Origin: Deltaproteobacteria bacterium
Lineage (GTDB): Bacteria > Desulfobacterota > Binatia > UBA9968
Reading direction: 5' to 3'
DNA: 64,000 nucleotides
Assembly: GCA_016193465.1 (NCBI GenBank)
Contig: JACPSE010000052.1
Coordinates: forward strand, 6,450-70,449
Shown: positions 1 through 64,000 of the stretch, piece by piece
How the letters are laid out: every line of letters begins with the position of its first letter
How positions within the stretch are numbered: the stretch's first letter is position 1
Translations under genes and position numbers: made by a program
Notes under the pieces: generated by a model
Seen by the model: the letters and a program-made list of their open reading frames with translations, nothing else
Database searches by the model: none
What the model was told of the DNA's origin: nothing

Positions 1-10
1 CGGAATTCTA

Positions 11-1618
11 ATGGCCGTTTATCGCAGAACCGTCCTCAAGCCCGTAAGGTTGGAGAACACATGGCAGGATGCCGTCATTCCGGCATTGCTGTTGGTGATT
101 TTGTTGACCGGCTTTATGGTCGAGGGTCTCAGGATCGTTGCTACGCAAGACCGTTGGGGGGACTGGTCGCCCGTGGGTTTATTTGCGGGAAAGGCTCTCA
201 CGGCCGTGTTCCCTGCGGGCGTGCTCCGCCCTATCCATGCCTTTCTCTGGTGGTTTCATCTCCTGCTGGTTTTTGGCTTGATTGCCTGGCTGCCCTATTC
301 GAAGCTCCTGCACGTATTCACCTCCGCCGCCAACATATTCTTTCGCTCGCTCGAGCCGAAAGGGGCGATGGTGAAGCCCATCGATATCGAGACGGCGGCG
401 ACCTTCGGGGTCAAGGAGATCAGCCAGTTTACCTGGAAAGGCTTATTGGATCTTGACGCCTGCACCGAATGCGGTCGCTGCCAGGATGTATGTCCCGCCT
501 TTGCCACCGACAAACCCCTTTCTCCGAAGTCCCTCATTTTGGACCTGCGCGATTATTTGCATTCCAATGGCTCTCGGCTGCAGGGTGGGACGATAGCTGG
601 GCCCGGCGATGCGTCTCCGTTGATAGGAGGCGCGATAAAAGAGGAGACCTTGTGGTCTTGCACCACCTGTATGGCCTGCATGGAAGAATGCCCGGTGTTT
701 ATCGAGCAGGTGCCGAAGATCATCGATATGCGCCGCTACCTGGTGATGGAAGAAGGGAGATTTCCGGAGACTATGCAGCAGGCAATCCGCAGTTTGGAAG
801 CGCGCGGCCACCCCTATCCGGGAGTTGCGGCTTCGAGGCTGGACTGGTGTCGGGGGCTGGACGTGAAGATTCTTTCGCAAGTTGGGCAGGCGGAATATCT
901 CTACTGGGTCGGGTGCTCGGTGGCTTTGAATGCTCGGAACCAAAAAATAGCGCGCGCCTTTAGCCGGCTCCTCCAGCAGGCCGGGGTTGATTTCGCCATA
1001 TTGGGGGCGGAGGAGCACTGCACGGGGGATCCTGCCAGGCGCATCGGCAACGAATACCTGTTCCAGACTCTGGCGCGGCAGAATATCGATATGCTACAGT
1101 CGCGCCTCGTGAAAAAAATCGTTACGACTTGCCCCCATTGCTTTAACTCGTTGAAGAACGACTATCCGAAATTCGGCGCGACTTTTGAAGTGTATCATCA
1201 CAGTCAGTTTCTTGCCGAACTCATTCGACAGGGAAGATTGAAGCCCGCCGACGGGTTGGAGGGAAAAGTGACCTTTCATGACCCTTGCTATCTGGGCCGT
1301 TATAACGGTACTTATGATGAGCCGCGGGAAATCATTAGGGCGATCCCGGGGGCTCAGGTGGTGGAGATGGGTCAGAGTCGCGAGAAGAGCTTTTGCTGCG
1401 GGGCGGGCGGTGGCATGATGTGGATGGAAGAAGCGGAGGATAAGCGAGTTAACAACAGGCGCGCGGAGCACGCGGTCGAGAGCGGGGCGGATATCGTAGG
1501 CGTGGCCTGTCCCTTTTGCATGACCATGTTGGACGATGGGATCAAAGCCCGAAAGGGGAACCGAAAAATCGAGGTCTTGGATATCGCCGAGGTGCTGCGA
1601 GGCGCAGGCGATGCTTGA
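11..1618 (+). CDS. Membrane-anchored Fe-S oxidoreductase with two 4Fe-4S ferredoxin motifs and CCG (cysteine-rich) domains (HdrD/GlcF/TcuB/DUF224-like); possibly 5'-truncated by window edge
   Basis: N-terminal hydrophobic helices (IPALLLVILLTGFMVEGL, FLWWFHLLLVFGLIAWL); CTECGRCQDVCP and CTTCMACMEECP 4Fe-4S motifs; CPHCF and CCGAGGG cysteine clusters typical of CCG domains; in-frame open upstream to position 2. Confidence 0.7.
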   Translation: MAVYRRTVLKPVRLENTWQDAVIPALLLVILLTGFMVEGLRIVATQDRWGDWSPVGLFAGKALTAVFPAGVLRPIHAFLWWFHLLLVFGLIAWLPYSKLLHVFTSAANIFFRSLEPKGAMVKPIDIETAATFGVKEISQFTWKGLLDLDACTECGRCQDVCPAFATDKPLSPKSLILDLRDYLHSNGSRLQGGTIAGPGDASPLIGGAIKEETLWSCTTCMACMEECPVFIEQVPKIIDMRRYLVMEEGRFPETMQQAIRSLEARGHPYPGVAASRLDWCRGLDVKILSQVGQAEYLYWVGCSVALNARNQKIARAFSRLLQQAGVDFAILGAEEHCTGDPARRIGNEYLFQTLARQNIDMLQSRLVKKIVTTCPHCFNSLKNDYPKFGATFEVYHHSQFLAELIRQGRLKPADGLEGKVTFHDPCYLGRYNGTYDEPREIIRAIPGAQVVEMGQSREKSFCCGAGGGMMWMEEAEDKRVNNRRAEHAVESGADIVGVACPFCMTMLDDGIKARKGNRKIEVLDIAEVLRGAGDA

Positions 1619-1668
1619 GCATCAGTTACGGAAGAACAAACAGTAGGAAAAAAACAGGAGGTAGATTC

Positions 1669-3162
1669 ATGGATGTACAGGATTACGATGTAATCGTTGC
1701 CGGATTCGGCAACGCGGCGCAGACAGCAGCGTTTGCTGCATACGAAACCGGGGCCAGAGTTCTGGTGCTGGAAAAGGCCCCTCAAGGGAAGAGGGGTGGA
1801 AATACGTGGTTCAGTCACGGCGCGCAGTTTCGCCACGTCCACAACGGAATTGCCGATGTGAAACCCCTTTTGCCGCATGTGCCTGAAAAAGAGTGGGAAA
1901 AGATCGATCTTTCTCCCTACACCAGGGATGAATTCTATTCCGACGTGATGCGGGTTACGCGGGGGAGATCGGTTCCCGAGCTGGCAGAGCTTCTGGTGAA
2001 TGAGTCGTACCCTACGGTGAAATGGATGCGTGAATCGGGAATTCAGTGGGAGATCCTTTACAGCGCCGGGGTGCCGGAAAACGGGCGCTTTCGATGGCAT
2101 CACGGCAGCAGCTTTATCCACTCCAAGGACGGGGGCGCAGGCCTGGTGGAAATGTGGCACCGCATCCTTCAGAACAAAGGGGTAGAGATCCGCTTTGGAA
2201 CGGCGGCTACCCGTCTCCTTACGGATGATAAAGGCCGGGTCTATGGCGTCGTGGCGCAGAATTCCGAGGGTTTCACGGAGATCCGCTGTAAAGGGCTTGT
2301 TCTGGGTTGTGGCGGTTTCTCGGCTAATCCTGCGATGCGCGCTCAGTTTCTTGGAGGCGGTTGGGACCTGGGTAAGGTGCGCGGCACCAGGTACAACACC
2401 GGCGATGGTATCCAGATGGCTTTGGATATAGGCGCCCAACCCTTCGGTCATTGGGCCGGCAGTCACGCGACCCCCATCGATGCCGACGCCGGCGAATATG
2501 AGGCGGGCTTCCTGGACCCGGCTAATCGCCGCCATCGGACTCATCGCTATGGTTGGACTTTGGGTATTATGGTGAACACCGATGGGAGGCGCTTTGTGGA
2601 CGAGGGCGAGGATTTTCACGCCTATACGTACGCCAAGACCGGCGCCGAGATCGTCAAACAGCCCGGGAGCATCGCCTATCAGATTTTCGATGCCAAGGTC
2701 AAAGACTCCATTACCCGCCTGCTCTACGAGGGCGCCACACCCGTGGTGGCCAATTCGGTTCGGGAGCTGGCCGAAAAGCTGGAAATCAACCCGGATGTCC
2801 TTGTGCAGACGGTGGAACAGTTTAACGGCGCCGTGGCCCAAGATCGTCCTTTCAATGAGGTCATTCGTGACGGTAAGTGCACAAAAGGTATCTACCCGCC
2901 CAAGTCTAATTGGGCCCAGAGGATCGATACTCCGCCTCTTGTGGCCTATGCCGCAACGGGTGGTTTGACCTTCACTTACGGGGGGCTGAAAATCAATGCC
3001 CGCTGCCAGGTGTTGAACCGGCTGGATCAGATTATTCCCGGCCTCTATGCTGCCGGAGAAGTTACCGGCGGGTTTTTCTATTACAATTATCCCAGCGGAT
3101 CGGGGCTCATGCGAGGCGCGGTGACCGGGCGCATTGCAGGGGGAAACGCAGCCGGCCGGTGA
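1669..3162 (+). CDS. FAD-dependent oxidoreductase (TcuA / fumarate-reductase-flavoprotein-like)
   Basis: N-terminal DVIVAGFGNAAQTAAFAA...LVLEKA dinucleotide-binding motif; RBS AGGAGG 8 nt upstream of ATG 1669; follows Fe-S/CCG protein as in TcuAB-type pairs. Confidence 0.7.
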   Translation: MDVQDYDVIVAGFGNAAQTAAFAAYETGARVLVLEKAPQGKRGGNTWFSHGAQFRHVHNGIADVKPLLPHVPEKEWEKIDLSPYTRDEFYSDVMRVTRGRSVPELAELLVNESYPTVKWMRESGIQWEILYSAGVPENGRFRWHHGSSFIHSKDGGAGLVEMWHRILQNKGVEIRFGTAATRLLTDDKGRVYGVVAQNSEGFTEIRCKGLVLGCGGFSANPAMRAQFLGGGWDLGKVRGTRYNTGDGIQMALDIGAQPFGHWAGSHATPIDADAGEYEAGFLDPANRRHRTHRYGWTLGIMVNTDGRRFVDEGEDFHAYTYAKTGAEIVKQPGSIAYQIFDAKVKDSITRLLYEGATPVVANSVRELAEKLEINPDVLVQTVEQFNGAVAQDRPFNEVIRDGKCTKGIYPPKSNWAQRIDTPPLVAYAATGGLTFTYGGLKINARCQVLNRLDQIIPGLYAAGEVTGGFFYYNYPSGSGLMRGAVTGRIAGGNAAGR

Positions 3163-3180
3163 CTTGAAGGGAGCAGGAGA

Positions 3181-3948
3181 GTGAAAATTGTCGTTTGTTG
3201 CAAGGGAGTGCCCGGGACGGTCGCCGACGTGAAGATAGCTCCTGGCGGTAAAGCAGTCCAATACCAAGGCCAGTTCCTGACGATGAACGAATGCGATGAG
3301 TATGCGCTCGAGGAGGCTATCGCCCTTAAACGGGCACATGGAGGAGAGGTAACCGTTCTGACGATGGGATCCATAACCACGCAAGACATCCTCTATCTCG
3401 CGCTTGCCAAGGGCGCTGACAAGGCCATTCGGATCGACGCCCAGATCCAGGATTCCCAGGCCGCAGGCACCGTGCTGGCAGCCGCCCTGAGAAAGCTAGA
3501 GTACGACCTTGTCCTGACGGGGACTCAGTCGCGCGATACTTTATCCGGTCTGGCAGGAATTGCGACCGCGGAAAGATTGGAGATGCCGTTTGCCTTTGCC
3601 GTGACTCAGGTTGAGGTTGATGGCGATAAGACGATCAAGATACGGAAAGAGTTGGGCGGCGGGCGCTTTGCTGATGTGAGGCTCCCGTTGCCTGCGCTTC
3701 TCTGTGTCCAGACAGGGATTCAACCCCTCACCTACGTTCCGCCCGCACGGATGCTCCGGGCACGGCAGCAGGCCCTGCGCTCCTTCTCGTTAAGCGATCT
3801 TGGGCTGGCGGAACAGCAGATCGTTCCACAGGGCTACCACTTCCTCAACATCTTTCCGCCGGAACGAACGGGTCAGGCGCAATTTCTCGAGGGAAGCGCC
3901 GGAGAGGTTGCCGCTGCGCTCCTAGGCAAGATTAAGGAGGTTCTCTGA
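3181..3948 (+). CDS. etfB: Electron transfer flavoprotein beta subunit
   Basis: GTG start; MKIVVCCKGVPG N-terminus and overall EtfB-like sequence; immediately upstream of etfA. Confidence 0.85.
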   Translation: MKIVVCCKGVPGTVADVKIAPGGKAVQYQGQFLTMNECDEYALEEAIALKRAHGGEVTVLTMGSITTQDILYLALAKGADKAIRIDAQIQDSQAAGTVLAAALRKLEYDLVLTGTQSRDTLSGLAGIATAERLEMPFAFAVTQVEVDGDKTIKIRKELGGGRFADVRLPLPALLCVQTGIQPLTYVPPARMLRARQQALRSFSLSDLGLAEQQIVPQGYHFLNIFPPERTGQAQFLEGSAGEVAAALLGKIKEVL

Positions 3949-3952
3949 AGCG

Positions 3953-4948
3953 ATGCAGAGCAGCATTCTCGTTATAACCGAACATTGGAACGGACAGGTG
4001 GATGGTATCACCTACCAGATGCTTGCCAAAGGGCGTCAGCTTGCTGACTCGCTGGGGATAGGACTCGCCGCTCTTGTCTTGGGCTACCGACTGGACGGCG
4101 TCATCGCGGCTTTGCAGGAAAAGGGCATGGATGTGCTCCTGGTTGTTGATCATGCCCAGCTAGCTCAGGCCGGGGCCGAAGTGCAGGCCTCTGTCATTGC
4201 CGAAGCCGTGCGACAGATGCAGCCAAGGCTTGTTCTGATCGGCTACAGCCTGGTTGGAATGGAGTTAGCTCCCGCAATAGCTGCGAAGCTGGGCGCCCCT
4301 GTCATGACAAACTGTGTTAATGCGGAAATTATCGACGGCGCGGCTGTTGTGACGCGACCCCTCTTTGACGGAACCCTGCACGCGAAGATTGCTTTGGAAG
4401 ACAAAGGGCCGCCGTTAGTGGCGGTACAAAGGGGGGCTACTCCCTCTGTGCAGCTCCCGCCGAGAACGGCTTCTGTGCAGCCGGTAAGCGTCGATATGGG
4501 GTCAATTCCCGTTCGGAGTGAGGTGTTGGAGGTCATCGAGGAGCCGGTGAGTGACGTCGATATCGCGAAGGCCGACATTATTGTCTCGGTGGGGCGGGGG
4601 ATCGGAGACAAGGAGAAGATTCCTATGATTGAGGAGTTGGCGCAAGCCCTGGGGGGATTGATGGCCTGTTCCCGTCCGCTGGTCGATTTAGGATGGCTGC
4701 CGCGAGAGCGTCAGGTGGGGGCCTCTGGAAAGAGCGTATCTCCAAAGTTGTACGTGGCCTGCGGCATCTCGGGGGCGAGCCAACACCTGTCGGGCATGAG
4801 TGACTCCAGGATGATTGTAGCCATCAACAAAGATCCCAATGCCCCTATTTTTCAGGTCGCGCACTATGGGGTGGTCGCTGACCTCTTTGAGATCGTGCCC
4901 GCGCTTACTGAGGAAGCAAAGAAGGCGAAAGGAGAGGTGGCTTCATGA
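3953..4948 (+). CDS. etfA: Electron transfer flavoprotein alpha subunit
   Basis: EtfA-like sequence incl. C-terminal FAD-binding region (SGASQHLSGM...IVAINKDPNAPIF); 4-nt gap after etfB. Confidence 0.85.
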   Translation: MQSSILVITEHWNGQVDGITYQMLAKGRQLADSLGIGLAALVLGYRLDGVIAALQEKGMDVLLVVDHAQLAQAGAEVQASVIAEAVRQMQPRLVLIGYSLVGMELAPAIAAKLGAPVMTNCVNAEIIDGAAVVTRPLFDGTLHAKIALEDKGPPLVAVQRGATPSVQLPPRTASVQPVSVDMGSIPVRSEVLEVIEEPVSDVDIAKADIIVSVGRGIGDKEKIPMIEELAQALGGLMACSRPLVDLGWLPRERQVGASGKSVSPKLYVACGISGASQHLSGMSDSRMIVAINKDPNAPIFQVAHYGVVADLFEIVPALTEEAKKAKGEVAS

Positions 4949-6006
4949 AGAACCGGATCAAGTTCCAACTTGGAGGCGGGGGCCTGCGACTGAGAAGATG
5001 GAAAAGAGTTTCGTTTTACCTTCCGGGCGTTTTCTTGTTCGTCGTCTTGAAGTCTCATGCCGGCGCGGCCGGCGTTACAGTGAGCAACTTTGCCACGAGC
5101 ATTACCAGCGAGAGCATCACTGCGGTATGGGTGGCCAAAGACCGGGGCTTCCTCAAAAAGCACGGTCTGGATGTTCGGTTTATCCAGATGCCGAAATCGC
5201 CCGTGGCGGTAGCGGCACTTATTGCCGGAGAGATCGATGTGGCGGTTATCGGGCCGGGCCACCTACTCAATGCCGCGTCAGGCGGAGCCGATGTCGTAGG
5301 GATTGCCAACTTTGTCCAGAAGCTGGACTACAGGTTCGTAAGCAGGCCTGAGGTAAAGACCCCTGAGGAGCTTCGTGGCAAGCGGGTCGCCATTAGCGGA
5401 CCCGGCGCCGTCTCCCATATTGTAGCGCTTTTAGCCCTCCAGAGGCTCGGTCTTGACGCGAATCAGGCAAAAATAGCCTTCATTACCATCCCCGGAACCG
5501 AGATGAACCGGCGCATCGCCCTTGAGACAAAAAACGTGGATGCTTCGCCATTGAACGGAGCTATTGGAGATTTGTATGCCAAGCGCGGCTATACGGTGCT
5601 GTTCAACTTCAAGGATTCCGGTGTCATGATGCCGCAAACTATGCTGGTGACTACTCGGCAGACAATTGCCGCGAAGCCGGAGCTTATAGAGTCGTACCTC
5701 AAGGGGTTTGTCGAGGCAGTTGCATATGTGCTGGAGCCCTCCAACAAAAACTCCGTGACGAGAATCATCTCGTCTAACCTCCGCCTGGATAGCTCTGCGG
5801 CAGCAGAAGAGGCATACCATGCGGTCGTGGATTCCTATGAGCGGGTTCCTTATCCGAACGCCGAAGGGATGAAGATGCTGCACGGCATCCTGGGATCCCT
5901 GAACCCCAAACTGACGCAGGTGCGGCCGGAAAGCACAGTGGATACCGGGCCCATCAGCCGGATCGAGAGCTCCGGATTCGTTCGGACTATTTACAAAAAG
6001 CCCTAG
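4945..6006 (+). CDS. ABC transporter substrate-binding protein (NMT1/sulfonate/nitrate-type)
   Basis: Signal-peptide-like N-terminus; overall similarity to SsuA/NMT1-type periplasmic binding proteins; start overlaps etfA stop (ATGA). Confidence 0.55.
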   Translation: MKNRIKFQLGGGGLRLRRWKRVSFYLPGVFLFVVLKSHAGAAGVTVSNFATSITSESITAVWVAKDRGFLKKHGLDVRFIQMPKSPVAVAALIAGEIDVAVIGPGHLLNAASGGADVVGIANFVQKLDYRFVSRPEVKTPEELRGKRVAISGPGAVSHIVALLALQRLGLDANQAKIAFITIPGTEMNRRIALETKNVDASPLNGAIGDLYAKRGYTVLFNFKDSGVMMPQTMLVTTRQTIAAKPELIESYLKGFVEAVAYVLEPSNKNSVTRIISSNLRLDSSAAAEEAYHAVVDSYERVPYPNAEGMKMLHGILGSLNPKLTQVRPESTVDTGPISRIESSGFVRTIYKKP

Positions 6007-6030
6007 CAGATGGGCCTGGGGAGCGGCCGA

Positions 6031-7392
6031 TCACACTTTCACAAAAGCCACCCCATCCCTGATGCTAATTTCGGTGGCGTAAAGGCGGGAAAGACGTTGG
6101 ACCCTTTCGAGGACGCGCTTGCCGATGTCGCCGTCAGCCAGGAGAGGCCTTCCTCTCTGACCGCGCGGTCTTCTATGCCCCTGATCGATTGGGTAGAGTC
6201 TCACCTCCGAAAGCTTTTTCTCTCTAAAATGGCACAGCGCCACAATATTCTCCCAAAAAAGAGGATCGCCGGGATGTCCTTTGGTGTCCCCGTCGGTCCG
6301 GGCATCCAGGAAATCCGCCGGAGTGGCTTTGGTATCAAGATCAAAGCGCTCGTAGGCGTCAGCGGGGAAAAACCCAACCGTTTCGTTCTGGAAAATAAAG
6401 TTCCCCAAACTGTAAAAGATCGGTCTACCTTTATAGATCTCAATCCCGAGCGGGACATGGGAGCCGTGACCGACAAATAGATCGGCTCCCGCATCAATGG
6501 CCTCATGGGCAAAAACGGGAGCGAATTCTGCAATTTCTTCCAGCTCCGTGCGCCTGCGGGCTTTCAGAAGGCTTTTTCCGCCGAACTCATGGCAGTGAAG
6601 GCTGACCACCACCCAATCGGCCTGACGCCGCGCCTCGCGGATCCACCTGAGGTTCTCCTCGACATCGCGCCGGTTTGATTTAGTGGAGATTGCAAAGGTC
6701 TCACCGGGGACAAATCGGTTACCGAGAAAGTCTAGCTCGGCCTCCTTTTCGTCCGGGACCTCCTTGGCGCTGTAGAAATGGCGTCTATTCCTTTCCTTGC
6801 TCAGGTTAAATCCGAGTTCGCTGCTGGCGCGCCGCAATTCCTCGAAAGTCCTTGAGTCCACAGTGTGGGTGGTCCGAAAGCCCAAGGGATTGATGCCGGG
6901 GCGTCCTCTGAGGTCGGGTCGCTGCTCTCCGGCTTTGTTCCACGGTCTGAAGGCAGCAGTCGCCGCGATCAAGGCCACACGACCGTGCGGGGTATCAAGA
7001 TAGGCCGGCACCCTTGCCTCGGCCAGATTCTTCCCCGACCCGGCATGGGCTAGGCCTGCCTCATCCAGATGTTTGATGGTCGCCAGAATGCCACCCTCGC
7101 CGTAATCAAAGGCATGGTTATTTGCGCAGGAGACGATTTTGATTCCCGTCCACTTTAAGTCTTCGAGTAGCGATGGATCGGTCGTCATGAATGTCCCCTG
7201 GGTTATACCCGGGGAGCCTTCGTCCCACGTATGAACGGTAGTCTCCAGGTTGGTAAAAGCCGCGTCTGCTTCGCGAAGAATACTCAGCAACGCTTGATAT
7301 CGTTCCTCACGGAAGACGGTAAGGCGCCGGCTCAACATGCTATCTCCGGTTAAAGCTATGGCGAAATCACCGGTTTCTGCGTCGTAAAGCAT
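6031..7392 (-). CDS. CapA family protein (PGA_cap metallophosphatase-like)
   Basis: N-terminal DFAIALTGDSMLSRR and conserved HCHEFG / GHGSHV motifs typical of CapA/PgsA-like proteins. Confidence 0.6.
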   Translation of the reverse strand: MLYDAETGDFAIALTGDSMLSRRLTVFREERYQALLSILREADAAFTNLETTVHTWDEGSPGITQGTFMTTDPSLLEDLKWTGIKIVSCANNHAFDYGEGGILATIKHLDEAGLAHAGSGKNLAEARVPAYLDTPHGRVALIAATAAFRPWNKAGEQRPDLRGRPGINPLGFRTTHTVDSRTFEELRRASSELGFNLSKERNRRHFYSAKEVPDEKEAELDFLGNRFVPGETFAISTKSNRRDVEENLRWIREARRQADWVVVSLHCHEFGGKSLLKARRRTELEEIAEFAPVFAHEAIDAGADLFVGHGSHVPLGIEIYKGRPIFYSLGNFIFQNETVGFFPADAYERFDLDTKATPADFLDARTDGDTKGHPGDPLFWENIVALCHFREKKLSEVRLYPIDQGHRRPRGQRGRPLLADGDIGKRVLERVQRLSRLYATEISIRDGVAFVKV

Positions 7393-7409
7393 TCAACTCC
7401 TCCGTTGGC

Positions 7410-8429
7410 CTATTTGAGTCCCATGACTTTTCGATAGAGTTGGAAGTACTCGTTGTATCGCTTGGCCGTCTCCAGAGGAAGAGGAATAACCTTTAACTCC
7501 GGAGGGACTCTCTTCATGATCGGCGATCGGACATCCTTTCGTGGCACATAGTAGTTTGCCTCTGCGATAACCTGTTGTCCTTCGCGTGAAAGCACGAAGT
7601 CGATCAACAGTTTTCCGGCATTAGGATGAGGGGATCCTTTGACCAGGGCAAAGCCAAAGGTCAGGCCGATTATAGGCTCGGCGGCCACCCAGTCCATAGG
7701 CGCCCCGTCGTTCTTAAGTCTCTCGACGCCGTTAGCGAATGCCACGCCGACAACCTCCCTTTCCCCTGCCGCGGCTAAAGTCTGGATCTGGGTGTGGCCG
7801 ACACGGAATTGAATCTCCTGGGTCGCGAGTTTGCGCATCAGTTCCATCACCTTGGCCTCCCCGTAGTAGCTGATCATCCCAGCCATCCATTTACTTTCAT
7901 TCTCATCCATGATGATTTTCCCCTTCCACTTGGGGTTCGAAAGGTCCCAGAAGCTCTTAGGAATCTCAGCATGGGGCACCAGGCGGGTATTGTAGCCAAT
8001 AACGTTAAGTGTCGCGGAGTTTATCGTCCAGTATCCCTTGTCGTCCTTGTATTCCGCTGGCAATGCCGATCTCTCTGGAGAGTTGTAGCTCTCGAATAGT
8101 CCCTTTTGCAGCACGCCATAAAAATCAAAGCCGGATTGATGAACGACGTCGGCGCTCACCTTTCCCGCTTGCGCCTCTGAAACTAAGCGCGTCGTCATTC
8201 TTTCAGAGCCAATTCGGGTCACGTTCGCCTTGATAAACGGATACTTTTTCTCGAATAGAGAGACCAGCCTTTGGGAGTTCTGAATCTCCATCGAGGCGTA
8301 AAAAACGACCCGCCCCTCTTTTTTGGCCTCGTCTAAAATCGCATCGCCGCTGCCGTTTCCGGGAAAGAGTACAACAGTCCCGCACAGCGCGGCCTGAATG
8401 ACCAACACAGCGGTGCCTCTTTTCATCAT
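7410..8429 (-). CDS. Extracellular solute-binding protein family 1 (Fe3+/polyamine-type ABC substrate-binding protein)
   Basis: Signal peptide (MMKRGTAVLVIQAALCG); family-1 SBP-like sequence; paralogous to 59671..60801. Confidence 0.6.
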   Translation of the reverse strand: MMKRGTAVLVIQAALCGTVVLFPGNGSGDAILDEAKKEGRVVFYASMEIQNSQRLVSLFEKKYPFIKANVTRIGSERMTTRLVSEAQAGKVSADVVHQSGFDFYGVLQKGLFESYNSPERSALPAEYKDDKGYWTINSATLNVIGYNTRLVPHAEIPKSFWDLSNPKWKGKIIMDENESKWMAGMISYYGEAKVMELMRKLATQEIQFRVGHTQIQTLAAAGEREVVGVAFANGVERLKNDGAPMDWVAAEPIIGLTFGFALVKGSPHPNAGKLLIDFVLSREGQQVIAEANYYVPRKDVRSPIMKRVPPELKVIPLPLETAKRYNEYFQLYRKVMGLK

Positions 8430-8538
8430 GGCTCATTACCTCCGCTTAAGACATTGAACGATCTCTCTTTCGGTCGACGGGCTATGGCGCGTAAAAGCTC
8501 GCGCGCCGAAATCGTGAGTCCTGTTTCTTTTCCCATTG

Positions 8539-9918
8539 TCATTTTGCCTTGCTGTATTGTCCTAGAAGTCTTGGAATCGCCCCGGCCACTTTCTCTCTGA
8601 CCTCAGCAGGGACGCTGATCCTTTTGAACCTCTCTCTTAACGCTAGCGGCGCGGTGGCGTCCAGGCCGACCTTGGTCATGAAACGGCCTTCTTTTTTAGA
8701 CGGGTCAATGCCCCGGGCTTTTAAGTTAGGGATAATCACCAAGTCCTCGTCTCCCTGAAAACGGGTAGCCATTGCCCACTCGACGTCCTCCGGGTCACGG
8801 ACGTTGACATCATCGTCCACGACCACGGCGTGCTTGATGTAGGAAATGCCGGAGAGCAGAAAGTGGAGGAGCTGCCGGGGCTCGGCGTCGTGGTTTTTGC
8901 GCAGCGAGAGAGCCACATGAGCGCGGTTGCTGGATGGGCTAATGGCCAGGTCGGTCACTGTGAAACCTCTTTCTCTCAGCATTCGGATCATCTCGGCCTC
9001 GCCCGCCGGACCTCCCAGGAGCGTCACCTCATGAACTGTTGGGTGAAGGGCCTGGATGATGGGATCCCTCTGGTGGGTAATCGCGGTCACCTCGATGACG
9101 TAGCTGTTATCGGAAAAGTAGTAGCCTGAGGTTTCGCCAAAAGGCCCTTCCATCTCACGGACCTGCGGCAGGATTTTCCCCTCGATGACCGCCTCGGCAT
9201 ATGCCGGCGCCTCGGCATCAACGGTTTCACATCTTACCAGATCGATCGGGCTTCCCAAGAGACTACTTGCAATGGCAACCTTGTCTTCGCTGGGGGAGCT
9301 CACGATCGACGCAAGCAGGATGACCGGGTGCGCTCCCAGGCTTACCGCTATGTCTAGAGGCTTGCCGTTTTTTTCCGCCTCTGAGGCAAAGCGGGAGATC
9401 GGCGGGTTAGTGAGGTGTACGCCCATCTTGTTCCGTCCCTTGATCTGAAGGCGGTGCAGACCCATGCTCCTTAAGCCGGTCACCGGGTCTTTAGCGGTAA
9501 GGACGCCGCAAGTGATGTAGGGACCGCCGTCTCTTTCATGGTAAGTGGGTATAGCCAGGGTGTTGAGGTCGACCCTTTTTTTATCCTTGATAACGACCTG
9601 TTTTACCGGCCCGCTTCTGACTCTCCTGGGTTCTATCCTGCGTGCCCTTCTCTTCTGGTAGGTCTCCAAAAGTTTTTCCTCGCTTTGAAGACCGAAAGCG
9701 AGGGCGAGCCTCTTTCCGGTGCCGACCAGGTTGCCGGCGATGCGCACCGGTTGGCCTTTTACTTTCTCAAAGAGCAAGGCTGGTCCCCTCTCTTTATCGA
9801 ATTGTCGCAAATACTCGGAGACCTCAAATTTCGGGTCGACCTCTTCACCAACAGAGAGTAGCTCCCCGTTCTTTTTAAGAAGATCTAGAAAATGCCTCAG
9901 GCCTTTGGGTGGGGTCAT
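8539..9918 (-). CDS. UbiD-family (prenylated-FMN dependent) decarboxylase
   Basis: Length ~460 aa and UbiD-like N-terminus (LRHFLDLLKKNGELLSVGEEVDP); no adjacent UbiX seen. Confidence 0.75.
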   Translation of the reverse strand: MTPPKGLRHFLDLLKKNGELLSVGEEVDPKFEVSEYLRQFDKERGPALLFEKVKGQPVRIAGNLVGTGKRLALAFGLQSEEKLLETYQKRRARRIEPRRVRSGPVKQVVIKDKKRVDLNTLAIPTYHERDGGPYITCGVLTAKDPVTGLRSMGLHRLQIKGRNKMGVHLTNPPISRFASEAEKNGKPLDIAVSLGAHPVILLASIVSSPSEDKVAIASSLLGSPIDLVRCETVDAEAPAYAEAVIEGKILPQVREMEGPFGETSGYYFSDNSYVIEVTAITHQRDPIIQALHPTVHEVTLLGGPAGEAEMIRMLRERGFTVTDLAISPSSNRAHVALSLRKNHDAEPRQLLHFLLSGISYIKHAVVVDDDVNVRDPEDVEWAMATRFQGDEDLVIIPNLKARGIDPSKKEGRFMTKVGLDATAPLALRERFKRISVPAEVREKVAGAIPRLLGQYSKAK

Positions 9919-10055
9919 TATTCTTCTGCTTTCTGTTTCTGAACTACCATAGTGCCACCCTTAATTCAAAGTAAAAATTTCCTAGCGACCGAGGCAAAAC
10001 CCTGATAATAATAAAACGATAGCGCACTAAACGCACCGGCTGAGGAAACAACTAA

Positions 10056-11327
10056 TTGGAAGAGCCCTCTACAATGCAAGCGGAACACAAGGCAGGCCCG
10101 CTGGCCGCGCGGTTCCGATTGCAAACCTTCTCCTCTCTGCGTCATCTGGATTATCGCTATCTCTGGGTCGGCACGATGTTGATGAGCGCGGGACAATGGA
10201 TCCAGCAGATAACCCTGGGATGGCTGCTCTACGATCTAACCGGCTCGTCGGTATTACTGGGGGCGCTCAATGGGCTGCGGGCGCTGCCGTTTCTTGTCTT
10301 CAGTCCCATCGCAGGCGTGGCCGCGGACCGAATGGACCGCCGCAAGCTCCTGCTCAACACGCAGTCCATTCTGTTGGTCACCGCGCTGGGAATGGGTGCG
10401 CTGGTGGCTTCGGGGCTGTTGGAGATATGGCATCTGTTTCTGTTCACGCTGATCACTGGAGCTGCCTGGTCCTTTAACGAGCCGGTGCGTCAAACTCTGG
10501 TCCCAAACTTGGTGCCCAAAGAAGAGCTGACGAACGCCATCGCGCTCCACGCCGCAGGCTTTAACCTCAACAAAATCATCGGCCCCGCCCTGGGCGGATT
10601 GCTGATCGCGCTGTTTGGGGCTGCCGGTAACTTCTTTGTCCAGGGCCTTGCTTACGCCGGTGTGCTGGTTACGATTTACGCTATGCGAGTGCCTCCTACT
10701 CCTGTCCAGGCGCGCCAATCCACGGTGGTCGCTAATCTAAAGGAGGGGTTTGCCTACGTGTGGTCCACCCCGACCGTATTCGCGCTGCTGCTAGCGGACT
10801 TGGTCCCACGTATCTTCGCATTGCCGTATCAGGCCTTGATGCCTATCTTTCAAAAGGATGTGCTCAGGGTGGGTCCAGAGGGGCTTGGTATGCTGATGGC
10901 CGCGCCGGGGGTGGGAGCGCTGCTGTCAACTCTGCTGCTGGCCTCTATCGCCCATAGTTTTCGGCGCAAAGGGCTATTGGTGTTGGGAGGGCTGATCCTG
11001 CTGGGCATCTTCCTTTTCTTGTTTTCTCGCACCACCTCTTTCCCGCTGGCTCTTCTAATGTTGGTTGCGGTGGGCGGCTGCCAGATCGTGTTTATGGCGA
11101 CTACCATGACTATGGTCCAGATGATTATCCCGGATGCGCTGCGTGGTCGCGTGATGAGTCTCTATATGCTGGACCGCGGGCTTACGCCTGCCGGATCTTT
11201 GCTGGCCGGGGTGACCGCGCACTTTATCGGCGCGCCGGCTACTGTTGGCATGATGGGTTTGATTGTGATTATTCTGGCTGTGCTTGTGGCCTGGCGAGTC
11301 CCGGTCATTCGTAAACTCAAGGCCTAG
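10056..11327 (+). CDS. MFS transporter
   Basis: 12 predicted hydrophobic helices; MFS-like loop motif (GVAADRMDRRKLL). Confidence 0.75.
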   Translation: MEEPSTMQAEHKAGPLAARFRLQTFSSLRHLDYRYLWVGTMLMSAGQWIQQITLGWLLYDLTGSSVLLGALNGLRALPFLVFSPIAGVAADRMDRRKLLLNTQSILLVTALGMGALVASGLLEIWHLFLFTLITGAAWSFNEPVRQTLVPNLVPKEELTNAIALHAAGFNLNKIIGPALGGLLIALFGAAGNFFVQGLAYAGVLVTIYAMRVPPTPVQARQSTVVANLKEGFAYVWSTPTVFALLLADLVPRIFALPYQALMPIFQKDVLRVGPEGLGMLMAAPGVGALLSTLLLASIAHSFRRKGLLVLGGLILLGIFLFLFSRTTSFPLALLMLVAVGGCQIVFMATTMTMVQMIIPDALRGRVMSLYMLDRGLTPAGSLLAGVTAHFIGAPATVGMMGLIVIILAVLVAWRVPVIRKLKA

Positions 11328-11365
11328 GCCGGGCAAGTCTTTGAGCAAAAAGCAGGGAATGTGAT

Positions 11366-12118
11366 ATGTCGTTCCGACGAGGAAAAAATCGTATGTGGAG
11401 ATATTCTGTAGTGAGGGCGTGCTTAGGGCTAATGGCCCTGGTTCTGCCGAGCTTCGTTGCAGTTCCGGTTTGGTCGCAAGACTTCGCCGCGATCCTTGCT
11501 AACCCCGAGCGCCCGGCAAACGAACGGAGCCTCGATGCCGTGCGTAAGCCTGAAGAGGCGCTCAAATTCTACGGCGTCAAATCCGGCGACAAGGTGGCCG
11601 ATATCATGACAGGTAGGGGATACTACGCTGCGCTTCTCTCCCAGTTGGTGGGAGATAAGGGGATGGTTTATGCAGCCGCCCAAACAGTTAGGAAGGAGCT
11701 AGCCGCGCGCTTCCAGAATCCCCTCTACGCAAACGTTAAGCTTATCGAGGGGAAGATGAGTGAGCTCGGCTTGCCTGCTGATAGCTCTCTCGATTTTGCC
11801 CTTATCCACCTGAACTACCATGATCTCGAGCCTGGAGTTCGAACGGCGATGAACCGAAGGGTCTATGCCGCGCTAAAAGCGGGCGGCTCGTATGGCATCG
11901 TGGATCACGCGGCCAAGGAGGGCAGCGGCAATGAGGTCACCAAAAGCCTGCATCGAATTGACAAAGCCATGGTGGTCAAAGAGGTAACTGAGGCGGGTTT
12001 TGTTTTGGTCCAAGAAGGGGAGATGTTGCGTCATCCTGAAGACCCGCGCACCGAGAGCGTGTTCGTGGATCGCGGCAAGAGCGACCGCTTCGTGCTGAAG
12101 TTTGAGAAGGCTAAATGA
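11366..12118 (+). CDS. Secreted class I SAM-dependent methyltransferase-like protein
   Basis: Signal peptide (LMALVLPSFVAVPVWSQ); DIMTGRGYYA (glycine-rich motif I-like). Confidence 0.45.
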   Translation: MSFRRGKNRMWRYSVVRACLGLMALVLPSFVAVPVWSQDFAAILANPERPANERSLDAVRKPEEALKFYGVKSGDKVADIMTGRGYYAALLSQLVGDKGMVYAAAQTVRKELAARFQNPLYANVKLIEGKMSELGLPADSSLDFALIHLNYHDLEPGVRTAMNRRVYAALKAGGSYGIVDHAAKEGSGNEVTKSLHRIDKAMVVKEVTEAGFVLVQEGEMLRHPEDPRTESVFVDRGKSDRFVLKFEKAK

Positions 12119-12123
12119 GGGTT

Positions 12124-12684
12124 TTATCGCTTGTACCGGCCCGTGAGTTGGGCCTCGGCTAGAATGCGGCCTTTCATTGCATCGAGGAGTTGCTGTTTTG
12201 TCACGCGCGGCTTTAGATTGGTCAGCGCATCCAAAGCGTAGAGCTTAAAAAAGTACCGGTGTGCAGGCCCAGGCGGAGGGCAGGGTCCACCGTAGCCGAC
12301 CTTCCTGAAATCATTGATTCCCTGTTTGGCGCCGTTAGGCAGGGTCTCGCTCGTGGCAATACCCTCGGCAAGCTCCTTTGGCTCCGGCGGCAAGTCATAG
12401 ATTACCCAGTGTACCCACGTCCCGACCGGAGCGTCTGGGTCATCGGCGATCAGAGCAAAAGCCTTTGTCCCAGCCGGCGTATTCTCCCATCTGAGCGGAG
12501 GCGAAAGATCGGTGCCGTCGCACGTGTACTTGCGTGGGATCTCCGCGCCGCTCTGGAAAGCAGAACTCTTTAACTCCATAGCCATAGCAGATCCTCCGTT
12601 CACTAGGGAGAAGGTCAGGAGCGCCGTGAAGAGAATCCAGATGTTTTTGGATCTCTCTAGGATTGCAGATTTAGATTGGCTCAC
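12124..12684 (-). CDS. YbhB/YbcL family PEBP (Raf kinase inhibitor-like) protein, secreted
   Basis: Signal peptide; PEBP signature region GYGGPCPPPGPAHRYFFKLYALD. Confidence 0.8.
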   Translation of the reverse strand: MSQSKSAILERSKNIWILFTALLTFSLVNGGSAMAMELKSSAFQSGAEIPRKYTCDGTDLSPPLRWENTPAGTKAFALIADDPDAPVGTWVHWVIYDLPPEPKELAEGIATSETLPNGAKQGINDFRKVGYGGPCPPPGPAHRYFFKLYALDALTNLKPRVTKQQLLDAMKGRILAEAQLTGRYKR

Positions 12685-12717
12685 ACCAGCTTGAGCTTCA
12701 GGGCATCCTTTCTTGAA

Positions 12718-13488
12718 CTAGCTCTTTAACTGCAAATCCACTTTCCCCTCATTCCACTCCTTTGCGCTGATGGTTTGGCCGGTTATTTCAGGTTTGTCCT
12801 GGCTAGCAAGAAAGAGGACCAATGGCACGACGACCTCAGGCGGTTGTCCGCCACGTCCATCGACATTCACGCGGCCTCCGGGATGGATGGCATTGGCGCT
12901 GATGCCGTACTCCTTTACTTCTTCAGCGATGGTCTTCATCAGCCCCTCCACCGCATGCTTCGAAGCGCAGTAGGCGCTCTTGCCCGGCACCCCATGGCTT
13001 CCTGCATTGGAGGAGATGCCGATAATGGTTCCCCTTCGCTGTTGCATCATGCGCGGCAGGGCAAAGTGCGTGCACAGGAAAACCGCCCTAAGATTGACAT
13101 TGAGTACAAGGTCCCAATCCTCCACGGGAAGCTCGTGCGCGGGTCGCATTTTCAAACATCTCCAGGTCTCGTAGGTCCCGTCGTTATGTTTCTCCATTCG
13201 TAAGCCTGCGTTGTTGACGAGGATGTCCAATCCGCTCAGCCTTTGGACACAAAAGTCAACCATGTATTCAGCGTTTTTCTCTTGGCTGAGATCGCCGACA
13301 AAAAGATCGCCTTTGCCGCCGAGAGATTGGATCTCTTTTAAGACCTGCTTTCCCTCGCTCTCTCTGACATCCGCGACAAGGACCTTGGCCCCTTCTCGGG
13401 CCAGTCCCAGGGCCATGGCGCGGCCAAGCCCACTGCCACCGCCGGTAACGACAGCCACCTGGCCCGCAATCTTCACTTTTTCTCCCAC
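12718..13488 (-). CDS. SDR family short-chain dehydrogenase/reductase
   Basis: VAVVTGGGSGLGRAMAL NAD(P)-binding motif, catalytic YCASKHAV; ORF in track (to 13722) overextended — probable GTG start ~13488/13476 overlapping stop of upstream rhodanese gene. Confidence 0.75.
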   Translation of the reverse strand: MGEKVKIAGQVAVVTGGGSGLGRAMALGLAREGAKVLVADVRESEGKQVLKEIQSLGGKGDLFVGDLSQEKNAEYMVDFCVQRLSGLDILVNNAGLRMEKHNDGTYETWRCLKMRPAHELPVEDWDLVLNVNLRAVFLCTHFALPRMMQQRRGTIIGISSNAGSHGVPGKSAYCASKHAVEGLMKTIAEEVKEYGISANAIHPGGRVNVDGRGGQPPEVVVPLVLFLASQDKPEITGQTISAKEWNEGKVDLQLKS

Positions 13489-14309
13489 GGCTTCTCGATT
13501 GGCAGGTCTAGCCGGTTTCCCCACTCTCCCCAGGAGCCGAGATAGTTGCGGACTTTGGGGAAGCCGACGAGCCGGAGGGCGAGATAGGTGTGGGCGGAGC
13601 GGTAGCCCCCCTGGCAGTAGGGAATGACCTCCTTGTCGGGGGTCACGCCTAAGCTGGCATACATTTGGCCAAGCTCTGCCGCGGATTTGTATTTTCCGCT
13701 TGAGTCGAGGTTGTTGGTCCATTCGAGATGCACAGCCCGGGGGATTACCCCGCCACGGGCGGCGCGGATGTTCCGTCCCAGGTACTCGTCATCACTGCGG
13801 GTGTCCACGATACAGATATCTTTTCTCCCAAGAGAGTTGAGCACGTCATCAGCCGTGGCCAAGAGATCCCGTCTCTCCGCTGTTTTGAATTGCGCGGCCT
13901 TGGGAGAGACGGCCTCGGTTGTGATCGGGTATCCGGCCTCTCGCCAGGCCTGGATGCCGCCGTCCAACACATGGACATTGGGGTGGCCGAAGTATTCCAG
14001 AAACCATAATCCGCGCGCAGCCCGCATACCGGAATTCTCCTCGTAGAGGACGACCTCTTTTTCTTCACTCACGCCGCGCATCTCCAGGACGTGGCAGATC
14101 ATATACATGAAGGCCTTCAGCGGGGCTGGGTTGGTGTCGATAAGGCTCAGGCCGAAAAGGTCGAAGTGAACAGCGCCCGGGATGTGGCCCTGAGCGAGCT
14201 TTTCGGCTGGCCGGGTGTCAATAAGGACTAAGTTGGGCTCTCCTATTTTTTTATTGAGATCAGCCGGGGTTGTGAGGAGTTCTGAGGGGGTGTATCCTGT
14301 TTTTTCCAT
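13473..14309 (-). CDS. Rhodanese-domain sulfurtransferase (tandem rhodanese, SseA/thiosulfate sulfurtransferase-like)
   Basis: Two rhodanese modules; active-site CQGGYRSA loop; start chosen at MEKTGY (M19 of track ORF). Confidence 0.75.
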   Translation of the reverse strand: MEKTGYTPSELLTTPADLNKKIGEPNLVLIDTRPAEKLAQGHIPGAVHFDLFGLSLIDTNPAPLKAFMYMICHVLEMRGVSEEKEVVLYEENSGMRAARGLWFLEYFGHPNVHVLDGGIQAWREAGYPITTEAVSPKAAQFKTAERRDLLATADDVLNSLGRKDICIVDTRSDDEYLGRNIRAARGGVIPRAVHLEWTNNLDSSGKYKSAAELGQMYASLGVTPDKEVIPYCQGGYRSAHTYLALRLVGFPKVRNYLGSWGEWGNRLDLPIEKPWEKK

Positions 14310-14347
14310 AAGCGACCTTATAACACCACATTGGTCCTGTCTCAAAC

Positions 14348-15451
14348 ATGCTACCCCTTTCAAAGGCTCCCCGCTGCTGGCGCGCGCTCGGGCTGATAGC
14401 TGTTTTCTCCTTTGCCTCCTCCTTTACTTATCAACTTGCCTTGCCCGGAAGAACTATCTCTTTTCCGCGAGACCATTTTTCTCATCCCGATTTTAAGACC
14501 GAGTGGTGGTACTACACGGGCCATTTGGAGACCGAGGGCGGAAAAAAATATGGCTATCAGGTCACCTTCTTTCGTTTCGGCTTGCGCGATCGCCAGAAGC
14601 AAGAGAAAGATAAGGCGCCGCTTTTTACCGAACTCTATCTCGCCCATTTTGCCCTCTCAGACAAACAGGAGAAAAAGTTTCTCTTTCGGGAAAGGGCCAA
14701 CCGCGGTTACAGGGACAAGGCTGGCGCCGCGGTCGATCGCTACCTGGTTTGGAACGAAGAGTGGAAGATCGAGGGCAGCAGGCAGAGCCATATTATGGAA
14801 ATAAAAGATCGGGATGTGGCTTTGAAATTGTACTTGACACCGCTCAAACCGCCGGTTTTGCACGGGGACAGGGGGCTGAGTCAAAAGGGCGAGGGAAAAG
14901 GCAAGGCCTCCTATTATTATTCTTTCACGCGGATGAAGACAGAAGGAGAATTCGAAATTGGGGGAAAGAGAGAAAGAGTTCGGGGTTTGAGCTGGATGGA
15001 CCACGAGTTCGGTAGCAACCAACTGGGAGAAAACCAAGTGGGCTGGGACTGGTTCAGCATCCAGCTCGATAACAAAACGGAGATCATGCTCTATCTGATG
15101 CGCCGGCGGGACGGGTCGCCCGACCCTTATTCCAGTGGCACGTTGATCTATCAAGATGGTTCTACCCGGCATCTTACTCTTGATGATTTTCGCGTGGAAG
15201 TTTTGGAGCGGTGGAAAAGCGTCAAGAGCAGTGGTAACTACCCGATGCGGTGGAGGGTTACGGTCCCATCCGAGCAGATCGAGCTGGAGATTGCGCCGTT
15301 CTTCCGCGAGCAGGAGCTGGACACGCGCAAAAGCACAAGAGTTACTTACTGGGAGGGAAGTGTTGAGGTGCGCGGGAGCTACAAGAAAAGGCCGATTCAG
15401 GGGCTGGGTTATGTGGAGATGACCGGCTATGCGGGGAGATTGAAAGTATAA
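14348..15451 (+). CDS. AttH/CrtC-family lipocalin-fold protein (hydroxyneurosporene-synthase-like), secreted
   Basis: Signal peptide; HFSHPDFKTEWWYYTGH motif characteristic of AttH/CrtC family. Confidence 0.55.
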   Translation: MLPLSKAPRCWRALGLIAVFSFASSFTYQLALPGRTISFPRDHFSHPDFKTEWWYYTGHLETEGGKKYGYQVTFFRFGLRDRQKQEKDKAPLFTELYLAHFALSDKQEKKFLFRERANRGYRDKAGAAVDRYLVWNEEWKIEGSRQSHIMEIKDRDVALKLYLTPLKPPVLHGDRGLSQKGEGKGKASYYYSFTRMKTEGEFEIGGKRERVRGLSWMDHEFGSNQLGENQVGWDWFSIQLDNKTEIMLYLMRRRDGSPDPYSSGTLIYQDGSTRHLTLDDFRVEVLERWKSVKSSGNYPMRWRVTVPSEQIELEIAPFFREQELDTRKSTRVTYWEGSVEVRGSYKKRPIQGLGYVEMTGYAGRLKV

Positions 15452-15481
15452 TAGGGGGTGCGCGGAGGCAGCTCTCCTGTG

Positions 15482-15538
15482 TTGACATTAGAGGGCATCT
15501 GTGTAATACATTCGATAAATTTGTATTACAAAAGGAGG
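15482..15538 (+). promoter_or_regulatory. Sigma70-like promoter (TTGACA-N16-TAATAC) with embedded perfect 8-bp inverted repeat GTAATACA-N11-TGTATTAC (probable VapB operator) and RBS AAGGAGG
   Basis: Read directly: TTGACA 15482-15487, TAATAC 15504-15509, palindrome arms 15503-15510 / 15522-15529, RBS 15532-15538, ATG 15544. Confidence 0.6.
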
Positions 15539-15543
15539 TTTCC

Positions 15544-15789
15544 ATGGCCAAGAGTGTGCGCTTGGATAGTCGGTTGGAATCCCGCTTAGAGCGCGCTGCC
15601 CGAGTTCTGGGAATTTCCCAGTCTGAGCTGATTCGGGAGGCGGTAGCCAAAAGGTGCGAGGAGGTGGTAAGGCCATCCCTGGCTGTGAGGCTGGCCCCGC
15701 TCATTGGGCTTATCAAGACCTCGGGTGGCCGTGCCCGGCATACGGGGATGGCTTTTCGACGGGCTCTGGCTAAGAAGAGGGCGCGATGA
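15544..15789 (+). CDS. vapB: Ribbon-helix-helix antitoxin (VapB/CopG-type)
   Basis: MAKSVRLDSRLESRLERAARVLGISQSELIREAV RHH motif; 4-nt overlap (ATGA) with downstream PIN gene. Confidence 0.8.
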   Translation: MAKSVRLDSRLESRLERAARVLGISQSELIREAVAKRCEEVVRPSLAVRLAPLIGLIKTSGGRARHTGMAFRRALAKKRAR

Positions 15790-16202
15790 TCCTCACGGAT
15801 GCTGGACCGTTGGTGGCCCTTATTGATCGAGGCGAACCTGACCACGGTGCCTGTGTGGCTTGCCTGGATAGGTTCACCGGTCCAATGCTCACCACGTGGC
15901 CGGCGTTCACAGAGGCGATGTATTTATTGGGAGAGGCTGGGGGATGGCGTGCGCAGGAGGCCCTCTGGAGGATCCTTCAGGGTGGTGACCTGGAAATCGC
16001 GCCGCAGGGAGCCGAGCATCACGGGCATATACAGGCTTTAATGCGAAAGTATCGGGACCATCCGATGGATCTGGCCGATGCCTCCCTGGTTTGTTTGGCT
16101 GAAGAGCGAGGCTTTCGGGAGATCTTCACTCTAGACCAACGGGACTTTCATACCTACCGCATCCATGGGCGCCAGACCTTTCGTCTCTGGCCGGCGAAGT
16201 AG
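15786..16202 (+). CDS. vapC: PIN-domain toxin VapC
   Basis: MILTDAGPLVALIDRGEPDH N-terminus with conserved acidic residues of PIN fold; coupled to RHH antitoxin. Confidence 0.8.
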   Translation: MILTDAGPLVALIDRGEPDHGACVACLDRFTGPMLTTWPAFTEAMYLLGEAGGWRAQEALWRILQGGDLEIAPQGAEHHGHIQALMRKYRDHPMDLADASLVCLAEERGFREIFTLDQRDFHTYRIHGRQTFRLWPAK

Positions 16203-16288
16203 TGCTGGAGTTGAAGTACCAGAGACTCGCCTAGGGCCTGGGTTCCATCGAGATGACGGGGTATGTGGGGTTAAGGGCGTAAGATGTA

Positions 16289-16864
16289 ATGACTGAGAAG
16301 GAAAAAACCCTTCTTACGGGTTGTCTAAACGGCGACAAGGCAGCCTGGGATGCCTTCGTCCTGCAGTATTCATCTCTCGTCTATCATACAATCAGAAGGA
16401 CCTTCGGTCTTTATCACTCCGACCCTCGCACCGATCTAGTTGAGGACCTTTTTCAGGAAGTTTTTCTCTCGCTTGTCCAAAACGACTTCAAAAAGCTTCG
16501 TCAGTTCAGAGGTGACCGCGGATGCAGTCTGGCGAGTTGGCTCAGGGTTGTTGCGGCAAGACTGACTATCGATTTCTTGAGAAAACAGGGCGCCCCATCT
16601 GTAGAAGTAACTGAGAGCCTTCCCTCCGGCCAGCCTGACCCGCCAGCTTCGCTAATTGATTTTGAAGAAGAGAAGCTGCTTTCCAAAGCCCTGCGAGGCC
16701 TGCCCCCACGGGACCGTCTTTTCCTTGACCTCTCTTATCGCAGAGAGCTCCCGCCAGAAGAGATTGCTGCTATTCTTCAGGTCTCTGTGAGTGCCGTCTA
16801 TACCCAGAAGAGCCGTGTCTTGGCTAAGTTACGAGAAACACTAAGGAAAGCCGCCGCCCTGTAA
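16289..16864 (+). CDS. ECF-family RNA polymerase sigma-70 factor
   Basis: Region 2 (LVEDLFQEVFLSLVQN...FRGDRGCSLASWLRVVAARLTIDFLR) and region 4 (LPPRDRLFLDLSYRRELPPEEIAAILQVSVSAVYTQKSR) hallmarks; ~190 aa. Confidence 0.85.
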   Translation: MTEKEKTLLTGCLNGDKAAWDAFVLQYSSLVYHTIRRTFGLYHSDPRTDLVEDLFQEVFLSLVQNDFKKLRQFRGDRGCSLASWLRVVAARLTIDFLRKQGAPSVEVTESLPSGQPDPPASLIDFEEEKLLSKALRGLPPRDRLFLDLSYRRELPPEEIAAILQVSVSAVYTQKSRVLAKLRETLRKAAAL

Positions 16865-16887
16865 GAAATCCCCGTTCCTCCCGTCTA
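16860..16887 (+). promoter_or_regulatory. ECF-type promoter TGTAAG-N16-CGTCTA (copy A) upstream of small secreted protein gene
   Basis: Motif positions read from sequence; matches B. subtilis sigmaX/W/M-type consensus TGxAAC-N16/17-CGTC; duplicated at 17271-17298. Confidence 0.55.
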
Positions 16888-16930
16888 TTTGGGCAGGAAG
16901 AAAAAATTTCACCCAAAGGAGGAGGGAACT

Positions 16931-17224
16931 ATGAACAAGGCAACGTTTCTTTGTAGTGTGGCTGTACTGAGCCTAGTGGCAGCGTCGGTACGGCCGGCCA
17001 GCGCTGGCGTGGCAGGTGTTGGATGCGCGGTGGAGATGGCAACGGTCGGGGTACCTGGCCGATCCTGCGCGACTGCGATTGTTACTACTGCTGCACCCTA
17101 TGCAGTGGCAACCGGAGCCTGGCTCCGCAACCGTCGGGACGGCTGGACGTACCGTGAAAATCTTGAGGCCGCCCGGAAATACTTGGACCCGTATCGGGGT
17201 TCCAAGACAGTCCGTAGGAGATAG
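16931..17224 (+). CDS. Small secreted hypothetical protein (signal peptide + ~70-aa Ala/Gly/Val-rich mature part, 3 Cys)
   Basis: Start at MNKATF preceded by AAGGAGGAGGG RBS; signal peptide FLCSVAVLSLVAASVRPASA; track ORF start 16889 lies inside 5'UTR. Confidence 0.5.
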   Translation: MNKATFLCSVAVLSLVAASVRPASAGVAGVGCAVEMATVGVPGRSCATAIVTTAAPYAVATGAWLRNRRDGWTYRENLEAARKYLDPYRGSKTVRRR

Positions 17225-17241
17225 CTGGGGGCAGGGGATGG

Positions 17242-17263
17242 CGGACAGAGATCTTTCTCTGTC
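17242..17263 (+). other. Perfect 9-bp-stem hairpin GGACAGAGA-TCTT-TCTCTGTCC between small-protein gene and second ECF promoter
   Basis: Palindrome read directly; no T-tract following. Confidence 0.4.
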
Positions 17264-17270
17264 CGCCGCC

Positions 17271-17298
17271 TGTAAGAAGTCGGCCGGTTTCCCGTCTA
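17271..17298 (+). promoter_or_regulatory. ECF-type promoter TGTAAG-N16-CGTCTA (copy B) upstream of PLA2-like gene
   Basis: ~70-bp unit CCGCCGCC-TGTAAGAA...CCCGTCTATTTGGGCAG..AAGGAGG..ATG shared with copy A. Confidence 0.55.
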
Positions 17299-17337
17299 TT
17301 TGGGCAGAAAGCCAAAATCTCAGTTAAGGAGGGAGCC

Positions 17338-17853
17338 ATGAGAAATCATAGAATTTTTTCTGGAGTTATTGCTTTTAGCATAGGCATCACGTTGCTAATG
17401 CCCCCTAGTGTGGTCAATGCAATAGGGTGGCCTATTTATGGTAATTGGGGAGGGCCTGGTTGGTCAGGCGGCAGCAACGGGAACAAAGCTCCGTGCGATG
17501 TCATGGATGCTGCATTTATGCGCCACGATATCAAGTACGAGCAGGTAAAGGGGCTATGGAGTAGACTGTCGCTGCTTCAAAGGGCCCGCGCTGTTGCTTT
17601 GGCAGACCAGGAACTGGTAAATGAAGTGTCGGCTATAAACCCTGAGACTTTGCGCGTAACATCAAAGTGTAAAGACCTGCCAAAGAGTAAGGGAGTAAGA
17701 AACGATACGATCAATTACTTTAGGCCAAAGGCGAAGCAAAACCAGGAAGTTGCCAGGATGATCCAGACGGGCGAATGTAAAGATGCCGTTGTGAGCCTAT
17801 ATGGCAACTCTGCCTGTATTCGAAAAACCATCGTACTTGGCAAGAGACGATAG
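17338..17853 (+). CDS. Secreted phospholipase A2-like protein (parvovirus VP1u / bacterial PLA2-like motif)
   Basis: Signal peptide ending VVNA; Ca-loop-like YGNWGGPG and catalytic-like D57-AAF-MR-H63-D64-IK-Y67 (DxxAAxxHDxxY). Confidence 0.55.
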   Translation: MRNHRIFSGVIAFSIGITLLMPPSVVNAIGWPIYGNWGGPGWSGGSNGNKAPCDVMDAAFMRHDIKYEQVKGLWSRLSLLQRARAVALADQELVNEVSAINPETLRVTSKCKDLPKSKGVRNDTINYFRPKAKQNQEVARMIQTGECKDAVVSLYGNSACIRKTIVLGKRR

Positions 17854-17919
17854 GAGTCAGGAAAAATAGCCGCCTATGGAAGCAATAAAGAACGGTGTTG
17901 AAAGACAAAAGGGGCAGAT

Positions 17920-19650
17920 ATGCCGAGCATATTAAAATTAGAATTAGATAGGAAAGCCCTTGAGAAGGTTGCGGCAGGCATCTATATGGCTTTTATCCTT
18001 GCCGGCTGCGCCATGCAGCAGATCAGCGGGCCGACAGGGGTGCTTGAAGGAGAGCGGGTTGGCGGAGGGCCTCTAGTTGACTGCCGTGGCTACTTTTCTC
18101 AGGCAGGGCAGGAGATCAAAGCCAGCATTAATGCGCCTCAAGGTCCGGGTCTGGGTCTCGGGTTTGGTTCAACACCTCTGCTCGCCCTTGACTCGATAAC
18201 TGGCGACATGATCTCGCACTACCAGCGCTACTGCCATCAGTACAATGTTGGACTAATCTCGCGCGAAGAGTTTCTCCGAAAGACGGACATGCTCCATGCC
18301 ACACAGACGGCGATCCGGGCAGTGGTGGGTACTGTCCCTCAACCTCTTCCATCACAAGCGTATCCGGTTGCTACGATGCCCGGCATGGGGCCGCCCATGG
18401 ACCCTAATTTTCCTTCCCCATCACTTGGAAGCGCCATGCCAGGAGGTGGCATGCCTGAGGCTACGTCAAAGTCAATGCAGATGGCGGAATCGATCTTTAG
18501 AATGATCCTTGAGGCCATGCGTCTTGCGCCGGGAGTTAGCAGCCCCCCTCAGTTTCCGCCTACGCCGGGGGCCGGTGGTGGGCCGCAGTTTCCGCCGGGT
18601 CCGCGTCCTTCATATCCTCAACCATACCCTCAACCTGGCAGGCCGCCAATGAGTCTCCCGCCCTCTCCCGTTACTTCTTTGCCTCCCTCCTCCGGACAGG
18701 AGGCTAGTCCAGGTCTAGATGGCCTCTTCAGGTCTGTCGTAGACGAGTTGACGCAAATTTCCCGCGTTCAAGGTGGAATGGGCAGGCCGGTTAGAGCAGT
18801 TCTTGGTGAGATCAGTTACAGAAATACCGAATACGGAAGTCCCCTCAGTCTTTTCTTAAAGGAGCGGTTGCGGGAGCAGCTCACTCGCTCGGGTGACTTC
18901 GTTCTGTTAGAGACTCCCAGGCTACGAGGGATCGGAGGTATCAGCAAGCCTAAGGCAGTAACCGCCCTGGCAGAAAGCTCTGGGGCCGATGTCGTCATTA
19001 GCGGGAATTATTGGGATAATCCGGAGGGGATTGACCTGCTCATCTCAATGCGCGAGAGGAGCGAGGATACGCTCCTGGGGGTTTCCCGCTGCTTGCTCCC
19101 ATCTTCTGTGCTTCCCAAGCAGCCTTCGGCTCCGGCTAACCTTGAAGCGGCGCGGTTGAACGAGCTGCTCGAGGAAAGTATTGCCCCACCCTCGGCTGTT
19201 GATCCCGCCAAGCCTTTAAAGGTGGAGGTTTGGACCGACCGAGGGAAAGGCGCCATCTATACTGAGGGAGAAGAGATGTACGTGATGGTTCGTGTCAGCC
19301 AGGATGCTTACGTGCGCCTCTACTATACAGACGCGAACAAGCAGACCTACCAAATTTTTCCGAACAGTTACCGGCCAGAAAGCAGGGTTCAAGGGGGCTC
19401 GGTGCTCACCATACCTAGCCCAGAAGACCGCTTTGCTTTTCGTGTAAAGGCTCCCTTTGGCGTTGAATCTCTTACCGCCCTGGCCAGCCGCAAGCCCTTT
19501 AAAGAGCCAGAAGGAGCTACTCTTTCTACTGGGCCATTTCAGCGGGTTTCTCAAGGTATGAGGGGCATTGCGGTAGTCTCTTCCTCAGTAGGCGAGGGAG
19601 AAGCCGTTCGGGACAGCACTGTGATGACTACAGTATCTCTCAAACGATAA
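17920..19650 (+). CDS. Lipoprotein: Pro-rich linker + TolB-N/LpoB/FlgO-like scaffold domain + C-terminal DUF4384-like beta-sandwich domain
   Basis: Lipobox ILAGC; low-complexity PQFPPTPGAGGGPQFPPGPRPSYPQPYPQPGRPP; VRAVLGEISYRNTEYGSPLSLFLKERLREQL...ADVVISGNYW pattern; C-terminal VEVWTDRGKG..YVRLYYTDANKQTYQIFPN homologous to 21.9-22.2 kb segment. Confidence 0.55.
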   Translation: MPSILKLELDRKALEKVAAGIYMAFILAGCAMQQISGPTGVLEGERVGGGPLVDCRGYFSQAGQEIKASINAPQGPGLGLGFGSTPLLALDSITGDMISHYQRYCHQYNVGLISREEFLRKTDMLHATQTAIRAVVGTVPQPLPSQAYPVATMPGMGPPMDPNFPSPSLGSAMPGGGMPEATSKSMQMAESIFRMILEAMRLAPGVSSPPQFPPTPGAGGGPQFPPGPRPSYPQPYPQPGRPPMSLPPSPVTSLPPSSGQEASPGLDGLFRSVVDELTQISRVQGGMGRPVRAVLGEISYRNTEYGSPLSLFLKERLREQLTRSGDFVLLETPRLRGIGGISKPKAVTALAESSGADVVISGNYWDNPEGIDLLISMRERSEDTLLGVSRCLLPSSVLPKQPSAPANLEAARLNELLEESIAPPSAVDPAKPLKVEVWTDRGKGAIYTEGEEMYVMVRVSQDAYVRLYYTDANKQTYQIFPNSYRPESRVQGGSVLTIPSPEDRFAFRVKAPFGVESLTALASRKPFKEPEGATLSTGPFQRVSQGMRGIAVVSSSVGEGEAVRDSTVMTTVSLKR

Positions 19651-19674
19651 CGCGGCATTTTTTAGGAGGCAGTT

Positions 19675-20379
19675 TTGATTAACCCAGATGAAGAGACAAT
19701 TGAAAGAATTCTCCGGCACTTGCTAAATAAGAAACAGCGAAGCAGGGAAAGAGTCGGTTGTCCCGAAGAGGAAAGTTTGGCTGGCTACCTTAGCGGTACG
19801 CTGTCGGAAAACGAAAGAGAGAAAATAGAGGTCCATCTCGCCGATTGTTCCAGTTGCTTGAACGAGATTGTCACTGTCCATAAGGCGTCGCAGGAAACGA
19901 TGGCGGAAAAGGTCCCCCAAGACCTTATAGAGAGGGCCATGTCTCTGGTTCGGCCGGCTCGTGGACCAGAGAACTTCCTCGATCTTGTAGTGCGGGTCGT
20001 AAAGGGCTCGCTGGAGCTTGTAAGTACCTCGGGCCGCCCGATTTTAGCTGCCGCGCCGGTTGCTGTCCGAGGAGAAAAGGGTCCTGTGGAGAGCGGCGTC
20101 ATCGAAGTCGAGCAGGGGATGGAGAGATTTAAGGTTGGCGTTGAAGTAGAGCCGGTGGAACCAGGACTTTGCCGGGTTGTTGTTAGCGTGACGGAAGAAG
20201 GACGTGGTGTAGGGGAAAGCCTCCGCATGAGCCTATTTTCAGGGGGGCGTGAGCGGGCCTCCTATCTGGCCCGGGAAGGTAAGATAGCATTTGACCGGAT
20301 TCCCCGAGGAGAATACAATCTGGCCATTTCTGATACCGGGATTCCAGTGGGAACGATTCGATTGAGGTTGATCGAGTGA
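19675..20379 (+). CDS. Anti-sigma factor, zinc-finger (ZAS) type, soluble (no TM helix)
   Basis: TTG start 5 nt after AGGAGG; HLADCSSC = H-x3-C-x2-C ZAS motif near N-terminus; located 3 genes downstream of ECF sigma. Confidence 0.6.
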   Translation: MINPDEETIERILRHLLNKKQRSRERVGCPEEESLAGYLSGTLSENEREKIEVHLADCSSCLNEIVTVHKASQETMAEKVPQDLIERAMSLVRPARGPENFLDLVVRVVKGSLELVSTSGRPILAAAPVAVRGEKGPVESGVIEVEQGMERFKVGVEVEPVEPGLCRVVVSVTEEGRGVGESLRMSLFSGGRERASYLAREGKIAFDRIPRGEYNLAISDTGIPVGTIRLRLIE

Positions 20380-20417
20380 TGTAGCTAGACCCAAAAAGCC
20401 TGTCATGGAGGGTCATT

Positions 20418-22394
20418 GTGAGCGACAGAGATCTTGTCCTGGAGGTTTCTCGTGAAGATCAAAGAATAAAGGTTAGTGTTTACGAGAAGACCGAAAGGGG
20501 TGAGCGGACCCTCCGTCCATACGAGGACTCGGAAGTATCCTGGACACAGGTCGAAAAAAGTTGTCAGGAAATTATTGGGCTGCTCAACCGCGCCAATAAA
20601 CGCGCCGGAATCCCGCCGGAAATCTTAGTTGACCTCAAAAAGTCCGGGCAGATCCTTTTTGATCTCTTAATCCCACCCAAAGCAAAAGAAAAACTAAATT
20701 CCACCACGGCCACAAACCTCATCCTTTATTTGGACGATAGGCTGGTCCATATCCCGTGGGAGCTCCTTTTCGGCGGTCGCAATTTCTTCTGCCGCCGCTT
20801 TGCTATGGGCAGGATCGTCAGCACCCGTCAGGCACTCACCTCTTCATCAAGCCGAAGCTTAAAGGCTCCCTTCAAAGTACTAGTCCTAGCCGATCCCCGT
20901 GGGAACCTAGAGGCTTCCTACCGTGAAGGGTTGGATGTAAAAGACTTCCTGGACGACAAGAGGGAAACCTTTCACGTCGATTTCAAAAGCGACCCGATAG
21001 ATATTCCCTTTGTCAAGAAAAATCTCCGCGACTACGACATTGTCCATTATTCGGGTCACGCCGACTATCGGGCGGAAAATCCCTCAGATAGCGGCTGGCT
21101 ATTAAGTGACGGGAGGCTCAGGGCAAGCGAGATTTCCGCTATGGGCGGGCTTCAGCCCATGCCTTTCTTAGTTTTCTCCAACGCCTGCCAAAGCGGCCAG
21201 ACAGGGGAGTGGCAAATCCAAGAAGGGTACGAGCAGCAGATCTTCGGACTTGCCAATGCTTATCTCCTGTCAGGAGTGCAGCACTACATTGGGACTTTTT
21301 GGGAAATTCTTGATGAACCTAGCTGTCAGTTTGCCAAGAGTTTCTACGGTTACTTGGCTCTGGGCGAAAAGGTCGGCGAGGCGGTCCGTAGGGCGCGTGA
21401 GGATCTCATCAAGGCCTACGGAGAGGAGACTATCGTTTGGGCCAGTTATATGCTCTATGGCGACCCGACATTTGAATTTCTTTCTGCCGCCCAGGAAGCT
21501 TCCGAGAAAACAGGAGTACGTGAGTCTACTCCGGCAGAGCAAAGTTCCTCTTTTCTCTATCCACTCCTCGGTGTCTTTTTGCTGGCCTTGGCCATTGCTG
21601 GCTACTTCATCTTCTATCCTAAAGCCTCTCAAGAGGAAGAGGCAAAGACTGAGGCGGTGGAGAAAGTTGAATCCAAACAGCCGGTAACCACGGCAGAAGT
21701 CAAAAAACTTCCAGAGGTTGTAAAACCAAAAGAATCTACCACCATTGCAAAGCCTCAAGAGAGTTTGCCTCCAGCAGAAACGAAACAGGAAGTAGCTTCA
21801 AAAAAAGAGCCTGCTCCGCCTGTAGTTGCTGCACCTCTAAGTCTGAGCATGAACATCATTGGCCAGAGGAAAGAAGCTGATGGTCGTTACGCCGAAGTTG
21901 TGATCGGCGAGGGAAGCATTCTCCGCTCTTATGACAATTTGCAGGTGCACCTAGAGACCAACCGTCCTGCGTACGTGTATATCCTCCTGTACGACAGCCA
22001 GGGTAGAGCCAGCCAGATTTTTCCTGATCCCAAAATTGATCAGGGAGAGTTTGTTGAAGGCGAGAGAAAGATCGTGGTTCCATCTAAGGATCTCTGGTTC
22101 TGGCTGGATGAAAACCCTGGCACAGAAACTATTTATGTGCTGGCCTCCGAAAAACCCATGTCGGATATCAGAGGATTACTTGCGAGAATGGAAGCGACAG
22201 ACGACGCCGGAAAGAAGCGCTTCTCCGAAGAGATCAGGCAGAGAATTGGTGTTATGCAACGTGGCGTTGCCGTTGTCGCCAAGGGCCAACCGGCCGTCTA
22301 TACGTTGAGTGGTGGAAAGAGGATTGAGAAGGTGACCGAGGTGGTCACCGGAACTGGATCAGTGGTGAGGGCGGTAAGTTTTCAGCATAGATAA
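20418..22394 (+). CDS. CHAT-domain (caspase-like) protease – single TM helix – DUF4384-like domain – conserved ~65-aa C-terminal tail
   Basis: CHAT dyad motifs DIVHYSGHADY (His) and FLVFSNACQSG (Cys); TM FLYPLLGVFLLALAIAGYFIFY (~21540-21615); K/E/P-rich linker; AYVYILLYDSQGRASQIFPD DUF4384-like; tail ...GVMQRGVAVVAKGQPAVYTLSGGKRIEKVTEVVTGTGSVVRAVSFQHR. Confidence 0.7.
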   Translation: MSDRDLVLEVSREDQRIKVSVYEKTERGERTLRPYEDSEVSWTQVEKSCQEIIGLLNRANKRAGIPPEILVDLKKSGQILFDLLIPPKAKEKLNSTTATNLILYLDDRLVHIPWELLFGGRNFFCRRFAMGRIVSTRQALTSSSSRSLKAPFKVLVLADPRGNLEASYREGLDVKDFLDDKRETFHVDFKSDPIDIPFVKKNLRDYDIVHYSGHADYRAENPSDSGWLLSDGRLRASEISAMGGLQPMPFLVFSNACQSGQTGEWQIQEGYEQQIFGLANAYLLSGVQHYIGTFWEILDEPSCQFAKSFYGYLALGEKVGEAVRRAREDLIKAYGEETIVWASYMLYGDPTFEFLSAAQEASEKTGVRESTPAEQSSSFLYPLLGVFLLALAIAGYFIFYPKASQEEEAKTEAVEKVESKQPVTTAEVKKLPEVVKPKESTTIAKPQESLPPAETKQEVASKKEPAPPVVAAPLSLSMNIIGQRKEADGRYAEVVIGEGSILRSYDNLQVHLETNRPAYVYILLYDSQGRASQIFPDPKIDQGEFVEGERKIVVPSKDLWFWLDENPGTETIYVLASEKPMSDIRGLLARMEATDDAGKKRFSEEIRQRIGVMQRGVAVVAKGQPAVYTLSGGKRIEKVTEVVTGTGSVVRAVSFQHR

Positions 22395-22465
22395 ACTGAG
22401 GTTCAAACGGGATTGGTTCGAGGAGCCCAAGTTTCGGGCAGTCCGTCACAAAATTCTGCAGACCG

Positions 22466-25396
22466 ATGTGGATTTTGTTAGCTGATGTTGCTTTGAGATA
22501 TTTGAGCGCGTTGGGATGTATTCGCGCTCGGAGAGATTTCCTATTGTGCAACACTGTTGTTGCTCTTTTGAGCCTGAGCGGCTGCGTGTTGGGCGATCCC
22601 TATGCCACGGGTAGCAGGACTGCTTCAATAGTACGCGTACGCCATGCGCGCTTTGCACGGGAGCTTCCTCCAACAGGAGGCTCGATTCAAGATGCTGATC
22701 TTCCACCGTCCGTTGAAGAATTTTATAACGACCGCGATTCCCACGTATACTTTCTCTTCGCAATGAACCGTCCATTCAAAAACCTGCCCATACAGATTGA
22801 ATGGTTTGACCCTAATGACCGTTTGTATCAAGCTGATACACGGATTACCGGCTGTGTGCGGTGTTCGTGGTGGTGGACTTCAAGCTTTGTGCGTAGTGAG
22901 AAGGTTGCTGACCGCCTTGGCGAGTGGAAAGTAGTTGTATCCACCAAAGGCGAAACTGTAGGTACCTACAAGTTTAGACTTTTGACCGGGGAGAGAGCCC
23001 AGGCCGAACCTCGTTTCACGAAGAGCTATCCGCTATCCATTCTTGCCGCTGCAGAGACAGTTCGAAAAGGCAGAGGTAGCGAAGCCCTTGCCTACTACGA
23101 GTCTCTTGGGCAGGAATCTATTAAGCTAGGAAAGACTCGTGACGCTGGTTTTGCGTACATACTGGCTGCCACTGTCGCGTTATATAGCGGCAATTTTCAT
23201 ACAGCTGTCAATCACTCCTTGAAGAGTTTGGATATCGTTAGGAACCTAAAAGGTAACCACGAGATCACATACCAGGCTTATTTGAAACTAGTTTTGGCAT
23301 TTCTCGAGATTGGCGAGTTTAACGGTGCGAGGTACTACGCGAATCTTATGATGGGGCTCGCGTCAAGTCATACTGATCTTCAATTTAGGGAAAGGCGCTT
23401 GGCTGATAGCCACTGGTATCTGGCTCGGGTTGATGGAGCGCTTGGGAATCACGAGGGTGCAATTGCAAACCTTCTCAGGGCAAAAGGGATATACGAGAAA
23501 CTAATTGACTGGTCGCGGAAGGGGCGCTTGATCGAGATTTCGAATTATTTCTACACCCTCAGCGCGCTTGGTGAGGCGTACTTAAATCAGGGCAATCTTC
23601 AAGAGGCAAAAATATTTTTTGAGCTTGCTATCGATCCACATAAGATATTAGGGAGACGAGTCGTAACAGTAGTTCCGCGAATAGGACTCGGGCGCATTGC
23701 GATGCTTGAGGGGGACTTGGAGGAGGCTAAATATTATTTTAGGGACGCGTTGCGGCGAAGCCGTCGGACCGGAAGACCTTTCCTTATTGCTCGCGCTCTG
23801 CATGGACTAGGACAAACGTACATGCGCCTTGGTCAATGGAAGGAGGGCGTCTCTTTTCTGAAAGAAGCCGCGAGTTACGTGGAAGATATGAGGTCTTCTC
23901 TGAAGGTTGGGGAACTGAGGCAAACGTTCTTAGAGGGGAGGGTATCAGTTTACCGTGATCTCGTTTTAGCGCTGAGGACCTTAGGGGAAGATTCTGATGC
24001 CTTTCACTACGCTGAGCGAGGAAAGGCTCGCGCCTTCTTGGATGTCCTTGCAGCGAAAGTAGCTTTAGCGGATGACGAAAGGGAATTGCGCGAGAAGCTC
24101 GCTGCGCTCCAATTTATAGAGGAAGACGGTGAGACAGGAGTCTCAGGCGAAGAAGTCGAGGCTACAAAAAGAGCTTACAATGACTTTTTAGCCAAGCTGC
24201 GTGAGGAGAATGCCGAGCGGGCGTCATTGATGACGGTGGACCCGCTTAGTTTGAAAGAAGTGCAAAAGCTGTTGGACGCAAAGCAGATCTTGCTCGAATA
24301 TTTTGTTGCGGATGAGAAAACGTTCCTTTGGGTGGTTGGCAAAGATAGCTTTTATGGCTTAACCATCGCGACCCCTCGCAAAGACCTTGTCGGCAGAGTT
24401 AACTCCCTTAGAAAGCTCACATCCGAAATCGGGTCGTTAAGGGAGTACCAGAGAATAGCGGCTGAGCTTTACGATCTCCTCATCCAACCTGCGTTGCCTT
24501 ATGTTAAAGATAAGGAACTCATCATTGTCCCCCATGAGGTCCTCCATTACGTACCCTTTCAGGCGCTGTACTCGAGTCAGGGTAAATATCTTATTGAAGA
24601 CGCCCCCGTGAGCTACCTCTCTAGCGCCAGTCTACTTCAGTTTGTCAAAGAGAAGAGGAAGGCGAAGGGAGACCTGTCTGCCGTGCTGGCACAAGCAGGG
24701 AAGGTCTTGGCCTTTGGGAATCCAGATTTGGGAGATCCGCAAAAGGACTTGCAGTTTGCGGAGTTAGAGGCAGGAGAGGTCAGGAGGCTTTATCCCAAGT
24801 CCAGTGTGTACGTGAGGAAGGAGGCTACGGAGGAAAAGGCGAAGGGCTTATCATCTCAGTATGACATCCTTCACTTTGCCACCCATGCGGAGCTAAAGGA
24901 GGATGATCCTTTATCATCGGCGGTGCTGTTAGCCAAGAACGGCAAAGAAGATGGGAGACTGGAGGTGAGGGAGGTCTTTGGGATGGATTTGAAGGCTAGT
25001 CTGGTAGTGCTCAGTGCGTGTGAGACCGGGTTAGGGAAGCTGTCTACGGGGGATGAGTTGGTAGGACTGACCAGGGCTTTTATTTATGCTGGGACCCCAT
25101 CTGTGGTGGCGAGTCTGTGGAAGGTGGAGGACAGTTCTACAGCGGCGCTGATGGCCAGTTTTTACAAGAATCTTAAGACCATGACTAAGGTGGAGGCCTT
25201 AAGGCAGGCGCAATTGGAGTTGATACGGGGGCAAGCAAGTAGCGACTTACTGGCGAGGAGAGGAGTAGGAGGGATAGGGAGGCTGGGGGAGGTTCCTACG
25301 GGGGAACCCCAATCCCCGACCCCTGGCCCCGTCTCTATCTCCACCGCTCATCCTTACTTTTGGGCACCGTTTATCTTGGTGGGGGATGGGACATAG
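22466..25396 (+). CDS. TPR-repeat + CHAT-domain protease, lipoprotein (paralog 1)
   Basis: Lipobox LSLSGC; TPR-like helical repeats through middle; C-terminal CHAT with ILHFATHAELKEDDP (His) and VVLSACETG (Cys), ...HPYFWAPFILVGDG end; start codon uncertain (alternative TTG ~22544). Confidence 0.75.
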   Translation: MWILLADVALRYLSALGCIRARRDFLLCNTVVALLSLSGCVLGDPYATGSRTASIVRVRHARFARELPPTGGSIQDADLPPSVEEFYNDRDSHVYFLFAMNRPFKNLPIQIEWFDPNDRLYQADTRITGCVRCSWWWTSSFVRSEKVADRLGEWKVVVSTKGETVGTYKFRLLTGERAQAEPRFTKSYPLSILAAAETVRKGRGSEALAYYESLGQESIKLGKTRDAGFAYILAATVALYSGNFHTAVNHSLKSLDIVRNLKGNHEITYQAYLKLVLAFLEIGEFNGARYYANLMMGLASSHTDLQFRERRLADSHWYLARVDGALGNHEGAIANLLRAKGIYEKLIDWSRKGRLIEISNYFYTLSALGEAYLNQGNLQEAKIFFELAIDPHKILGRRVVTVVPRIGLGRIAMLEGDLEEAKYYFRDALRRSRRTGRPFLIARALHGLGQTYMRLGQWKEGVSFLKEAASYVEDMRSSLKVGELRQTFLEGRVSVYRDLVLALRTLGEDSDAFHYAERGKARAFLDVLAAKVALADDERELREKLAALQFIEEDGETGVSGEEVEATKRAYNDFLAKLREENAERASLMTVDPLSLKEVQKLLDAKQILLEYFVADEKTFLWVVGKDSFYGLTIATPRKDLVGRVNSLRKLTSEIGSLREYQRIAAELYDLLIQPALPYVKDKELIIVPHEVLHYVPFQALYSSQGKYLIEDAPVSYLSSASLLQFVKEKRKAKGDLSAVLAQAGKVLAFGNPDLGDPQKDLQFAELEAGEVRRLYPKSSVYVRKEATEEKAKGLSSQYDILHFATHAELKEDDPLSSAVLLAKNGKEDGRLEVREVFGMDLKASLVVLSACETGLGKLSTGDELVGLTRAFIYAGTPSVVASLWKVEDSSTAALMASFYKNLKTMTKVEALRQAQLELIRGQASSDLLARRGVGGIGRLGEVPTGEPQSPTPGPVSISTAHPYFWAPFILVGDGT

Positions 25397-25432
25397 CAAA
25401 AGGATCGAGACTGGGAGATCCTCGGCGACATC

Positions 25433-28012
25433 ATGAACAGGCTGAGTGAGACAAGAAGATCAAAGAGTAAATATGCTGCCTGGATAACAGCTGTCCTAGC
25501 GCTATTCTTGGCCTCCGGTTGTGCTATCCCCGACCCTAATTTTGAGGTCAGAGAGGGTGCTGTCTTTTATACTCGCCGGGCTCTTTCACGGGGAAAAATT
25601 AAAGAGGCACTGGCTTTTTATGAGTCTGAGGCTCGGACGGCAGAAGAAAACGCGGCGGCTAGTTTCTTTCCTCAACAGTATTGGGATGCTGCAGCTAGGG
25701 CGTACATAGAGGCGGCTAGAGCGGCCCGATTTAATGGGGATTTGCAAAAGTCGATTACCCACGCAAAGAAGGCGCTCGAGGCGGCTGAGAAGGCAAAGAG
25801 CCCCGAGCTTCAAATTGGTGCAATTAGTAATCTCATTTTGCCCTTAAGATCAATCAGGGATTTTGATCAGGTCAGTCCACTGATAGAAAAAGGCTTAAAA
25901 ATTGTAGAGGAAATTCCAACTAACACCAATCGCCGTCTCAGTCGGGAAAGTTCTTTATACGAGCATCTGGGTAAGGATCTTGTTCGTCGGCGAGAATATG
26001 AGCAAGCCATTGTTGCTTTTACCCGCGCTCTTTATTTACAGCAAGACTGGCTGGCTGACCTTTACCGGTGGTTTAGGAAGGACCACCCTTACATAGAAGT
26101 AGCTCGCGTCGGCATTATCCTCAAGATGGAGGCTTTAGGCGATGCCTATCGTCGAGCAGGCCGATTGCAAGACGCACTGCAACAATATGAACGCGCCTTC
26201 AATTTCATAAAAGAGTGGGGATTAAGATATCCTTATGAAAACGCATTGCATCAGGGCATGGGAGAAATCTTTTGGCAGAAGAAGGATTTTCATCAGGCCC
26301 TCGAGCAATTTAACCTAGCCCTAACTTTAGCTGAGAAGCAACAGAGGCCGAACGTGATCAGGTCTGCGAGCCTTCGTATTGCTGACATTTTGGGGCGAAC
26401 GGGCAAGGCTGCCGATGCTATCTCTTACTACCAGAAAGCCATCCAGCAAATCGAGTCTGTCCGCTCTCTCATCACGACTGAGGAATACAGGGGATCCTAT
26501 TTTGCGGGGGGCCTAAGTGCTTACGCCGGTATGACAAGGGCTCTTCTAGACGTAGGTAAGCAAGAGGAGGCCTTTAATTATACTGAGCGCTCACGTTCGC
26601 GGGTCTTCCTGGATGTATTGGGTAGTAAGGTGCAACTGTCGGGAATAAAGGGCGGGCTACTGGCGGAGGAGAGAACTTTAAAGGAGAGGATTGTCTCGAT
26701 CAGGACGAGGTTAGGAGGTCGAGATGGGGAAACAAATGAAGACGGGCAAACGGCGAGGGCGATACTAAGAAGGGAGTTAAGGGAGGCGGAAAGGGCCTAT
26801 GCCGATTTTTTTACTAGGGTCAGGAAGGAAAACAAAGAGCAGGCCTCTTTGATGACAGTTGAGCCTTTGACCGTTAAGGAAGTCCAGGAGTTGCTTGATC
26901 CAGGGGCCACGTTGATTGAGTACTTTGTGACTGAGCGGGAAATCTTTGCCTGGGTTGTCGAGAAAGACAAGGTTCGGTTTGTCAGAGTTGAGCTTCCCAG
27001 AAAGAAGCGTGCTGGCCTGGTTAAGAGCCTGCGGGAGACCATTTTTGCTCTGGGCGATAAGGATAAATTTAGGGTAGCCTCTACTGTTCTCTATCAGCAC
27101 CTCATTGAGGGAATTCTTCCATATGTCACTGGCAAGGAATTAATCATCGTTCCCCACGATGTCCTTCACTACCTTCCATTCCATGCCCTGGTTAGTCCTG
27201 ATGGTCGTTATTTGATCGAGAAGTATCCTATTTACTACCTCTCTAGTGCCAGCCTGCTTCAGTTTACCAAGGAGAAGAGAAAGGCAAAGGGGGACCTGTC
27301 TGCCGTGCTGGCACAGGCAGGGAGGGTTTTGGCCTTTGGGAATCCGGATTTGGGAGATCCTGATAAGGAGTTAAAGTTTGCGGAGTTAGAGGCTCAGGAG
27401 GTTCAGAGACTCTATCCTCAGTCCACCGTGCTTCTGAAGAGGGAGGCCACGGAGGAGAAGGGCAAAACCCTTTCACCGCAGCATGACATACTTCATTTTG
27501 CCACCCATGCGAAGCTGAACGAGGATGATCCGTTATCTTCAGCGATACTCTTAGCCAAGGATGGCACGGAGGATGGGAGGCTGGAGGTAAGAGAGATCTT
27601 CGGAATGGATTTAAAAGCAAATCTGGTAGTTTTAAGTGCCTGTGAGACGGGGTTAGGGAAGCTTTCCACAGGAGATGAGATTGTCGGGTTGACCAGGGCC
27701 TTTATTTATGCAGGCACCCCATCAGTGGTGGCCAGCCTGTGGAAGGTGGAGGATAGTTCTACAGCCTACCTGATGGCCAGCTTTTACAAGAATCTCAGGA
27801 CCATGTCTAAGGTGGAGGCCTTAAGGCAGGCCCAGTTGGAGTTGATCAGGGGACAGGCGAGTAGTGACTTGCTAGCCAGGAGAGGGGTAGGAGGGATAGG
27901 GAGGCTGGGGGAGGTGCCAGAGGCCAAACCCCAATCCCTGGCCCCTGTCTCTGTCTCTACTTCTCACCCCTACTTCTGGGCTCCGTTTATATTGGTGGGA
28001 GATGGGAAGTGA
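25433..28012 (+). CDS. TPR-repeat + CHAT-domain protease, lipoprotein (paralog 2)
   Basis: Classic lipoprotein signal MNRLSETRRSKSKYAAWITAVLALFLASGC; TPR region; CHAT C-terminus ~90% identical to paralogs incl. identical DNA tracts. Confidence 0.8.
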   Translation: MNRLSETRRSKSKYAAWITAVLALFLASGCAIPDPNFEVREGAVFYTRRALSRGKIKEALAFYESEARTAEENAAASFFPQQYWDAAARAYIEAARAARFNGDLQKSITHAKKALEAAEKAKSPELQIGAISNLILPLRSIRDFDQVSPLIEKGLKIVEEIPTNTNRRLSRESSLYEHLGKDLVRRREYEQAIVAFTRALYLQQDWLADLYRWFRKDHPYIEVARVGIILKMEALGDAYRRAGRLQDALQQYERAFNFIKEWGLRYPYENALHQGMGEIFWQKKDFHQALEQFNLALTLAEKQQRPNVIRSASLRIADILGRTGKAADAISYYQKAIQQIESVRSLITTEEYRGSYFAGGLSAYAGMTRALLDVGKQEEAFNYTERSRSRVFLDVLGSKVQLSGIKGGLLAEERTLKERIVSIRTRLGGRDGETNEDGQTARAILRRELREAERAYADFFTRVRKENKEQASLMTVEPLTVKEVQELLDPGATLIEYFVTEREIFAWVVEKDKVRFVRVELPRKKRAGLVKSLRETIFALGDKDKFRVASTVLYQHLIEGILPYVTGKELIIVPHDVLHYLPFHALVSPDGRYLIEKYPIYYLSSASLLQFTKEKRKAKGDLSAVLAQAGRVLAFGNPDLGDPDKELKFAELEAQEVQRLYPQSTVLLKREATEEKGKTLSPQHDILHFATHAKLNEDDPLSSAILLAKDGTEDGRLEVREIFGMDLKANLVVLSACETGLGKLSTGDEIVGLTRAFIYAGTPSVVASLWKVEDSSTAYLMASFYKNLRTMSKVEALRQAQLELIRGQASSDLLARRGVGGIGRLGEVPEAKPQSLAPVSVSTSHPYFWAPFILVGDGK

Positions 28013-28029
28013 TAGTATTGTAACGGCCA

Positions 28030-28497
28030 ATGAGACCTTTGCGAATATATTCTGATACCTCGGTCATCGGCGGATGCTTGGACCGTGAATTTGCCGAGGA
28101 CTCAATGCGCTTTATCAAGGCGGTGGCTAGAGGCCGCTTGGTATTGCTCCTGAGCGAAATCGTCTTGAGAGAACTGGAGGATGCGCCGTCTCGGGTGCGA
28201 GCTTTGCTCACTTCATTACCGAGAGAGGCCGTGGAAAGAGTCGATATAACAGAGGAGGTCCTTGAGCTCCGTGACGCCTATATAAAAGCGAAAATTTTAA
28301 CTGCCCGCTCGGCGAATGATGCTGCCCATGTGGCTGCGGCGACCATCGCGCGGGCTGATGCTATTGTTTCTTGGAACTTCCAACACATTGTCCGCCTGGA
28401 TAAGATGAAGGCTTATAATCGAATCAATCTTCTGCATGGCTATGGAATCTTGACTATCATTTCGCCGAGGGAGGTCTTGGTAGATGAGAAAGAATAA
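28030..28497 (+). CDS. PIN-domain protein (VapC-like putative toxin), no upstream antitoxin
   Basis: LRIYSDTSVIGG N-terminal acidic/ST motif, ANDAAHVAAA, C-terminal D; 155 aa. Confidence 0.55.
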   Translation: MRPLRIYSDTSVIGGCLDREFAEDSMRFIKAVARGRLVLLLSEIVLRELEDAPSRVRALLTSLPREAVERVDITEEVLELRDAYIKAKILTARSANDAAHVAAATIARADAIVSWNFQHIVRLDKMKAYNRINLLHGYGILTIISPREVLVDEKE

Positions 28498-28687
28498 GGG
28501 CAAAAGAGAATTTGACTGTATAGCATTCAAGCGTCAGGCCCAAAGCAAAGTATACGAGGAAACGAAGAATTTGACTTTGGAAGACCAGGTAGCCTACTTC
28601 CGCAAAAAGGCCAATTCAGGTCCACTGGGAAAATGGTGGAAGCGGTTGCCCAGTGCATCGCCTTCTCAGAAACGCAGAACAGGGTAG
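28484..28687 (+). CDS. Small basic hypothetical protein overlapping PIN gene 3' end (possible downstream partner)
   Basis: ORF only; 14-nt overlap with PIN stop; K/R-rich; no recognisable motif. Confidence 0.25.
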   Translation: MRKNKGKREFDCIAFKRQAQSKVYEETKNLTLEDQVAYFRKKANSGPLGKWWKRLPSASPSQKRRTG

Positions 28688-28701
28688 TTTAAAGAGGACT
28701 G

Positions 28702-28923
28702 TTGGGCAAGATGGAGGGCGGAGATGACGCGGGGCAGAAACGCGCATCGCAGGAAATCAAAGAGCGTATCGCCGTCATGCAGCGCGGCGTCGGCGGCGTC
28801 ACCAAAGGCCAGGCGGTGACTTACACGTTGACGGATGGAAAAAAGATCCAGGAGGTGACTGAGGTGGTAACGGGGACGGGATCAGTCGTAAGGGCGGTAA
28901 GTTTCCAGCATAGACAGAGCTAA
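28702..28923 (+). CDS. Standalone copy of the ~65-aa C-terminal tail domain of the CHAT-TM protein
   Basis: DDAGQKRASQEIKERIAVMQRGVGGVTKGQAVTYTLTDGKKIQEVTEVVTGTGSVVRAVSFQHR vs 22195-22391 product DDAGKKRFSEEIRQRIGVMQRGVAVVAKGQPAVYTLSGGKRIEKVTEVVTGTGSVVRAVSFQHR; DNA ~75% identical. Confidence 0.5.
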   Translation: MGKMEGGDDAGQKRASQEIKERIAVMQRGVGGVTKGQAVTYTLTDGKKIQEVTEVVTGTGSVVRAVSFQHRQS

Positions 28924-28941
28924 GCTCCAAGGGGCGGCAAA

Positions 28942-31458
28942 GTGCTCAACCCTAAGCTGAGGGTTTGTTTAATAGCTAGCCTATTGTTTTCGCTGACGTG
29001 GACTTGCGCGCTCCCTCCTGAGCCCAGGTTTGCGCCTAGGGCCTCTTCTACGCAGAAGGCTATCTTGGCTGGCGAGATCAAGGAAGCCTTGGCTTCTTAC
29101 GAAGAGCAGGCCCGAGAGGCCGAAAAGAACGCGGCTGCGAGTTTGTTTCCGCAACCGCACCTGAAGGTTGCTGCGCTGGCCTACAAAGAGGCTGCGAGAG
29201 CGGCCCGGGCTAGCGGACAATTGCAAAAAGGGATTGTTTTTGGCGAGAAGGCTTTGGAGATAGCGGAGAAACTAGGTGAGCCTGGATATAAGCTGGAAGC
29301 GTTGGACGTTCTGATCCCTGCGTATCGCAGTATTCGCAGTTTCTCCAAAGCTAGTAACCTCGTCGAGAAAGGATTCAAAGTTATTGACGAGCTTCCTGCC
29401 TCGAGCATCAATAGGGTCTTTTGGGAAGGCCGTTTACACTTGTTCGTAGGCGGAGACTTCCTGCGTGAGCAACAATACGAGAAGGCTATTCTCGCTTATA
29501 CAAATTCCCTTCGGCTCCAAGAGGCGTATCTAACTGAAATGTACACGAGGACCAGGCGCGATGACGCGTCCATGAAAGCTCACCAGACCGCTGTCTTAGC
29601 GGCCAGATCCAAGCTCGGTGATTCGTATCATCGGTCAGGCCGGTTGGAAGAGGCACTTGAGCAATATCGTTTAGCTCTTGTGCTGATAAAAAAGTGGAAT
29701 CTGCGATCCCCGGTAGAACGGGAACTATATCATGACATTGGTGAAATTTATCTTGAAAGCCAGATGTTCTCGGAGGCCTTGGAATACTTCCGGAGGGCGC
29801 TTGCTCTGGCCGAAAGTCAGAGGAGGCCGGACGCCATAATAGAAACGAGCGGTCGTATCGGTACTGTTCTTCACCAATCTGGTAAGCCCGACGAAGCTAT
29901 TGCATATTTTCAGAGAGCAATTCACTTGGTTGAATCAACTCGCTCGGTCTTACAATCAGAAGAATATAGGCAGTCCTATTTCGGCGGCCCGCATCTGCGC
30001 ATCTACGTCAACCTGACACGTTCCTTTCTGCAATTGGGGAGACCGGACGAGGCTTTTAATTACAATGAAAGGGCGCGCTCACGAGTGTTCCTTGATGTTT
30101 TAGGAAGCAAAGTGCAACTGTCTCGGCTGAAAAGTGGCTTGCTGGAAGAGGAGCGGGCTTTAAATGAGAGGATAGCCGGACTTAAGGCAAGATTACAGGG
30201 TGGAGAAGAGGAGGAGGCAGACAGGGCAGGTTTGAGGAAGGAGCTGAGGGAGGCCGAGCAGGCCTACAATGCTTTTCTTGCCAGGGTCAGGAAACAGGAC
30301 AAGGAGCAGCTCTCCTTGATGACAGTTGAGCCTTTGACCGTTAAGGAAATCCAGGAGTTGCTTGATCCAGGGACCACGTTGATTGAGTACTTTGTTACAC
30401 AGCGGGACATCCTTGTTTGGGTCATTGAGAAAGATACGATGCAGTATCTGAGGGTGCAACTGTCCAGAGAGCAGCTTGCTGGTTTGGTTAGGACTCTACG
30501 GGAGACCATTTTTACCCTAGATGAGAGAGACAAGTTTAGGGTTGCCTCCACTACTCTCTATGACTATCTCATTCATCCACTTCTCCCTCATGTGGGTGGC
30601 AAGGAACTAATCATCGTCCCCCACGATGTTCTTCATTATCTCCCCTTTCATGCCCTGCTCGCCGCTGATGGCCGCTATCTGATCGAGAAGTATCCTATTT
30701 ATTACCTCTCCAGCGCCAGTTTGCTTCAGTTCACCCAGGAGAAGAGGAAGGCGAAGGGGGAGAAGGTCTTGGCCTTTGGTAACCCGGATTTGGGAGATCC
30801 TAAGATGGAGCTTAAGTTTGCTGAGACTGAGGCCAGAGAGATAGCGACGCTTTACCCACAATCTACGGTGCTCGTAAAAAAAGAGGCCACGGAGGAGAAG
30901 GGCAAAACCCTTTCACCGCAGCACGACATTCTCCATTTTGCCACTCATGCGGAGCTTAAGGAGGAAGATCCTTTATCATCGGCTGTGTTATTGGCCAAAG
31001 AAGATAAGGAGGATGGGAGGCTGGAGGTAAAGGAGATCTTCGGCATGGATCTCAAAGCCAACCTTGTAGTTTTAAGTGCCTGTGAGACGGGGTTAGGGAA
31101 GCTTTCCACAGGAGATGAGATTGTCGGGTTGACCAGGGCCTTTATTTATGCAGGCACCCCATCAGTGGTGGCCAGCCTGTGGAAGGTGGAGGACAGCAGC
31201 ACGGCAGCCCTGATGGCCAGCTTTTACAAGAATCTCAGGACCATGTCTAAGGTGGAGGCCTTAAGGCAGGCCCAGTTGGAGTTGATCAGGGGACAAACGA
31301 GCAGTGATTTGCTGGCCAGGAGGGGAGTGGGAGGGATAGGGAAGTTGGGTGAGGTACCTGAAGCTAAACTCCAATCCCCGACCCCTATCCCCGCCTCTAT
31401 TTCCACGTCCCACCCTTACTTCTGGGCCCCGTTCATATTGGTGGGAGATGGGAAATAG
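28942..31458 (+). CDS. TPR-repeat + CHAT-domain protease, secreted/lipoprotein (paralog 3)
   Basis: Signal peptide VCLIASLLFSLTWTC; TPR region; CHAT C-terminus with identical 127-bp and 77-bp tracts vs paralog 2; 9-aa deletion (DLSAVLAQAG) relative to paralogs 1/2. Confidence 0.8.
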   Translation: MLNPKLRVCLIASLLFSLTWTCALPPEPRFAPRASSTQKAILAGEIKEALASYEEQAREAEKNAAASLFPQPHLKVAALAYKEAARAARASGQLQKGIVFGEKALEIAEKLGEPGYKLEALDVLIPAYRSIRSFSKASNLVEKGFKVIDELPASSINRVFWEGRLHLFVGGDFLREQQYEKAILAYTNSLRLQEAYLTEMYTRTRRDDASMKAHQTAVLAARSKLGDSYHRSGRLEEALEQYRLALVLIKKWNLRSPVERELYHDIGEIYLESQMFSEALEYFRRALALAESQRRPDAIIETSGRIGTVLHQSGKPDEAIAYFQRAIHLVESTRSVLQSEEYRQSYFGGPHLRIYVNLTRSFLQLGRPDEAFNYNERARSRVFLDVLGSKVQLSRLKSGLLEEERALNERIAGLKARLQGGEEEEADRAGLRKELREAEQAYNAFLARVRKQDKEQLSLMTVEPLTVKEIQELLDPGTTLIEYFVTQRDILVWVIEKDTMQYLRVQLSREQLAGLVRTLRETIFTLDERDKFRVASTTLYDYLIHPLLPHVGGKELIIVPHDVLHYLPFHALLAADGRYLIEKYPIYYLSSASLLQFTQEKRKAKGEKVLAFGNPDLGDPKMELKFAETEAREIATLYPQSTVLVKKEATEEKGKTLSPQHDILHFATHAELKEEDPLSSAVLLAKEDKEDGRLEVKEIFGMDLKANLVVLSACETGLGKLSTGDEIVGLTRAFIYAGTPSVVASLWKVEDSSTAALMASFYKNLRTMSKVEALRQAQLELIRGQTSSDLLARRGVGGIGKLGEVPEAKLQSPTPIPASISTSHPYFWAPFILVGDGK

Positions 31459-31518
31459 GCAATAGCCCTGACATCTTATCAGATTGCCTTTAGGGCATGT
31501 TCTTATTAAAATACCATC

Positions 31519-31743
31519 ATGGGTCTTGAGCGAATCACTATTAAGCCTGATGTCTGCGGCGGGGAGCCGACAATCCGCGGGATGCGCATTACCGTGAGCC
31601 AGATCCTTGAAATGCTGGCCGGCGGCATGACGACAGAGCAGATTCTGCAGGACTTTCCCTACTTAGACAGGGCCGATGTAGATGCCTGTCTCGAATATGC
31701 AGCGCGGCAAGCGGCGCATCGCGAAGTGCTGTTGAACAAGTGA
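31519..31743 (+). CDS. DUF433-family protein (antitoxin-like partner of DUF5615)
   Basis: IKPDVCGGEPTIRGMRITVSQILEMLAGGMTTEQILQDFPYL motif typical of DUF433; stop overlaps GTG of next gene (GTGA). Confidence 0.7.
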   Translation: MGLERITIKPDVCGGEPTIRGMRITVSQILEMLAGGMTTEQILQDFPYLDRADVDACLEYAARQAAHREVLLNK

Positions 31744-32093
31744 AATTCCTTGTCGATGCGAATCTTCCGCCGCACCTTTGTCACTGGCTGAAATCTCGGG
31801 GTCATGAGGCTGAGCATCTGGCCGACATAAACCTTTTGAGAGCGACGGACACGCATCTATGGAAATGAGGCAAAGATCAGCAGGTTATTATTTTCAGCAA
31901 GGATGTTGATTTCTATGATCGTGCCTTGCTTTTTGGCGCCCCTCCGCAAGTGCTTCATATCGCTGTTGGCAATTGCAGCAACAGCCGGCTTCTCCGTGTC
32001 CTCGATTCTCAGTGGTCCGATATTGAGGCTGCTCTCTCATCTGGATCAAAGTTGGTCTCGGTAACACAACAAAAGATCGAAGTCTTCCCATAA
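31740..32093 (+). pseudogene. DUF5615 (PIN-like, Mut7-C-type) toxin gene interrupted by in-frame TGA at 31866-31868
   Basis: VKFLVDANLPPHLCHWLKSRGHEAEHLAD...THLWK-[TGA]-GKDQQVIIFSKDVDFYDRALLFGAPPQVLHIAVGNCSNSRLL...; both halves in same frame, characteristic DUF5615 sequence. Confidence 0.6.
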
Positions 32094-32098
32094 TCACG

Positions 32099-33466
32099 CT
32101 ATTTCACGCACCGCTGCATCAGCCGGTCGAAGAACTCCACGGCCAGGTCAATCTCTTCCTTGGTGATCTCGAACGAGGGTGAGAGGCTGAAGACATTCTT
32201 GAAGTATCCGCCGATGTTCAGAATCACGCCGTGGTCTTTCCCGTTCTTTTTCAGATCTCCCCTCAAGCCCTCCTGGCAGACCCGCAGGGTCAATTCAGGG
32301 TTCGGCGTGATTCCGTCCTCCTTGCACAGCTCGATCCGCAGGGCCAGGCCGAGCCCGTCCACATCGCCCATAATCTTGGGATACTTTTTTTGCAGCTCTT
32401 TGAGCTGCGCCAAAAAGTACTGGCCTTTTTCTGTGACCTTTTTCTCATAGTCCTGTTCGTCGAGGAGCCTCAGTACCTCCAGGGCGAGAGCCGTTCCCTG
32501 CGGATTGGCGGCGTAGGTGGAGTGGGTCGAGCCGGGCGGGAAGATTTTTGGATTCATGATCTCTTCCGTAGCCCATACCCCGGACAGGGGATTGAGGCCA
32601 TTGGTGAGCGCCTTGCCAAAGACGATGATGTCCGGCACGACATCCAGGTGCTGGATGGCCCAGAACTTTCCCGTGCGGAAGAATCCCATCTGGACTTCGT
32701 CGTCGACCAGGAGGATTTTGCGCTCCGCGAGGATTTTTTTGAAGCCAACAAAGTATTCTTTCGGAGGTATGACATAACCGCCGGTTCCCTGGACTGGCTC
32801 CATGTAAAAAGCGCCAAACTCGCATTCCCCGGCCTTGGAGTCCCAAAAGGAATAGTATTCGGTGTCAAAGATCTTTTCAAATTGCTTCAGGCAGTAGAGC
32901 CCGCAGTCTTCCCGCTTGAGTCCGTAAAAGCAGCGAAAGCAGTAAGGATACGGGATGAAATGGGCGCGGTCCCCGAAATGGCCGTAGCGGCGGCGGTAGC
33001 GGTAGCTGGAGGTGATCGCGGTGGCTGCCAAAGTCCGCCCGTGGTAGCCGCCCATAAACGCAAAGCCGGCGTTTTTGTGCGTGTAGTTGCGCACGAGCTT
33101 GATCGCATCCTCGACAGCCACGGCCCCGCCAACATTGAATTGGACTCTCCCTTTTTTGTGGAAGATGTTTTCGCATAATTGGGCGATGCGCGCGGAGACC
33201 TCTATCTTTTCCGAGTGGAGGTAGTGGCTGCCAAGTTGAGGGAGACGGTCCAGTTGCTCCTTGAGGGTTTGATTGAGTCGCCTGTTCCGATATCCGAAGC
33301 TCGCTGTAGCCGAGGCCATCTGGAGATCGAGGAAGGGGGTTCCCTGAGGGTCGTAGAGGAAGCAACCTTCACAGCTCTCAAACATTTTGGGCGGTTCGGC
33401 GGAGTGCACGGCATCTCCCCAGGAACAATACTCCGCTTCCAGTTTTCTAAGGTCTTCTTCACTCAT
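32099..33466 (-). CDS. Class-III (PLP-dependent) aminotransferase
   Basis: DDEVQMGFFRTGKFWA motif (cf. DEVQTGFGRTG), FGKALTNG lysine region; 455 aa. Confidence 0.7.
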   Translation of the reverse strand: MSEEDLRKLEAEYCSWGDAVHSAEPPKMFESCEGCFLYDPQGTPFLDLQMASATASFGYRNRRLNQTLKEQLDRLPQLGSHYLHSEKIEVSARIAQLCENIFHKKGRVQFNVGGAVAVEDAIKLVRNYTHKNAGFAFMGGYHGRTLAATAITSSYRYRRRYGHFGDRAHFIPYPYCFRCFYGLKREDCGLYCLKQFEKIFDTEYYSFWDSKAGECEFGAFYMEPVQGTGGYVIPPKEYFVGFKKILAERKILLVDDEVQMGFFRTGKFWAIQHLDVVPDIIVFGKALTNGLNPLSGVWATEEIMNPKIFPPGSTHSTYAANPQGTALALEVLRLLDEQDYEKKVTEKGQYFLAQLKELQKKYPKIMGDVDGLGLALRIELCKEDGITPNPELTLRVCQEGLRGDLKKNGKDHGVILNIGGYFKNVFSLSPSFEITKEEIDLAVEFFDRLMQRCVK

Positions 33467-34133
33467 CGTTGCTCTCTTTCAGCGTCTTGATGATCTGGGC
33501 CACATCGCGAAAATCGCGGAAGGTCCGGCAGGCAATCCCCGCTCTTTCGCAAAACTCTCTCAACCCGTTTTTTGCCAAAACCAAATCGGCATTCCTGGCA
33601 AGAAGGAGATCCGATACGCCGTCCCCAATGACGACGGACTTCTCGGCGCCTACCTTCAGTTGCTCGAAAAGGGCCGGCTTGCAGGTGGCGCAGCCGTGGA
33701 CGCATCCCTCGGGGAAGTAGGGGAAAGAGATGGCGACGTTGTTTCCGTCGAAGTTGAGCCCGCAAGCAAAAACAGGGATATTTTTTACGGGACCATTGTA
33801 TGCCGATAGGCCACGGCGCAAAATTTTGTGGATCCAATAGTCGAAGCCATCACTCAAAATGTAAAGCGAGTCGTTTTCTTTGGCGCAACGCATTGCAAAC
33901 TCGCCAAAGAACGGGTCGACCTCGATCGAGTCAATAAGCGCATCCAGGTCTTGGGGATTGACGCGAACAAGAGGCATCTGTTTTTCAAGAACTTCCCTGG
34001 CACTTAGCTTCCCCGCCAACCAATCTTCCTGGATGGCGAGCCAGTGAGAATCGGCGAACCTCTCCAAGACGGTGTCCGTGACATTGATCCGCGTAATGGT
34101 GTCGTCGAAATCGCAAAAGATAGCGAGCCTCAT
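33459..34133 (-). CDS. HAD-superfamily hydrolase (MtnX / phosphoserine-phosphatase-like)
   Basis: HAD motif I FCDFDDTIT, motif II SDG, motif IV GDGVSD; start chosen at MRLAIF; 8-nt overlap with aminotransferase. Confidence 0.6.
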   Translation of the reverse strand: MRLAIFCDFDDTITRINVTDTVLERFADSHWLAIQEDWLAGKLSAREVLEKQMPLVRVNPQDLDALIDSIEVDPFFGEFAMRCAKENDSLYILSDGFDYWIHKILRRGLSAYNGPVKNIPVFACGLNFDGNNVAISFPYFPEGCVHGCATCKPALFEQLKVGAEKSVVIGDGVSDLLLARNADLVLAKNGLREFCERAGIACRTFRDFRDVAQIIKTLKESNDE

Positions 34134-34234
34134 GGTTAATCTCCCACTAGCTAATATCAATATAGTAAACTACTGTAAAGATGTTGGCATCCTTGATTTG
34201 AAATGAGAAAGCGAGCAAAATTTCTCTATCTATT

Positions 34235-35653
34235 ATGGAGCTCCACGCAAAAGTACGGGAGACCGTCGAGAAATACAATATGCTCTCGCCTGGCGATAGG
34301 GTCCTGGTAGCCGTCTCGGGCGGACCGGACTCCGTGGCGCTGCTCCACCTGTTGTGTGGCTTGAAAGGGGCAATGGGCTTGCGTTTGGAGGTCGCGCACC
34401 TTCAGCATGGAATTCGCGGCGAGGAGGGCCGGGAAGACGCGCTTTTTGTCGCCAATATCGCGCAGCGGCTGGCGCTTCCCTTCCACCTCAGAGAGGTGGA
34501 TCTGCCGGCTATGAAATCGCAAGCCGGAAAAGGGAATATCGAGGCGATGGGCAGAGAAGAGAGATACCGTTTTTTTAGAGTTTTGGCAGAAGAGCGTGAT
34601 ATCCAAAAAATCGCCACTGCGCACACGCAAGATGACCAGGTGGAAACTCTCTTCATGTGGCTCCTGCGCGGGAGCGGAAGGAGAGGTTTGGGCGGGATGC
34701 CTCCGGTGCGGGTGATTGCTAGGGACGATGCGATTCTTAAGCGGCCTATGCTTGTGCGCCCGCTGATCGAGACCGCCAGGGAGGAGATCCTCGATTTTCT
34801 GTCTGCCGAAGGGCTTGAGTATCGCACCGACAAAACCAACCTGGAGCCGGCCCCGCTGCGAAACTGGATCCGCCTTCGCCTGCTTCCCCAGGTCAGGGAC
34901 AAGTTTGGCTCCGGGCTCGATGAAAGGCTCGCCCATACGGCTGAAATTCTGCGCCAGGAAGAGGAAATTTTACAACGCCTGGCGCGGGAAGGTGTCGAAC
35001 GCGTGGTGCAGGACGGGCATCTCATGCGTGATTGCCTACTGCAAATGGAAAAAGCGACGCAGCGGCGACTGCTGCGTCTATGGTGCGGCGCCGCTCTGGG
35101 TGGAACCGGGGGGTTGAGTTTTCATGATCTCGAGGAGGCGCTCCGTTTTATCGCGCACGGCCCGCCCCAGGGTCGTCTCTCGATCATTGGAGGATGGGAC
35201 CTGGTCAAGCGGTACGGAACGGTCCGTCTCGAAAGGCATGGGAGCAATCAAAAGCCGGTTTGTTATAGCTATGAACTGCCGCGCCATGGAGAACTGGTTA
35301 TCCCTGAGGCCGGGATGAAGGTTCAAAGTACGCCTGTGGCTTTGTCGCCCGGTGTGGCGCCTCGGGATAGCGGTGAGGCGATATTCGATTTGGCCTCTCT
35401 GCCAGAGACGCTCACGGTTCGCAATTTTCGCCATGGGGACCGGTTTCAACCTTTAGGGATGCGCGGGCATAAAAAAATCAAAGATCTCTTCATAGAGAAA
35501 AAAGTTCCTCTGGAAATTCGCTCGACGCTGCCTCTTTTTTTAGCCGGAGGAGAGATCCTTTGGATTCCGAGATACGGCAGAAGCGAAGTTGCCAAGGTCG
35601 GCCCTGAAACCAGGGAGATTCTCAGGATCAGGCTGGAGCCATGCAATGGCTGA
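34235..35653 (+). CDS. tilS: tRNA(Ile)-lysidine synthetase
   Basis: PP-loop VAVSGGPDSVALL; TilS-length and C-terminal domain. Confidence 0.85.
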   Translation: MELHAKVRETVEKYNMLSPGDRVLVAVSGGPDSVALLHLLCGLKGAMGLRLEVAHLQHGIRGEEGREDALFVANIAQRLALPFHLREVDLPAMKSQAGKGNIEAMGREERYRFFRVLAEERDIQKIATAHTQDDQVETLFMWLLRGSGRRGLGGMPPVRVIARDDAILKRPMLVRPLIETAREEILDFLSAEGLEYRTDKTNLEPAPLRNWIRLRLLPQVRDKFGSGLDERLAHTAEILRQEEEILQRLAREGVERVVQDGHLMRDCLLQMEKATQRRLLRLWCGAALGGTGGLSFHDLEEALRFIAHGPPQGRLSIIGGWDLVKRYGTVRLERHGSNQKPVCYSYELPRHGELVIPEAGMKVQSTPVALSPGVAPRDSGEAIFDLASLPETLTVRNFRHGDRFQPLGMRGHKKIKDLFIEKKVPLEIRSTLPLFLAGGEILWIPRYGRSEVAKVGPETREILRIRLEPCNG

Positions 35654-35729
35654 TGAAACCCGGGTATATTGAACTAACTCTTTGTCTGTGTTAGACTTTT
35701 TTCGTTCCTAGCTTTGGTGGAGGCTCCCG

Positions 35730-37568
35730 TTGAACCAGGTGTCTAAAAATCTTGCCCTTTGGTTGGTTTTGGGGCTCATCTTCCTGTTGCTGTTCAACAT
35801 TTTCAGCAAGCAGCACGGGAGGGAACCGGAGATCATATTCAGTGACTTCTTGGGAGCGGTAGAAAAGGGCACGGTTGTGGAGGTGACGATCCAGGGGCAT
35901 AACATCCAGGGGAAGTATCAAAACGGAGAGCGCTTCAGGACCTTTGCCCCCAATGACCCGGAACTGGTCAAGACGCTGCGCCAAAAGAACGTTAAGATTG
36001 CCGCCAAGCCTGAGGAAGAATCGCCGTGGTATATGGTGCTCTTCGTGAACTGGTTTCCCATGTTGCTTCTGATCGGTGTGTGGATCTTTTTCATGCGGCA
36101 AATGCAGGTGGGCGGCGGAAAGGCGATGTCTTTTGGCAAGAGCCGAGCGAAACTGCTGACCGAGAATCAGCACAAAGTGACCTTCAACGACGTGGCCGGC
36201 GTGGAGGAGGCGAAGGATGAGCTGCAGGAGATTATCGCTTTTTTAAAAGACCCAAAGAAGTTTACGAGACTAGGCGGGAGGATTCCCAAAGGCTGCCTTC
36301 TCGTTGGGCCTCCGGGCACGGGCAAAACCCTTTTAGCGCGCGCCATTGCAGGTGAGGCCGGGGTTCCGTTTTTCAGCATCAGCGGCTCGGACTTCGTGGA
36401 GATGTTTGTCGGCGTCGGCGCCTCGAGGGTGAGAGATCTTTTTGTCCAGGGGAAAAAGAATGCCCCGTGTATCGTTTTTATTGACGAGATCGACGCGGTG
36501 GGACGTCACCGAGGGGCGGGTCTCGGCGGCGGCCATGATGAACGGGAGCAAACCCTGAATCAGCTCTTGGTCGAGATGGATGGTTTTGAGGCCAACGAGG
36601 GAGTGATTCTGATTGCCGCCACCAACCGCCCTGATGTCCTGGACCCGGCGCTGCTTCGTCCGGGACGCTTCGATCGCAGGGTCGTGGTGCACCGCCCCGA
36701 TGTAAAGGGGAGGGAAGGGATTTTGTCGGTGCATACCCGTAAGGTTCCCTTGGCCTCGGATGTCGACATCAGCGTTTTAGCCAGGGGAACTCCGGGCTTT
36801 GCCGGGGCGGATCTGGAAAATCTGGTCAACGAGGCGGCGCTTTTGGCGGCACGCGGCAATAAAGAAAAGGTGGATATGCACGACTTCGAGTTGGCCAAGG
36901 ACAAGGTGATGATGGGCTCCGAGCGTAAGAGCATGATCATCAGCGAAGAGGAGAAGCGCAATACCGCCTACCATGAGGCCGGACATGCCCTGGTTGCCAA
37001 GCTTCTCCCTGGCACCGACCCGATCCATAAAGTTACAATCATTCCGCGGGGGATGGCGTTAGGGCTCACCCAGCAGTTACCGATTGACGAAAAGCATACC
37101 TATCCGAGAGAGTATCTCCTCGACAATCTGGCGATTCTCTTCGGCGGGCGTGTGGCGGAGGAATTGGTCCTGAACCATATGACGACTGGAGCGGGCAACG
37201 ATATCGAAAAGGCCACCGAGCTTGCCCACCGGATGGTTTGTGAGTGGGGGATGAGTGAAAAGTTAGGGCCTATGACCTTTGGCAAGAAAGAGGAAGAGAT
37301 CTTTCTCGGAAGAGATTTTACCCAACAGCAGGACTATTCTCAGAGCACTGCTGTTGAGATTGATAACGAGGTCCGACGCATTATCCTAGAGTCCTATCAG
37401 CGGGCCAAAGATATCCTCAGCAACAATCTCCATCTCCTTCATAAGATAGCGGAAAAACTTCTCGAGAAGGAGGTCTTGGATGGTTCGGAGATTGATGCCT
37501 TGGTGCAGGAGTTTGGCGGCAACGGCGAGGATCCACTCTCTCCTATAGCCGTCACGGCTCAGGTGTGA
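35730..37568 (+). CDS. ftsH: ATP-dependent zinc metalloprotease FtsH
   Basis: Two N-terminal TM helices, Walker [17 protein letters not shown] zinc motif. Confidence 0.95.
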
Positions 37569-37830
37569 TTGAACCTTCCGAAGGATCTGCCAGCCCTCCA
37601 AATTTTCATCCTTCAACTCAAGCATCAATCGTAGGTACGGTGAGGGCAACGGTCCTCGCGGGGAGCAACCAGTCGCCAGAGGGCAAAAGGCAGCAGGCAG
37701 CAGCGAAAAAGTCCTGTTGCCCTGAGCCTGGCGCGTCAGGATGGACAAGTTGGAACGACCTATGAATGGTTCAGGCTCTGCCGTTTCCCGGAAGGAGTGG
37801 ATCCTGTCAACGCGTCACGGAGAGATTGAC

Positions 37831-38661
37831 ATGGCTCGGCGCACTGCCCTTATGGGGATCGTGAATGTCACCCCGGACTCCTTTTCAGACGGTGGAAAGT
37901 ATTTCGACGTAGAGAAAGCGATCTCCCACGGGCTGGATTTGGCCGAGCAAGGGGCGGATATCATTGATGTCGGGGGAGAGTCCAGCCGGCCCGGGGCACG
38001 GCCCGTCTCCGCCCGAGAAGAGATGGAGCGGGTGCTTCCGGTAATGCGCGGATTGCGTCGAAAGCTCTCAATTCCTATTTCCGTTGATACCTACAAGGCG
38101 GAGGTTGCCAGGGCGGCCATAGATGAGGGCGCGGATGTGGTGAATGATATCAGCGCCTTGAGGTTTGATGGCGCTATGGCTTTGCTGGTAGCGGCGGAAA
38201 AAGTGCCTGTGGTGTTGATGCATATGCAGGGGGAGCCTCAGACCATGCAGCAGAAGCCTCACTATCACGATGTGGTGCAGGAGGTGAAGGAGTTTCTGGC
38301 GAGTCGGATTGTTTTTGCCCTGGAGGCCGGCGTGGAACCGGACCGGATCATTGTTGATCCTGGAATCGGCTTTGGCAAAGAGCTGGAGCACAACCTGGCG
38401 CTTGTGCGAGGACTGCCGGCTCTCGCCTCGTTGGGCCAGCCGATTCTATTGGGGCCCTCGCGTAAAACCTTTATCGGCGAGATTCTCGATGTCGGCCCGG
38501 AAGAGCGATTGGAAGGAAGCCTCGCTGCCTCAGTGGTGGCGGTGCTGGCTGGCGCCAACATGATCCGAACCCACGACGTTAAGGAGTCCCACAGGGCTGT
38601 CCGGGTTGCCGATGCGCTCCGTTTCGGAGGCGCGCCGGCGCGGGAGGCGAAAGGTGTTTGA
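37831..38661 (+). CDS. folP: Dihydropteroate synthase
   Basis: LMGIVNVTPDSFSDGG signature; start at MARRTAL chosen (track ORF begins 37741). Confidence 0.85.
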   Translation: MARRTALMGIVNVTPDSFSDGGKYFDVEKAISHGLDLAEQGADIIDVGGESSRPGARPVSAREEMERVLPVMRGLRRKLSIPISVDTYKAEVARAAIDEGADVVNDISALRFDGAMALLVAAEKVPVVLMHMQGEPQTMQQKPHYHDVVQEVKEFLASRIVFALEAGVEPDRIIVDPGIGFGKELEHNLALVRGLPALASLGQPILLGPSRKTFIGEILDVGPEERLEGSLAASVVAVLAGANMIRTHDVKESHRAVRVADALRFGGAPAREAKGV

Positions 38662-39406
38662 GATCTTTACCCAGCTCCGTTGGCAGGATGCCCTGGACAT
38701 CGGCATTATTGCCTTCGTGATCTATCGGCTGATCCACATGATCCGGGGAACTCGGGCGATGCAGATGATCATCGGGTTGGTGGTGGTTCTCTTGGCCTAT
38801 GTTTCCTCGCAGATGCTGGGGCTTTTTACACTCAACTGGGTGCTTGATAATTTTTTGGGCTCCATCATTCTCGTCATCATCGTGATCTTTCAGAGCGATA
38901 TCCGGCGCGCCCTGACTCAGGTGGGAACCACGCCTCGCTTCGGCGGCTTGGACCGCATTGACCACAGGCAGGTATTGGACGAGATCACCAAGGCGGTTGT
39001 TGGCCTGGCGGGCAAGAGAATCGGCGCCTTGATCGTGCTGGAACGAGATGTGGGGCTGAATGAGTATATTGAGGTAGGAACCCGTTTGGACGCGCGTGTC
39101 AGCAAGGAACTCCTGGAAAGCGTCTTTATCCACCACTCCCCTATGCATGACGGGGCGCTGGTGATACAGAAAGGGAGGGCCACCGCGGCGAGATGTTTTC
39201 TGCCTCTGGGTGTCGACCCGAATTTAAGCAAAGCCCTTGGGACGCGGCACCGAGCAGCCATCGGCTTGACGGAGGAGACCGACGCGGTAGCGATTGTAAT
39301 CTCAGAGGAGCTGGGAAAGGTCTCGCTCGTCGTGGAGGGAAAAGTGACTCAGGATCTGGATGGCTCCCAGCTTCGCAGCTCTCTTCAGGGACTTTTTGGT
39401 TCATGA
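38655..39406 (+). CDS. cdaA: Diadenylate cyclase CdaA (DAC domain, membrane-anchored)
   Basis: N-terminal TM helices (ILDIGIIAFVIYRL, IIGLVVVLLAY); DAC motifs HHSPMHDGALVI...RHRAAIGLTEETDAVAIVISEE; probable GTG start overlapping folP stop. Confidence 0.85.
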
Positions 39407-40341
39407 GACGCGTTTGGGAAAGATTGATCTCTTTGGCGAGCAGTGATCTGGGACTCAAACTCTTTTCGCTGTTTTTTGCCCTGGGGCTCTGGTTATTCGT
39501 AAATGCGGGGCAAAAGGCCGCGGAAAAAGCTGTTGAGGTCCCCCTGGAGTTTCGCAATATCCCTTCAGAGCTGATGGTTGCCAATCCTGGTGTAGGCCAG
39601 GTTGAGGTGCGGGTGATGGGACCTCCAGCGCTCCTCGCCACTTTGGAGCCGGACAATCTAAAGGTAATGCTTGACCTGGATGGGGCGCGCCCGGGGACGT
39701 CGACTTTCCGTCTCAGCAGTGATTTTTTTAACCCTCCTCGGGGAGTGCGGGTCACGCGCATCAGCCCATCGGTGATTAATGTCAAGCTCGATTCGGTCAC
39801 AGTGCGTTCTCTTCCGGTCGCGGTTCGCTTTGGTACGAAGCCGCCATTTGGATATAAAATTGCCCGCGTGGAGGCTAACCCGGAGAGCATCAAGGTACGG
39901 GGCCCGGCAGGCGAGGTGAATCGAATGGTCGCCGTGGAGACCGTGCCGGTCGATCTTGAAGGCAGCCGGGGACAGGTGACGCGGGAGGTGCGTCTCAGCT
40001 CATCAGAACAGCTCCTCTCATTTTCTCCCGACCGGGTGACTGTTTCGGTGTCGCTGGAAGAAGAATGGATGACGAGAGAGTTTGGTCGTGTTGAGGTAAA
40101 GGCCAGGAATTTCGTAGGGGGCTACAGCGTGAAGCCGCAGCGAGTCTATCTCCGCCTGTCAGGTCCCAGGCGTATTCTCAGCCAGCTTCAACTGGGGACA
40201 GAGGAGGTCTATCTGGATCTCAAAGGACTTGGACCGGGCAGCCACACGCTTGCCTTGAATCTGAAACTACCTGCTGAAGTCAAAGTGTTGGAGCAAAGAC
40301 CGGAGCGCTTCAATGTCAGGATTCCCCGCCCGGGGGTGTAA
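39403..40341 (+). CDS. cdaR: CdaA regulator CdaR (YbbR-like domain protein)
   Basis: ATGA overlap with cdaA; N-terminal TM helix; repeated YbbR-like beta-rich segments; conserved cdaA-cdaR-glmM order. Confidence 0.7.
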   Translation: MRRVWERLISLASSDLGLKLFSLFFALGLWLFVNAGQKAAEKAVEVPLEFRNIPSELMVANPGVGQVEVRVMGPPALLATLEPDNLKVMLDLDGARPGTSTFRLSSDFFNPPRGVRVTRISPSVINVKLDSVTVRSLPVAVRFGTKPPFGYKIARVEANPESIKVRGPAGEVNRMVAVETVPVDLEGSRGQVTREVRLSSSEQLLSFSPDRVTVSVSLEEEWMTREFGRVEVKARNFVGGYSVKPQRVYLRLSGPRRILSQLQLGTEEVYLDLKGLGPGSHTLALNLKLPAEVKVLEQRPERFNVRIPRPGV

Positions 40342-40363
40342 ATCGGCGGAGGACTCAATCTAG

Positions 40364-41821
40364 ATGGCAACGGCACCGACGCAAAAGAAAAACCGCAAAA
40401 GACAGCTATTCGGCACTGACGGAATCCGAGGCGTTGCAAACCTGGAGCCCATGACTTCTGAAATGGCGTTGAAGCTCGGGCGCGCCATAGCCAATGTCCT
40501 TCATGAGCCTATCCTCAATTCCGCCAACAGGTCGGGCACAAGGCGGGCTTCCTCGTCCGGGCTCGCTGAAGGCCAGGCCAGGCACCGCTACAAGATCCTC
40601 ATCGGCAAGGACACGCGGCTTTCAGGCTATATGCTCGAGACGGCCCTTGCCTCGGGGATCTGCTCGAGTGGGGTAGATGTCCTGCTGGTTGGTCCTCTGC
40701 CCACTCCTGGCGTGGCGTTCCTGACCCGGAGCATGAGGGCCGATGCCGGCGTGGTGATATCCGCTTCGCACAATCCATTTCAGGATAACGGGATAAAGTT
40801 CTTTTCCGCGGATGGGTTCAAGCTTCCTGATGCAGCCGAGGCGCGGATGGAGGAGATGATTTCAAAGGGTGAGACGGAGCTGCACAGACCGACTGCCACC
40901 GAGATCGGCAAGGCGTTCCGTATCTCCGATGCCGTGGGGAGGTACATCGTTTTTCTCAAGAACACCTTCCCGCGCCATCTCAGTTTGGAGGGATTGAGAA
41001 TCGTGGTTGATTGCGGCCACGGCGCGGCCTACCGGGTGGCGCCTGAGGTGTTGTCTGAATTAGGGGCGGAGGTAATCCCCATCGGGGTTCATCCAGACGG
41101 GGAAAATATCAACCGGGATTGCGGCTCGCTTCATCCTGAAGCGGCGCGGCAGGCTTTGCTGGAGCATCATGCGGATCTCGCCGTCTCCTTGGATGGGGAT
41201 GGGGACCGGGCGATCTTCATCGACGAGAAGGGCGAGGTCTTAGATGGGGACTATGTCCTAGCCGTGTGCGCGAGGGAGATGCAGGAAAAAGGCAGCCTCA
41301 AGGGAGAAGCTGTAGTGGCCACCGTGATGAGCAACCTGGGGTTGGATCTCGCTCTTCAGGGCATGGGGCTCAAGGTTGTCCGAACCGCCGTAGGAGATCG
41401 TTATGTGGCCGAGGAAATGATACGCGGAGGGTACAACCTGGGCGGCGAGCAGTCGGGCCACCTCATTTTTTTGGACCACAATACGGCCGGGGATGGCTGT
41501 CTCACCTGTCTGCAACTCCTTGCGGTCATGGTGGAGAAGGGGCGCCGGATTAGCGAGTTAAAGAAGGTGATGACCAGGCTGCCGCAGGTTCTCCTCAACG
41601 TCGGAATAAAGGAGAAAAAAGATATTTCTCGGTTGCCTCGCGTGCGGCGGAAAATCGCCGCAGTGGAGAAAGAGCTGGGCGAACGCGGAAGGATCTTGGT
41701 GCGCTATTCCGGTACTGAGCCTCTAGCGCGGGTCATGTTGGAGGGGGAAGACGAGGAGAGAATCCGCCGAATGGCCCACGAGATCGCGGACGAGATACGC
41801 AGCGAAGTGGGGAGCGAATAA
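40364..41821 (+). CDS. glmM: Phosphoglucosamine mutase
   Basis: [12 protein letters not shown], active-site Ser loop SASHNP, GEQSGH; contains unusual ~28-aa Ser/Arg-rich insertion near N-terminus. Confidence 0.9.
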
Positions 41822-41893
41822 CAGTTCAAAACGTTCAAGCTGTTCAAGCCGTTTAACGATTTGAGCGATTTGAACTATTTGAACGACTTAAAC
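41822..41893 (+). repeat. Imperfect hairpin element built from GTTCAA / TTTGAAC words (copy 1, upstream of pdxJ)
   Basis: cgttcaagctgttcaagccgtttaacgatttgagcgatttgaactatttgaacgacttaaacc; direct repeat of 42621-42703. Confidence 0.6.
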
Positions 41894-41894
41894 C

Positions 41895-42620
41895 ATGTTG
41901 CGATTGGGCGTGAATGTCGATCATGTGGCCACCGTGCGGCAGGCGAGGAGAATTGATATCCCTGATCCGGTGGAAGCCGCGCTGCTTGCGGAAAAAGGTG
42001 GGGCAGACGGGATCACCATCCACCTGCGCGAGGACCGCCGCCATATTCAGGAGCGGGACGTGGAGCTTTTACGCGAGAGGGTAAGGAGCAAAGTAAATTT
42101 GGAAATGGCGGTTACCCCTGAGATGGTGCGTCTGGCCGGGAGGTTTCGCCCTGACGATGCTTGTTTCGTGCCGGAGCGGCGCGAGGAGCTGACCACTGAA
42201 GGCGGGCTTGATGTGATCGCTCATAAGGATAAGATCCGGGAGGCGGTCAAGCAGCTCCAAAACCGGGGCATCCGGGTAAATCTCTTCATCGACCCAGAAA
42301 GGGACCAGATCGAAATGAGCCGGGAAGTTGGCGCTCACGGTGTGGAGCTACATACCGGATGCTATTGCAACGCCTTGGCGAACCAGGCCGAGGAGTTGGA
42401 AAAAGTGGCCTCCGCAGCTTCACTCGCCCAGCGTCTAGGGCTGGAGGTGCATGGCGGCCATGGCCTGAATTGTGAAAACGTTCTCCCGATCGCGCGTCTC
42501 CCTGAGATGGTCGAGCTTAATATCGGCCACAGTATTGTCGCTCGGGCCATTATGGTTGGGATGGAGCAATCAGTTAGAGAGATGAAAGCTCTATTAACAA
42601 AAGCGAGGCAAGGAAAATAG
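41895..42620 (+). CDS. pdxJ: Pyridoxine 5'-phosphate synthase
   Basis: [20 protein letters not shown]-terminus; PdxJ-length TIM barrel. Confidence 0.9.
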
Positions 42621-42703
42621 CGTTCAAGTCGTTCAAGCTGTTTAAGCCGTTTAAGTAGTTGGACGATTTGAACGGATTGAACGTTTTAAACGTTTTGAAC
42701 TTA
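42621..42703 (+). repeat. Imperfect hairpin element GTTCAAG/TTTGAAC words (copy 2, downstream of pdxJ)
   Basis: cgttcaagtcgttcaagctgtttaagccgtttaagtagttggacgatttgaacggattgaacgttttaaacgttttgaac. Confidence 0.6.
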
Positions 42704-44259
42704 TGTTTGTTGTTAGTGCTGAGGAGATGCGCGAGCTGGATCGGCTGACGATCCAGAAGTATGGCGTTCCCAGTCTGACCTTGATGGAGCGCGCGGGCGA
42801 AGGGGTTGCAAGGGCAATACTGGAGCGTTTCGGCCGGGCCGCGAAAAAAGGGGCGCTCATTGTTGCCGGTAAGGGTAACAATGGCGGCGATGGCCTGGTC
42901 GTAGCGCGCCACCTCAAAAAAAAAGGGATACCTTGCGAGGTCGTCCTTCTCGCCCGAAAAGAAGGGCTCTCCCGCGACGCGGCAGAGAAGCTGCGGGCTT
43001 GTCTCAAGGCCAAAGGGCGGCTCTTTGAAGCCACTGAATCTCTCTCAATCCTCAGTGAGAGGTTGCAAGGGAAGGGGCTCTTGGTTGACGCGATCTTGGG
43101 AACCGGTCTCAACGAAGAGGTGCGCGGGGTTTACGCCGAGGCCATTACGCTTATGAATGCCTCGGGTATTCCCATCGTGGCTGTAGATCTCCCGTCCGGA
43201 TTGGACACCGATCGAGGAAGGCCGCTCGGTGCCGCGATCAGGGCGGAGATGACGGTTACTTTTGGTTTCCCCAAAGTAGGACAGGTGACTCATCCCGGAC
43301 TTTCGCATGTAGGGGAACTGGTCGTGGCGGAGATTGGTATCCATCCGAAGGCGGTGGAAGAGGTGCAGCCAAGGACGGAATTGCTTGAGCCAGAGGATAT
43401 TCGCTGGCTTGTTCCCTCAAGAGAGCCGGATACGCATAAGGGGACGTACGGTCATCTGCTGGTGATGGCGGGCTCCCGGGGTAAGACCGGGGCGGCAATC
43501 CTCGCGTGTCGGGCGGCCACGCGCGTGGGGTCAGGGCTTGTGACTTTGGCGGCGCCTCGCTCTCTTAATGATGTCTTCGCCAGCGCGCTGGTGGAGGTCA
43601 TGACCGAGCCTCTGAAAGACAACGCCGACGAAGAAATCGAGCCGCTGAGCGATCGGGACTGGCGCCGTCTGTTGGAGAAAAAGAGCGCCTTTCTCTTTGG
43701 TCCTGGAATCGGGGTGAAGGATTCGGCGCGCGGCGCGCTGGAATGGCTGCTCAGGAATCTTGAGCTTCCCTGGGTCATCGATGCTGATGGCCTCAATATT
43801 CTGGCGGGAGAGGTGGAGAGACTGCGCAATGCCAAAACTCCACCGGTGCTCACGCCCCATCCCGGCGAGATGGCGCGGCTTTTGGGAACGGATAACGCGG
43901 CCGTCAATGGGGATCGGATCGGCGTGGCGCGCTCTTTTGCCCGCGATCATCGCTGCTGCGTGGTGCTTAAGGGGGCGCGGAGCGTGATCGCTACTCCGGA
44001 TGGGCGGGTATTCATCAATCCGACTGGGAATCCGGGGATGGCGAGTGGGGGCATGGGGGATGTCCTTTCGGGGATTTTGGCGGGCTTCCTGGCCCAGGGC
44101 CTCGGGATTGAGGACGCGCTCAAACTTGGGGTCTATCTCCACGGGGTTGTGGGTGACCAGGTGGCCGCGAAAAAGGGCGAGGTGGGACTCATAGCGTCGG
44201 ATATTATAGAGGAGCTTCCGCGAGGGATGCGGGAGCTGTCTGAAGGCAGTAGGCAGTAG
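42703..44259 (+). CDS. nnr: Bifunctional NAD(P)H-hydrate repair enzyme (epimerase + ADP-dependent dehydratase)
   Basis: YjeF-N (AGKGNNGGDGLV) and YjeF-C/carbohydrate-kinase domains (GPGIG..., GDVLSG). Confidence 0.85.
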   Translation: MFVVSAEEMRELDRLTIQKYGVPSLTLMERAGEGVARAILERFGRAAKKGALIVAGKGNNGGDGLVVARHLKKKGIPCEVVLLARKEGLSRDAAEKLRACLKAKGRLFEATESLSILSERLQGKGLLVDAILGTGLNEEVRGVYAEAITLMNASGIPIVAVDLPSGLDTDRGRPLGAAIRAEMTVTFGFPKVGQVTHPGLSHVGELVVAEIGIHPKAVEEVQPRTELLEPEDIRWLVPSREPDTHKGTYGHLLVMAGSRGKTGAAILACRAATRVGSGLVTLAAPRSLNDVFASALVEVMTEPLKDNADEEIEPLSDRDWRRLLEKKSAFLFGPGIGVKDSARGALEWLLRNLELPWVIDADGLNILAGEVERLRNAKTPPVLTPHPGEMARLLGTDNAAVNGDRIGVARSFARDHRCCVVLKGARSVIATPDGRVFINPTGNPGMASGGMGDVLSGILAGFLAQGLGIEDALKLGVYLHGVVGDQVAAKKGEVGLIASDIIEELPRGMRELSEGSRQ

Positions 44260-44347
44260 GCAACAGGAAAAAGAAAGGCATGAGGCAACAGGCGAGAGGC
44301 AACAGGAAGAATGCCCGCTCACGCCTCACGCCTCACGCCTCACGCCC
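44243..44347 (+). repeat. Intergenic low-complexity repeat: (GGCAGTAGG/GGCAACAGG)n ... (CTCACGCCT)4 (member of GGCAAYAGGCG family)
   Basis: Read directly; overlaps nnr stop and spurious N-terminal extension of tsaE ORF. Confidence 0.7.
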
Positions 44348-44351
44348 TTTG

Positions 44352-44846
44352 AGCGTCGTTACGCGTTCTGCGGCACAGACCCGAAGGTGGGGCAGAAAGT
44401 TGGGGAGACTTCTTAAGGGTGGCGGAATCGTCGGGCTCAGCGGGGAGTTGGGGAGCGGCAAGACCTGTTTTGTGCGTGGGATGGCGGGGGGGTTGGAAGT
44501 CGGCAAAGAGGCATGGATTCGGAGCCCCAGTTTTACGCTGATCAACGAGTACCACGGGCGGCTGCCTTTTTATCATATCGACCTTTACCGGGTCGAGGAT
44601 CGGCGGGCGTTGGAGGAGCTGAATCTTCGTGACTATCTTTTCTCCGACGGAGTGAGCGTCATCGAATGGTTCGAGCATCTTCCGGCAGGCGAAGTCGAGG
44701 AATACCTACATGTGGCTTTTGCTCACGCGAATGGTAACAGGCGAACACTGACCTTCACGCCGTATGGAGAACACTACGAAGAGATAATAAAACAGCTAGG
44801 AGACTTTCAGCGGTCAGCATTCAGCTTGAACCGGAAAGCTGAGTAG
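44352..44846 (+). CDS. tsaE: tRNA threonylcarbamoyladenosine biosynthesis ATPase TsaE
   Basis: P-loop GLSGELGSGKT ~29 aa after candidate TTG start; track ORF start 44280 would translate the upstream repeat. Confidence 0.75.
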   Translation, partial: SVVTRSAAQTRRWGRKLGRLLKGGGIVGLSGELGSGKTCFVRGMAGGLEVGKEAWIRSPSFTLINEYHGRLPFYHIDLYRVEDRRALEELNLRDYLFSDGVSVIEWFEHLPAGEVEEYLHVAFAHANGNRRTLTFTPYGEHYEEIIKQLGDFQRSAFSLNRKAE

Positions 44847-44866
44847 CTGATAGCTGATTGCTAAAA

Positions 44867-46090
44867 ATGGCGTTGATTGTGCAGAAATACGGCGGGACCT
44901 CCGTTGGAAGCGTGGAGCGGATAAAGCACGTTGCCAGAAAGGTCCTTGACGCAAAGCAGCAAGGAAGCGACGTGGTTGTGGTCGTCTCGGCGATGGCCGG
45001 AGAAACCAACAGGCTCGTGGATCTCGCGCAGCAGGTCGCTGAGTTTCCGGACGAGCGGGAACGCGATGTCCTGTTAGCTTCAGGGGAACAGGTCTCATCG
45101 GCCCTGCTTTCCCTGGCCATAAGAGATTTGGGACACCCGGCGCGCTCCTTTTTGGCGCATCAGGTTCGGATTGAGACCGATAAAGCCTACGGCAAGGCGC
45201 GGATTAAAAGCATCGACTCAACTCGGATCAAGCGGGCGCTGAAGGACGGAGAGATCGTGGTCGTAGCGGGGTTCCAAGGCGTGGACGAAGAGGACAACAT
45301 CACCACATTGGGGCGCGGAGGATCGGACACCAGCGCCGTGGCCATGGCGGCCGCGCTGCAAGCGAAGGTGTGCGAGGTCTATACGGATGTCGAAGGGGTA
45401 TTTACCACGGACCCGGCTGTTTGCCCAAGCGCGAAGAAATTGGATCGTATTTCGTTTGAAGAGATGATCGAGATGGCAAGCACGGGCGCGAAAGTGCTTC
45501 AGATCCGTTCCGTAGAGCTTGCCATGAAATTCACTGTGCCCGTCCATGTCCGCTCCAGCTTTATGGAGGCTGAAGGGACATGGGTGGTAGAGGAGGATGA
45601 AAGTATGGATGCAGTTCTAGTTTCCGGCGTGACCTACGACAAAAATGAGGCTAAGATCACCCTCTTGAAAGTGCCTGATCGTCCGGGGCTGGCGGCCCAG
45701 ATCTTTTCTCCGATTGCCGAGGCGAATATTGTGGTTGATATGATCATCCAAAATGCCAGCGAGGACGGCACTACAGATTTGACTTTTACTGTTCCTACGG
45801 CGGATCATAAAAGAGCGCTTTCTCTTGTCGAAAAGACGGCATCCGTCATCCGGGCGCGGGGGGTGAGGGTAGATCCCAATATTGCGAAGGTTTCCATCGT
45901 CGGGGTCGGAATGCGCACCCATGCGGGGGTGGCCGCGAGAATGTTTCAGATTCTATCGCGGGAGGGGATTAACATTGAGATGATCTCGACATCTGAAATT
46001 AAGATTTCCGTGGTCATCAATGAGAAACATACGGAGCAGGCGGTTCGGGCGCTGCACAAGGCGTTTATCGAGCAGCAGGGGAATTTATGA
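44867..46090 (+). CDS. lysC: Aspartate kinase
   Basis: [16 protein letters not shown]-terminus, two C-terminal ACT domains; ATG 44867 preferred over TTG 44858. Confidence 0.9.
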
Positions 46091-47673
46091 AAGGTATCTT
46101 GATTTACGACACGACCTTAAGGGACGGCTGTCAGGCGGAGGATATTTCTTTCACGCTTGAGGACAAGCTCCGGATTGCGGAGAAGCTGGAAGAGCTGGGT
46201 GTCGATTATATCGAGGGGGGCTATCCTGGCTCCAATCCACGGGACGCGGATTTTTTTAAAGAGGTCAAGAAGCTCAAGCTGAAGAAGTGCAAGATCGCCG
46301 CCTTTGGCACGACGCGGAAACCGAGCGCAAAGCCTTCGCAGGACCTGAATCTCAAGGTGCTGCTGGAAGCGGATACCCCCGTTGTTACGCTGGTAGGGAA
46401 GACCTGGGATCTCCACGTGCGCGATGACTTGAGGATCAGCAAGAAGGCGAATCTGGAGATCATTGCCGATTCTATTGCCTTCATGAAACAGCGCGTGGAC
46501 GAGGTGATTTTCGACGCGGAGCACTTCTTCGACGGTTATCGCTCGAATCCGGAATACGCGTTGGAGTGTCTCAAGGCGGCGGGGAAGGGCGGGGCGGACT
46601 GGATCGTTCTCTGTGACACCAACGGAGGAAGGCTTCCGGGCGATATCCGTAATGCCGTCGGCAATGTGAAAGGCGTGGTCAAGACCCGGCTGGGCATTCA
46701 TTGCCACAACGACGGGGAGCTGGCCGTGGCCAATACCATAGCCGCAGTGGAGATGGGCGTTCGCCAGGTGCAGGGGACGATCAATGGGTTTGGCGAGCGC
46801 TGCGGTAATCTGAACCTATGTTCCGTGATTCCGAACCTGCAGCTCAAGATGGGCAAGAAGTGCATTGAAGCCGAGCAGTTGAAGAGGTTGCGTGAGGTCT
46901 CGCACTTTTTTTACGAGCTCGCCAACATCCATCCGAACAAGCACCAGCCCTACGTGGGGGACAGCGCCTTTGCCCACAAAGGGGGGCTGCACGTGGCGGG
47001 CATTCTCAAGAACCGTGAGACCTACGAACATATCGACCCCAAACTTGTGGGCAACCGCCAGAGAGTTCTGGTTTCGGATCTGGCCGGGCGGAGCAACATT
47101 ATCTACAAGGCCAAGGAGTACGATATTGATCTCAAGGGCGACGATCATGCGGTGCATGAGATCCTGCTTCGCATCAAAGAGCTGGAAAGCCAGGGTTATG
47201 AGTTCCAGGCCTCGGAGGCATCCTTTGAGCTCCTGATCCAGGAGGCATTGGGGAGAAAGAGAAAGAATTTTCGCTTGGTTGGCTTTCGGGTGATCGACGA
47301 GAAGAGGAAAGAAGGCGAGCCGCCTATCTCAGAAGCGACGATCATGATCGAGGTGGATGGCGCCTTGGAACACGCGGCCGCGATGGGAAACGGACCGGTA
47401 AATGCTTTAGACCAGGCATTGCGGCGGGCATTGACCAAGTTCTATCCTTCGCTCGAAGAGATGGAGCTGTTGGATTATAAGGTCCGCGTGCTCTCATCGG
47501 GGGAAGGCACGGGCGCCTCGGTGCGGGTGTTGATCGAGTCAGGTGACAAGAAAGATCGCTGGGGCACGGTGGGCGTCTCCCACAATGTGATCGAGGCGAG
47601 CTGGCAGGCTTTGGTGGATAGCATTGATTATAAACTGTACAAGGACTCCAAAGATAAACACAGTGCAAAATGA
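46087..47673 (+). CDS. cimA: (R)-citramalate synthase / 2-isopropylmalate-synthase family (CimA-type, ~528 aa with LeuA-dimer C-domain)
   Basis: LRDGCQAE... HMGL-like N-domain, GIHCHND metal site; ATGA overlap with lysC. Confidence 0.75.
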
Positions 47674-47743
47674 AAATTGCAAAATGCAGAATGTAAAGTT
47701 TTCATTTTTCACTTTGCCTTTTGCATTTTGAATTGAGCGTTTT
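47674..47743 (+). repeat. Imperfect hairpin built from AAAATGCA/TGCATTTT words downstream of cimA
   Basis: aaaattgcaaaatgcagaatgtaaagttttcatttttcactttgccttttgcattttgaattgagcg. Confidence 0.5.
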
Positions 47744-48475
47744 ATGTGGGATACGCTTAAAGAGGATATCCAGGTTGTCTTTGACCGCGACCCGGCAGCG
47801 CGCAATGTCTGGGAGATCATTCTTACCTACCCAGGCTTCCATGCGCTTTTCTTTTATCGGGTGGCCCATTCCCTGTGGGGCAAAGGGCTCAAGGGTTTAG
47901 GCCGTTTTGTCAGCCACGTTGGCCGTTTTCTCACTGGAATCGAGATTCACCCGGGGGCGAAGATCGGTCAGCGTTTTTTCATCGACCACGGTATGGGCGT
48001 GGTGATAGGAGAAACCGCCGAGATCGCCAACGATGTCACAATCTATCAGGGCGTGACTTTGGGCGGCACGAGCCTGAGAAAAGAGAAGAGGCACCCGACG
48101 GTGGAAGACTGCGTGGTCATCGGCGCCGGGGCGACGATCCTGGGACCGGTCACCATCGGTCGCAACAGCAAGATCGGGTCGGGTTCGGTGGTGGTGAACC
48201 CGGTTCCGCCCAACTCCACAGTTGTCGGCATCCCCGGGAGGGTGGTTGAGGGAGAAGGTGTCCACCGAGACCCGCAAGCGCACATCGAGCTCGATCACCA
48301 CCGTCTGCCTGACCCTGTGGCCAAGGCGATCGGCAGTTTGGCGGAATATATGCAGAAGTTGGAGAAGAGGGTCGACGAGGTGAGCGCGCGACAAGGTGGC
48401 TTGGAAGAGCGCCAGGCGGAGGGCAACGAGGTCCTGCGCAAGGTCAAAGAGCTGCTGAAAAATTCGGGAAGCTGA
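47744..48475 (+). CDS. cysE: Serine O-acetyltransferase with C-terminal coiled-coil-like extension
   Basis: SATase N-domain ([13 protein letters not shown]) and hexapeptide repeats ([29 protein letters not shown]). Confidence 0.85.
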
Positions 48476-48545
48476 TAAGAAGGCAATAGGCGACAGGCAA
48501 CAGGAAGAAGCTTTAACTCACGCCTTCCGCCTCACGCCTAAAGGC
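48476..48545 (+). repeat. GGCAAYAGGCG-family intergenic repeat (aggcaataggcgacaggcaacagg ... ctcacgccttccgcctcacgcct)
   Basis: Same word set and polarity as 44243-44347. Confidence 0.7.
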
Positions 48546-48554
48546 TAAAAGTGT

Positions 48555-49625
48555 ATGTCCAAGACCAAAACGAAGGTGGTCGTCGCCATGAGCGGCGGGG
48601 TGGACAGCTCCGTTACCGCCGGCCTTCTCGTGGAACAGGGATACCAGGTGGCGGGTGTTTCCCTACGTTTATGGGAATGCCAGCGCCAGCAGCCGCAAAA
48701 CTGTTCCGATTATCTCGGGGCGAAGAGGGTGGCCGGACTCCTCGGTATCCCGCACACGCTGCTCGACCTGCGATCCGAGTTCGTCAGCACGGTGGTCAGG
48801 CCGTTCGCGCAAAGCTATCTCCACGGCAGCACGCCCAACCCGTGTGTCGCTTGCAATCGCGATTTTAAGCTAGGCAGGCTGTTAGAGTGGGCAAGGGCAG
48901 AGGGCGCGGAGTACGTGGCCACAGGCCACTACGCGCGGCTGACACGCGATCACTCTACTGGGAGAGTATCTCTATTCCGCGGCGCCGACCGGAAAAAAGA
49001 TCAATCGTATTTTCTCTTCGCCCTCTCGCAGGAGCAGCTTGCCCATACCCTTTTTCCCCTGGGCGATTTGGTCAAGGAAGAGGTGCGACACAGGGCCCGG
49101 CGGCTCGGGTTGCCAGTGGCCGACCGGCCTGACAGCCAGGATATCTGCTTTGGCGACTATAGGGCCTTGGTGGAGTCGCTTGCCGAGGAGGATGATCTGC
49201 GTGGAGGGGAGATCGTCGACCGCACTGGCAAGGTGTTGGGCCGCCATCAGGGAATACACCGGCTTACGGTCGGGCAGCGAAAAGGATTGGGTCTCTCGGC
49301 CTCTCATCCCCTCTATGTCCTCGAGATTGATGAGGCCCGGAAGTGGGTGGTTGTGGGGAAAAAAGAGGAACTCAAATGTAAAGGTTCAGTGGCTGGTACC
49401 CTTAACTGGATCGAGGCGCCCGAGAGGGAAGAGTTCCCGGCTGATGTCCAGCTCCGCTATCGCTCGCCAGCCGTTCCGTGCGTGATACGCGCTGACGGAG
49501 ATGGAAAGTGCGAGGTGCGCTTTCAGAGCGTTTTCCCTCCCGTTACTCCCGGCCAGGCAGCGGTCTTTTATCGTGGGGAGCAGGTCCTGGGCGGTGGGTG
49601 GATCGAAAGAGCCATTCGCGCCTAA
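48555..49625 (+). CDS. mnmA: tRNA-specific 2-thiouridylase
   Basis: PP-loop VVVAMSGGVDSSV, catalytic Cys region; MnmA length. Confidence 0.9.
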   Translation: MSKTKTKVVVAMSGGVDSSVTAGLLVEQGYQVAGVSLRLWECQRQQPQNCSDYLGAKRVAGLLGIPHTLLDLRSEFVSTVVRPFAQSYLHGSTPNPCVACNRDFKLGRLLEWARAEGAEYVATGHYARLTRDHSTGRVSLFRGADRKKDQSYFLFALSQEQLAHTLFPLGDLVKEEVRHRARRLGLPVADRPDSQDICFGDYRALVESLAEEDDLRGGEIVDRTGKVLGRHQGIHRLTVGQRKGLGLSASHPLYVLEIDEARKWVVVGKKEELKCKGSVAGTLNWIEAPEREEFPADVQLRYRSPAVPCVIRADGDGKCEVRFQSVFPPVTPGQAAVFYRGEQVLGGGWIERAIRA

Positions 49626-49705
49626 AGCGCGATGGCCCATTTCAGATTGCAGATCTCAAATTTCAGATAATCTGAGATTTGAAATCTGAGATTCTGAGCG
49701 AAGCG
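49626..49705 (+). repeat. Imperfect hairpin built from CAGAT/ATCTGA and TCAAATTT/AAATTTGA words downstream of mnmA
   Basis: ttcagattgcagatctcaaatttcagataatctgagatttgaaatctgagattctgagcg. Confidence 0.5.
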
Positions 49706-49710
49706 AAGAT

Positions 49711-51063
49711 ATGCGTATCGCTATAACCACGCTCGGCTGCAAGATCAACCAGTATGATTCAGCCGTGATTCAGTCGCGCCTGGTGAATCAACAGAACTGT
49801 TTTGTGCCTTTTGGCGAGCAGGCTGATTTTTATATCATCAATACCTGTACGGTAACGGACCGCGCGGACTGGGAAGCGCGCCAGCTCGTCAGGCGCGTCA
49901 AGCGATTAAGTCCCGCGTCGCGAGTGCTGATTACAGGCTGTTACGCGCAGGTCAACCCGGAGCAGGTTGCCCAACTCCCAGGCGTGGATTTCGTCGTGGG
50001 GCTGAACCGGTTGGATGATTTGGCGCGTTTCGTTGACGCGGCAGAGAGGCAGCCGGACGGGATAGGGGTGTCCGTCGGCGACGTAAAACGGGAGCGCCGC
50101 GTGCAAGTTTTAGGCGCCAGAGAACTTCCCGGTCACACGCGCGCCTTTCTGAAGATTCAGGAAGGCTGCAACTATTCGTGTGCCTACTGCATCATCCCGA
50201 CCGCTCGGGGGTTGAGCCGAAGCGTTCCTCCCGAACAGGTCCTGGCGCAGGTCCGTGCGCTTGCCGAGAAGGGATTCGTTGAGGTTGTGCTTACCGGAAT
50301 TCACTTGGGCGGCTACGGGCAGGAGCTCAAGCCCAAGATGGATCTCACCTCGCTTCTGGAAATGATTGTCGAACGTCGGCTCGTTCCGCGATTACGTTTG
50401 AGCTCTTTGGATCCTCGCGAAGTGCCGCAGCGGCTGCTTCGCCTCATGGCTCAGTCGGATATACTTTGTCCACATCTCCACGTCTGCGCTCAAGCGGGAG
50501 AAGACAGAATCCTCAAGCGGATGCGGCGCAACTATGACACCGCCTTTTATCGGGACATCCTCACAGCGGCAAGAGAGGCGCTGCCGGATGCAGCATTGGG
50601 AAGCGATATCATCGTCGGGTTTCCAGGAGAGGGGGATGACGATTTCTGTCACTCCCTGGAATTTTTTGATTCCCTGCCGCTAACCTATTTTCATGTTTTT
50701 CCCTACTCGGCGCGCGCCCGGACCGCGGCTGCCGAGCTTCCCGGTCAGGTGCTCCGTAGAATTAGGAAAGAACGGGCCAGGAGGATGCGGGATCTCGGGG
50801 CCAAGAAGAAGATGGAATTTTACCGCCGTTTCATAGGGCGCTCTGTTCCCGTGCTGGTAGAGCGGGCCGCAGACCGTGAAAGCGGAGCATGCAAGGGCCG
50901 CAGCAGAAACTATCTCCCGGTTTTGGTTCAGGCTGACGAGAGGCAGATCAACCGTGAGGTGCCGGTTGCTATCGAAGGGTTGGAGGGAAGTTGGTTGAAG
51001 GGATCAAGGGTTGAAGGGTTAAAGGGAAGCAATCAGCACGGAAGCTGTCAGCAGTCAGCTTAA
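49711..51063 (+). CDS. mtaB: MiaB-like radical-SAM tRNA methylthiotransferase (MtaB-type)
   Basis: MTTase N-domain (ITTLGCKINQYDS), radical SAM CNYSCAYC, TRAM-like C-end; C-terminal 30 aa low-complexity (EGLEGSWLKGSRVEGLKGS) runs into repeat. Confidence 0.75.
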   Translation: MRIAITTLGCKINQYDSAVIQSRLVNQQNCFVPFGEQADFYIINTCTVTDRADWEARQLVRRVKRLSPASRVLITGCYAQVNPEQVAQLPGVDFVVGLNRLDDLARFVDAAERQPDGIGVSVGDVKRERRVQVLGARELPGHTRAFLKIQEGCNYSCAYCIIPTARGLSRSVPPEQVLAQVRALAEKGFVEVVLTGIHLGGYGQELKPKMDLTSLLEMIVERRLVPRLRLSSLDPREVPQRLLRLMAQSDILCPHLHVCAQAGEDRILKRMRRNYDTAFYRDILTAAREALPDAALGSDIIVGFPGEGDDDFCHSLEFFDSLPLTYFHVFPYSARARTAAAELPGQVLRRIRKERARRMRDLGAKKKMEFYRRFIGRSVPVLVERAADRESGACKGRSRNYLPVLVQADERQINREVPVAIEGLEGSWLKGSRVEGLKGSNQHGSCQQSA

Positions 51064-51095
51064 TATTTTTAGCTGAGTGCTGATGGCTGAATGCT
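50990..51095 (+). repeat. Low-complexity (GGTTGAAGGG)n followed by imperfect hairpin cagcagtcagct-N10-agctgagtgctg
   Basis: Read directly; overlaps mtaB 3' end. Confidence 0.45.
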
Positions 51096-51110
51096 ATTTT
51101 AAAGACTATT

Positions 51111-51818
51111 GTGGACAAAGAGTCACAGTTATCCCGCTTGCAGAAGGAGCTTGGATACTCCTTTTCAAATGCCGCGCTTCTTTTGCGCTGTCTCACCCAC
51201 GTTTCCTATGGCCCGGGAAAGGAAAGGGAGCATAACGAGACTCTTGAGTTCCTCGGCGATGCGGTTTTGAGTCTCGCCATCAGCGACCTTCTCATGCGTC
51301 GTTTCCCCGGGAAAAGCGAAGGGGATCTCTCGAAGATGCGTGCCTCGCTGGTCAACTCCGTCGCGTTGGCGGAGAAGGGCGCCGCACTGAAATTGGGCCC
51401 ATTGCTCCGCATGGGCAAAGGCGAGGAGCGTAGTGGGGGACGCGAAAAAGAGTCTATTCTCGCGGGCGCCTTTGAGGCGCTTCTTGGAGGGATTTACTGG
51501 GATAGTGGATACGAAGCGGCTCTGCGGATCGTGGAGCGCTACTTTGCGGCGGATATCAAAGAGAGGAGACTTGGCCAGCAGGATTATAAGACGCGCCTCC
51601 AGGAGATCAGCCAGATGCTTTTTCACGCCCCGCCTACTTACAAGCTGGTGGCTGAAACCGGTCCGGACCACGAGAAGCGTTTTGCAACCGAGATTATCAT
51701 AAGCGGTAAGGTTCTGGGCCGGGGGGAGGGGAGGAGCAAGAAGCAGTCTGAGCAGGAGGCGGCCAGAAGAGCCCTGGAGGAGCTGCAGCGCAGCGGGGAA
51801 GTCAAAGAGAAAAGCTGA
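51111..51818 (+). CDS. rnc: Ribonuclease III
   Basis: RNase III signature ETLEFLGDAVLSL, C-terminal dsRBD. Confidence 0.9.
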   Translation: MDKESQLSRLQKELGYSFSNAALLLRCLTHVSYGPGKEREHNETLEFLGDAVLSLAISDLLMRRFPGKSEGDLSKMRASLVNSVALAEKGAALKLGPLLRMGKGEERSGGREKESILAGAFEALLGGIYWDSGYEAALRIVERYFAADIKERRLGQQDYKTRLQEISQMLFHAPPTYKLVAETGPDHEKRFATEIIISGKVLGRGEGRSKKQSEQEAARRALEELQRSGEVKEKS

Positions 51819-51974
51819 AGCTAAAAACTCGAACGAGATCAATTACCTCAAGTATCTCTTTGCAACTCTTTTTTACGCCTCCCTTGACGGTGGGCGAAAG
51901 AGAAATATAGGATGATCCCAATTTGTTAAGAATGCCGGATCTCACGATAGAGGCAAAATTTCGGAAAAAATTTC

Positions 51975-53165
51975 ATGCCCGTCAGCGCGCTTGCAGACAT
52001 CACTGTCATTGAATGCTCCACCTTTGTGACAGGACCTTACGCAGCCGCCCTCCTGGCGGATCTCGGCGCGCGCGTCATCAAGATTGAGACCCCTCCCGAT
52101 GGCGACCCGTACCGCTATTTCGCGCCGGATCCTTATTTCAGTCCGAATTTCGCTCACCTGAATCGTAATAAAGAGAGTCTGGTGCTGGATCTCAAAGCCA
52201 ATGAGGGAAAAGAGATCTGCGTCGAGCTAATCAAGAAGGCGGATGTCTTTGTAGAGAACTTTCGGCCCGGGACCGCTGAGCGTCTGGGCCTGGGCTATGG
52301 CGCCCTGCGTTCGTTGAATAGCCATTTGGTCTACTGCTCAATCTCGGCCTTTGGCCAGGGCGGGCCTTACGCGGATAAGCCGGGCTTTGATACGCTGGGG
52401 CAGGCGATGAGCGGGTTGTTGAGCGTGCTTACGGACCCCGCCGAGCCCAAAGTGATGGGGATAGCTCTTTCGGATTATGTTACCGGTCTCTCCGCCGGGT
52501 ATGGCATTCTAGGCGCGCTCCTGGCGCGGCAAAAGAAAGGGGAGGGCTGTAAGGTCGAGACCTCTTTGCTCCAGTCCACGCTCTCTTTTATCGGCGAAGC
52601 CGCGGCGGGTTATCTTAGGACGGGTGAAATTCCCAACCGGCTCGCCAGGGTCAGGAACGCTCATGCATTTGCCTTTTTAGCCAAGGACGGACTGCCGCTG
52701 GTCATTCACTGTTCAGTCCCGGAGAAGTTTTGGCTTGGCCTGCTACAAGCTGTGGATCAAAAAGAGCTCGCAGAGGATAAAAGGTTTAAAAGCAGAAGCG
52801 ACCGGCGCAGCCACTATGCGGAGCTGCATGCCGAGCTTTCCGCGCTCTTTTCCAGCCGAACGAGGGACGAGTGGCTGAAAAGGCTGGAAGAAAACGATGT
52901 CCCTGCGGGACCGCTTTATAACATCGCGGAGGTGCTGTCCGATCCCCAGGTTCAGCATCTGGGTTTAGTCGAGGAGGCGCAGCACCCGAAAGCTGGAAAA
53001 TTGAAGTTCGTGAGATCCGCAGTTAACTATACGGACCTAATCAGAAAAGAAGCAAGTGCGCCGCCCCTTCTAGGAGAGGGTACGGCGACCATTCTTGCGG
53101 AACTTGGGTATACTAAGGCTGCCATCAATGAGCTCGAAGCGAGAGGTGTTATTAAGATTGGTTAA
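51975..53165 (+). CDS. CoA-transferase family III (CaiB/BaiF) protein
   Basis: ITVIECSTFVTGPYAAALLADLGARVIKIE N-terminus; conserved Asp region; 396 aa. Confidence 0.8.
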   Translation: MPVSALADITVIECSTFVTGPYAAALLADLGARVIKIETPPDGDPYRYFAPDPYFSPNFAHLNRNKESLVLDLKANEGKEICVELIKKADVFVENFRPGTAERLGLGYGALRSLNSHLVYCSISAFGQGGPYADKPGFDTLGQAMSGLLSVLTDPAEPKVMGIALSDYVTGLSAGYGILGALLARQKKGEGCKVETSLLQSTLSFIGEAAAGYLRTGEIPNRLARVRNAHAFAFLAKDGLPLVIHCSVPEKFWLGLLQAVDQKELAEDKRFKSRSDRRSHYAELHAELSALFSSRTRDEWLKRLEENDVPAGPLYNIAEVLSDPQVQHLGLVEEAQHPKAGKLKFVRSAVNYTDLIRKEASAPPLLGEGTATILAELGYTKAAINELEARGVIKIG

Positions 53166-53186
53166 AGGGTTAAAAGGGAAGATACT

Positions 53187-54188
53187 ATGATCTACGACAT
53201 AGAAATCAACTCGGCGGCGCACTATCCAGCAGCCGGCGTGATCGAGCTGATCGAAGTGGCCGAGGGAGTGGGATTTGGGGCGTTCTGGAAAGGAGAATCA
53301 AACAGCACAGATCCTATGGTGCTCCTTTCCGCCGCCGCAAGCCGCACCAAGACGATCAGGCTTGGGACCGCCATCTACCATATATATGGAAGGAGCCCTG
53401 TGACGCTGGGCATCCAATCGGCTACCTTGCAGGATCTTTCTGGGGGCCGGCTACTCTTGGGGCTTGGGGTGGCCAACAAGAGCATCGCTGGCTGGCACGG
53501 CGGAGTTTTCGACCGTCCGCTCAGGCGAGCGCGCGAGTACGTAGAGATCGTCCGTAAAGTTGCCGCCGGCGAACGGGTCGAGTATGAAGGAGAGATTTAT
53601 CAGACCGGGAAACGCTTCCAGCTGTCGTGGAAGCCGAGCCATCCGCTCCTTCCTATATATATGGCCGGTCTGGGGCCGCAGATGACCAAGCTCGTGGGCA
53701 AAATTTCCGACGGTGTCTTCATTAACATGGCGACGCCGGCGAAGATCCGCGAGATTGCCGCGCGCGTGCGGGAGGCGGCCAAGGAGGCGGGGCGCGATCC
53801 GAGCAAGATCGAGATCATTGCCAAGTGCCGGGTTTCTCTGAACCCTGACCGTACCCTGGCGCGCTCGAAGCTGCGGCAGGTGTTGACCTTCTACAACCTC
53901 GCTGACCACTACAGCGACATGCTCAAGGGGCTGGGGTTTGAGCCGGAAGTGGATGCGATCCAGGGCGCCTTTCAAAAGGGCGGCTTCAAGGCGGCGATGG
54001 TGGCCTTGACGGATAACTATATGGACAGGCTGCCAGTTATTCCCGGCACGTCGATTGCCGAGATCAAGGAAAAGTTGCTTCCTTTCGTTGCGGCTGGCGC
54101 GACGCGCTTGGTGATTCCTTATGTTCCGGTGACCGAGCCTGTGGTCGAAGACGCGAGGAAGTTTCTAAAAGCCTGGGGGAGTTCATAA
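53187..54188 (+). CDS. LLM-class (luciferase-like) flavin/F420-dependent oxidoreductase
   Basis: TIM-barrel LLM-like sequence (GFGAFWKGES..., LGLGVANKSIAGWHG). Confidence 0.65.
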   Translation: MIYDIEINSAAHYPAAGVIELIEVAEGVGFGAFWKGESNSTDPMVLLSAAASRTKTIRLGTAIYHIYGRSPVTLGIQSATLQDLSGGRLLLGLGVANKSIAGWHGGVFDRPLRRAREYVEIVRKVAAGERVEYEGEIYQTGKRFQLSWKPSHPLLPIYMAGLGPQMTKLVGKISDGVFINMATPAKIREIAARVREAAKEAGRDPSKIEIIAKCRVSLNPDRTLARSKLRQVLTFYNLADHYSDMLKGLGFEPEVDAIQGAFQKGGFKAAMVALTDNYMDRLPVIPGTSIAEIKEKLLPFVAAGATRLVIPYVPVTEPVVEDARKFLKAWGSS

Positions 54189-54290
54189 AAACGTTGCTCG
54201 TGATCGTGGCTCGTGCTCGTCACGATCACAGATGGCCAACATGAGCACGGATTTTAAACACGAACACGAATCACGAACACGATCTTTGAA
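54189..54290 (+). repeat. Imperfect hairpin built from CTCGTG/CACGA words (tcgtgatcgtggctcgtgctcgtcacgatcac ... cacgaacacgaatcacgaacacgatc)
   Basis: Read directly downstream of LLM gene. Confidence 0.5.
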
Positions 54291-54303
54291 GAGGAGATAA
54301 CCC

Positions 54304-55317
54304 ATGTGTGATTTTGCTGCGGATGCTGAGGCTGCGGCCAAGTTGATGGTAGGCCGGACGTTGAGCGTAGAGCGCGTGCGCCAGCTCAACGCCAAGGACT
54401 ATTTCTATCAGATGCTCAAAGATAATCCGGAGATGCTGAAGATCTATCCGGGTATTGAGAACGAATTGCTGAAGGGCGCCATCGATTGCCATATCCATGC
54501 CTATCCCGATTTTGTCCATCGCTCGCAGGACATGATCGGGATCGCCATCGAAGCGTCCAAGGCGGGGATGCGCGCGCTGGCCTTCAAGGACCACTGGAAC
54601 GTCAGCGCGACGTCGGCCTACCTGGCGCAGCGCCATATTGATTACTTGGTCGAGAAAGGCGAGCTGCAGCACCGCGTCGAGATTTACGGCGGGGCAGGGA
54701 CCTGCCATGGGATGAGGCCGGAATACATCCGGGTGGCACTCCAGTACCCGAGCTTCAAGATGATCTGGTTTCCGACTTTTACCTCTCTGGGATTCTGGCG
54801 CGGGGCGGGCCAGCCGGAAAAAGGCGGCGTGCGGCTGGTGGCTGAAAACGGCGAAGTCCTGCCCGAAGTGGTGGAGATCATGAAGATGGCGGTGGAGAAA
54901 AAAGTCGGCATCGGTTTCGGCCATACGGATTTTAAAGAGCTTCTGCCGTTGGCCAAGAAGGCCAAAGAGCTGGGCGTGCGCGCTACGCTGGATCACCCGC
55001 TGCTCGAACTCAACAAGCTTTTGCTAGACGAGATGAAGCAGCTTGCAGATCTTGGCGTCTATGTGGGCGCTTATTGCCAACCCATGATTCCCAGCCTTTA
55101 CCAGCCCGTGGCGGACCCGATGGAAACGATCAGAACGATCAAGGCGATCGGCCCTGAGCGCTGCATCATCGGCAGCGACTTCGGCCAGGTACTCCATATG
55201 GATACCATAGACGGAATGCGCGTTTTCATCCGGGCCCTGCTCGGGTTCGGCATTACACCGCAGCAGATCAAGGTAATGCTCAAGGATAATCCGGCCAAGC
55301 TCATGTGGCTCGACTAG
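54304..55317 (+). CDS. Amidohydrolase-2-like TIM-barrel metal-dependent hydrolase (tentative)
   Basis: IDCHIHAYPD (HxH metal motif), later GFGHTD and GSDFGQ acidic residues; family assignment by pattern only. Confidence 0.4.
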   Translation: MCDFAADAEAAAKLMVGRTLSVERVRQLNAKDYFYQMLKDNPEMLKIYPGIENELLKGAIDCHIHAYPDFVHRSQDMIGIAIEASKAGMRALAFKDHWNVSATSAYLAQRHIDYLVEKGELQHRVEIYGGAGTCHGMRPEYIRVALQYPSFKMIWFPTFTSLGFWRGAGQPEKGGVRLVAENGEVLPEVVEIMKMAVEKKVGIGFGHTDFKELLPLAKKAKELGVRATLDHPLLELNKLLLDEMKQLADLGVYVGAYCQPMIPSLYQPVADPMETIRTIKAIGPERCIIGSDFGQVLHMDTIDGMRVFIRALLGFGITPQQIKVMLKDNPAKLMWLD

Positions 55318-55395
55318 AACAGCAGGCAATAGGCGGGAGTTAGGAAAAATCTTAAGAGTTTCAACTGATGCCTGTTGCCTCTCGCCTGATGCCTT
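55318..55395 (+). repeat. GGCAAYAGGCG-family repeat in inverted-repeat configuration (aggcaataggcggg ... cctgttgcctctcgcct)
   Basis: Second arm is reverse complement of the AGGCAACAGG word. Confidence 0.6.
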
Positions 55396-56633
55396 TTTCA
55401 ATGAAGCCAAGGTGGTGGATTGTCATTGCTGCAAGTGTGGCGCACGCCGTCAACACGGGCCTTAGCTATTTCGGGATAGGCGCCTACTTTCCTTCCTTTG
55501 AGCGGGAATTCGGCTGGAGCCGAACGGCTATCTCAGGTGCCTTCTCACTTGCGAGAATGGAAGGCAGCGTTTTGGGTCCGCTCGAGGGTTATCTTACGGA
55601 CAGGCTCGGCCCTCCGAGGATGATGTTCATCGGTATCATCCTTTGCGCATTAGGCTTTTTTTCCCTGAGCCTGGTTCATTCATTGCCCATGCTTTATGCA
55701 GTCCTGATTCTGGGAGTCGTTTTGGGCTCGAGCCTGGGTTACAACATGCCGCTCAGTGTGGTCGTAGCGAATCTATTCCGCGCAAGAAGAAGCTTGGCCT
55801 TCGGAATCTTTCGGATGGGTCCGGGATTGTCCGGCCCTCTCGTGGGCGTGGTGGGTTGGATGATCGGCCTGTGGGGCTGGAGAACCGCGGCCGTGGCTTC
55901 GGCTTTCATCCTGTTGGCAGTGGGCCTTCCCTTGGCGTCCCTGATTGTTCGAGCCTACGAGCGTCACCAAATCGCGCTTAGTGAAGCTCCAGGCCCGGAG
56001 GTGAACGTCGCGTCAGAACGGCGCATGGCATCCGAGCCGCAGTTCACTGTGGGAGAGGCGATGAGGACGGCCTCCTTTTGGATGCTTTCTATGGCCATGG
56101 CGCTGCGTCAAATGGTCACCGAGGGCGTTTCAGTGCATTTTGTGATCCTTCTCGTGGACCGTGGGTTGAGCACGGAGGCAGCCAGCGTTCTCCTCGGCGT
56201 TTCTGCGCTCATCAGCGCCCCTGCTCGTCTGGGAATGGGCTGGCTGGGAGACTTGCTCAATAAGCGGCGACTCATTATGGGGTTGCTTATTTCACTCAGC
56301 TTCTCCGTGTTTCTCATGGGCTGGACTGCCCATCCTTACCTGTTTACGCCATTTATGGTGATCTATTCTCTCGCCTACGGCGGTCTCGCTGCTCTTCAGG
56401 AGCCCATCCGCGCCGACTACTTCGGGACCCGATACTTCGCGAGCATCCATGGAATGAGCCGCTCCGTCACAACGGTCGGGACGTTTATGGGACCGATCAT
56501 TGCCGGGTTTTTCTATGATCTAACGAAAAGCTATACGATTCCCTTTACCTTCTTCGCCTTTGTCGGTTTTTTGTCGACGCTCTGCATGTTTCTGGCGAAG
56601 CCGCCCGTGAAGCGTGAAGCTAAAAGGGGCTAG
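55368..56633 (+). CDS. MFS transporter (oxalate/formate-antiporter-like)
   Basis: 12 hydrophobic helices; start probably at MKPRWW (~55401). Confidence 0.7.
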   Translation: MPVASRLMPFSMKPRWWIVIAASVAHAVNTGLSYFGIGAYFPSFEREFGWSRTAISGAFSLARMEGSVLGPLEGYLTDRLGPPRMMFIGIILCALGFFSLSLVHSLPMLYAVLILGVVLGSSLGYNMPLSVVVANLFRARRSLAFGIFRMGPGLSGPLVGVVGWMIGLWGWRTAAVASAFILLAVGLPLASLIVRAYERHQIALSEAPGPEVNVASERRMASEPQFTVGEAMRTASFWMLSMAMALRQMVTEGVSVHFVILLVDRGLSTEAASVLLGVSALISAPARLGMGWLGDLLNKRRLIMGLLISLSFSVFLMGWTAHPYLFTPFMVIYSLAYGGLAALQEPIRADYFGTRYFASIHGMSRSVTTVGTFMGPIIAGFFYDLTKSYTIPFTFFAFVGFLSTLCMFLAKPPVKREAKRG

Positions 56634-56659
56634 GGCTGCGCAGCGATGATCGAGCCCTG

Positions 56660-58930
56660 CTAGGCCGGGACGGCTTTAAGGGCTGCTAAGACGCGGCTCG
56701 GAGTGAAAGGGGCCTCGCGCAGGCGCACCCCCGTCGCGTCGAAAATGGCATTGGCGACCGCGCCTGGGACGGGGCCGAGTGACGCCTCCCCCGCGCCCTG
56801 CGCCCGCATCTCAGGACGGTTCAGCAGCACGATCTCGATGTCGGGAACATCCGGGAAGGTCAGGATCGGGTAGCTTTTCCAGTCGACGTTCTTCATCCCG
56901 GATGAATCGAATTGCACTTCTTCCATTAACACCCGGCTTACTCCTTGAATGGCATTTCCCTCGATCTGGGCTTGTACTCCGTTTGGATTGACGATGAGGC
57001 CGCAGTCGTGGGCAACAGTTATCCGGTTGACCCGAACATTTCCGCTCAATTTGTCCACCTCTACCTCTGCGACGATGGCGACAAAGGTTCCGGTTCGATG
57101 CGTCAGCGCTATGCCTCTTCCCTTGGCTGTAGAGCCACTGGAGGCCGGCGCGGGCGATGGCCGCTCTTGCCATTGGGCCTTTTTGGCCGCGGCGAGGAGA
57201 GTCTCTGTTGCTCTCTTGTTGGTCAGATAGCGGAGCCGGAACTGCACCGGATCGACTTTTAGCTCCGAGGCGATCTCGTCCATAAAGGACTCGCTGGCGA
57301 AGGAGCGGGCCGGTTGCCCGGGGGCGCGCAGGTTGCAGGTCCTAAGAGGCGTCTCATCGGGATGCATCCATGGGATCAGCGCGTTCCCCACCTTCTGATT
57401 CTCGAAAGCATAAACCTCCCCGCCACCTTGAGTACCATTCGCGGTTCCTTCCCTTTTCGGTTTAAGGCCGACCTGCCTGGACGCCAGGAGAGGAATCCCC
57501 TCCGCTGCGGTCCTGACGAAGCTCCGGTCCGTGAAGTCCCACGCGACCACTTTGCCTTGGGCATCGACGCCCGCCCGCGCGAGCATCAGTTGTGCCGGCC
57601 CTTTGGGCTCCCAGCCGTGCTCGTCCTCCCGCATCCATTGAACGCGCACGGGCCTGCCGACTGCGCGGGAGAGCACCACCGCATCCTCCGGCACGTCGTC
57701 TGGACTTAGCCGGCCATAGCAGCCTGAGCCCTCCGCGTAAATGACCCGGATGTTCTCTTCAGGAAACCCCAGCAGCTCGGCGATCGCCTTCCGCGTCCTG
57801 AAAGGCCCTTGTGTCCCAGTCCAGATGGTCACCCGATCCTTGCGGACGTCGGCGACGGCGCACGAGGGGCCGATCATGCCGTGCAACTGGAAGGGCCAGT
57901 GATAGATTGCTTCGAAAGTCTTGCCCGCTTGAGAGAGAGCGGCGGCCGGATTGCCTTTCTCGGCTATGACCTGATCTCTGAGGCTCTTTGTGTTTTTCAG
58001 GAGCGCGTACAGCTCGTCCGGGTTGGCGGGAAGCTTGGTGGCTGGCTCGGACCATGTCACCTTAAGAGCCTTGGCGGCTTGGATAGCGGCCCATTCGGTC
58101 TTTGCGACGACGCCGACGAGGCTGCCCTCTTGGACAACCTTCACGATGCCGGGGATTTGTTTGACGGAATCCTCGTCAACGCTCAGCGGCTTCGAGGTTA
58201 CCACCGGCGGGCGGACCACACGGCCATGGAGCATCCCCGGAACTTTCACGTCCTGTGTGTAGCTGAACCTCCCCATCACCTTCGGCGGCAGATCCATGCG
58301 GGGCATGGAGGCGCCGACGATCTTGTACTGTTTGGGGTCCTTGGCCCGGACCTCAGGAGCTAATTTCATCTGCCTGCCGCTCCCGCTGGCAGAGATCGCG
58401 ACGTTGAATCGCTTGCCCCCGATGAGTTTGGCGTAGGAGATACTCTTGGAAGGATTTCCGATAACGCTCACCACGCCGTCCTCGACCGTGAGCCTCTCCA
58501 CGGGCGCTCCCAGGGGCTTCGAGGCGAGGTTCATGAGCGCCTGCCGCGCTGCTGCGGCCGCCTGCCTCAATTGCGGCCCTGCGCTTTCAACGGTTCTGCT
58601 GCCGGTGGTAGAGGACTGATCGACCGTCTTCGCCGTGTCTCCTAAGTCCATCTTGATCCGCTTGAACGGCACATCCAGCTCCTCCGCCACGATCTGCGCC
58701 AGGGCGGTCTCAATGCCGGTGCCGAGCTCTACTTTGCTGGTGAATACCGTGACGCTTCCGTCCCGGGCAATTGCCAGCCAGGAGTTCAGCGACTTCGGAT
58801 CCGGCTCGATGCCGAATGGGGTTTTGGACTGAGCCAGGGCCTTAGATGCGGGCCTCGAAAAGCTGAAGCTTACGATCAGCGCGCCCGTGCCCTTGAGAAA
58901 CTGTCTGCGGGAGAGTGATCTGTCGCGCAT
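56660..58930 (-). CDS. Xanthine-dehydrogenase-family molybdopterin-binding subunit (IorB / membrane-bound aldehyde dehydrogenase beta-like), Tat-exported
   Basis: Tat signal SRRQFLKGTGALIVSFS; aldehyde oxidase/xanthine dehydrogenase a/b hammerhead and MoCo-binding domain-like sequence. Confidence 0.8.
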   Translation of the reverse strand: MRDRSLSRRQFLKGTGALIVSFSFSRPASKALAQSKTPFGIEPDPKSLNSWLAIARDGSVTVFTSKVELGTGIETALAQIVAEELDVPFKRIKMDLGDTAKTVDQSSTTGSRTVESAGPQLRQAAAAARQALMNLASKPLGAPVERLTVEDGVVSVIGNPSKSISYAKLIGGKRFNVAISASGSGRQMKLAPEVRAKDPKQYKIVGASMPRMDLPPKVMGRFSYTQDVKVPGMLHGRVVRPPVVTSKPLSVDEDSVKQIPGIVKVVQEGSLVGVVAKTEWAAIQAAKALKVTWSEPATKLPANPDELYALLKNTKSLRDQVIAEKGNPAAALSQAGKTFEAIYHWPFQLHGMIGPSCAVADVRKDRVTIWTGTQGPFRTRKAIAELLGFPEENIRVIYAEGSGCYGRLSPDDVPEDAVVLSRAVGRPVRVQWMREDEHGWEPKGPAQLMLARAGVDAQGKVVAWDFTDRSFVRTAAEGIPLLASRQVGLKPKREGTANGTQGGGEVYAFENQKVGNALIPWMHPDETPLRTCNLRAPGQPARSFASESFMDEIASELKVDPVQFRLRYLTNKRATETLLAAAKKAQWQERPSPAPASSGSTAKGRGIALTHRTGTFVAIVAEVEVDKLSGNVRVNRITVAHDCGLIVNPNGVQAQIEGNAIQGVSRVLMEEVQFDSSGMKNVDWKSYPILTFPDVPDIEIVLLNRPEMRAQGAGEASLGPVPGAVANAIFDATGVRLREAPFTPSRVLAALKAVPA

Positions 58931-58949
58931 CTTGCTCCTCCTTATTTAT

Positions 58950-59414
58950 TTAGGCTTTCATAGTGGCGGCCCGCTTGACCGCGCGGACGATCCGCGGGTG
59001 ACTGCCGCAGCGGCATAGGTTGGCGACCAGAGCCTTTTTGATCTCGGTCTCCGTTGGGTTGGGGGTTTTATCGAGCAAAACCTTGGCAGCCATGATCATG
59101 CCGTTGAGGCAATAGCCGCACTGTCCCGCCTGCTCTTCGATAAACGCTTTTTGCAGCGGATGAGGACGCGCAACGCTACCTATTCCCTCCAGGGTGATAA
59201 TGTTCCGGTTTTGTGCCACACTCACCGGAGTGCTGCAGGAACGAATCGTTTTCCCATCCATGATGACCGTGCATGCCCCGCACTGCGCTAGGCCGCAGCC
59301 AAACTTCGCACCCTTTAACCCCAGGTCGTCGCGTAGGACATAGAGGAGCATGCTGCCGGGGTCTGTGTTGACGACCCGTGTCTTGCCGTTGACATTGAGC
59401 GAGATTCGCGCCAT
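58950..59414 (-). CDS. (2Fe-2S)-binding small subunit of Mo-hydroxylase (IorA-like)
   Basis: CGLAQCGACTV plant-type 2Fe-2S motif and second CRCGSH cluster motif. Confidence 0.85.
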   Translation of the reverse strand: MARISLNVNGKTRVVNTDPGSMLLYVLRDDLGLKGAKFGCGLAQCGACTVIMDGKTIRSCSTPVSVAQNRNIITLEGIGSVARPHPLQKAFIEEQAGQCGYCLNGMIMAAKVLLDKTPNPTETEIKKALVANLCRCGSHPRIVRAVKRAATMKA

Positions 59415-59670
59415 AGGGAGCCCCTTTTTTTTGTCGACCAGGGTTCCCTGGCCGAGCCGCTTTTGAAGTGCTTATAGGCTGGCTTTTTACTCCTGTCAAT
59501 ACCCGGTTCCTTGCCAAATCTGTGTTCCCGTTCTGGCTAAAGTACTATCAAATAACTCTCCGCCTGCCCCCGTGCCTTTTGCAATACTGCCTAGGGTTGA
59601 CAGCCCAATCGGAGGTGGTCTATTGGAAGCTTAAGCGCCGCGATAAGAAACAGACCAAAGGAGGCGGGCC

Positions 59671-60801
59671 ATGATGATTTCAGTTCTTAACAAAATCGTT
59701 GGTTCCTTCACACTTTTTTTATTATTCATGTTGGCTCCCACGCATGCGGTTGCAGCTAGTCCTACTCTGGTGCAAGCCAAGAAGGAGGCTGAGGCTAAGG
59801 GGTACATCTTTTTTACCACCCACGACGAGATTGTGGCCATGGCAAAGAAGGAGGGAAAACTCAGGGTGATGACCGGCTTTGAAACCCAGACTTTGAAGCC
59901 GCTGATTAATGCATTTAAGCAAAGGTATCCTTTTATGACTGATATCCGTGTTGAGGTGGTCCAGGGCGCGGCCGCTCAGCAGAGGGCTGTCTTGGAGATA
60001 AAGTCAGGACAGGCTAAGGGCTGGGACATCACCCATATATCCCGCGAATTGGCCAGTGAGCATATACCTTATCTGATGAAGCATGACATTTTGGAGATGG
60101 CCAAGCATGGGGTGCTTAAAATCCATCCTGGGATGATACACCCCTTTGAGAAAAACATCGTAAGCGTTACAAGCTCCATAACAGTGGTGTCTTATAACAA
60201 GAAACTTATTTCCGATGATAAGGTCCCGGCTCAGTGGGAGGGTTTTCTGAGGCCTGAGTTTAAGGGAAAGAAATTCGTCTTGGAGCTTCAGTCCACGGCG
60301 ATAGCCAGCCTGGTGCCCGCCTGGGGTCTGGAAAGAACATTGGATTTCGCCCGGAAGCTAGCCGCCCAGCAGCCCGTGTGGGGTAGCGGTAGCCGCAGAA
60401 TTACTACCGCCATGCTTGCCGGAGAGCATTCGCTCTACTTGGGTGGCAGTCCCGGTGGGGTTAAGAGGGCTATGGACAAGGACCCGACAAGAAGCCTTAG
60501 CTACAAGCTCGTTGAGCCTGTCCCAACCAGGATTATTGACCAGGCCAGTGGGGTCCTCAATCCAGCGGATCACCCCCATGCCGCTCTCTTATTTTTGGAG
60601 TTTCTCGCGTCTCCTGAGGGTCAGGAGATACTAGATAAATACGAGCCCCTTAGGGCGTCGGTGTTTACCTCGGGCTCGGTGACAGAGCAGATGACCCGGG
60701 GGAAGAAGCTATCTGTAGTAGACTGGAACCATTACACCAGATATCAGGAATACATGGATAAGATATTTGCAGCCTTCGGTTTTCCGAAAGCGGATAAATG
60801 A
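59671..60801 (+). CDS. Extracellular solute-binding protein family 1 (paralog of 7410..8429)
   Basis: Signal peptide; KEGKLRVMTGFETQTLKPLINAFKQRYPF resembles KEGRVVFYASMEIQNSQRLVSLFEKKYPF of the other SBP. Confidence 0.6.
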   Translation: MMISVLNKIVGSFTLFLLFMLAPTHAVAASPTLVQAKKEAEAKGYIFFTTHDEIVAMAKKEGKLRVMTGFETQTLKPLINAFKQRYPFMTDIRVEVVQGAAAQQRAVLEIKSGQAKGWDITHISRELASEHIPYLMKHDILEMAKHGVLKIHPGMIHPFEKNIVSVTSSITVVSYNKKLISDDKVPAQWEGFLRPEFKGKKFVLELQSTAIASLVPAWGLERTLDFARKLAAQQPVWGSGSRRITTAMLAGEHSLYLGGSPGGVKRAMDKDPTRSLSYKLVEPVPTRIIDQASGVLNPADHPHAALLFLEFLASPEGQEILDKYEPLRASVFTSGSVTEQMTRGKKLSVVDWNHYTRYQEYMDKIFAAFGFPKADK

Positions 60802-62270
60802 AGGAGAAAGAAATTGTTTGTGGCGGAGCGACGGCGAAAGAAAGGAAATTGGAAATGGCGAGGACCATAGCTGAGCAATTAGCAACGGAGGCCAAAGGGT
60901 TAACCTTCCGTGAGCTTCCGCCAGAGGTGGTTCATCAAGTCAAGCGTTCGGTGCTGGATACCGTGGGTATCGGCTTTGGTGGCTTTCTAAGTGAGCCAAG
61001 CCAGATCATTCAGAGTCTGATTAAGGAGATGAACGGTCCGGCCGAATCAACGGTTTTCGTCAGCGGTCTCAAGACCTCTTGTCTGTATGCCACTCTGGCC
61101 AATGGCGCTATGGTCCGCTACCTCGACTATATAGATCGATGCTTCCTCACGAGGGAGGGGCGCATCCTTCTCGGGCACCACTGTGAGTTGATTCCCCCAA
61201 TCTTAGCTGTGGGTGAGCGGCAGCACACTAGTGGTCCGGAGGTCATAACAGCGGTCGTTTTAGCCTACGAACTCTTGAATAAAGTCTATGATTCTACGGG
61301 AGGGAACCATGGCGTCCTACAGAGACGAGGGTGGACGACCGAGACGATGGGACCCCCTTGCATAATGGCGTTAATGGCAGGTAGGCTCCTTGGACTGAGC
61401 GAGGGGCAAATGGCCAATGCTCTTGCTATCGCGGGGTGCTTCACACTGGAGCCTCGCATCTTGCATTCGCCGCACGCGACCAGAAATCTGAGGTCTGCGT
61501 ATGGGGCCTATGGCGGCATCCTTGGCGCCTTATTGGCACAGAAAGGTTTTAAGGGTCCGCTCAATGTGTTTGAGGGGCATCACGGCCTTGCTGAGGTTGT
61601 GGCGGGGGGAGAAATGGACTTGGACAAGTTGAGGCAGTCGAGAAAAGAGTGGACAATCCTCTATACGTGGATCAAGAGATTTGCCGCCGACGGAGATCTG
61701 CAAGGTTCTCTAGAAGCAACTTTAACCTTGGTAAAAGAACACAACATAAGACCTGAAGATGTAGCGGAGATCAGGATTAAGACAAATTCGTATACCTACG
61801 GACTGGCCGATCCGGCAATACGTCGATATCCCAACAATAGGTATACAGCAGACCACAGTTGTTATTATACGACCGCGGTTGCAATCCTGGATCGAGCCGT
61901 AGGACCTGAGCAGTTCTCAGACGAGAAGCTGCGAGATCCCAGGGTCCGTGAGTTGTTAGATAAGATCGTCGTAGAATCGGATCCTAAGCTAGAGAACTTC
62001 AGCTCAGCAGGTATCACAGAAGTCACCACCAAGAATGGCCAAAAATATCGCTGTGAGGTTCTCCAGCCTAAGGGGCATCCTATGAATCCTATGACCGACG
62101 CTGACGTCGAGGAGAAATTCTGCAGCATGGCGGGGAAGTTCATGGGGGAGCAACAGATGAGGCAGATCGTTGATACTGTCTACAATTTAGAGAAGATCGA
62201 TGATATCGGTGAGTTGGTAAAATTGCTGGTGATTCGGGGGCAGGGAGTGGGACAAAAAGGGACGGGCTAG
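60798..62270 (+). CDS. MmgE/PrpD family protein (2-methylcitrate-dehydratase-like)
   Basis: PrpD-like N- and C-domains; ATGA overlap with SBP gene. Confidence 0.7.
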   Translation: MKEKEIVCGGATAKERKLEMARTIAEQLATEAKGLTFRELPPEVVHQVKRSVLDTVGIGFGGFLSEPSQIIQSLIKEMNGPAESTVFVSGLKTSCLYATLANGAMVRYLDYIDRCFLTREGRILLGHHCELIPPILAVGERQHTSGPEVITAVVLAYELLNKVYDSTGGNHGVLQRRGWTTETMGPPCIMALMAGRLLGLSEGQMANALAIAGCFTLEPRILHSPHATRNLRSAYGAYGGILGALLAQKGFKGPLNVFEGHHGLAEVVAGGEMDLDKLRQSRKEWTILYTWIKRFAADGDLQGSLEATLTLVKEHNIRPEDVAEIRIKTNSYTYGLADPAIRRYPNNRYTADHSCYYTTAVAILDRAVGPEQFSDEKLRDPRVRELLDKIVVESDPKLENFSSAGITEVTTKNGQKYRCEVLQPKGHPMNPMTDADVEEKFCSMAGKFMGEQQMRQIVDTVYNLEKIDDIGELVKLLVIRGQGVGQKGTG

Positions 62271-62445
62271 TTTTTTTGTTGCTGTCTCCCCTTCTGTGCG
62301 CCCGAATTCCTACTCCTAAGCCTTCTTGACCTTGACCTGCGTCCCAGAAGCGCCGCCTCCAGTAGGAAATGAAATTCCTTTCAAATTCAATTCCGGTGGC
62401 GACCCCGGCGCTGAAGGACTTAATGACCTCTTAAGATACCTCAAT

Positions 62446-62590
62446 TGCGCAAAAAACCAGCCGTCCCGGTTTGTGCGTGTCTTGCCGTCGACCTTGAGCG
62501 AGATTCGCGCCATAGGGAGTTCCCTTTCGCCAGACAGAATGCTGGCCGACCCGTTTTTAAGCCGCTTATAGGCTGGCTTTTTAACCTTGT
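62446..62590 (-). pseudogene. Remnant duplicate of iorA 5' end plus upstream region (encodes only MARISLKVDGKTR before diverging)
   Basis: ~85-90% DNA identity to 59360-59500 (ccgtgtcttgccgtcgaccttgagcgagattcgcgccatagggag...gccgcttataggctggcttttta). Confidence 0.65.
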
Positions 62591-62660
62591 CAGCAGCCTG
62601 GGTCTGATAGAGTCGGGCTCGTGGCTTGCAAAAAGAACGGCGGCATAGTTAAGTTAAGAT

Positions 62661-62697
62661 AACAGCAGGCAACAGGCGCGAGGCAATAGGCGACAGT
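62661..62697 (+). repeat. GGCAAYAGGCG-family repeat (aggcaacaggcgcgaggcaataggcgac) upstream of ilvD
   Basis: Same words as 44243, 48476, 55318 copies. Confidence 0.6.
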
Positions 62698-62712
62698 CTA
62701 AAGAGGTAAATC

Positions 62713-64000
62713 ATGGCAGAGAATCTCAAGAAACGTAGCAGTGTCATCACAGACGGGCCGGAGCGGGCGCCATCGCGGGCGATGCTCAAGGCGGCGGGCT
62801 TTACGGACGAAGAGCTGTCTCGCCCGATCGTCGGAGTCGCCAATACCTGGATCGAGATCGGGCCGTGCAATTTTCACCTGCGGCGCCTAGCGGCGAAAGT
62901 GAAGGAGGGCATCCGGGTGGCGGGGGGCACGCCGATGGAATTCAACACCGTCTCCATTTCCGACGGCATCAGCATGGGCGCGGAGGGGATGAAGTGTTCG
63001 CTCGTCAGCCGCGAGGTGATCGCTGACTCTATTGAACTCGTCGCCCGCGGCAATCACTTCGACGCGATGGTGTGCATCTCAGGCTGTGACAAGACCAACC
63101 CGGGCGTAGTGATGGCTCTAGCCAGACTGAATATCCCTGGCCTGGCGCTCTATGGCGGCTCTATTGCTCCCGGCCATCTCGCAGGCCGAGACCTGACCAT
63201 TCAGGACGTGTTTGAGGCGGTAGGCGCATACGGCCGCGGCAAGATCAGCGCCGCAGAGCTCAAGGCCATCGAAGACACTGCCTGCCCCGGCGCGGGCGCG
63301 TGCGGCGGGCAGTTCACCGCCAACACCATGTCCACGGTATTGGAGTTCCTCGGCATTTCGCCGCTGGGGAGCAACGGCATCCCCGCCACTGTCAATGAGA
63401 AGGACGAGGCCGCCTTCAACGCGGGAAAGCTCGTGATGGAGCTTCTGCGCCGCGACCTCCGCCCTTTGCAAATCCTTACCCGGAAAGCGGTAGAAAACGC
63501 CATAGCGGCTGTCGCTGCGACCGGCGGCTCCACCAACGCGGTATTGCACCTGCTGGCGATCGCACGTGAGGCAGGAGTCAAATTGAAGATCGACGATTTT
63601 GATCGTATAAGCTCGCGCACGCCGCTTATCGCCGATCTCAAGCCGGGAGGCCGTTTTGTTGCCAACGATCTCTACAAAGCCGGCGGGATTCAGCTCGTCG
63701 CCAAGCGATTGCTTGATGCCGGGCTGGTTCATGCCGATGCTATGACCGTCACCGGCAAGAACATCGGCGAGGAGGCGCAAACGGTTAAAGAGACTCCGGG
63801 TCAGGAAGTGGTGCGGCCGCTTTCAAATCCGCTTAAACCGACCGGAGGGCTGGTGATCTTGAAAGGGAACCTGGCACCGGAGGGATGCGTGGTTAAGGTT
63901 GCGGGCCACGAAAGGATGACGCACGAAGGTCCGGCGCGCGTCTTTAACCGTGAGGAGGATGCTTTCAAGGCGGTGCAACAGGGCAAGATCAAAGCCAATG
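62713..64000 (+). CDS. ilvD: Dihydroxy-acid dehydratase (3'-truncated by window end)
   Basis: MAENLKKRSSVITDGPERAPSRAMLKAAGFTDEEL, CPGAGACGGQFTANTM Fe-S cluster motif; no stop before window end. Confidence 0.9.
   Translation, partial: MAENLKKRSSVITDGPERAPSRAMLKAAGFTDEELSRPIVGVANTWIEIGPCNFHLRRLAAKVKEGIRVAGGTPMEFNTVSISDGISMGAEGMKCSLVSREVIADSIELVARGNHFDAMVCISGCDKTNPGVVMALARLNIPGLALYGGSIAPGHLAGRDLTIQDVFEAVGAYGRGKISAAELKAIEDTACPGAGACGGQFTANTMSTVLEFLGISPLGSNGIPATVNEKDEAAFNAGKLVMELLRRDLRPLQILTRKAVENAIAAVAATGGSTNAVLHLLAIAREAGVKLKIDDFDRISSRTPLIADLKPGGRFVANDLYKAGGIQLVAKRLLDAGLVHADAMTVTGKNIGEEAQTVKETPGQEVVRPLSNPLKPTGGLVILKGNLAPEGCVVKVAGHERMTHEGPARVFNREEDAFKAVQQGKIKAN

Follow-up and report, generated by a model that had tools for sequence, protein, structure and literature searches.

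The window, i.e. the whole 64-kb stretch of DNA that was analysed, derives from an uncultured MAG and carries a gene for an ECF sigma factor followed on the same strand by a series of genes for predicted secreted and envelope proteins, a zf-HC2 anti-sigma factor and a CHAT protease (Table 1). The sigma factor consists of the sigma2 and sigma4 domains only (Sigma70_r2 and r4_2) and scores 99.5 bits against the NCBIfam model for ECF sigma70 factors (TIGR02937, cut-off 42.9). It reaches the cut-off of no specific NCBIfam sigma subfamily (SigW, 45.6 vs 209; SigX, 39.9 vs 260; SigE, also below). No published ECF group could be assigned to it, as NCBIfam gives the ECF superfamily only; CHAT and DUF4384 go unmentioned in the main text of Casas-Pastor 2021. 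A database search returned 507 homologues, hundreds of them at 60–85% identity and possibly including paralogues. In related loci, the sigma ATG abuts the stop codon of a crtC-like gene.

Table 1. Annotated and predicted features of the sigma factor locus (positions in the window).
Feature	Position	Strand	Basis and remarks
ECF sigma factor gene, 191 aa	16289..16864	+	Pfam Sigma70_r2, r4_2, r4; TAA 16862-16864 inside promoter A -35 box
Promoter A -35 box, predicted, TGTAAGAA	16860..16867	+	built from cTG Leu191, TAA stop, GAA; logo positions 0-7
Promoter A -10 box, predicted, CGTCTATT	16882..16889	+	logo positions 22-29
Predicted start A16895 and 36-nt leader of sp97 gene	16895..16930	+	start placed at conserved purine; Shine–Dalgarno AAGGAGG 16916-16922
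sp97, 97-aa secreted protein	16931..17224	+	ORF; hydrophobic segment 4-28 then ASA
Perfect 12-bp stem-loop GGCGGACAGAGA-TCTT-TCTCTGTCCGCC	17240..17267	+	inverted-repeat search; between sp97 and promoter B
Promoter B -35 box, predicted, TGTAAGAA	17271..17278	+	pattern match and logo
Promoter B -10 box, predicted, CGTCTATT	17293..17300	+	pattern match and logo
Predicted start A17306 and 32-nt leader	17306..17337	+	start placed at conserved purine; Shine–Dalgarno AAGGAGG 17326-17332
sp171, 171-aa secreted protein	17338..17853	+	ORF; signal-like segment 6-29 then VNA
DUF4384 protein, 576 aa, lipoprotein-type N-terminus (LAGC)	17920..19650	+	Pfam DUF4384 E 1e-23; hydrophobic segment 17-35
Anti-sigma factor, 234 aa, zf-HC2	19675..20379	+	Pfam PF13490 E 3.3e-7, residues 33-61
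CHAT protease, C-terminal DUF4384, 658 aa	20418..22394	+	Pfam CHAT E 1e-36, DUF4384 E 4e-15; one transmembrane segment 375-404

The first two genes after the sigma gene, which we label sp97 and sp171, encode proteins with N-terminal signal-peptide-like segments, in agreement with an earlier note on this DNA that had called them secreted. Sp97 belongs to no Pfam or NCBIfam family. For sp171, similarity to phospholipase A2 was considered and is not claimed, because the matches are sub-threshold only (PF08398, E 0.075; PDB 1po8, E 1.1). The anti-sigma factor has no transmembrane or hydrophobic segment (maximum KD19 1.15). A PADLOC run on ten proteins of the operon identified no defence system, with weak TPR and BovA-like matches only.

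Each of the two secreted-protein genes is preceded by a copy of the same short unit, lying about 40 nt 5′ of the Shine–Dalgarno sequence and ATG. Exactly two TGTAAG-N16-CGTCTA sites occur in the 64-kb window, at 16860 and 17271. Relaxing the spacer (TGTAAG-N14-18-CGTCTA) leaves two matches against 0.00 expected (100 shuffles, both strands), and a looser flexible-spacer pattern finds the same two sites and no others; the much looser GTAAG-N15-17-CGTC is not significant alone (2 found vs 0.58 expected). Copy A (CCTGTAAGAAATCCCCGTTCCTCCCGTCTATTTGGGCAGGAAGAAAAAATTTCACCCAAAGGAGGAGGGAACTATG, starting at 16858, ATG at 16931) and copy B (CCTGTAAGAAGTCGGCCGGTTTCCCGTCTATTTGGGCAGAAAGCCAAAATCTCAGTTAAGGAGGGAGCCATG, starting at 17269, ATG at 17338) form the longest direct repeat of the region, with 73% ungapped identity over 67 nt at a distance of 411 nt. 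Their MAFFT alignment shows the identical blocks CCTGTAAGAA and TCCCGTCTATTTGGGCAG with a diverged spacer between them. The duplicated unit described in the earlier note is thereby borne out, as are the identical 16-nt spacing of its two elements and the start of copy A within the last sigma codons, where the stop codon of the sigma gene supplies the TAA of TGTAAG. The scan for further sites that the note had proposed, run over the window, returned only the two known ones.

Other details of that description need adjustment. The distance from CGTCTA to the ATG, given as about 40 nt and the same in both copies, is indeed near that value but not equal (43 nt in A, 39 nt in B). The boxes are shared as described, while the exact letters upstream of them are not: copy A reads CCGCCGCCC and copy B CCGCCGCC. 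Nor does CCGCCGCC form part of the motif, as logo positions -12 to -1 carry at most 0.65 bit (76 instances, see below). Its equivalent in copy A encodes the C-terminus of the sigma factor (AAAL), and in copy B it is the 3′ arm of the perfect hairpin between sp97 and promoter B. This hairpin folds at -32 kcal/mol (z -5.8), is followed by no U-tract and was not called by an intrinsic-terminator scan; it may represent a transcript 3′ end or an insulator. By RNA folding, both leaders are unstructured (z 0.12 for A, 0.8 for B). Rfam at permissive E-values gave chance-level matches only across 16000-18500, none of them on the units, and a scan for sigma70-type promoters found nothing at either copy.

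The motif recurs beside this sigma family well beyond the window. Thirteen seeds gave a 40-nt matrix, which was used at a threshold of ≥20 bits to scan both strands of 92 loci (471 kb) encoding sigma homologues at 43–100% identity. The scan yielded 87 matches, where the threshold predicts about one; 86 of the 87 lie on the sigma strand, and all are located at or downstream of the sigma 3′ end. The seeds included the window's own copies, a choice on which the position and strand bias at the other loci does not depend. Because copies with a 15-nt spacer (found in L084-L086 of our numbered loci) escaped the ungapped matrix, these counts are lower bounds, and the stop-codon counts were therefore taken with the flexible-spacer pattern. 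In 48 of 85 loci, as in the window, the TAA stop codon of the sigma gene falls within the -35 box (G-TAA-GA), and in eight more the box lies at most 25 nt away. The remaining 29 close loci show no motif near the sigma stop with this pattern, most of them being rearranged or degenerate on inspection. Copies also exist away from sigma 3′ ends, namely copy B and second or third copies 0.2–4.4 kb downstream.

A logo of 76 non-redundant instances consists of two blocks, TGTAAGAAat and CCGTCTATT, separated by an unconserved 12-nt gap. Information content is 1.2–1.9 bits at -35 positions 0-7 and 1.4–1.9 bits at -10 positions 22-29; in the gap, most positions carry ≤0.6 bit, except that the last four bases before the -10 box reach about 1 bit. 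AAG stands in the -35 box of 75 of the 76 instances, and the counts for CGTC in the -10 box are C 75, G 75, T 67 and C 76. Conservation extends past the -10 hexamer (TATTTGGGCAG) to a purine 7–8 nt after it, 35 nt after the T of TGTAAG (A in 59 and G in 14 of 76). Among instances with a downstream ORF called, start codons with a Shine–Dalgarno sequence mostly follow 30–45 nt after the -10 box. The motif stands beside this sigma gene in well over 100 related loci, and its logo has the anatomy of an ECF promoter.

In Omnitrophota and Planctomycetota, more distant sigma homologues (31–42% identity) are accompanied by a variant, GTTAGA...CGTCTATT, in the same place. This variant (GTTAGAttt-N12-aCGTCTATT) was found in 54 of 67 distant loci, with the TAG stop codon of the sigma gene inside GT-TAG-A in 17 of the 54, and a zf-HC2 orthologue of 233–236 aa comes next. 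The -10 box varies along with the sigma factor as well: between loci with CGAC and those with CGTC, only sigma columns 64, 68 and 69 discriminate fully, all in sigma2 just before the FRGD loop, in a comparison of 6 sequences with 49 in which the six may be a single clade. Upstream of the sigma gene, a side of the locus on which the earlier note was silent, the matrix has no match in the 92 loci (flanks to 6 kb), and a loose pattern gives 11 chance-like matches within 400 nt upstream, against 82 downstream (88 loci). A literature search for the motif strings found no paper describing TGTAAGA...CGTCTA. The idea of a sigma-dependent small RNA between two promoters (L100, L103, L111-L118, L124) was dropped because the intervals of 130–270 nt are unconserved and resemble repeat-element insertions.

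The genes behind the promoter form a conserved module. The order sigma, anti-sigma, CHAT is kept in 61 of 61 loci, the CHAT protease being the third gene of the module; in relatives, the zf-HC2 anti-sigma gene is usually the first gene after the promoter. The gene behind the promoter is an anti-sigma orthologue in about 33 instances, and many others encode signal-peptide proteins or lipoproteins. The canonical target of the predicted promoter is the anti-sigma gene, which the earlier note had passed over. In the window, sigma and anti-sigma are split by a 2.76-kb insert, which comprises two secreted-protein genes, the gene for the DUF4384 lipoprotein and promoter copy B, an arrangement that, judged by the relatives, is a derived form. 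The 576-aa DUF4384 gene is absent from L081, L084, L087 and L090, and the anti-sigma gene keeps its ancestral Shine–Dalgarno sequence and start (AGGAGGCAGTTTTG, 19664-19677). In its leader, copy B matches the ancestral one of the anti-sigma gene in relatives (aligned with L084 and L087); copy A matches sp97-type genes in this part. "Duplicated" is right as a description, but the two copies, whose leaders match different leader families, are no simple recent tandem duplicate. The same promoter precedes sp97 homologues in L095 (82%) and L009 (37%); the sp97-hairpin block is also present in L095, and in L009 a 15-bp hairpin follows the sp97 homologue.

We consider it highly likely that each unit is a promoter for RNA polymerase carrying the ECF sigma factor encoded just upstream, and that the short leader after it is unstructured and bears a strong Shine–Dalgarno sequence. 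Recurrence of the motif at the 3′ end of the sigma gene in well over 100 loci makes the units very probably this sigma factor's own target promoters, so that comparative evidence strongly supports the earlier note in its proposal that the adjacent sigma serves both. Promoter A, overlapping the sigma stop codon, would transcribe sp97, with transcription probably ending or pausing at the hairpin. From promoter B, transcription would cover sp171 and, by presumed read-through, extend into the genes for the DUF4384 lipoprotein, the anti-sigma factor (zf-HC2) and the CHAT-DUF4384 protease, all on the same strand with gaps of 24–66 nt. The anti-sigma gene lies 2.3 kb beyond promoter B and is probably transcribed by such read-through, which we assume here. 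The sigma gene itself is apparently transcribed from upstream genes. The resulting circuit would couple sigma-dependent synthesis of the sigma factor's own inhibitor to that of envelope proteins. With no motif upstream of the sigma gene and the anti-sigma gene downstream, this would amount to negative feedback without positive autoregulation. The element is thus of an ordinary kind, an ECF promoter, and the predicted wiring is what is unusual: negative feedback only, from a promoter embedded in a stop codon.

Could a different ECF sigma factor, encoded elsewhere in the genome and possibly a paralogue, read these promoters instead of the adjacent one? ECF sigmas with similar boxes do share promoters, e.g. 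sigmaM, sigmaW and sigmaX of Bacillus subtilis (as cited in PMC6767563), and the many homologues at 60–85% identity may include paralogues. Furthermore, the sp97-hairpin block is 98% identical in L095, where the sigma factor is only 65% identical, so promoters do move between sigma contexts. Yet motif and sigma family are physically linked across several phyla, the motif shifts together with the family (GTAAGA to GTTAGA, and CGTC to CGAC along with the sigma2 residues), and no other sigma gene lies near the two sites in the window. We therefore regard reading by another sigma factor as improbable.

Somewhat less probable still is that the units are no promoters at all, and serve as a regulator binding site, as a recombination or insertion site that captures gene cassettes, or as a 3′-end signal of the sigma mRNA. 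Insertions do cluster here (e.g. the 2.76-kb insert of the window), duplicated fragments of the sigma 3′ end carry the motif in L082, L093, L083 and L147, and the 98% identical block stops inside the -35 box of copy B; an insertion hot spot is, however, compatible with a promoter role. The conservation past the -10 hexamer, a further point in favour of such a role, also fits a discriminator and a CA start site. Several features speak against this reading: the motif is bipartite and non-palindromic, with its boxes always 16 nt apart and a spacer that is not conserved; it stands on a single strand, 30–45 nt before a start codon in most instances with a called ORF; it occurs away from sigma 3′ ends as well; and no RNA structure is predicted for it. 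Had a 5′ region recently been duplicated in tandem, leaving two neutral copies without a regulatory role, the 73% identity over 67 nt in two adjacent intergenic regions would be accounted for. The pattern of conservation already contradicts this reading, which has very little left to recommend it. The matching letters cluster in the boxes, around the start site and in the Shine–Dalgarno sequence, with a diverged spacer; the proteins encoded downstream are not related to each other; the blocks recur, conserved, in 76 independent instances; and each leader resembles a different leader family elsewhere.

Read as promoters of the adjacent sigma factor, the units can be set against known ECF systems. 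Classical features, as reviewed in PMC8103513, comprise a -35 AAC, a -10 CGT, fixed spacing, a two-domain sigma factor with an anti-sigma factor, positive autoregulation, and sigma-dependent transcription from a few nt past the -10 box, where the window family has its conserved purine. Promoters of Streptomyces coelicolor sigmaE, for example, read GGAAC-N16/17-CGTCT, and -10 elements of the CGTCT type have been validated (PMC6767563). The window units resemble these and those of B. subtilis sigmaW/X/M in being bipartite, with a 16-nt spacer and a -10 containing CGTC(T), in preceding genes for envelope or secreted proteins, and in adjoining a gene for a sigma2 plus sigma4 factor with a zf-HC2 anti-sigma factor. 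The -10 CGT is present and extended to the invariant CGTCTATT; the spacer is unconserved and fixed at 16 nt in both copies, with a 15-nt variant in a few loci; and the zf-HC2 anti-sigma gene lies downstream, directly adjacent in relatives. In contrast, the -35 box TGTAAGAA has AAG in place of AAC (TAG in the distant variant GTTAGA), and no copy precedes the sigma gene (88 loci within 400 nt, flanks to 6 kb, and the 64-kb window), where positive autoregulation would place one. The earlier note's match to the consensus of the Bacillus sigmaX/W/M promoters thus holds as a resemblance only: the box differs, and by its NCBIfam scores the sigma factor belongs to neither the SigW nor the SigX family.

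A promoter within a sigma gene has a precedent in Escherichia coli, where rseA P3, a sigmaE-dependent promoter in the rpoE coding region, transcribes rseABC (PMC8595263, citing Rhodius 2006). The likeness is one of position: in both cases a sigma-dependent promoter, predicted in ours, overlaps the sigma gene and drives the anti-sigma gene without sigma, giving extra negative feedback. The E. coli promoter is 228 nt away from rseA on its upstream side, its leader is long and structured, and rpoE has an autoregulated upstream promoter as well, whereas the window family has the stop codon inside the -35 box, an unstructured leader of about 30–36 nt, no autoregulatory copy found and clade-wide conservation.

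The gene content recalls DdvS/DdvA of Myxococcus xanthus, an ECF sigma factor and a zf-HC2 anti-sigma factor fused to a periplasmic TPR-CHAT part (PMC6061681, PMC11506125). Both loci combine an ECF sigma factor, a zinc-finger anti-sigma factor with its zf-HC2 domain N-terminal, and a CHAT protease, with several sigma-dependent promoters nearby (predicted in the window). DdvA is one transmembrane protein, whereas here the anti-sigma factor is a separate soluble protein of 234 aa; the CHAT protein is a separate membrane protein with its CHAT domain N-terminal of the single helix, and thus probably cytoplasmic, and with DUF4384 on the C-terminal side. DdvS/DdvA is autoregulated, since PddvSA lies upstream of ddvS, and the window locus has no CBASS or CRISPR genes. 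In the type III-E CRISPR module Csx29 (TPR-CHAT)/Csx30/RpoE, some Csx30 C-terminal domains are DUF4384 (bioRxiv 10.1101/2022.08.17.504292). There, too, a CHAT protease is linked with an ECF sigma factor and a sigma-binding partner, which we take as an analogy of logic only: the window has neither Cas7-11 nor a CRISPR array, and its anti-sigma factor is of the zf-HC2 type, not Csx30.

Taking these strands together, we speculate about a wider picture that, as a joint proposal, we hold to be rather less probable than even. Binatia-like "Deltaproteobacteria", Omnitrophota and Planctomycetota may share clade-wide modules of a sigma factor, a soluble zf-HC2 anti-sigma factor and a membrane CHAT protein, regulated by negative feedback only via a -35 box that includes the stop codon of the sigma gene (G-TAA-GA or GT-TAG-A). 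The promoter copies might in addition act as recombination points for cassettes of secreted-protein genes (as with the 2.76-kb insert and the 98% identical sp97-hairpin block of L095), and the CHAT protease could free the sigma factor by cleaving the soluble anti-sigma factor.

For the family itself, the prediction supplies a widespread, uncharacterised group of ECF sigma factors with a concrete target promoter, TGTAAGAA-N14-CGTCTATT, and with its first putative regulon members: the anti-sigma factor, the CHAT protease and secreted or envelope proteins. Motif discovery restricted to the regions upstream of sigma operons relies on autoregulation (PMC7826278). Such a search would probably miss this family, because its promoter sits on the sigma stop codon and the feedback acts on the inhibitor only. 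Finally, the conserved sigma/anti-sigma/CHAT module could extend protease-controlled ECF signalling, so far represented by DdvA and Csx29-Csx30, to several little-studied phyla.

Two copies of a repeat (67 nt, 73% identity without gaps) occupy the gaps on either side of the gene for sp97 (a predicted secreted protein of 97 aa): copy A, with its motif at 16860, precedes sp97, and copy B (17271) precedes the gene for sp171 (a second one, of 171 aa). In the alignment, the two copies agree mainly at CCTGTAAGAA, TCCCGTCTATTTGGGCAG, the Shine-Dalgarno sequence and a few bases of the leader, and they differ over the 12–14 nt between the boxes. TGTAAG-N16-CGTCTA has exactly two matches in the 64-kb window (0.00 expected), and a flexible-spacer pattern finds no site there beyond copies A and B. 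The duplicated promoter/leader unit claimed in an earlier note is thus present, with minor corrections. Copy A does start within the last codons of the ECF sigma gene, as the stop codon of that gene (TAA, 16862-16864) is the TAA within TGTAAG.

Gene layout of the locus carrying copies A and B
Feature	Position	Size	Strand
crtC-like lipocalin gene	14348-15451		
RHH-antitoxin/PIN-toxin pair (vapBC)	15544-16202 (region 15453-16288)		
ECF sigma gene	16289-16864		+
Gap between sigma and sp97		66 nt	+
sp97 ORF	16931-17224	97 aa	+
Gap between sp97 and sp171		113 nt	+
sp171 ORF	17338-17853	171 aa	+
DUF4384 protein	17920-19650	576 aa	+
zf-HC2 anti-sigma factor	19675-20379	234 aa	+
CHAT-DUF4384 protein	20418-22394	658 aa	+
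Three TPR-CHAT paralogues and PIN protein	after CHAT-DUF4384 gene		+

The sigma factor has 507 homologues in the database, from Deltaproteobacteria and Binatia MAGs and labelled only 'sigma-70 family'. Our comparative sample comprised 80 loci from genomes and 80 from metagenomes. A 40-nt matrix derived from 13 instances was run at a cut-off of at least 20 bits over both strands of 92 loci (471 kb) with sigma factors 43–100% identical, resulting in 87 matches, 86 of them on the sigma strand and none upstream of sigma. The logo of 76 non-redundant instances reads TGTAAGAAat-N12-ctcCCGTCTATTtgg.cAgAa, with 1.2–1.9 bits per position in both blocks, mostly at most 0.6 bit in the spacer and ~1 bit in the four bases directly before the -10 box. 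Purines predominate 35 nt past the first T (A in 59 and G in 14 of the 76). As judged from sequence, the arrangement is that of an ECF promoter whose start would lie 7–8 nt past the -10 hexamer, so transcription is predicted to begin at A16895 and A17306, giving leaders of 36 and 32 nt. These leaders are unstructured upon folding and match no Rfam family. Most instances with a callable downstream ORF have a start codon with Shine-Dalgarno sequence 30–45 nt after the -10 box. Of the genes downstream, about 33 are orthologous to the window anti-sigma gene, and many others code for signal-peptide or lipoprotein products. In five loci (L001, L003, L120, L123, L129), the sigma-stop promoter is followed by a conserved ~373-aa lipoprotein (N-terminal pattern MR.L..LFL.L...CAP..EMIQN...KARVAVSRF) and not by the anti-sigma factor.

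The position of the promoter is shared as well. Among 85 usable loci, 48 have the sigma stop as the TAA within G-TAA-GA, as in the window, and in 8 more the box begins within 25 nt past the sigma stop; on inspection, several of the remaining loci show at this site a copy that is degenerate or has a 15-nt spacer, and others are rearranged. Sigma homologues from Omnitrophota and Planctomycetota (31–42% identity) carry the variant GTTAGAttt-N12-aCGTCTATT at the sigma 3′ end in 54 of 67 loci, with the TAG stop inside GT-TAG-A in 17 and the box inside the coding sequence in 26. The gene behind it encodes a 233–236-aa zf-HC2 protein, orthologous to the window anti-sigma factor. Five Omnitrophota loci (L016 5884(-), L033 866(-), L044 5840(-), L066 3613(-), L070 230(-)) have an extra variant copy, GTTAGAAA...CGTCTATT, 117–161 nt upstream of sigma on the opposite strand; four of these precede a divergent gene, possibly for an IS200-like transposase, whose product begins MPRG.RIL or M.R.QRLII. 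In L017 4226(-), L018 2650(-) and L023 4439(-), where sigma is ~38% identical, the opposite strand carries a different conserved element, GTAAG(T/G)AT-N..-CGTC(C/G)GTTTTCGACA, ~300 nt ahead of sigma.

Comparative conservation and the strand and position bias across these loci support the proposal that the copies are ECF promoter units of the adjacent sigma factor. The motif variant tracks sigma lineage (GTAAGA versus GTTAGA). Within the close family, only three sigma columns discriminate fully between loci with CGAC (6) and CGTC (49) -10 boxes: residues 64, 68 and 69, which belong to sigma2, directly ahead of the FRGD loop; no sigma4 column does so. This covariation supports a motif–sigma link short of proof, because the sample is small and perhaps represents one clade. 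In its working the element would be like a classical ECF promoter, with a CGTCT -10 box matching, for example, validated Streptomyces sigmaE promoters (PMC6767563); of the suggested match to Bacillus sigmaX/W/M promoters, only a resemblance stands.

In 88 loci, the 400 nt preceding sigma contain no motif; a loose pattern gives 11 chance-like matches there, versus 82 over the corresponding distance downstream. In some relatives (L088 and L094, for example), the crtC-like lipocalin stop and the sigma ATG overlap directly (TAATG), so the two genes are probably co-transcribed. In the window, vapBC is inserted between them, and a diverged second copy of the crtC 3′ end (~55–60 nt; repeats at about 15395-15452 and 16226-16288) lies just before the sigma ATG. 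Sigma would be expressed from an upstream, non-cognate promoter; once free, it would switch on the genes for its inhibitor, the CHAT protease and envelope proteins, so that the circuit would have negative feedback but no positive autoregulation. Predictions put the share of ECFs that lack autoregulation at about 45%, so its absence here is unexceptional in itself. For this wiring the nearest precedent is E. coli rseA P3, which lies within rpoE, depends on sigmaE and transcribes rseABC (PMC8595263); P3, however, is accessory to an autoregulated promoter and lies 228 nt upstream of rseA. We infer sigma dependence, the start sites, termination at a hairpin between sp97 and promoter B, transcription running on into the anti-sigma gene, and what the CHAT protease does.

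Both sp97 and sp171 have an N-terminal hydrophobic segment followed by ASA and VNA, respectively, and calling them secreted, as the earlier note did, is a reasonable prediction. The DUF4384 protein has an LAGC lipobox. In sp171, YGNWGGPGWSGG...D..F.RHD..Y recalls the calcium loop and His-Asp site of phospholipase A2, with sub-threshold matches only (PF08398, E 0.075; PDB 1po8, E 1.1). The anti-sigma factor lacks a transmembrane segment, and CHAT-DUF4384 has one (375-404), with the CHAT domain N-terminal to it. Every one of the 61 loci (L002-L141, several phyla) in which all three genes are detectable has them in the order sigma, anti-sigma, CHAT protease; the architecture of the protease (transmembrane helix, C-terminal DUF4384) is that of the window copy. 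This module corresponds, in split form, to DdvA (PMC11506125), an anti-sigma/TPR-CHAT fusion protein, and we met no literature description of it in the form found here. By analogy with DdvA and Csx29-Csx30-RpoE (bioRxiv 10.1101/2022.08.17.504292), it is attractive to propose that the membrane CHAT protease would cleave the soluble anti-sigma factor.

In L081, L084, L087 and L090, the anti-sigma gene directly follows sigma and the promoter; the window differs from them by 2.76 kb of additional sequence (16901-19660) between the promoter A start-site region and the retained anti-sigma Shine-Dalgarno/start AGGAGGCAGTTTTG. Within this insert lie the sp97, sp171 and DUF4384 lipoprotein genes, together with promoter B and a perfect 12-bp hairpin (-32 kcal/mol, z -5.8). 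The copy B leader (GGGCAGAAAGCCAAAATCTCAGTTAAGGAGG) is similar to that of the anti-sigma gene in L084 and L087, and the copy A leader to those of sp97-type genes in L009 and L095; A and B are therefore two regulon promoters of different history and did not arise by a simple, recent tandem duplication. L095 has the window layout (sigma, promoter, sp97, hairpin, promoter). Its DNA is ~98% identical over the mature sp97 region, hairpin and promoter B -35 box (about 17020-17285 in the window, 2590-2855 in L095) with much more diverged flanks, next to a sigma protein only 65% identical, which points to a promoter-flanked cassette that was recently recombined or transferred.

Duplicated sigma 3′-end fragments (~120–145 nt; L082 3457-3599, L093 6385-6527, L083 1927-2073, L147 2917-3034) lie ~0.9 kb downstream of intact sigma, in L082 and L093 continuing into a promoter copy with the anti-sigma gene still behind it; they are another sign that this site is an insertion hot spot. 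Loci L100, L103, L111-L115, L118 and L124 have two promoter copies 130–270 nt apart between sigma and anti-sigma, without a convincing ORF. A small RNA was considered here and rejected: the intervals are unconserved and repeat-like (e.g. CTCAGCGCCTCCGCGGTGAG) and look like insertions. Further downstream in the window, the TPR-CHAT paralogues are 47–63% identical to one another. The gap ahead of the third holds a 74-aa fragment (28693-28914) with 72% identity to the CHAT-DUF4384 C-terminus, which points to an insertion of TPR-CHAT1, TPR-CHAT2 and the PIN gene (22466-28497) that duplicated the flanking gene end.

Neither the motif nor an ECF promoter embedded in a stop codon was found described in the searchable literature, which excludes the ECF Hub and the 2021 classification supplements. 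The duplicated unit is real, and the comparative evidence supports the original reading. ECF promoters themselves are already known, and it is the clade-wide architecture, a promoter placed on the sigma stop, that would be the distinctive feature.

Follow-up and report, generated by a model that had tools for sequence, protein, structure and literature searches.

In parvovirus B19, the phospholipase A2 (PLA2) of VP1u is marked by residues Y130/G132/G134, H153/D154/Y157 and A174/D175 (PMC3626588). In bacteria, PLA2 is an established toxin domain of RHS proteins (PMC3482391), and the published motifs of the Tox-PLA2 group are DxC[ST] and CxxHxxxYxN (Zhang et al. 2012, PMC3482391). CHAT and TPR-CHAT proteases, for their part, gate ECF sigma factors in defence contexts, as reported for DdvA/DdvS (PMC11506125) and in the craspase papers.

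Here, we describe a PLA2-like protein encoded in a 64,000-nucleotide stretch of deltaproteobacterial DNA (the window). Its gene, together with those of a small exported protein (ORF97) and a DUF4384 lipoprotein, stands between the genes for an ECF sigma factor and an anti-sigma factor (Table 1). The product is likely a Sec-exported, basic, ∼16-kDa, Ca2+-dependent PLA2-like enzyme that is co-transcribed from a promoter targeted by the ECF sigma factor and is made upon sigma release.

Table 1. Features of the PLA2-like gene and its surroundings, numbered from the first nucleotide of the window
Feature	Position	Strand	Basis or remark
ECF sigma factor gene, 191 aa	16289..16864	+	Pfam Sigma70_r2/r4_2; TIGR02937 sigma70-ECF 1.5e-28
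Promoter copy 1, putative: TGTAAG (16860-16865), 16-nt spacer, CGTCTA (16882-16887), then TTTGGGCAG	16860..16896	+	Precedes ORF97
ORF97, small exported protein (predicted)	16931..17224	+	Signal peptide ending ASA; basic mature part, pI 10.3
13-bp perfect G+C-rich hairpin	17239..17268	+	Between ORF97 and promoter copy 2; no U-tract
Promoter copy 2, putative: TGTAAG (17271-17276), 16-nt spacer, CGTCTA (17293-17298), then TTTGGGCAG	17271..17307	+	Precedes PLA2-like gene
Ribosome-binding site AAGGAGG	17326-17332	+	5 nt ahead of the ATG of the PLA2-like gene; read from sequence
PLA2-like gene, 171 aa	17338..17853	+	ATG start; read from sequence
Signal peptide, residues 1-28 (MRNHR / hydrophobic core / PPSVVNA)	17338..17421	+	Predicted
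Mature PLA2-like protein, 143 aa, 15.9 kDa, pI 9.7	17422..17853 (stop codon included)	+	Predicted
Putative Ca2+-binding loop Y34-G-N-W37-G-G39-P-G41-W-S-G-G45	17437..17472	+	Family conservation and alignment to YGKYCG of rice PLA2
Catalytic helix (predicted) D54-V-M-D57-A-A-F-M-R-H63-D64-I-K-Y67	17497..17538	+	Conservation and PLA2 alignment
A89-D90, proposed counterpart of sPLA2 D99 and parvovirus B19 VP1u A174-D175	17602..17607	+	Conservation and 3v9m alignment
DUF4384 lipoprotein, 576 aa, lipobox ILAGC	17920..19650	+	Pfam DUF4384 1e-23; 66 nt 3′ of PLA2-like gene
zf-HC2 anti-sigma factor, 234 aa, no hydrophobic segment	19675..20379	+	Domain searches
CHAT protease domain, one transmembrane helix (375-404), then DUF4384 domain	20418..22394	+	Pfam
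Three TPR-CHAT proteins (span 22466..31458)	22466-25396, 25433-28012, 28942-31458	+	
PIN gene, between TPR-CHAT genes	28030-28497	+	

The original prediction had read this ORF as a secreted protein with a signal peptide ending in VVNA, and computation agrees. The N-terminus, MRNHR-IFSGVIAFSIGITLLM-PPSVVNA followed by IG, has the n/h/c layout of a Sec signal peptide with predicted cleavage after VNA28, and a hydrophobicity scan finds the sole hydrophobic 19-mer window of the protein within residues 6-29. Analogous signal peptides occur in the two closest homologues, P0002 and P0025, where the type is kept and the sequence is not. Relative to P0002, an orthologue of 75% identity, dN/dS is 0.19 for the mature part, which indicates purifying selection, motif residues included; the value for the signal peptide is higher. 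We infer that the protein is Sec-exported. Its helical PLA2-like core covers approximately residues 29-145, and the whole protein contains only four Cys (53, 111, 147 and 160).

Single-sequence searches were too weak to decide the identity of the protein. PF08398 was its only Pfam match, at 13.8 bits (E=0.075) against a gathering cut-off of 23.9 bits; residues 29-101 alone scored 16.2 bits, still below that threshold. NCBIfam yielded no match, and phmmer against the PDB returned only E∼1. PF08398 was also the best Pfam match for all four of the closest homologues. The family as collected comprises at least 434 representative proteins at E≤1e-3; the family alignment A3 contains 79 sequences. 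A scan of GTDB genomes with a subfamily alignment gave false positives only: PCDVMDAA[S] matched the Parvibaculum FabI enoyl-ACP reductase, and the result was discarded.

The A3 profile matched rice sPLA2 in the PDB with E=8.7e-6. Among the 60 PDB matches listed for this profile, 59 were PLA2s, many of them venom or pancreatic enzymes, and the remaining one was a parvovirus VP1. PF08398 was matched by 11/79 family members at E≤0.01 (best 1.5e-7), and a few members matched PF00068, PF05826 or PF06951; PF09056 was not among the six Pfam families matched by members at that threshold. Family-level profile searches thus place the window protein firmly in the PLA2 superfamily, a significant similarity that holds for the family and not for the window sequence alone. 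The proposal of a parvoviral-type catalytic signature stands on the same terms, with PF08398 as the best Pfam model. By these comparisons, the family is a large bacterial and phage branch of the sPLA2 superfamily, essentially unannotated and, like the parvoviral VP1u enzyme, cysteine-poor. A limited literature search found no literature on PF08398 and did not find the clade described among bacteriophage homologues of parvoviral PLA2.

If only the single-sequence values are considered (Pfam E of 0.075, PDB E∼1), the pattern could have arisen by chance, whether in an unrelated small protein or in a non-coding ORF. The homologues' matches to PF08398, the family profile against the PDB, the conserved motif columns with catalytic residues in register, and the dN/dS of the mature part lift the motif beyond chance and effectively refute that explanation.

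The family hallmark can be written as YGNWGGPGWSGG...D.MD..F..HD..Y...AD..L. In alignment A3, D57, H63 and D64 are invariant and Y34, G35, G38, G45, D54, Y67, A89 and D90 are each at least 90% conserved; the window protein keeps every catalytic or Ca-binding position of the family that is invariant or conserved at this level. When the family profile is aligned with PDB sequences, H63/D64/Y67/D90 fall on H48/D49/Y52/D99 of sPLA2. The HD..Y of the family lies on the HD..Y of rice and snake PLA2s (H48/D49/Y52 in venom PLA2 3v9m), and its 'AD' aligns to D99 within the 'CACDAAAAKC' of 3v9m. The motifs YGNWGGPG and D-VMD-AAF-MR-HD-IK-Y were correctly recognized in the original prediction; the gap between Y34GNWGGPG41 and D54 is 12 residues rather than the estimated 15 or so. 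The proposed His/Asp pair also stands, and the 'YxGxG' description of the Ca loop needs a slight correction: W37-G38-G39-P40-G41 corresponds to Y28-C29-G30-x-G32 and Y34-G35 to Y25-G26 (sPLA2 numbering). The conserved A89-D90 had not been part of that description. The conserved disulfides of classical group I/II/XI PLA2s are absent, and the cysteines of CC..HD..C are replaced by A-F and I-K in the window protein, a resemblance to the cysteine-free group XIII enzymes of parvoviruses. By homology, Ca2+ would be held by the backbone carbonyls of W37/G39/G41 plus D64, while H63, supported by D90 and Y67, would activate water and the sn-2 ester of membrane phospholipids would be cut.

Structure prediction is consistent with a PLA2-like fold, but weakly so. 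An initial AlphaFold model from a 4-sequence alignment (pLDDT 62, Ca loop disordered) was replaced by one run on the 79-sequence alignment, which reached a pLDDT of 81.7 and a pTM of 0.79. The model contains two long antiparallel helices; the first carries H63/D64/Y67 at pLDDT >90 and the second carries D90. Foldseek ranked rice PLA2 first in the PDB (probability 0.99, TMt 0.58, identity ∼16%), a weak match at E=0.13. Among viral structures, several parvovirus and densovirus VP1 proteins were among the top matches, also weakly (E=0.056).

Venoms hold catalytically inactive PLA2 homologues, which typically lack D49 or the loop glycines. With such a precedent, the window protein might have the PLA2 fold and no lipase activity, serving instead as a periplasmic binding or signalling partner, e.g. 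a ligand or modulator of the DUF4384 lipoprotein or of a sigma-controlling CHAT-TM-DUF4384 sensor. The tight pairing with the DUF4384 lipoprotein gene in two organisms, the position between sigma and anti-sigma genes in a signalling module, and the lack of an evident immunity gene would all suit this role. However, every conserved catalytic and Ca-binding position is kept, including those typically lost from inactive homologues, and selection on the mature part has preserved the motif residues. We therefore consider an inactive partner unlikely.

Family members occur as stand-alone exported proteins, phage proteins, RHS toxin tips and N-termini of giant proteins. Many are C-terminal toxin domains of RHS proteins, located after the RHS 'DPxGL' junction. 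The window protein stands alone as a pre-protein, without an RHS or other delivery domain. Identity with the group XIV-like Tox-PLA2s was considered and rejected: the window AAFMRHDIKYEQ lacks DxC[ST] and CxxHxxxYxN, and in D54-V-M-D and A-A-F-M-R-H-D-I-K-Y-E-Q there is no Cys at His-3 and no Asn at Tyr+2. Many relatives are proteins of ∼100 aa encoded on short metagenomic contigs, or form the N-terminal part of giant proteins. The domain is also N-terminal in 2A-peptide-containing proteins that resemble eukaryotic RNA-virus polyproteins.

To judge from 80 metagenome loci of relatives, the ECF/CHAT context is specific to the window lineage, as tblastn with the window sigma factor, ORF97, DUF4384 protein, anti-sigma factor and CHAT protein gave only two distant, probably incidental matches there. 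No immunity-like gene was identified, and RHS-linked homologues had no relative of ORF97 or the DUF4384 protein nearby. The idea that either protein is a general immunity partner was dropped, being unsupported by the tblastn searches.

The ECF-type promoter put forward in the original prediction is backed by comparison across loci. The element TGTAAG-N16-CGTCTATTT is present twice in the window, before ORF97 and before the PLA2-like gene. The two copies have ∼75 nt in common, including the last sigma codons, and the sigma stop codon falls within copy 1. The element fits a bipartite -35 (..AAC/AAG..) and -10 (CGTC) arrangement at 16-17 nt spacing, and resembles the Bacillus subtilis SigX/SigM/SigW consensus. 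It is kept beside orthologous sigma genes in seven other loci (six distinct). The same element lies 3′ of the sigma gene in L088/89/92/93/94/96 and 5′ of the anti-sigma gene in L090/91, and L095 has three extra copies, each ahead of a gene with an exported-type N-terminus. In L097, the region 5′ of P0002 retains the -10 half and the block that follows it, and the contig end removes the -35; P0002 is the only independent orthologue with the same gene pair and promoter. Written as GTAAGAA-N14-CGTCTATTT, the element has 11 distinct copies, each on the sigma strand of a sigma-orthologue locus, and none in ∼0.5 Mb of unrelated loci. Across loci with sigma factors 61-85% identical, the flanking blocks of the element are conserved and the spacer sequence varies. 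The sigma factor itself has 505 homologues at E≤1e-20, many of them 60-85% identical.

From this comparison, we infer that the adjacent ECF sigma factor recognizes TGTAAG-N16-CGTCTATTT as its conserved target motif. In orthologous loci, the element downstream of the sigma gene would be a putative promoter of the anti-sigma gene. Since no copy was found ahead of the sigma gene in the window, there is no sign of classical autoregulation through a promoter 5′ of it. The RNA spanning 17222-17345, which includes the hairpin ahead of promoter copy 2, folds with -51.9 kcal/mol (z = -3.1). The hairpin is a possible terminator or insulator; it was not flagged by a terminator scan, and no Rfam family was found in 16000-18200.

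The element also bears on whether the PLA2-like gene is a phage-derived passenger (a moron or lysis accessory) and its repeated upstream element a mere duplication scar without promoter function. The length common to both copies is consistent with duplication, phrog_11353 is matched by the window protein (E=4e-4) and by 10/79 family members, and the short or giant-protein relatives on metagenomic contigs would fit a phage source. This reading is nonetheless very improbable: a scar leaves unexplained both the conserved blocks around a divergent spacer and the three extra L095 copies before exported-type genes, and the flanking synteny is chromosomal and conserved (rhodanese, AttH/CrtC, PIN, sigma, anti-sigma, CHAT), with no phage genes at the flanks.

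The surrounding genes form a recurrent module. The anti-sigma gene directly follows the sigma gene in L088, L092 and L094, the CHAT-DUF4384 gene follows the anti-sigma gene in these three loci and L096, and TPR-CHAT genes are found in L088, L090, L092 and L096, that is, in most orthologous loci. A DUF4384 lipoprotein orthologue follows P0002 in L097, making it a conserved partner of the PLA2-like gene. ORF97 belongs to no known family in Pfam or NCBIfam; independent assemblies of this locus likewise annotate a 97-aa gene there. In most orthologous sigma/CHAT loci there is no PLA2-like gene at all, so it is not a core effector of the module.

This last observation weighs on a self-directed executioner role, in which a CHAT-gated ECF circuit responds to phage or envelope damage by expressing a phospholipase in the periplasm, with lysis of the producer as a form of abortive infection or programmed death. 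CHAT/TPR-CHAT gating of ECF sigma factors in defence (DdvA/DdvS, PMC11506125; craspase), the four CHAT genes and PIN toxin-antitoxin modules at the locus, the failure to identify an immunity gene, and a basic mature protein, as common among membrane-active proteins, would all be compatible with it. We regard it as improbable. Besides the patchy occurrence of the gene, PADLOC detected no known defence system at the locus, only weak BovA and TPR matches, and with the anti-sigma gene farther along the same putative transcript, expression is more likely to be damped than to run away.

Returning to the regulated, exported PLA2-like enzyme, its catalytic signature and the sigma-linked promoter motif together suggest that it is probably a stress- or signal-induced enzyme that cuts membrane lipids. 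Transcription would start at the TGTAAG-N16-CGTCTATTT promoter ahead of the gene, apparently continuing through the DUF4384 lipoprotein gene and probably through the downstream anti-sigma and CHAT genes. Given the position of the gene within the conserved sigma/anti-sigma/CHAT-DUF4384 module, the phospholipase would be made when the sigma factor is released. Its site of action may be the periplasm or the cell exterior, and its substrate either the envelope lipids of the producer or the membrane of a competitor.

A bolder reading joins these elements into an undescribed CHAT/anti-sigma/ECF pathway with a PLA2-like lytic or membrane-attacking output, and sees in the clade a possible answer to the long search for a prokaryotic relative, or source, of the VP1u phospholipase of parvoviruses. 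The membrane-spanning CHAT protease would sense through its external DUF4384 domain and the partner DUF4384 lipoprotein, and would cleave the soluble zinc-finger anti-sigma factor. The freed ECF sigma factor would then activate portable TGTAAG-N16-CGTCTATTT promoters and thereby cassettes of exported effectors. Taken as a whole, this reading is tentative and on the unlikely side.

If confirmed, these findings would add to the PLA2 superfamily a large unannotated branch of hundreds of 50%-identity clusters, one that connects plant and bacterial enzymes with the parvoviral enzyme, which is free of cysteines, and supplies concrete candidates for where the viral domain came from. An uncharacterised ECF sigma clade, invariably accompanied by a zinc-finger anti-sigma factor and by CHAT (caspase-like) proteases, would also gain regulon logic and a promoter motif defined by computation. 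The motif is seemingly a portable cassette able to recruit new exported cargo genes. With its 143-aa mature size, the protein would be an easy test of a sigma-controlled periplasmic or secreted bacterial PLA2 for envelope remodelling, competition or self-lysis.

Among known regulatory systems, the locus most resembles Myxococcus xanthus DdvS/DdvA (an anti-sigma factor with TPR-CHAT) and craspase Csx29 (type III-E, TPR-CHAT) with its ECF sigma factor. ECF sigma factor, zinc-finger anti-sigma factor and CHAT or TPR-CHAT proteins are encoded together, in a deltaproteobacterial-type lineage. Unlike in those systems, the window anti-sigma factor is a separate soluble protein with CHAT on other polypeptides, one CHAT protein spans the membrane and has an external DUF4384 domain, CRISPR and CBASS genes are absent from the window, and the outputs are predicted exported proteins, the PLA2-like enzyme included. 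At this locus, the link from protease to anti-sigma factor is only an analogy. Tox-PLA2 of polymorphic toxins and the Streptomyces-type group XIV PLA2 (PDB 1kp4, PF09056) are bacterial PLA2-fold domains used as secreted or RHS-delivered toxins, whereas the window protein has neither an RHS or filamentous delivery protein nor an adjacent immunity gene.

Plant sPLA2 (group XI; rice OsPLA2, PDB 2wg7/2wg8/2wg9) ranks first among solved structures in both the sequence-profile and the fold comparison, with equal spacing of YG.(Y/W).G...SG....PCD.(L/M)DA...HD. It differs in being held by six disulfides and in an Asn (CNENL) opposite the Asp of the family AD..L in the profile alignment. The group XIII PLA2 of parvovirus VP1u (PF08398, Phospholip_A2_4) is the best and only Pfam match, although the window protein scores below its gathering threshold. 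VP1u is the N-terminus of a capsid protein with a role in endosomal escape, which cannot be the role of a stand-alone, predicted Sec-exported bacterial protein; the latter also has an extended YGNWGGPGWSGG loop and an extra C-terminal helix and tail. The two share a GPG-containing Ca loop, a D..AA...HD..Y helix, few or no disulfides and an 'AD' second catalytic Asp ∼22-27 residues past the His, and the B19 residues Y130/G132/G134, H153/D154/Y157 and A174/D175 map to W37/G39/G41, H63/D64/Y67 and A89/D90 of the window protein.

The PLA2-like gene is present as first described, an ATG-initiated open reading frame of 171 aa preceded by an AAGGAGG sequence (see table). The predicted signal peptide of its product, the window protein, has a Sec layout (MRNHR, a hydrophobic core, then PPSVVNA/IG), and this N-terminus is the only hydrophobic segment. 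The mature protein comprises 143 aa (15.9 kDa, pI 9.7), with cysteines at pre-protein positions 53, 111, 147 and 160. Both catalytic motifs of the original prediction, Y34GNWGGPG41 and D54VMD57AAFMRH63D64IKY67, are there, but 12 residues separate them rather than about 15, and an additional conserved pair, A89-D90, had been missed. The identical database entry is a hypothetical protein from a 'Deltaproteobacteria bacterium' MAG, and four sequencing runs yielded assemblies of the same locus. The gene is real and under constraint, because dN/dS against the 75%-identical orthologue P0002 (locus L097) is 0.19 for the mature part and 0.39 for the signal peptide. Basic C-terminal tails occur in the window protein, the neighbouring ORF97 product and the homologue P0025 (...LAARR); these could act as a common signal for sorting or processing, or be coincidental.

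Coordinates of features in the window and in fetched loci of relatives and sigma orthologues
Feature	Locus	Position	Remarks
Rhodanese (-) and CrtC/AttH-type lipocalin (+) genes	window	13473-15451	overlap at 5′ ends
Toxin-antitoxin cassettes	window	15544-16202; 28030-28497	
Promoter copy 1	window	16860-16896	before ORF97
ORF97	window	16931-17224 (+)	
Basic tail of ORF97	window	17203-17224	...SKTVRRR
Hairpin	window	17239-17268	GGCGGACAGAGAU-CUUU-CUCUGUCCGCC
Promoter copy 2	window	17271-17307	before PLA2-like gene
AAGGAGG	window	17326-17332	
PLA2-like ORF	window	17338-17853 (+)	
Basic tail of PLA2-like protein	window	17836-17853	...VLGKRR
Toxin-antitoxin cassette	L090	7605-8362	
Toxin-antitoxin cassette	L093	5373-5934	
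Toxin-antitoxin cassette	L094	4949-5350	
Toxin-antitoxin cassette	L096	2539-3188	
CHAT-DUF4384 with Guanylate_cyc	L088	3063-5810	
CHAT-DUF4384 with Guanylate_cyc	L092	2587-5334	
CHAT-DUF4384 with Guanylate_cyc	L094	7349-10039	
Additional promoter motifs	L095	9260; 9912; 11302	
PLA2-like domain at N-terminus of huge protein	L009	2370-8594	
PLA2-like domain at N-terminus of huge protein	L058	5060-12718	
Further huge-protein cases	L014, L017, L074		P0088, P0093, P0151
PLA2-like domain at RHS tip	L008, L018, L020, L026, L028-L032, L037-L040, L044, L046, L048, L050, L053, L054, L060-L067, L069, L071-L073, L075, L077-L081, L083, L085		proteins include P0053, P0061, P0072, P0076, P0079, P0097, P0098

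By itself, the window protein is borderline as a PLA2. Its sole Pfam match, PF08398 (Phospholip_A2_4, the parvoviral VP1u domain), scores 13.8 bits (E=0.075) against a cut-off of 23.9 bits; an NCBIfam search found no match, and phmmer against the PDB returned a snake PLA2, in register, at E=1.1. PF08398 is nonetheless the best match, independently, for each of the three nearest homologues. A profile of four sequences (the window protein and homologues) run against 1.84 billion representatives recovered 434 proteins at E<=1e-3 and 30 at E<=1e-10. In A3, a 79-member alignment of the family, D57, H63 and D64 are invariant, and columns conserved in at least 90% include Y34, G35, G38, G45, D54, Y67, A89, D90 and L93; a PLA2 active site requires these positions. 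The A3 profile bears out the predicted PLA2 relationship, matching rice secretory PLA2 (2wg7/2wg8) at about 9e-6 in a search of all PDB sequences. Behind it come dozens of PLA2s (venom, pancreatic, group II/V/X) at 1e-3 to 5e-2; PLA2s make up 59 of the 60 matches listed, and the remaining one is a parvovirus VP1 (9cuz, residues 22-85; 2e-3). In the alignment to 3v9m, the family HD..Y falls onto H48/D49/Y52 and the Asp of 'AD..L' onto D99. PF08398 is matched by 11 of the 79 members at E<=0.01 (best 1.5e-7), and PF00068, PF05826 or PF06951 by a few. The residues that parvovirus B19 needs for activity, Y130/G132/G134, H153/D154/Y157 and A174/D175 (PMC3626588), correspond to W37/G39/G41, H63/D64/Y67 and A89/D90. 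Three 'relatives' from the genome scan (L001-L003, Parvibaculum MAGs) were false positives, arising from a PCDVMDAA pattern in the enoyl-ACP reductase FabI (…VMPCDVMDAASMDAVF…).

An AlphaFold2 model built with the 79-sequence alignment (pLDDT 81.7, pTM 0.79) places residues 29-54 (numbered on the full-length protein) in a loop, followed by long helices at 55-72, bearing H63/D64/Y67, and 79-98, bearing D90, and then by a third long helix. A short turn joins the two catalytic helices. Since H63 and D90 are similarly distant from it, the modelled secondary structure fits an antiparallel helix pair such as that of sPLA2. Foldseek ranked rice PLA2 first in the PDB (probability 0.99, TMt 0.58, rmsd 4.0 Å over 112 columns, with a weak E=0.13) and bovine PLA2 further down. 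Among viral models, all with weak E-values, an uncharacterised 1044-aa protein of an 'uncultured Caudovirales phage' came top, followed by several VP1 proteins from densoviruses and parvoviruses.

ORF97 and the PLA2-like gene are preceded by stretches of 66-75 nt that share about 80% identity. Both copies contain the blocks CCTGTAAGAA and TCCCGTCTATTTGGGCAG around a diverged spacer, and copy 2 brings along the 3′-terminal codons of the sigma gene. The element reads TGTAAG-N16-CGTCTA, which resembles ECF promoters such as those of B. subtilis SigX, SigM and SigW. We compared loci whose sigma factors are orthologues with 61-85% identity. In L088/89, L092 and L094 the motif overlaps the stop codon of sigma and lies ahead of the anti-sigma gene; in L090/91 it still lies ahead of the anti-sigma gene despite an inverted MazE/PIN pair inserted after sigma. 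In L093, whose contig ends shortly beyond, the motif comes behind the sigma gene, and L096 has it twice downstream of sigma. L095, whose sigma factor one source names Candidatus Binatia, has three additional copies. Each stands about 70-90 nt ahead of a gene for a protein (130, 379 and 120 aa) with a signal-peptide or lipoprotein-type (lipobox) N-terminus; the motif seems to be a portable cassette for exported cargo. The contig of L097 begins within the element, yet CCCGTCTATTTGGGCAGAAAG is still conserved upstream of the PLA2-like orthologue, which a DUF4384-lipoprotein orthologue follows. All 11 distinct copies lie in sigma loci and on the same strand as sigma; no copy occurs in some 0.5 Mb of unrelated loci. 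This distribution agrees with the ECF-type promoter originally proposed, and the element is likely the target promoter of the adjacent sigma factor.

Sigma-orthologue loci share a module in which rhodanese, AttH and a toxin-antitoxin pair are followed by sigma, then by a 234-239-aa zf-HC2 anti-sigma factor and then by a CHAT-DUF4384 protein, which in many cases has a fused guanylate-cyclase domain. TPR-CHAT genes are present in most of these loci as well. The anti-sigma gene directly follows sigma in L088, L092 and L094 (gap about 63-66 nt). In the window lineage, ORF97, the PLA2-like gene, the DUF4384 lipoprotein gene and the second promoter copy lie between them. Because the gaps downstream of the PLA2-like gene are short (66, 24 and 38 nt) and hold no predicted terminator, transcription from the second promoter probably extends to the anti-sigma and CHAT genes too, which would give negative feedback. 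A perfect 13-bp G+C-rich hairpin without a U-tract separates the ORF97 stop from promoter copy 2, and the surrounding 124 nt form a more stable fold than shuffled sequences do (z=-3.1). The anti-sigma factor lacks hydrophobic segments. The 658-aa window CHAT protein is predicted to have one transmembrane helix (375-404), with DUF4384 on the far side; it lacks the guanylate/adenylate-cyclase domain (Pfam Guanylate_cyc) found in three orthologues (see table). Toxin-antitoxin cassettes beside or inside the module differ by genome (RHH-PIN, MazE-PIN, Phd/YefM, DUF433-PIN_10). In L090, where a MazE-PIN pair splits sigma from anti-sigma, a sigma 3′-end remnant and the promoter are duplicated ahead of the anti-sigma gene. 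Synteny of the rhodanese/lipocalin neighbourhood with L090, L094 and L096 supports a chromosomal rather than mobile context.

Almost no family member bears a Pfam annotation or name; both the window protein (E=4e-4) and 10 of the 79 members match phrog_11353, a functionally uncharacterised PHROG. Five architectural forms occur: (i) stand-alone proteins, about 95-140 aa long, whose C-terminal helix is hydrophobic or amphipathic; (ii) C-terminal domains right behind an RHS 'DPxGL' junction; (iii) N-terminal domains of 700-2550-aa proteins; (iv) stand-alone proteins with a signal peptide, like the window protein (P0002, P0025, P0068, P0090); and (v) N-terminal domains followed by a 2A-like DPGVESNPGP motif. 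Very often the YGNWGGPGWSGG domain forms the C-terminal tip of an RHS/YD-repeat protein (up to 2776 aa), directly behind a DPxGL...NPxxxxDPxGL junction, the polymorphic-toxin position. In the huge proteins of form (iii), 700 to more than 2500 aa long, the domain occupies the extreme N-terminus; these could be virion or ejection proteins of phages, or else secreted effectors. In P0048, P0062, P0080, P0106 and P0132 (338-425 aa), LDPG(V/I)E(S/P)NPGP comes about 110 residues after the N-terminal PLA2-like domain (MxxxVPTYGNWGGPGYSGG...). This is the 2A 'ribosome-skipping' signature, which typifies polyproteins of eukaryotic RNA viruses, and it suggests that RNA viruses of eukaryotes use the same PLA2 clade. 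A stand-alone, putatively sigma-controlled and exported PLA2-like protein with a DUF4384 lipoprotein was found in two organisms only.

We propose that the gene is induced once the sigma factor is freed, a step in which CHAT proteases may, speculatively and by analogy with DdvA/DdvS and craspase, take part. The pre-protein would be exported by Sec and cleaved after A28. The W37/G39/G41 carbonyls and D64 would coordinate Ca2+, and H63, D90 and Y67 would activate water for sn-2 ester hydrolysis at the membrane surface, helped by the protein's basic surface. Possible targets are lipids of the cell's own envelope, the membrane of a competitor or, through self-lysis, the producer itself. Neighbour searches of relatives' loci identified no immunity-like partner, and PADLOC recognised no defence system at the locus.

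Nothing found overturned expectations. The comparison defines an unannotated PLA2 clade that is linked to RHS toxins, to phages and to parvoviral VP1u, together with a promoter and a putative regulon for an ECF clade that is coupled with CHAT proteases. PLA2 is an established polymorphic-toxin domain (Tox-PLA2; PMC3482391). The published Tox-PLA2 motifs, DxC[ST] and CxxHxxxYxN (1kp4-like), are absent from the window protein, which rules out that assignment and places its family, by motif content, on a different, cysteine-poor branch. The protein also falls below the PF08398 gathering threshold and lacks the classical sPLA2 disulfide scaffold; on these three grounds we file it as a new, unannotated PLA2 clade outside every named family. 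It carries the catalytic motifs of the sPLA2 superfamily, and is predicted to work like the group XIII (parvoviral) and group XI (plant) enzymes.

Follow-up and report, generated by a model that had tools for sequence, protein, structure and literature searches.

A truncated tail of a CHAT-TM-DUF4384 gene, apparently kept by selection upstream of a TPR-CHAT protease gene, as a candidate minigene

Analysis of a 64,000-nucleotide stretch of deltaproteobacterial DNA (hereafter, the window) points to the open reading frame (ORF) at 28702–28923 on the plus strand as a selected and presumably translated tail-only minigene, whose product would probably mimic the C-terminal tail of a full-length CHAT-TM-DUF4384 protein towards a CHAT-protease partner. 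We assign this reading a probability of roughly 0.45, and the selection signal on tail fragments of this kind, as measured from substitution patterns, is solid. The ORF is real: it begins with a TTG codon and encodes 73 amino acids (70 from an alternative ATG at 28711), and the same product is recorded in NCBI as the hypothetical protein HYY45_04705 of a Deltaproteobacteria metagenome-assembled genome (MAG). Within the window, the 74 codons at 28693–28914 (plus strand) align without gaps to residues 585–658 of the 658-residue CHAT-TM-DUF4384 protein encoded by 20418–22394, with 53 of 74 residues identical (tblastn, E=2.5e-27); the matching end of the full-length gene lies at 22170–22394 on the same strand, stop codon included. 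At the DNA level, identity reached 72.5% over 193 nt (28722–28914 versus 22199–22391, blastn) and 70% over the whole 222 nt compared with 22170–22391. The homology of the small ORF to the 3′ end of the larger gene is thus real and far above chance. The tail duplication proposed by the first-pass annotation was therefore borne out by the alignment, but its description was too generous: in place of a handful of substitutions, 18 of the 65 final residues differ, and the DNA identity is about 70–72% rather than about 75%. The claim of a common C-terminal end held for the last 19 shared residues (TEVVTGTGSVVRAVSFQHR), which are identical in both proteins, but not for the very end, as the ORF continues past ...QHR by two codons (CAG AGC, encoding QS) and a TAA at 28915–28923 on the plus strand. 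These codons lie past the stop position of nearly all other copies, about 95% of which have no extra codons, and the ancestral stop position was lost in the window copy.

The shared segment is a C-terminal tail module rather than a known domain. No Pfam match was found for the 73-residue product, DUF4384 (PF14326) included; that domain spans residues 506–580 of the full-length protein, and the ORF corresponds to the extension of about 80 residues that comes after it. Within this module, a 33-codon core (VTYTLTDGKKIQEVTEVVTGTGSVVRAVSFQHR, 28816–28914 on the plus strand) showed the strongest constraint across all fragment classes. Comparison of the fragment with the tail of the neighboring gene revealed 13, 14, and 39 differences at codon positions 1, 2, and 3, respectively (pS 0.73, pN 0.16), and the fragment matches the family consensus at 55 of 59 positions, compared with 43 of 59 for the window's own full-length tail. 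Since the synonymous sites are saturated and the fragment is nearer to the consensus than that gene's tail, it does not appear to be a recent duplicate of its neighbor.

[quoted passage not shown] The ORF lies, as first described, directly upstream of TPR-CHAT paralog 3 (28942–31458, plus strand), an exported protein with a signal peptide, whose GTG start at 28942 follows the ORF's stop after a gap of 18 nt. The TPR-CHAT paralogs of the window are ancient (pS 0.3–0.9), and the array is therefore not a young, fast-turnover structure. On its other side, the fragment adjoins a toxin-antitoxin (TA)-like module. A gene with a PIN_3 domain (PF13470, 2.7e-7; 28030–28497, plus strand), resembling a toxin and present as a 90% identical copy in locus L006, lies between the stop of TPR-CHAT paralog 2 (28012) and the fragment, and overlaps the gene for its 67-residue partner, orf67 (28484–28687, plus strand). 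Homologs of orf67 stand directly upstream of tail fragments in L020, L019/21/22, and L054/55, with a remnant in L013, and in related loci the orf67 stop abuts the tail fragment.

The junction itself (28688–28701, plus strand) is sharp. Homology to the tail begins three codons upstream of the TTG, right after an in-frame TAA at 28690–28692, and a search of 27900–29100 with the full-length protein (tblastn, word size 2) detected no homology upstream of 28693 in any frame. The sign of decay that the first-pass annotation had named, frameshifted homology extending upstream, was hence absent from this sensitive search, and the ORF is uninterrupted. In the ancestral arrangement, the TAG of orf67 is followed immediately by TTTGAAGATATCCGGGGACTG, relative to which the window copy carries a 7-nt deletion. 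A Shine-Dalgarno-like motif (AGAGGA, 28693–28698) precedes both possible starts, with hybrid energies of −5.8 kcal/mol for the TTG at 28702 and −5.9 kcal/mol for the ATG at 28711 versus −7.2 kcal/mol for TPR-CHAT paralog 3; the energies of several real genes are weaker than those of the ORF. As judged from these motifs, a ribosome-binding site and start are plausible in the window copy. The TTG is conserved in L020 and L022 while the ATG is not, and across the fragment family neither start codons nor Shine-Dalgarno motifs are conserved; in some copies, no start usable for more than about 33 codons is present.

Several other explanations were rejected. The DNA of a match to an ECF-type promoter within the tail of the window copy (GTAAC-N15-CGTAA) has not been conserved in the other copies. 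A fusion of the tail to the upstream gene by programmed frameshifting or readthrough does not agree with the varying frames of the fragments relative to the upstream TPR-CHAT gene, and in-frame readthrough from a TAG into the tail, as the arrangement in L020 and L013 would allow, is broken in the window by the 7-nt deletion. Nor does the ORF resemble a type II TA component: it has no toxin or antitoxin homology by Pfam, NCBIfam, or PADLOC, and there is no constant pairing, the TA-like modules beside fragments being of at least three unrelated kinds and lying in either orientation, while some fragments adjoin none.

The tail module proved to form a family when searched for as such, in line with a suggestion of the first-pass annotation. 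A word-indexed search retrieved 109 database homologs of the peptide, all of 46–115 amino acids, and an exhaustive profile search among 1.84e9 proteins gave only 128 cluster representatives, about half of them short ORFs and the others long proteins that have the tail at their very C-terminal end, along with a few in which CHAT, DUF4384, and tail are followed by a trypsin-like domain. Two database "small proteins" (P0016 and P0007) were discarded as fragments, being pieces of frameshifted near-full-length genes on long-read contigs. We further scanned 89 related loci (L001–L003, nine loci from Syntrophobacter sp., Ca. Binatia, and deltaproteobacterial MAGs, and 77 metagenome loci) using as tblastn query the 200 C-terminal residues of a full-length homolog (q1–q200, of which q120–200 form the tail), and identified about 40 full-length tails and about 60 5′-truncated fragments. 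The fragments share a fixed 3′ end (q200 and the stop), while their 5′ breakpoints are spread between q95 and q178 and cluster near q155, q138, and q120–132. They occur in same-orientation arrays of tandem TPR-CHAT lipoprotein genes, five of them within 17 kb in L003, and usually end 7–35 nt before the next TPR-CHAT start. Where the region upstream of a TPR-CHAT gene could be read, it held a fragment in 26 cases, a full-length tail in 19, and neither in about 10, paralog 2 of the window among them.

The left neighbor of a fragment is often a TA-like module of 620–730 nt and otherwise the stop of the TPR-CHAT gene before it; the modules found are of at least three unrelated kinds (PIN/orf67 in the window, a minus-strand vapBC pair, and DUF7718/DUF5647); in no scanned locus was a TA module seen between a fragment and its downstream TPR-CHAT gene. 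Fragments with a common junction could be grouped into three classes. In class J1 (L008, L072, L078, and L021, with variants in L067, L011, and L003), the junction reads ...GGGAAATAA-C-ATGCAG..., that is, the TPR-CHAT stop, one nucleotide, and then the ATG of MQRGV. Class J2 joins vapBC to the tail in at least six loci, and its long ORFs, which might suggest a tail fused to an upstream protein, are antisense read-through of the minus-strand vapBC pair. Class J3, that of the window, joins orf67 to the tail in the window, L020, and L022, with a remnant in L013 and eroded forms in L054/55.

Our key tests of selection used such junction-sharing fragments, which descend from a copy that was already a fragment. 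Within J1, pS was 0.49 and pN 0.08. In J2, the tail (pS 0.47, pN 0.10, ratio 0.22) diverged much as the adjacent vapC did (0.53, 0.13, ratio 0.25), and in J3 the pN/pS ratio was 0.20 for orf67, 0.165 for tail positions q139–167, and 0.085 for q168–200. The block of orf67, fragment, TPR-CHAT gene, and DUF433 gene is common to the window and L020, allowing the fragment to be set beside its neighbors: pS and pN were 0.35 and 0.05 for orf67, 0.53 and 0.08 for the fragment (74 codons; Sd 29, Nd 13), 0.61 and 0.08 for DUF433, and 0.71 and 0.38 for the N-terminus of the TPR-CHAT protein. Taken together, six independent J1 and J2 pairs displayed 93 synonymous and 57 non-synonymous differences where a neutral expectation would make 74% non-synonymous (p=2.5e-20), with differences at the three codon positions in the proportion 30:26:94 and a pN/pS that falls from 0.68 over the first 11 codons to 0.11 over the last 33. 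The neutral pattern of pN close to pS and equal differences at all codon positions was not observed, the junction-sharing classes falling at 0.085–0.22, even though detection favors conserved copies.

Regional comparison located this constraint. Full-length genes and long fragments gave pN/pS ratios of 0.35 and 0.50 at q133–154, 0.23 and 0.45 at q155–167, and 0.12 and 0.10 at q168–200, respectively; the last 33 codons (28816–28914) are therefore equally constrained in fragments and complete genes, and the remainder is relaxed. Over the shared 45 codons, the all-pairs ratio was 0.134 among full-length tails and 0.226 among fragments. Because most loci had been retrieved through exact peptide patterns inside the core, the test was repeated on fragments found by tblastn only. 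Here, about 19 of 27 unique copies were intact (at least 29 of 33 residues identical to the consensus) and about 8 were degraded by stops, frameshifts, or 3′ truncations, and the 19 alignable copies, degraded ones included, gave a pN/pS of 0.16 and codon-position differences of 545:556:2219, with pN biased downward insofar as only recognizably conserved fragments are detectable. Positions at least 90% conserved in full-length tails deviated in 4.7% of cases in fragments versus 1.4% (3.4-fold; p=1e-5), and the nearest-neighbor pN/pS was 0.15 for fragments versus 0.11 for full-length tails; constraint on the fragments is therefore somewhat weaker, some copies being lost. A private-codon test of non-synonymous to synonymous changes was uninformative, the synonymous codon space being exhausted. 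Gene conversion was rejected as the source of the conservation, as copies from the same locus or the same (incomplete) MAG differ at pS 0.3–0.77. These substitution patterns show purifying selection acting, to all appearances, on the fragment lineage since the junction formed.

The most serious rival to a tail-only minigene, though in our judgment an unlikely one, is a non-functional relic: a second CHAT-TM-DUF4384 gene would have been destroyed by a deletion or a TA insertion, leaving a 3′ end that slowly decays and whose conservation either dates from when the gene still worked or is renewed through recombination with full-length copies outside the sample. Much in the family would suit such erosion. 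The 5′ breakpoints form a continuum (q95–q178) against a fixed 3′ end, and orthologous array ends break differently (q122 in L037, q150 in L075, q171 in L012), as expected if they were progressively worn down; starts and Shine-Dalgarno motifs are unconserved, constraint is relaxed upstream of the last 33 codons (0.45–0.68), conserved positions deviate more often, and about 30% of copies are degraded. In addition, the window copy lacks the ancestral stop position and its peptide an export signal, the fragment alone is not predicted to fold, and donor copies could be missed in incomplete MAGs. However, J1, J2, and J3 fragments that share both junction and flanks stand at pS 0.35–0.65 with pN at only 0.05–0.10, the same divergence pattern as their bona fide neighbors vapC, orf67, and DUF433, whereas neutral drift over such a distance would have left about 40% identity and several indels. 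Furthermore, no close donor was found within any locus or MAG, and the surrounding TPR-CHAT paralogs are themselves ancient. The selection pattern thus appears to favor a functional peptide over a decaying relic. The first-pass annotation had offered a partner or decoy peptide, a regulatory fragment, and a recombination relic as options; of the last, what stands is a 5′-truncated copy joined to the PIN/orf67 module; its decay is unsupported, given the purifying selection since the junction.

Structural modeling suggests what such a peptide might look like. For the 189 C-terminal residues of the full-length protein, AlphaFold2, run on a 45-sequence alignment, predicted with high confidence (pLDDT 90, pTM 0.87) a DUF4384 beta-sandwich, two helices, and three long strands. 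In this model, the window ORF picks up at the end of helix 1 and continues through helix 2 and all three strands, the 46-residue fragment class comprises the three strands, and the 33-codon core the end of strand 1 together with strands 2 and 3. The fragment alone, predicted from a shallow alignment, reached a pLDDT of 54 and a pTM of 0.27, and low confidence alone versus high confidence in context would fit folding on a partner. No relatives of the tail were found in the PDB by fold or sequence, nor in Pfam, NCBIfam, or PADLOC. In the full-length protein, the tail comes after a transmembrane helix, and the TPR-CHAT proteins begin with signal or lipoprotein peptides, so both are expected from their sequences to be periplasmic. 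The peptide has no hydrophobic segment or export signal, and would therefore, as a free peptide, be in a different compartment from its mature partners. The lost ancestral stop, the unconserved starts and Shine-Dalgarno motifs, and this missing signal peptide weigh on the minigene reading, as do the more frequent deviations at conserved positions, the degraded copies, and the detection bias in pN.

In the scenario that we propose for the tail-only minigene, a copy of the last ~80 codons of a CHAT-TM-DUF4384 gene was cut at the 5′ side and joined to the PIN/orf67 TA-like module, the truncated copy retaining its place directly upstream of a TPR-CHAT lipoprotein gene. The junction comparisons show this origin by truncation and joining. 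The frame, chiefly its last 33 codons, was afterwards held by purifying selection as strong as in full-length genes, and the same maintenance is evident from the alignments of about 60 equivalent fragments in the TPR-CHAT arrays of related bacteria. Translation from the TTG at 28702 or the ATG at 28711 would yield a peptide of 70–73 amino acids without an export signal, presumably consisting of the helix and three-stranded beta-meander that end the periplasmic DUF4384 module and not folding on its own. Through mimicry, the peptide would probably bind the partner of the full-length tail, the likeliest candidates being a conserved CHAT-protease surface or a DUF4384 domain, and may thus act as a decoy, adaptor, or inhibitor made alongside the neighboring protease genes.

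Tail mimicry is favored for four reasons. First, one group of Csx30 proteins, which are substrates of the TPR-CHAT protease Csx29, has DUF4384 as its C-terminal domain (10.1101/2022.08.17.504292). Second, the tail directly precedes a fused trypsin-like protease domain in some homologs. Third, intact cores persist in places where no TPR-CHAT gene follows. Fourth, the core is nearly invariant and the TPR halves of the adjacent proteases are hypervariable, so that any partner is expected to present a conserved surface, for example the CHAT domain. A broader version of this idea, in which tail-only ORFs are bacterial "microProteins", fragments of a CHAT-TM-DUF4384 signaling protein kept by selection, one per TPR-CHAT gene, in TA-stabilized arrays and tuning or guarding a periplasmic caspase-like protease/ECF-sigma pathway by mimicking the docking tail of the membrane protein, is offered tentatively and is rather doubtful.

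The same constrained 33 codons could instead act in cis, with translation of the tail up to its stop controlling or enabling translation of the downstream TPR-CHAT gene, through translational coupling or a nascent-peptide effect, in full-length and fragment contexts alike. Such a leader ORF would explain why the constrained unit is the C-terminal stretch, equally strong in full-length genes and fragments, with a conserved stop position, a short spacer (7–35 nt) to the TPR-CHAT start, a tolerated variable N-terminus, and TA modules lying only upstream of the fragment and never between it and the next gene. We consider it less likely than tail mimicry and quite improbable in itself. No stable or conserved RNA structure was found to join the 3′ end of the tail to the downstream ribosome-binding site: for structure sequestering that site, z was −0.81 in the window and −0.19 on average across 48 loci, with about half of the ribosome-binding-site bases paired, as in shuffled sequences. 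Intact cores also occur without a TPR-CHAT gene after them (tail_d of L003 stands before a TA module and the core in L037 before an unrelated gene) or before a destroyed one (L014), and about 10 TPR-CHAT genes, window paralog 2 among them, manage without an upstream tail. Moreover, these residues are modeled with confidence as a beta-sheet of the protein and are conserved also in homologs with a protease domain fused after them.

A recombination or cassette boundary, in which the repeated tail serves as a homology or att-like site for inserting, excising, or swapping TPR-CHAT and TA cassettes behind the full-length gene, is very unlikely: the single-orientation alternation of tail pieces and TPR-CHAT genes, the TA modules interspersed as in cassette arrays, and the TA module lying between a complete tail and a tail fragment in L038/L031, as expected after integration into a tail, are outweighed by same-locus copies that are just 70–85% identical with scattered synonymous differences and so poor substrates for homologous recombination, by conservation at the amino-acid rather than the DNA level with freely varying synonymous sites, by the absence of any inverted repeat or attC-like structure in or around the ORF, and by the lack of a recombinase domain among the array genes scanned at about 16–34 kb (a 171-residue ORF at 17338–17853 there has no Pfam match). 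The specific variant of homologous integration of TA cassettes into the tail was rejected as well, as most TA modules are flanked by a tail piece only to their right.

Known systems offer partial parallels. Orphan C-terminal modules downstream of rhs and cdiA genes consist of variable toxin tips with immunity genes and share homology at their 5′ side. Like the tail fragments, they are same-orientation, 5′-truncated pieces downstream of a full-length gene to which they are partly homologous, but the piece in the window is the invariant extreme C-terminus, has neither a variable part nor an immunity gene, and is under purifying selection. Spi, the partner of SpeB, and the staphostatins are small cytoplasmic inhibitors encoded beside secreted cysteine proteases, and eukaryotic "microProteins" offer a related comparison. 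The likeness to the window lies in a small protein that resembles part of a larger one, stands beside a protease gene, and could occupy a binding site, and by this analogy the absent export signal of the window peptide would fit a cytoplasmic guard. Unlike Spi and the staphostatins, however, to which it has no sequence or fold relation, the tail derives from a protein other than the adjacent protease. The regulatory leader and arrest peptides SecM, MifM, and VemP likewise carry a conserved C-terminal peptide that ends a few nucleotides before an exported-protein gene; in the window, in contrast, there is no structure sequestering the ribosome-binding site, the segment is a folded beta-sheet, and cores persist without a downstream TPR-CHAT gene.

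At the level of the locus, the closest known systems are the craspase module (Csx29-Csx30-RpoE) and DdvA/DdvS. In the type III-E CRISPR craspase module, Csx29-Csx30-Csx31-RpoE, a TPR-CHAT protease is linked to an ECF sigma factor and a protein with a DUF4384 C-terminal domain, as in the window. The likeness is one of genes and domains: the window locus has no CRISPR, its TPR-CHAT proteins carry signal or lipoprotein peptides and so would be periplasmic, its DUF4384 carrier is itself a CHAT-TM protein, and tail-only mini-ORFs are not described for craspase. DdvA/DdvS provides a periplasmic TPR-CHAT module in an ECF sigma/anti-sigma signaling locus (PMC11506125), again as in the window; in DdvA, however, the TPR-CHAT domain lies inside the anti-sigma factor rather than in separate tandem lipoprotein genes, and there is no DUF4384 tail and no small ORFs. 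PADLOC returned no match of the ORF to a known anti-phage defense system and only weak TPR/BovA-like matches for the CHAT proteins.

Within a limited literature search, no description was found of tail-only ORFs, of selection acting on them, or of arrays in which TPR-CHAT genes are interspersed with tail fragments and TA modules; the nearest known category is that of fragment-derived small proteins or orphan gene ends. Gene fragments left by rearrangement are normally dismissed as junk, whereas here a truncated family keeps a protein-coding substitution pattern over deep divergence, always within arrays of genes for exported TPR-CHAT proteases (caspase/separase-like) that are linked to an ECF sigma factor. 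Should the peptides indeed be produced, bacteria would offer an example of small proteins that arose from gene fragments and regulate a protease signaling system, and the peptides would give a handle on what the DUF4384 tail binds, on how TPR-CHAT proteases recognize partners outside CRISPR systems, and on why TPR-CHAT genes expand into arrays studded with TA modules. The family also cautions against the practice, in annotation pipelines, of discarding ORFs of this kind as pieces of pseudogenes. Two further features of the tail itself are an internal 13-codon repeat and a set of positions that are invariant in A1/A3, namely R25, the G of QRG, R61, and H67.

Among the loci compared with the window, L037, L075 and L012 share a common right-hand array boundary (at positions 4927, 961 and 1298, respectively), where a tail fragment, a 5'-truncated stand-alone copy of the C-terminal ~80 residues that follow DUF4384 in the CHAT-TM-DUF4384 proteins, is succeeded by a conserved 108-nt spacer and an unrelated 483-aa gene. 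The 5' breakpoints at this boundary differ, lying at q122 in L037, q150 in L075 and q171 in L012 (numbered on a 200-residue full-length query), and this combination of a shared boundary with different breakpoints indicates, at the sequence level, that one orthologous tail fragment was eroded stepwise from its 5' side. In L013 (8040-8230), the tail is reduced to 14 codons (FEDIRGLFARMEAA) after a homolog of orf67, a 67-aa ORF, and this remnant is fused to a TPR-CHAT gene's 3' end. The junction is a recombination scar, evidence that the arrays do rearrange.

Toxin-antitoxin (TA) modules, at least three kinds in all, are interspersed in these repeat-rich TPR-CHAT/tail arrays, an organization reminiscent of TA-stabilised cassette arrays. 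In the window, a TA-like pair composed of a PIN_3 gene and orf67 (28030-28687), with the toxin-like gene first and a 14-nt overlap, lies upstream of the tail fragment (28702-28923). L020, L019/21/22 and L054/55 have the same pair, or orf67 alone, directly 5' of tail fragments, and it recurs at an array end in L006; orf67 had no match in Pfam, NCBIfam or PADLOC. At least eight loci (L011, L038, L066, L014, L069, L076, L074 and L053) carry a minus-strand vapBC pair between a TPR-CHAT stop and a tail fragment, as in L011 at 3368-4101. Since the start of vapB and the fragment's 5' end overlap in these loci, the vapBC promoter probably resides within the fragment's relaxed part, that is, the less constrained codons preceding the last 33.

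Within the tail itself, a 26-nt direct repeat spaced 39 nt apart (window 28809-28873; QAVTYTLTDG/QEVTEVVTGTG) makes the beta-strands look like a duplicated 13-residue unit. In the database homologs P0218, P0221 and P0285, the tail is followed by a trypsin-like (Trypsin_2) protease domain in one protein, a fused form of the 'tail then protease' order. Some database 'small proteins' (e.g. P0016 and P0007) are parts of near-full-length genes that single frameshifts break up in ENA contigs; such splits, in L001 (7634-8231), L002 (7604-8204) and L057 (9627-10207), could be assembly errors or real pseudogenes.

The tandem paralogs TPR-CHAT 1-3 (window 22466-31458) display mosaic divergence: the C-terminal CHAT halves have stayed conserved (pN 0.05-0.13), and the N-terminal TPR halves reach a pN of 0.33-0.66, near pS, which suggests from codon comparison that the TPR part is diversifying fast. 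The annotated N-terminus of TPR-CHAT 1 (22466-22600) contains a twin-arginine-like motif, RARRDFLL, followed by a lipobox, LSLSGC, and its export may go by Tat or Sec; the RR motif is absent from the other paralogs. After TPR-CHAT 3 lies a gene of the antitoxin-like DUF433 family (31519-31743), with no obvious partner gene adjoining it within the window, and a DUF433 gene of 81-95% identity also occurs 3' of TPR-CHAT genes in ~10 related loci. In the operon context upstream, an ECF sigma factor is encoded at 16289-16864, a proline-rich, 576-aa protein that carries DUF4384 and a divergent tail of its own at 17920-19650, and a zf-HC2 anti-sigma-like protein at 19675-20379.
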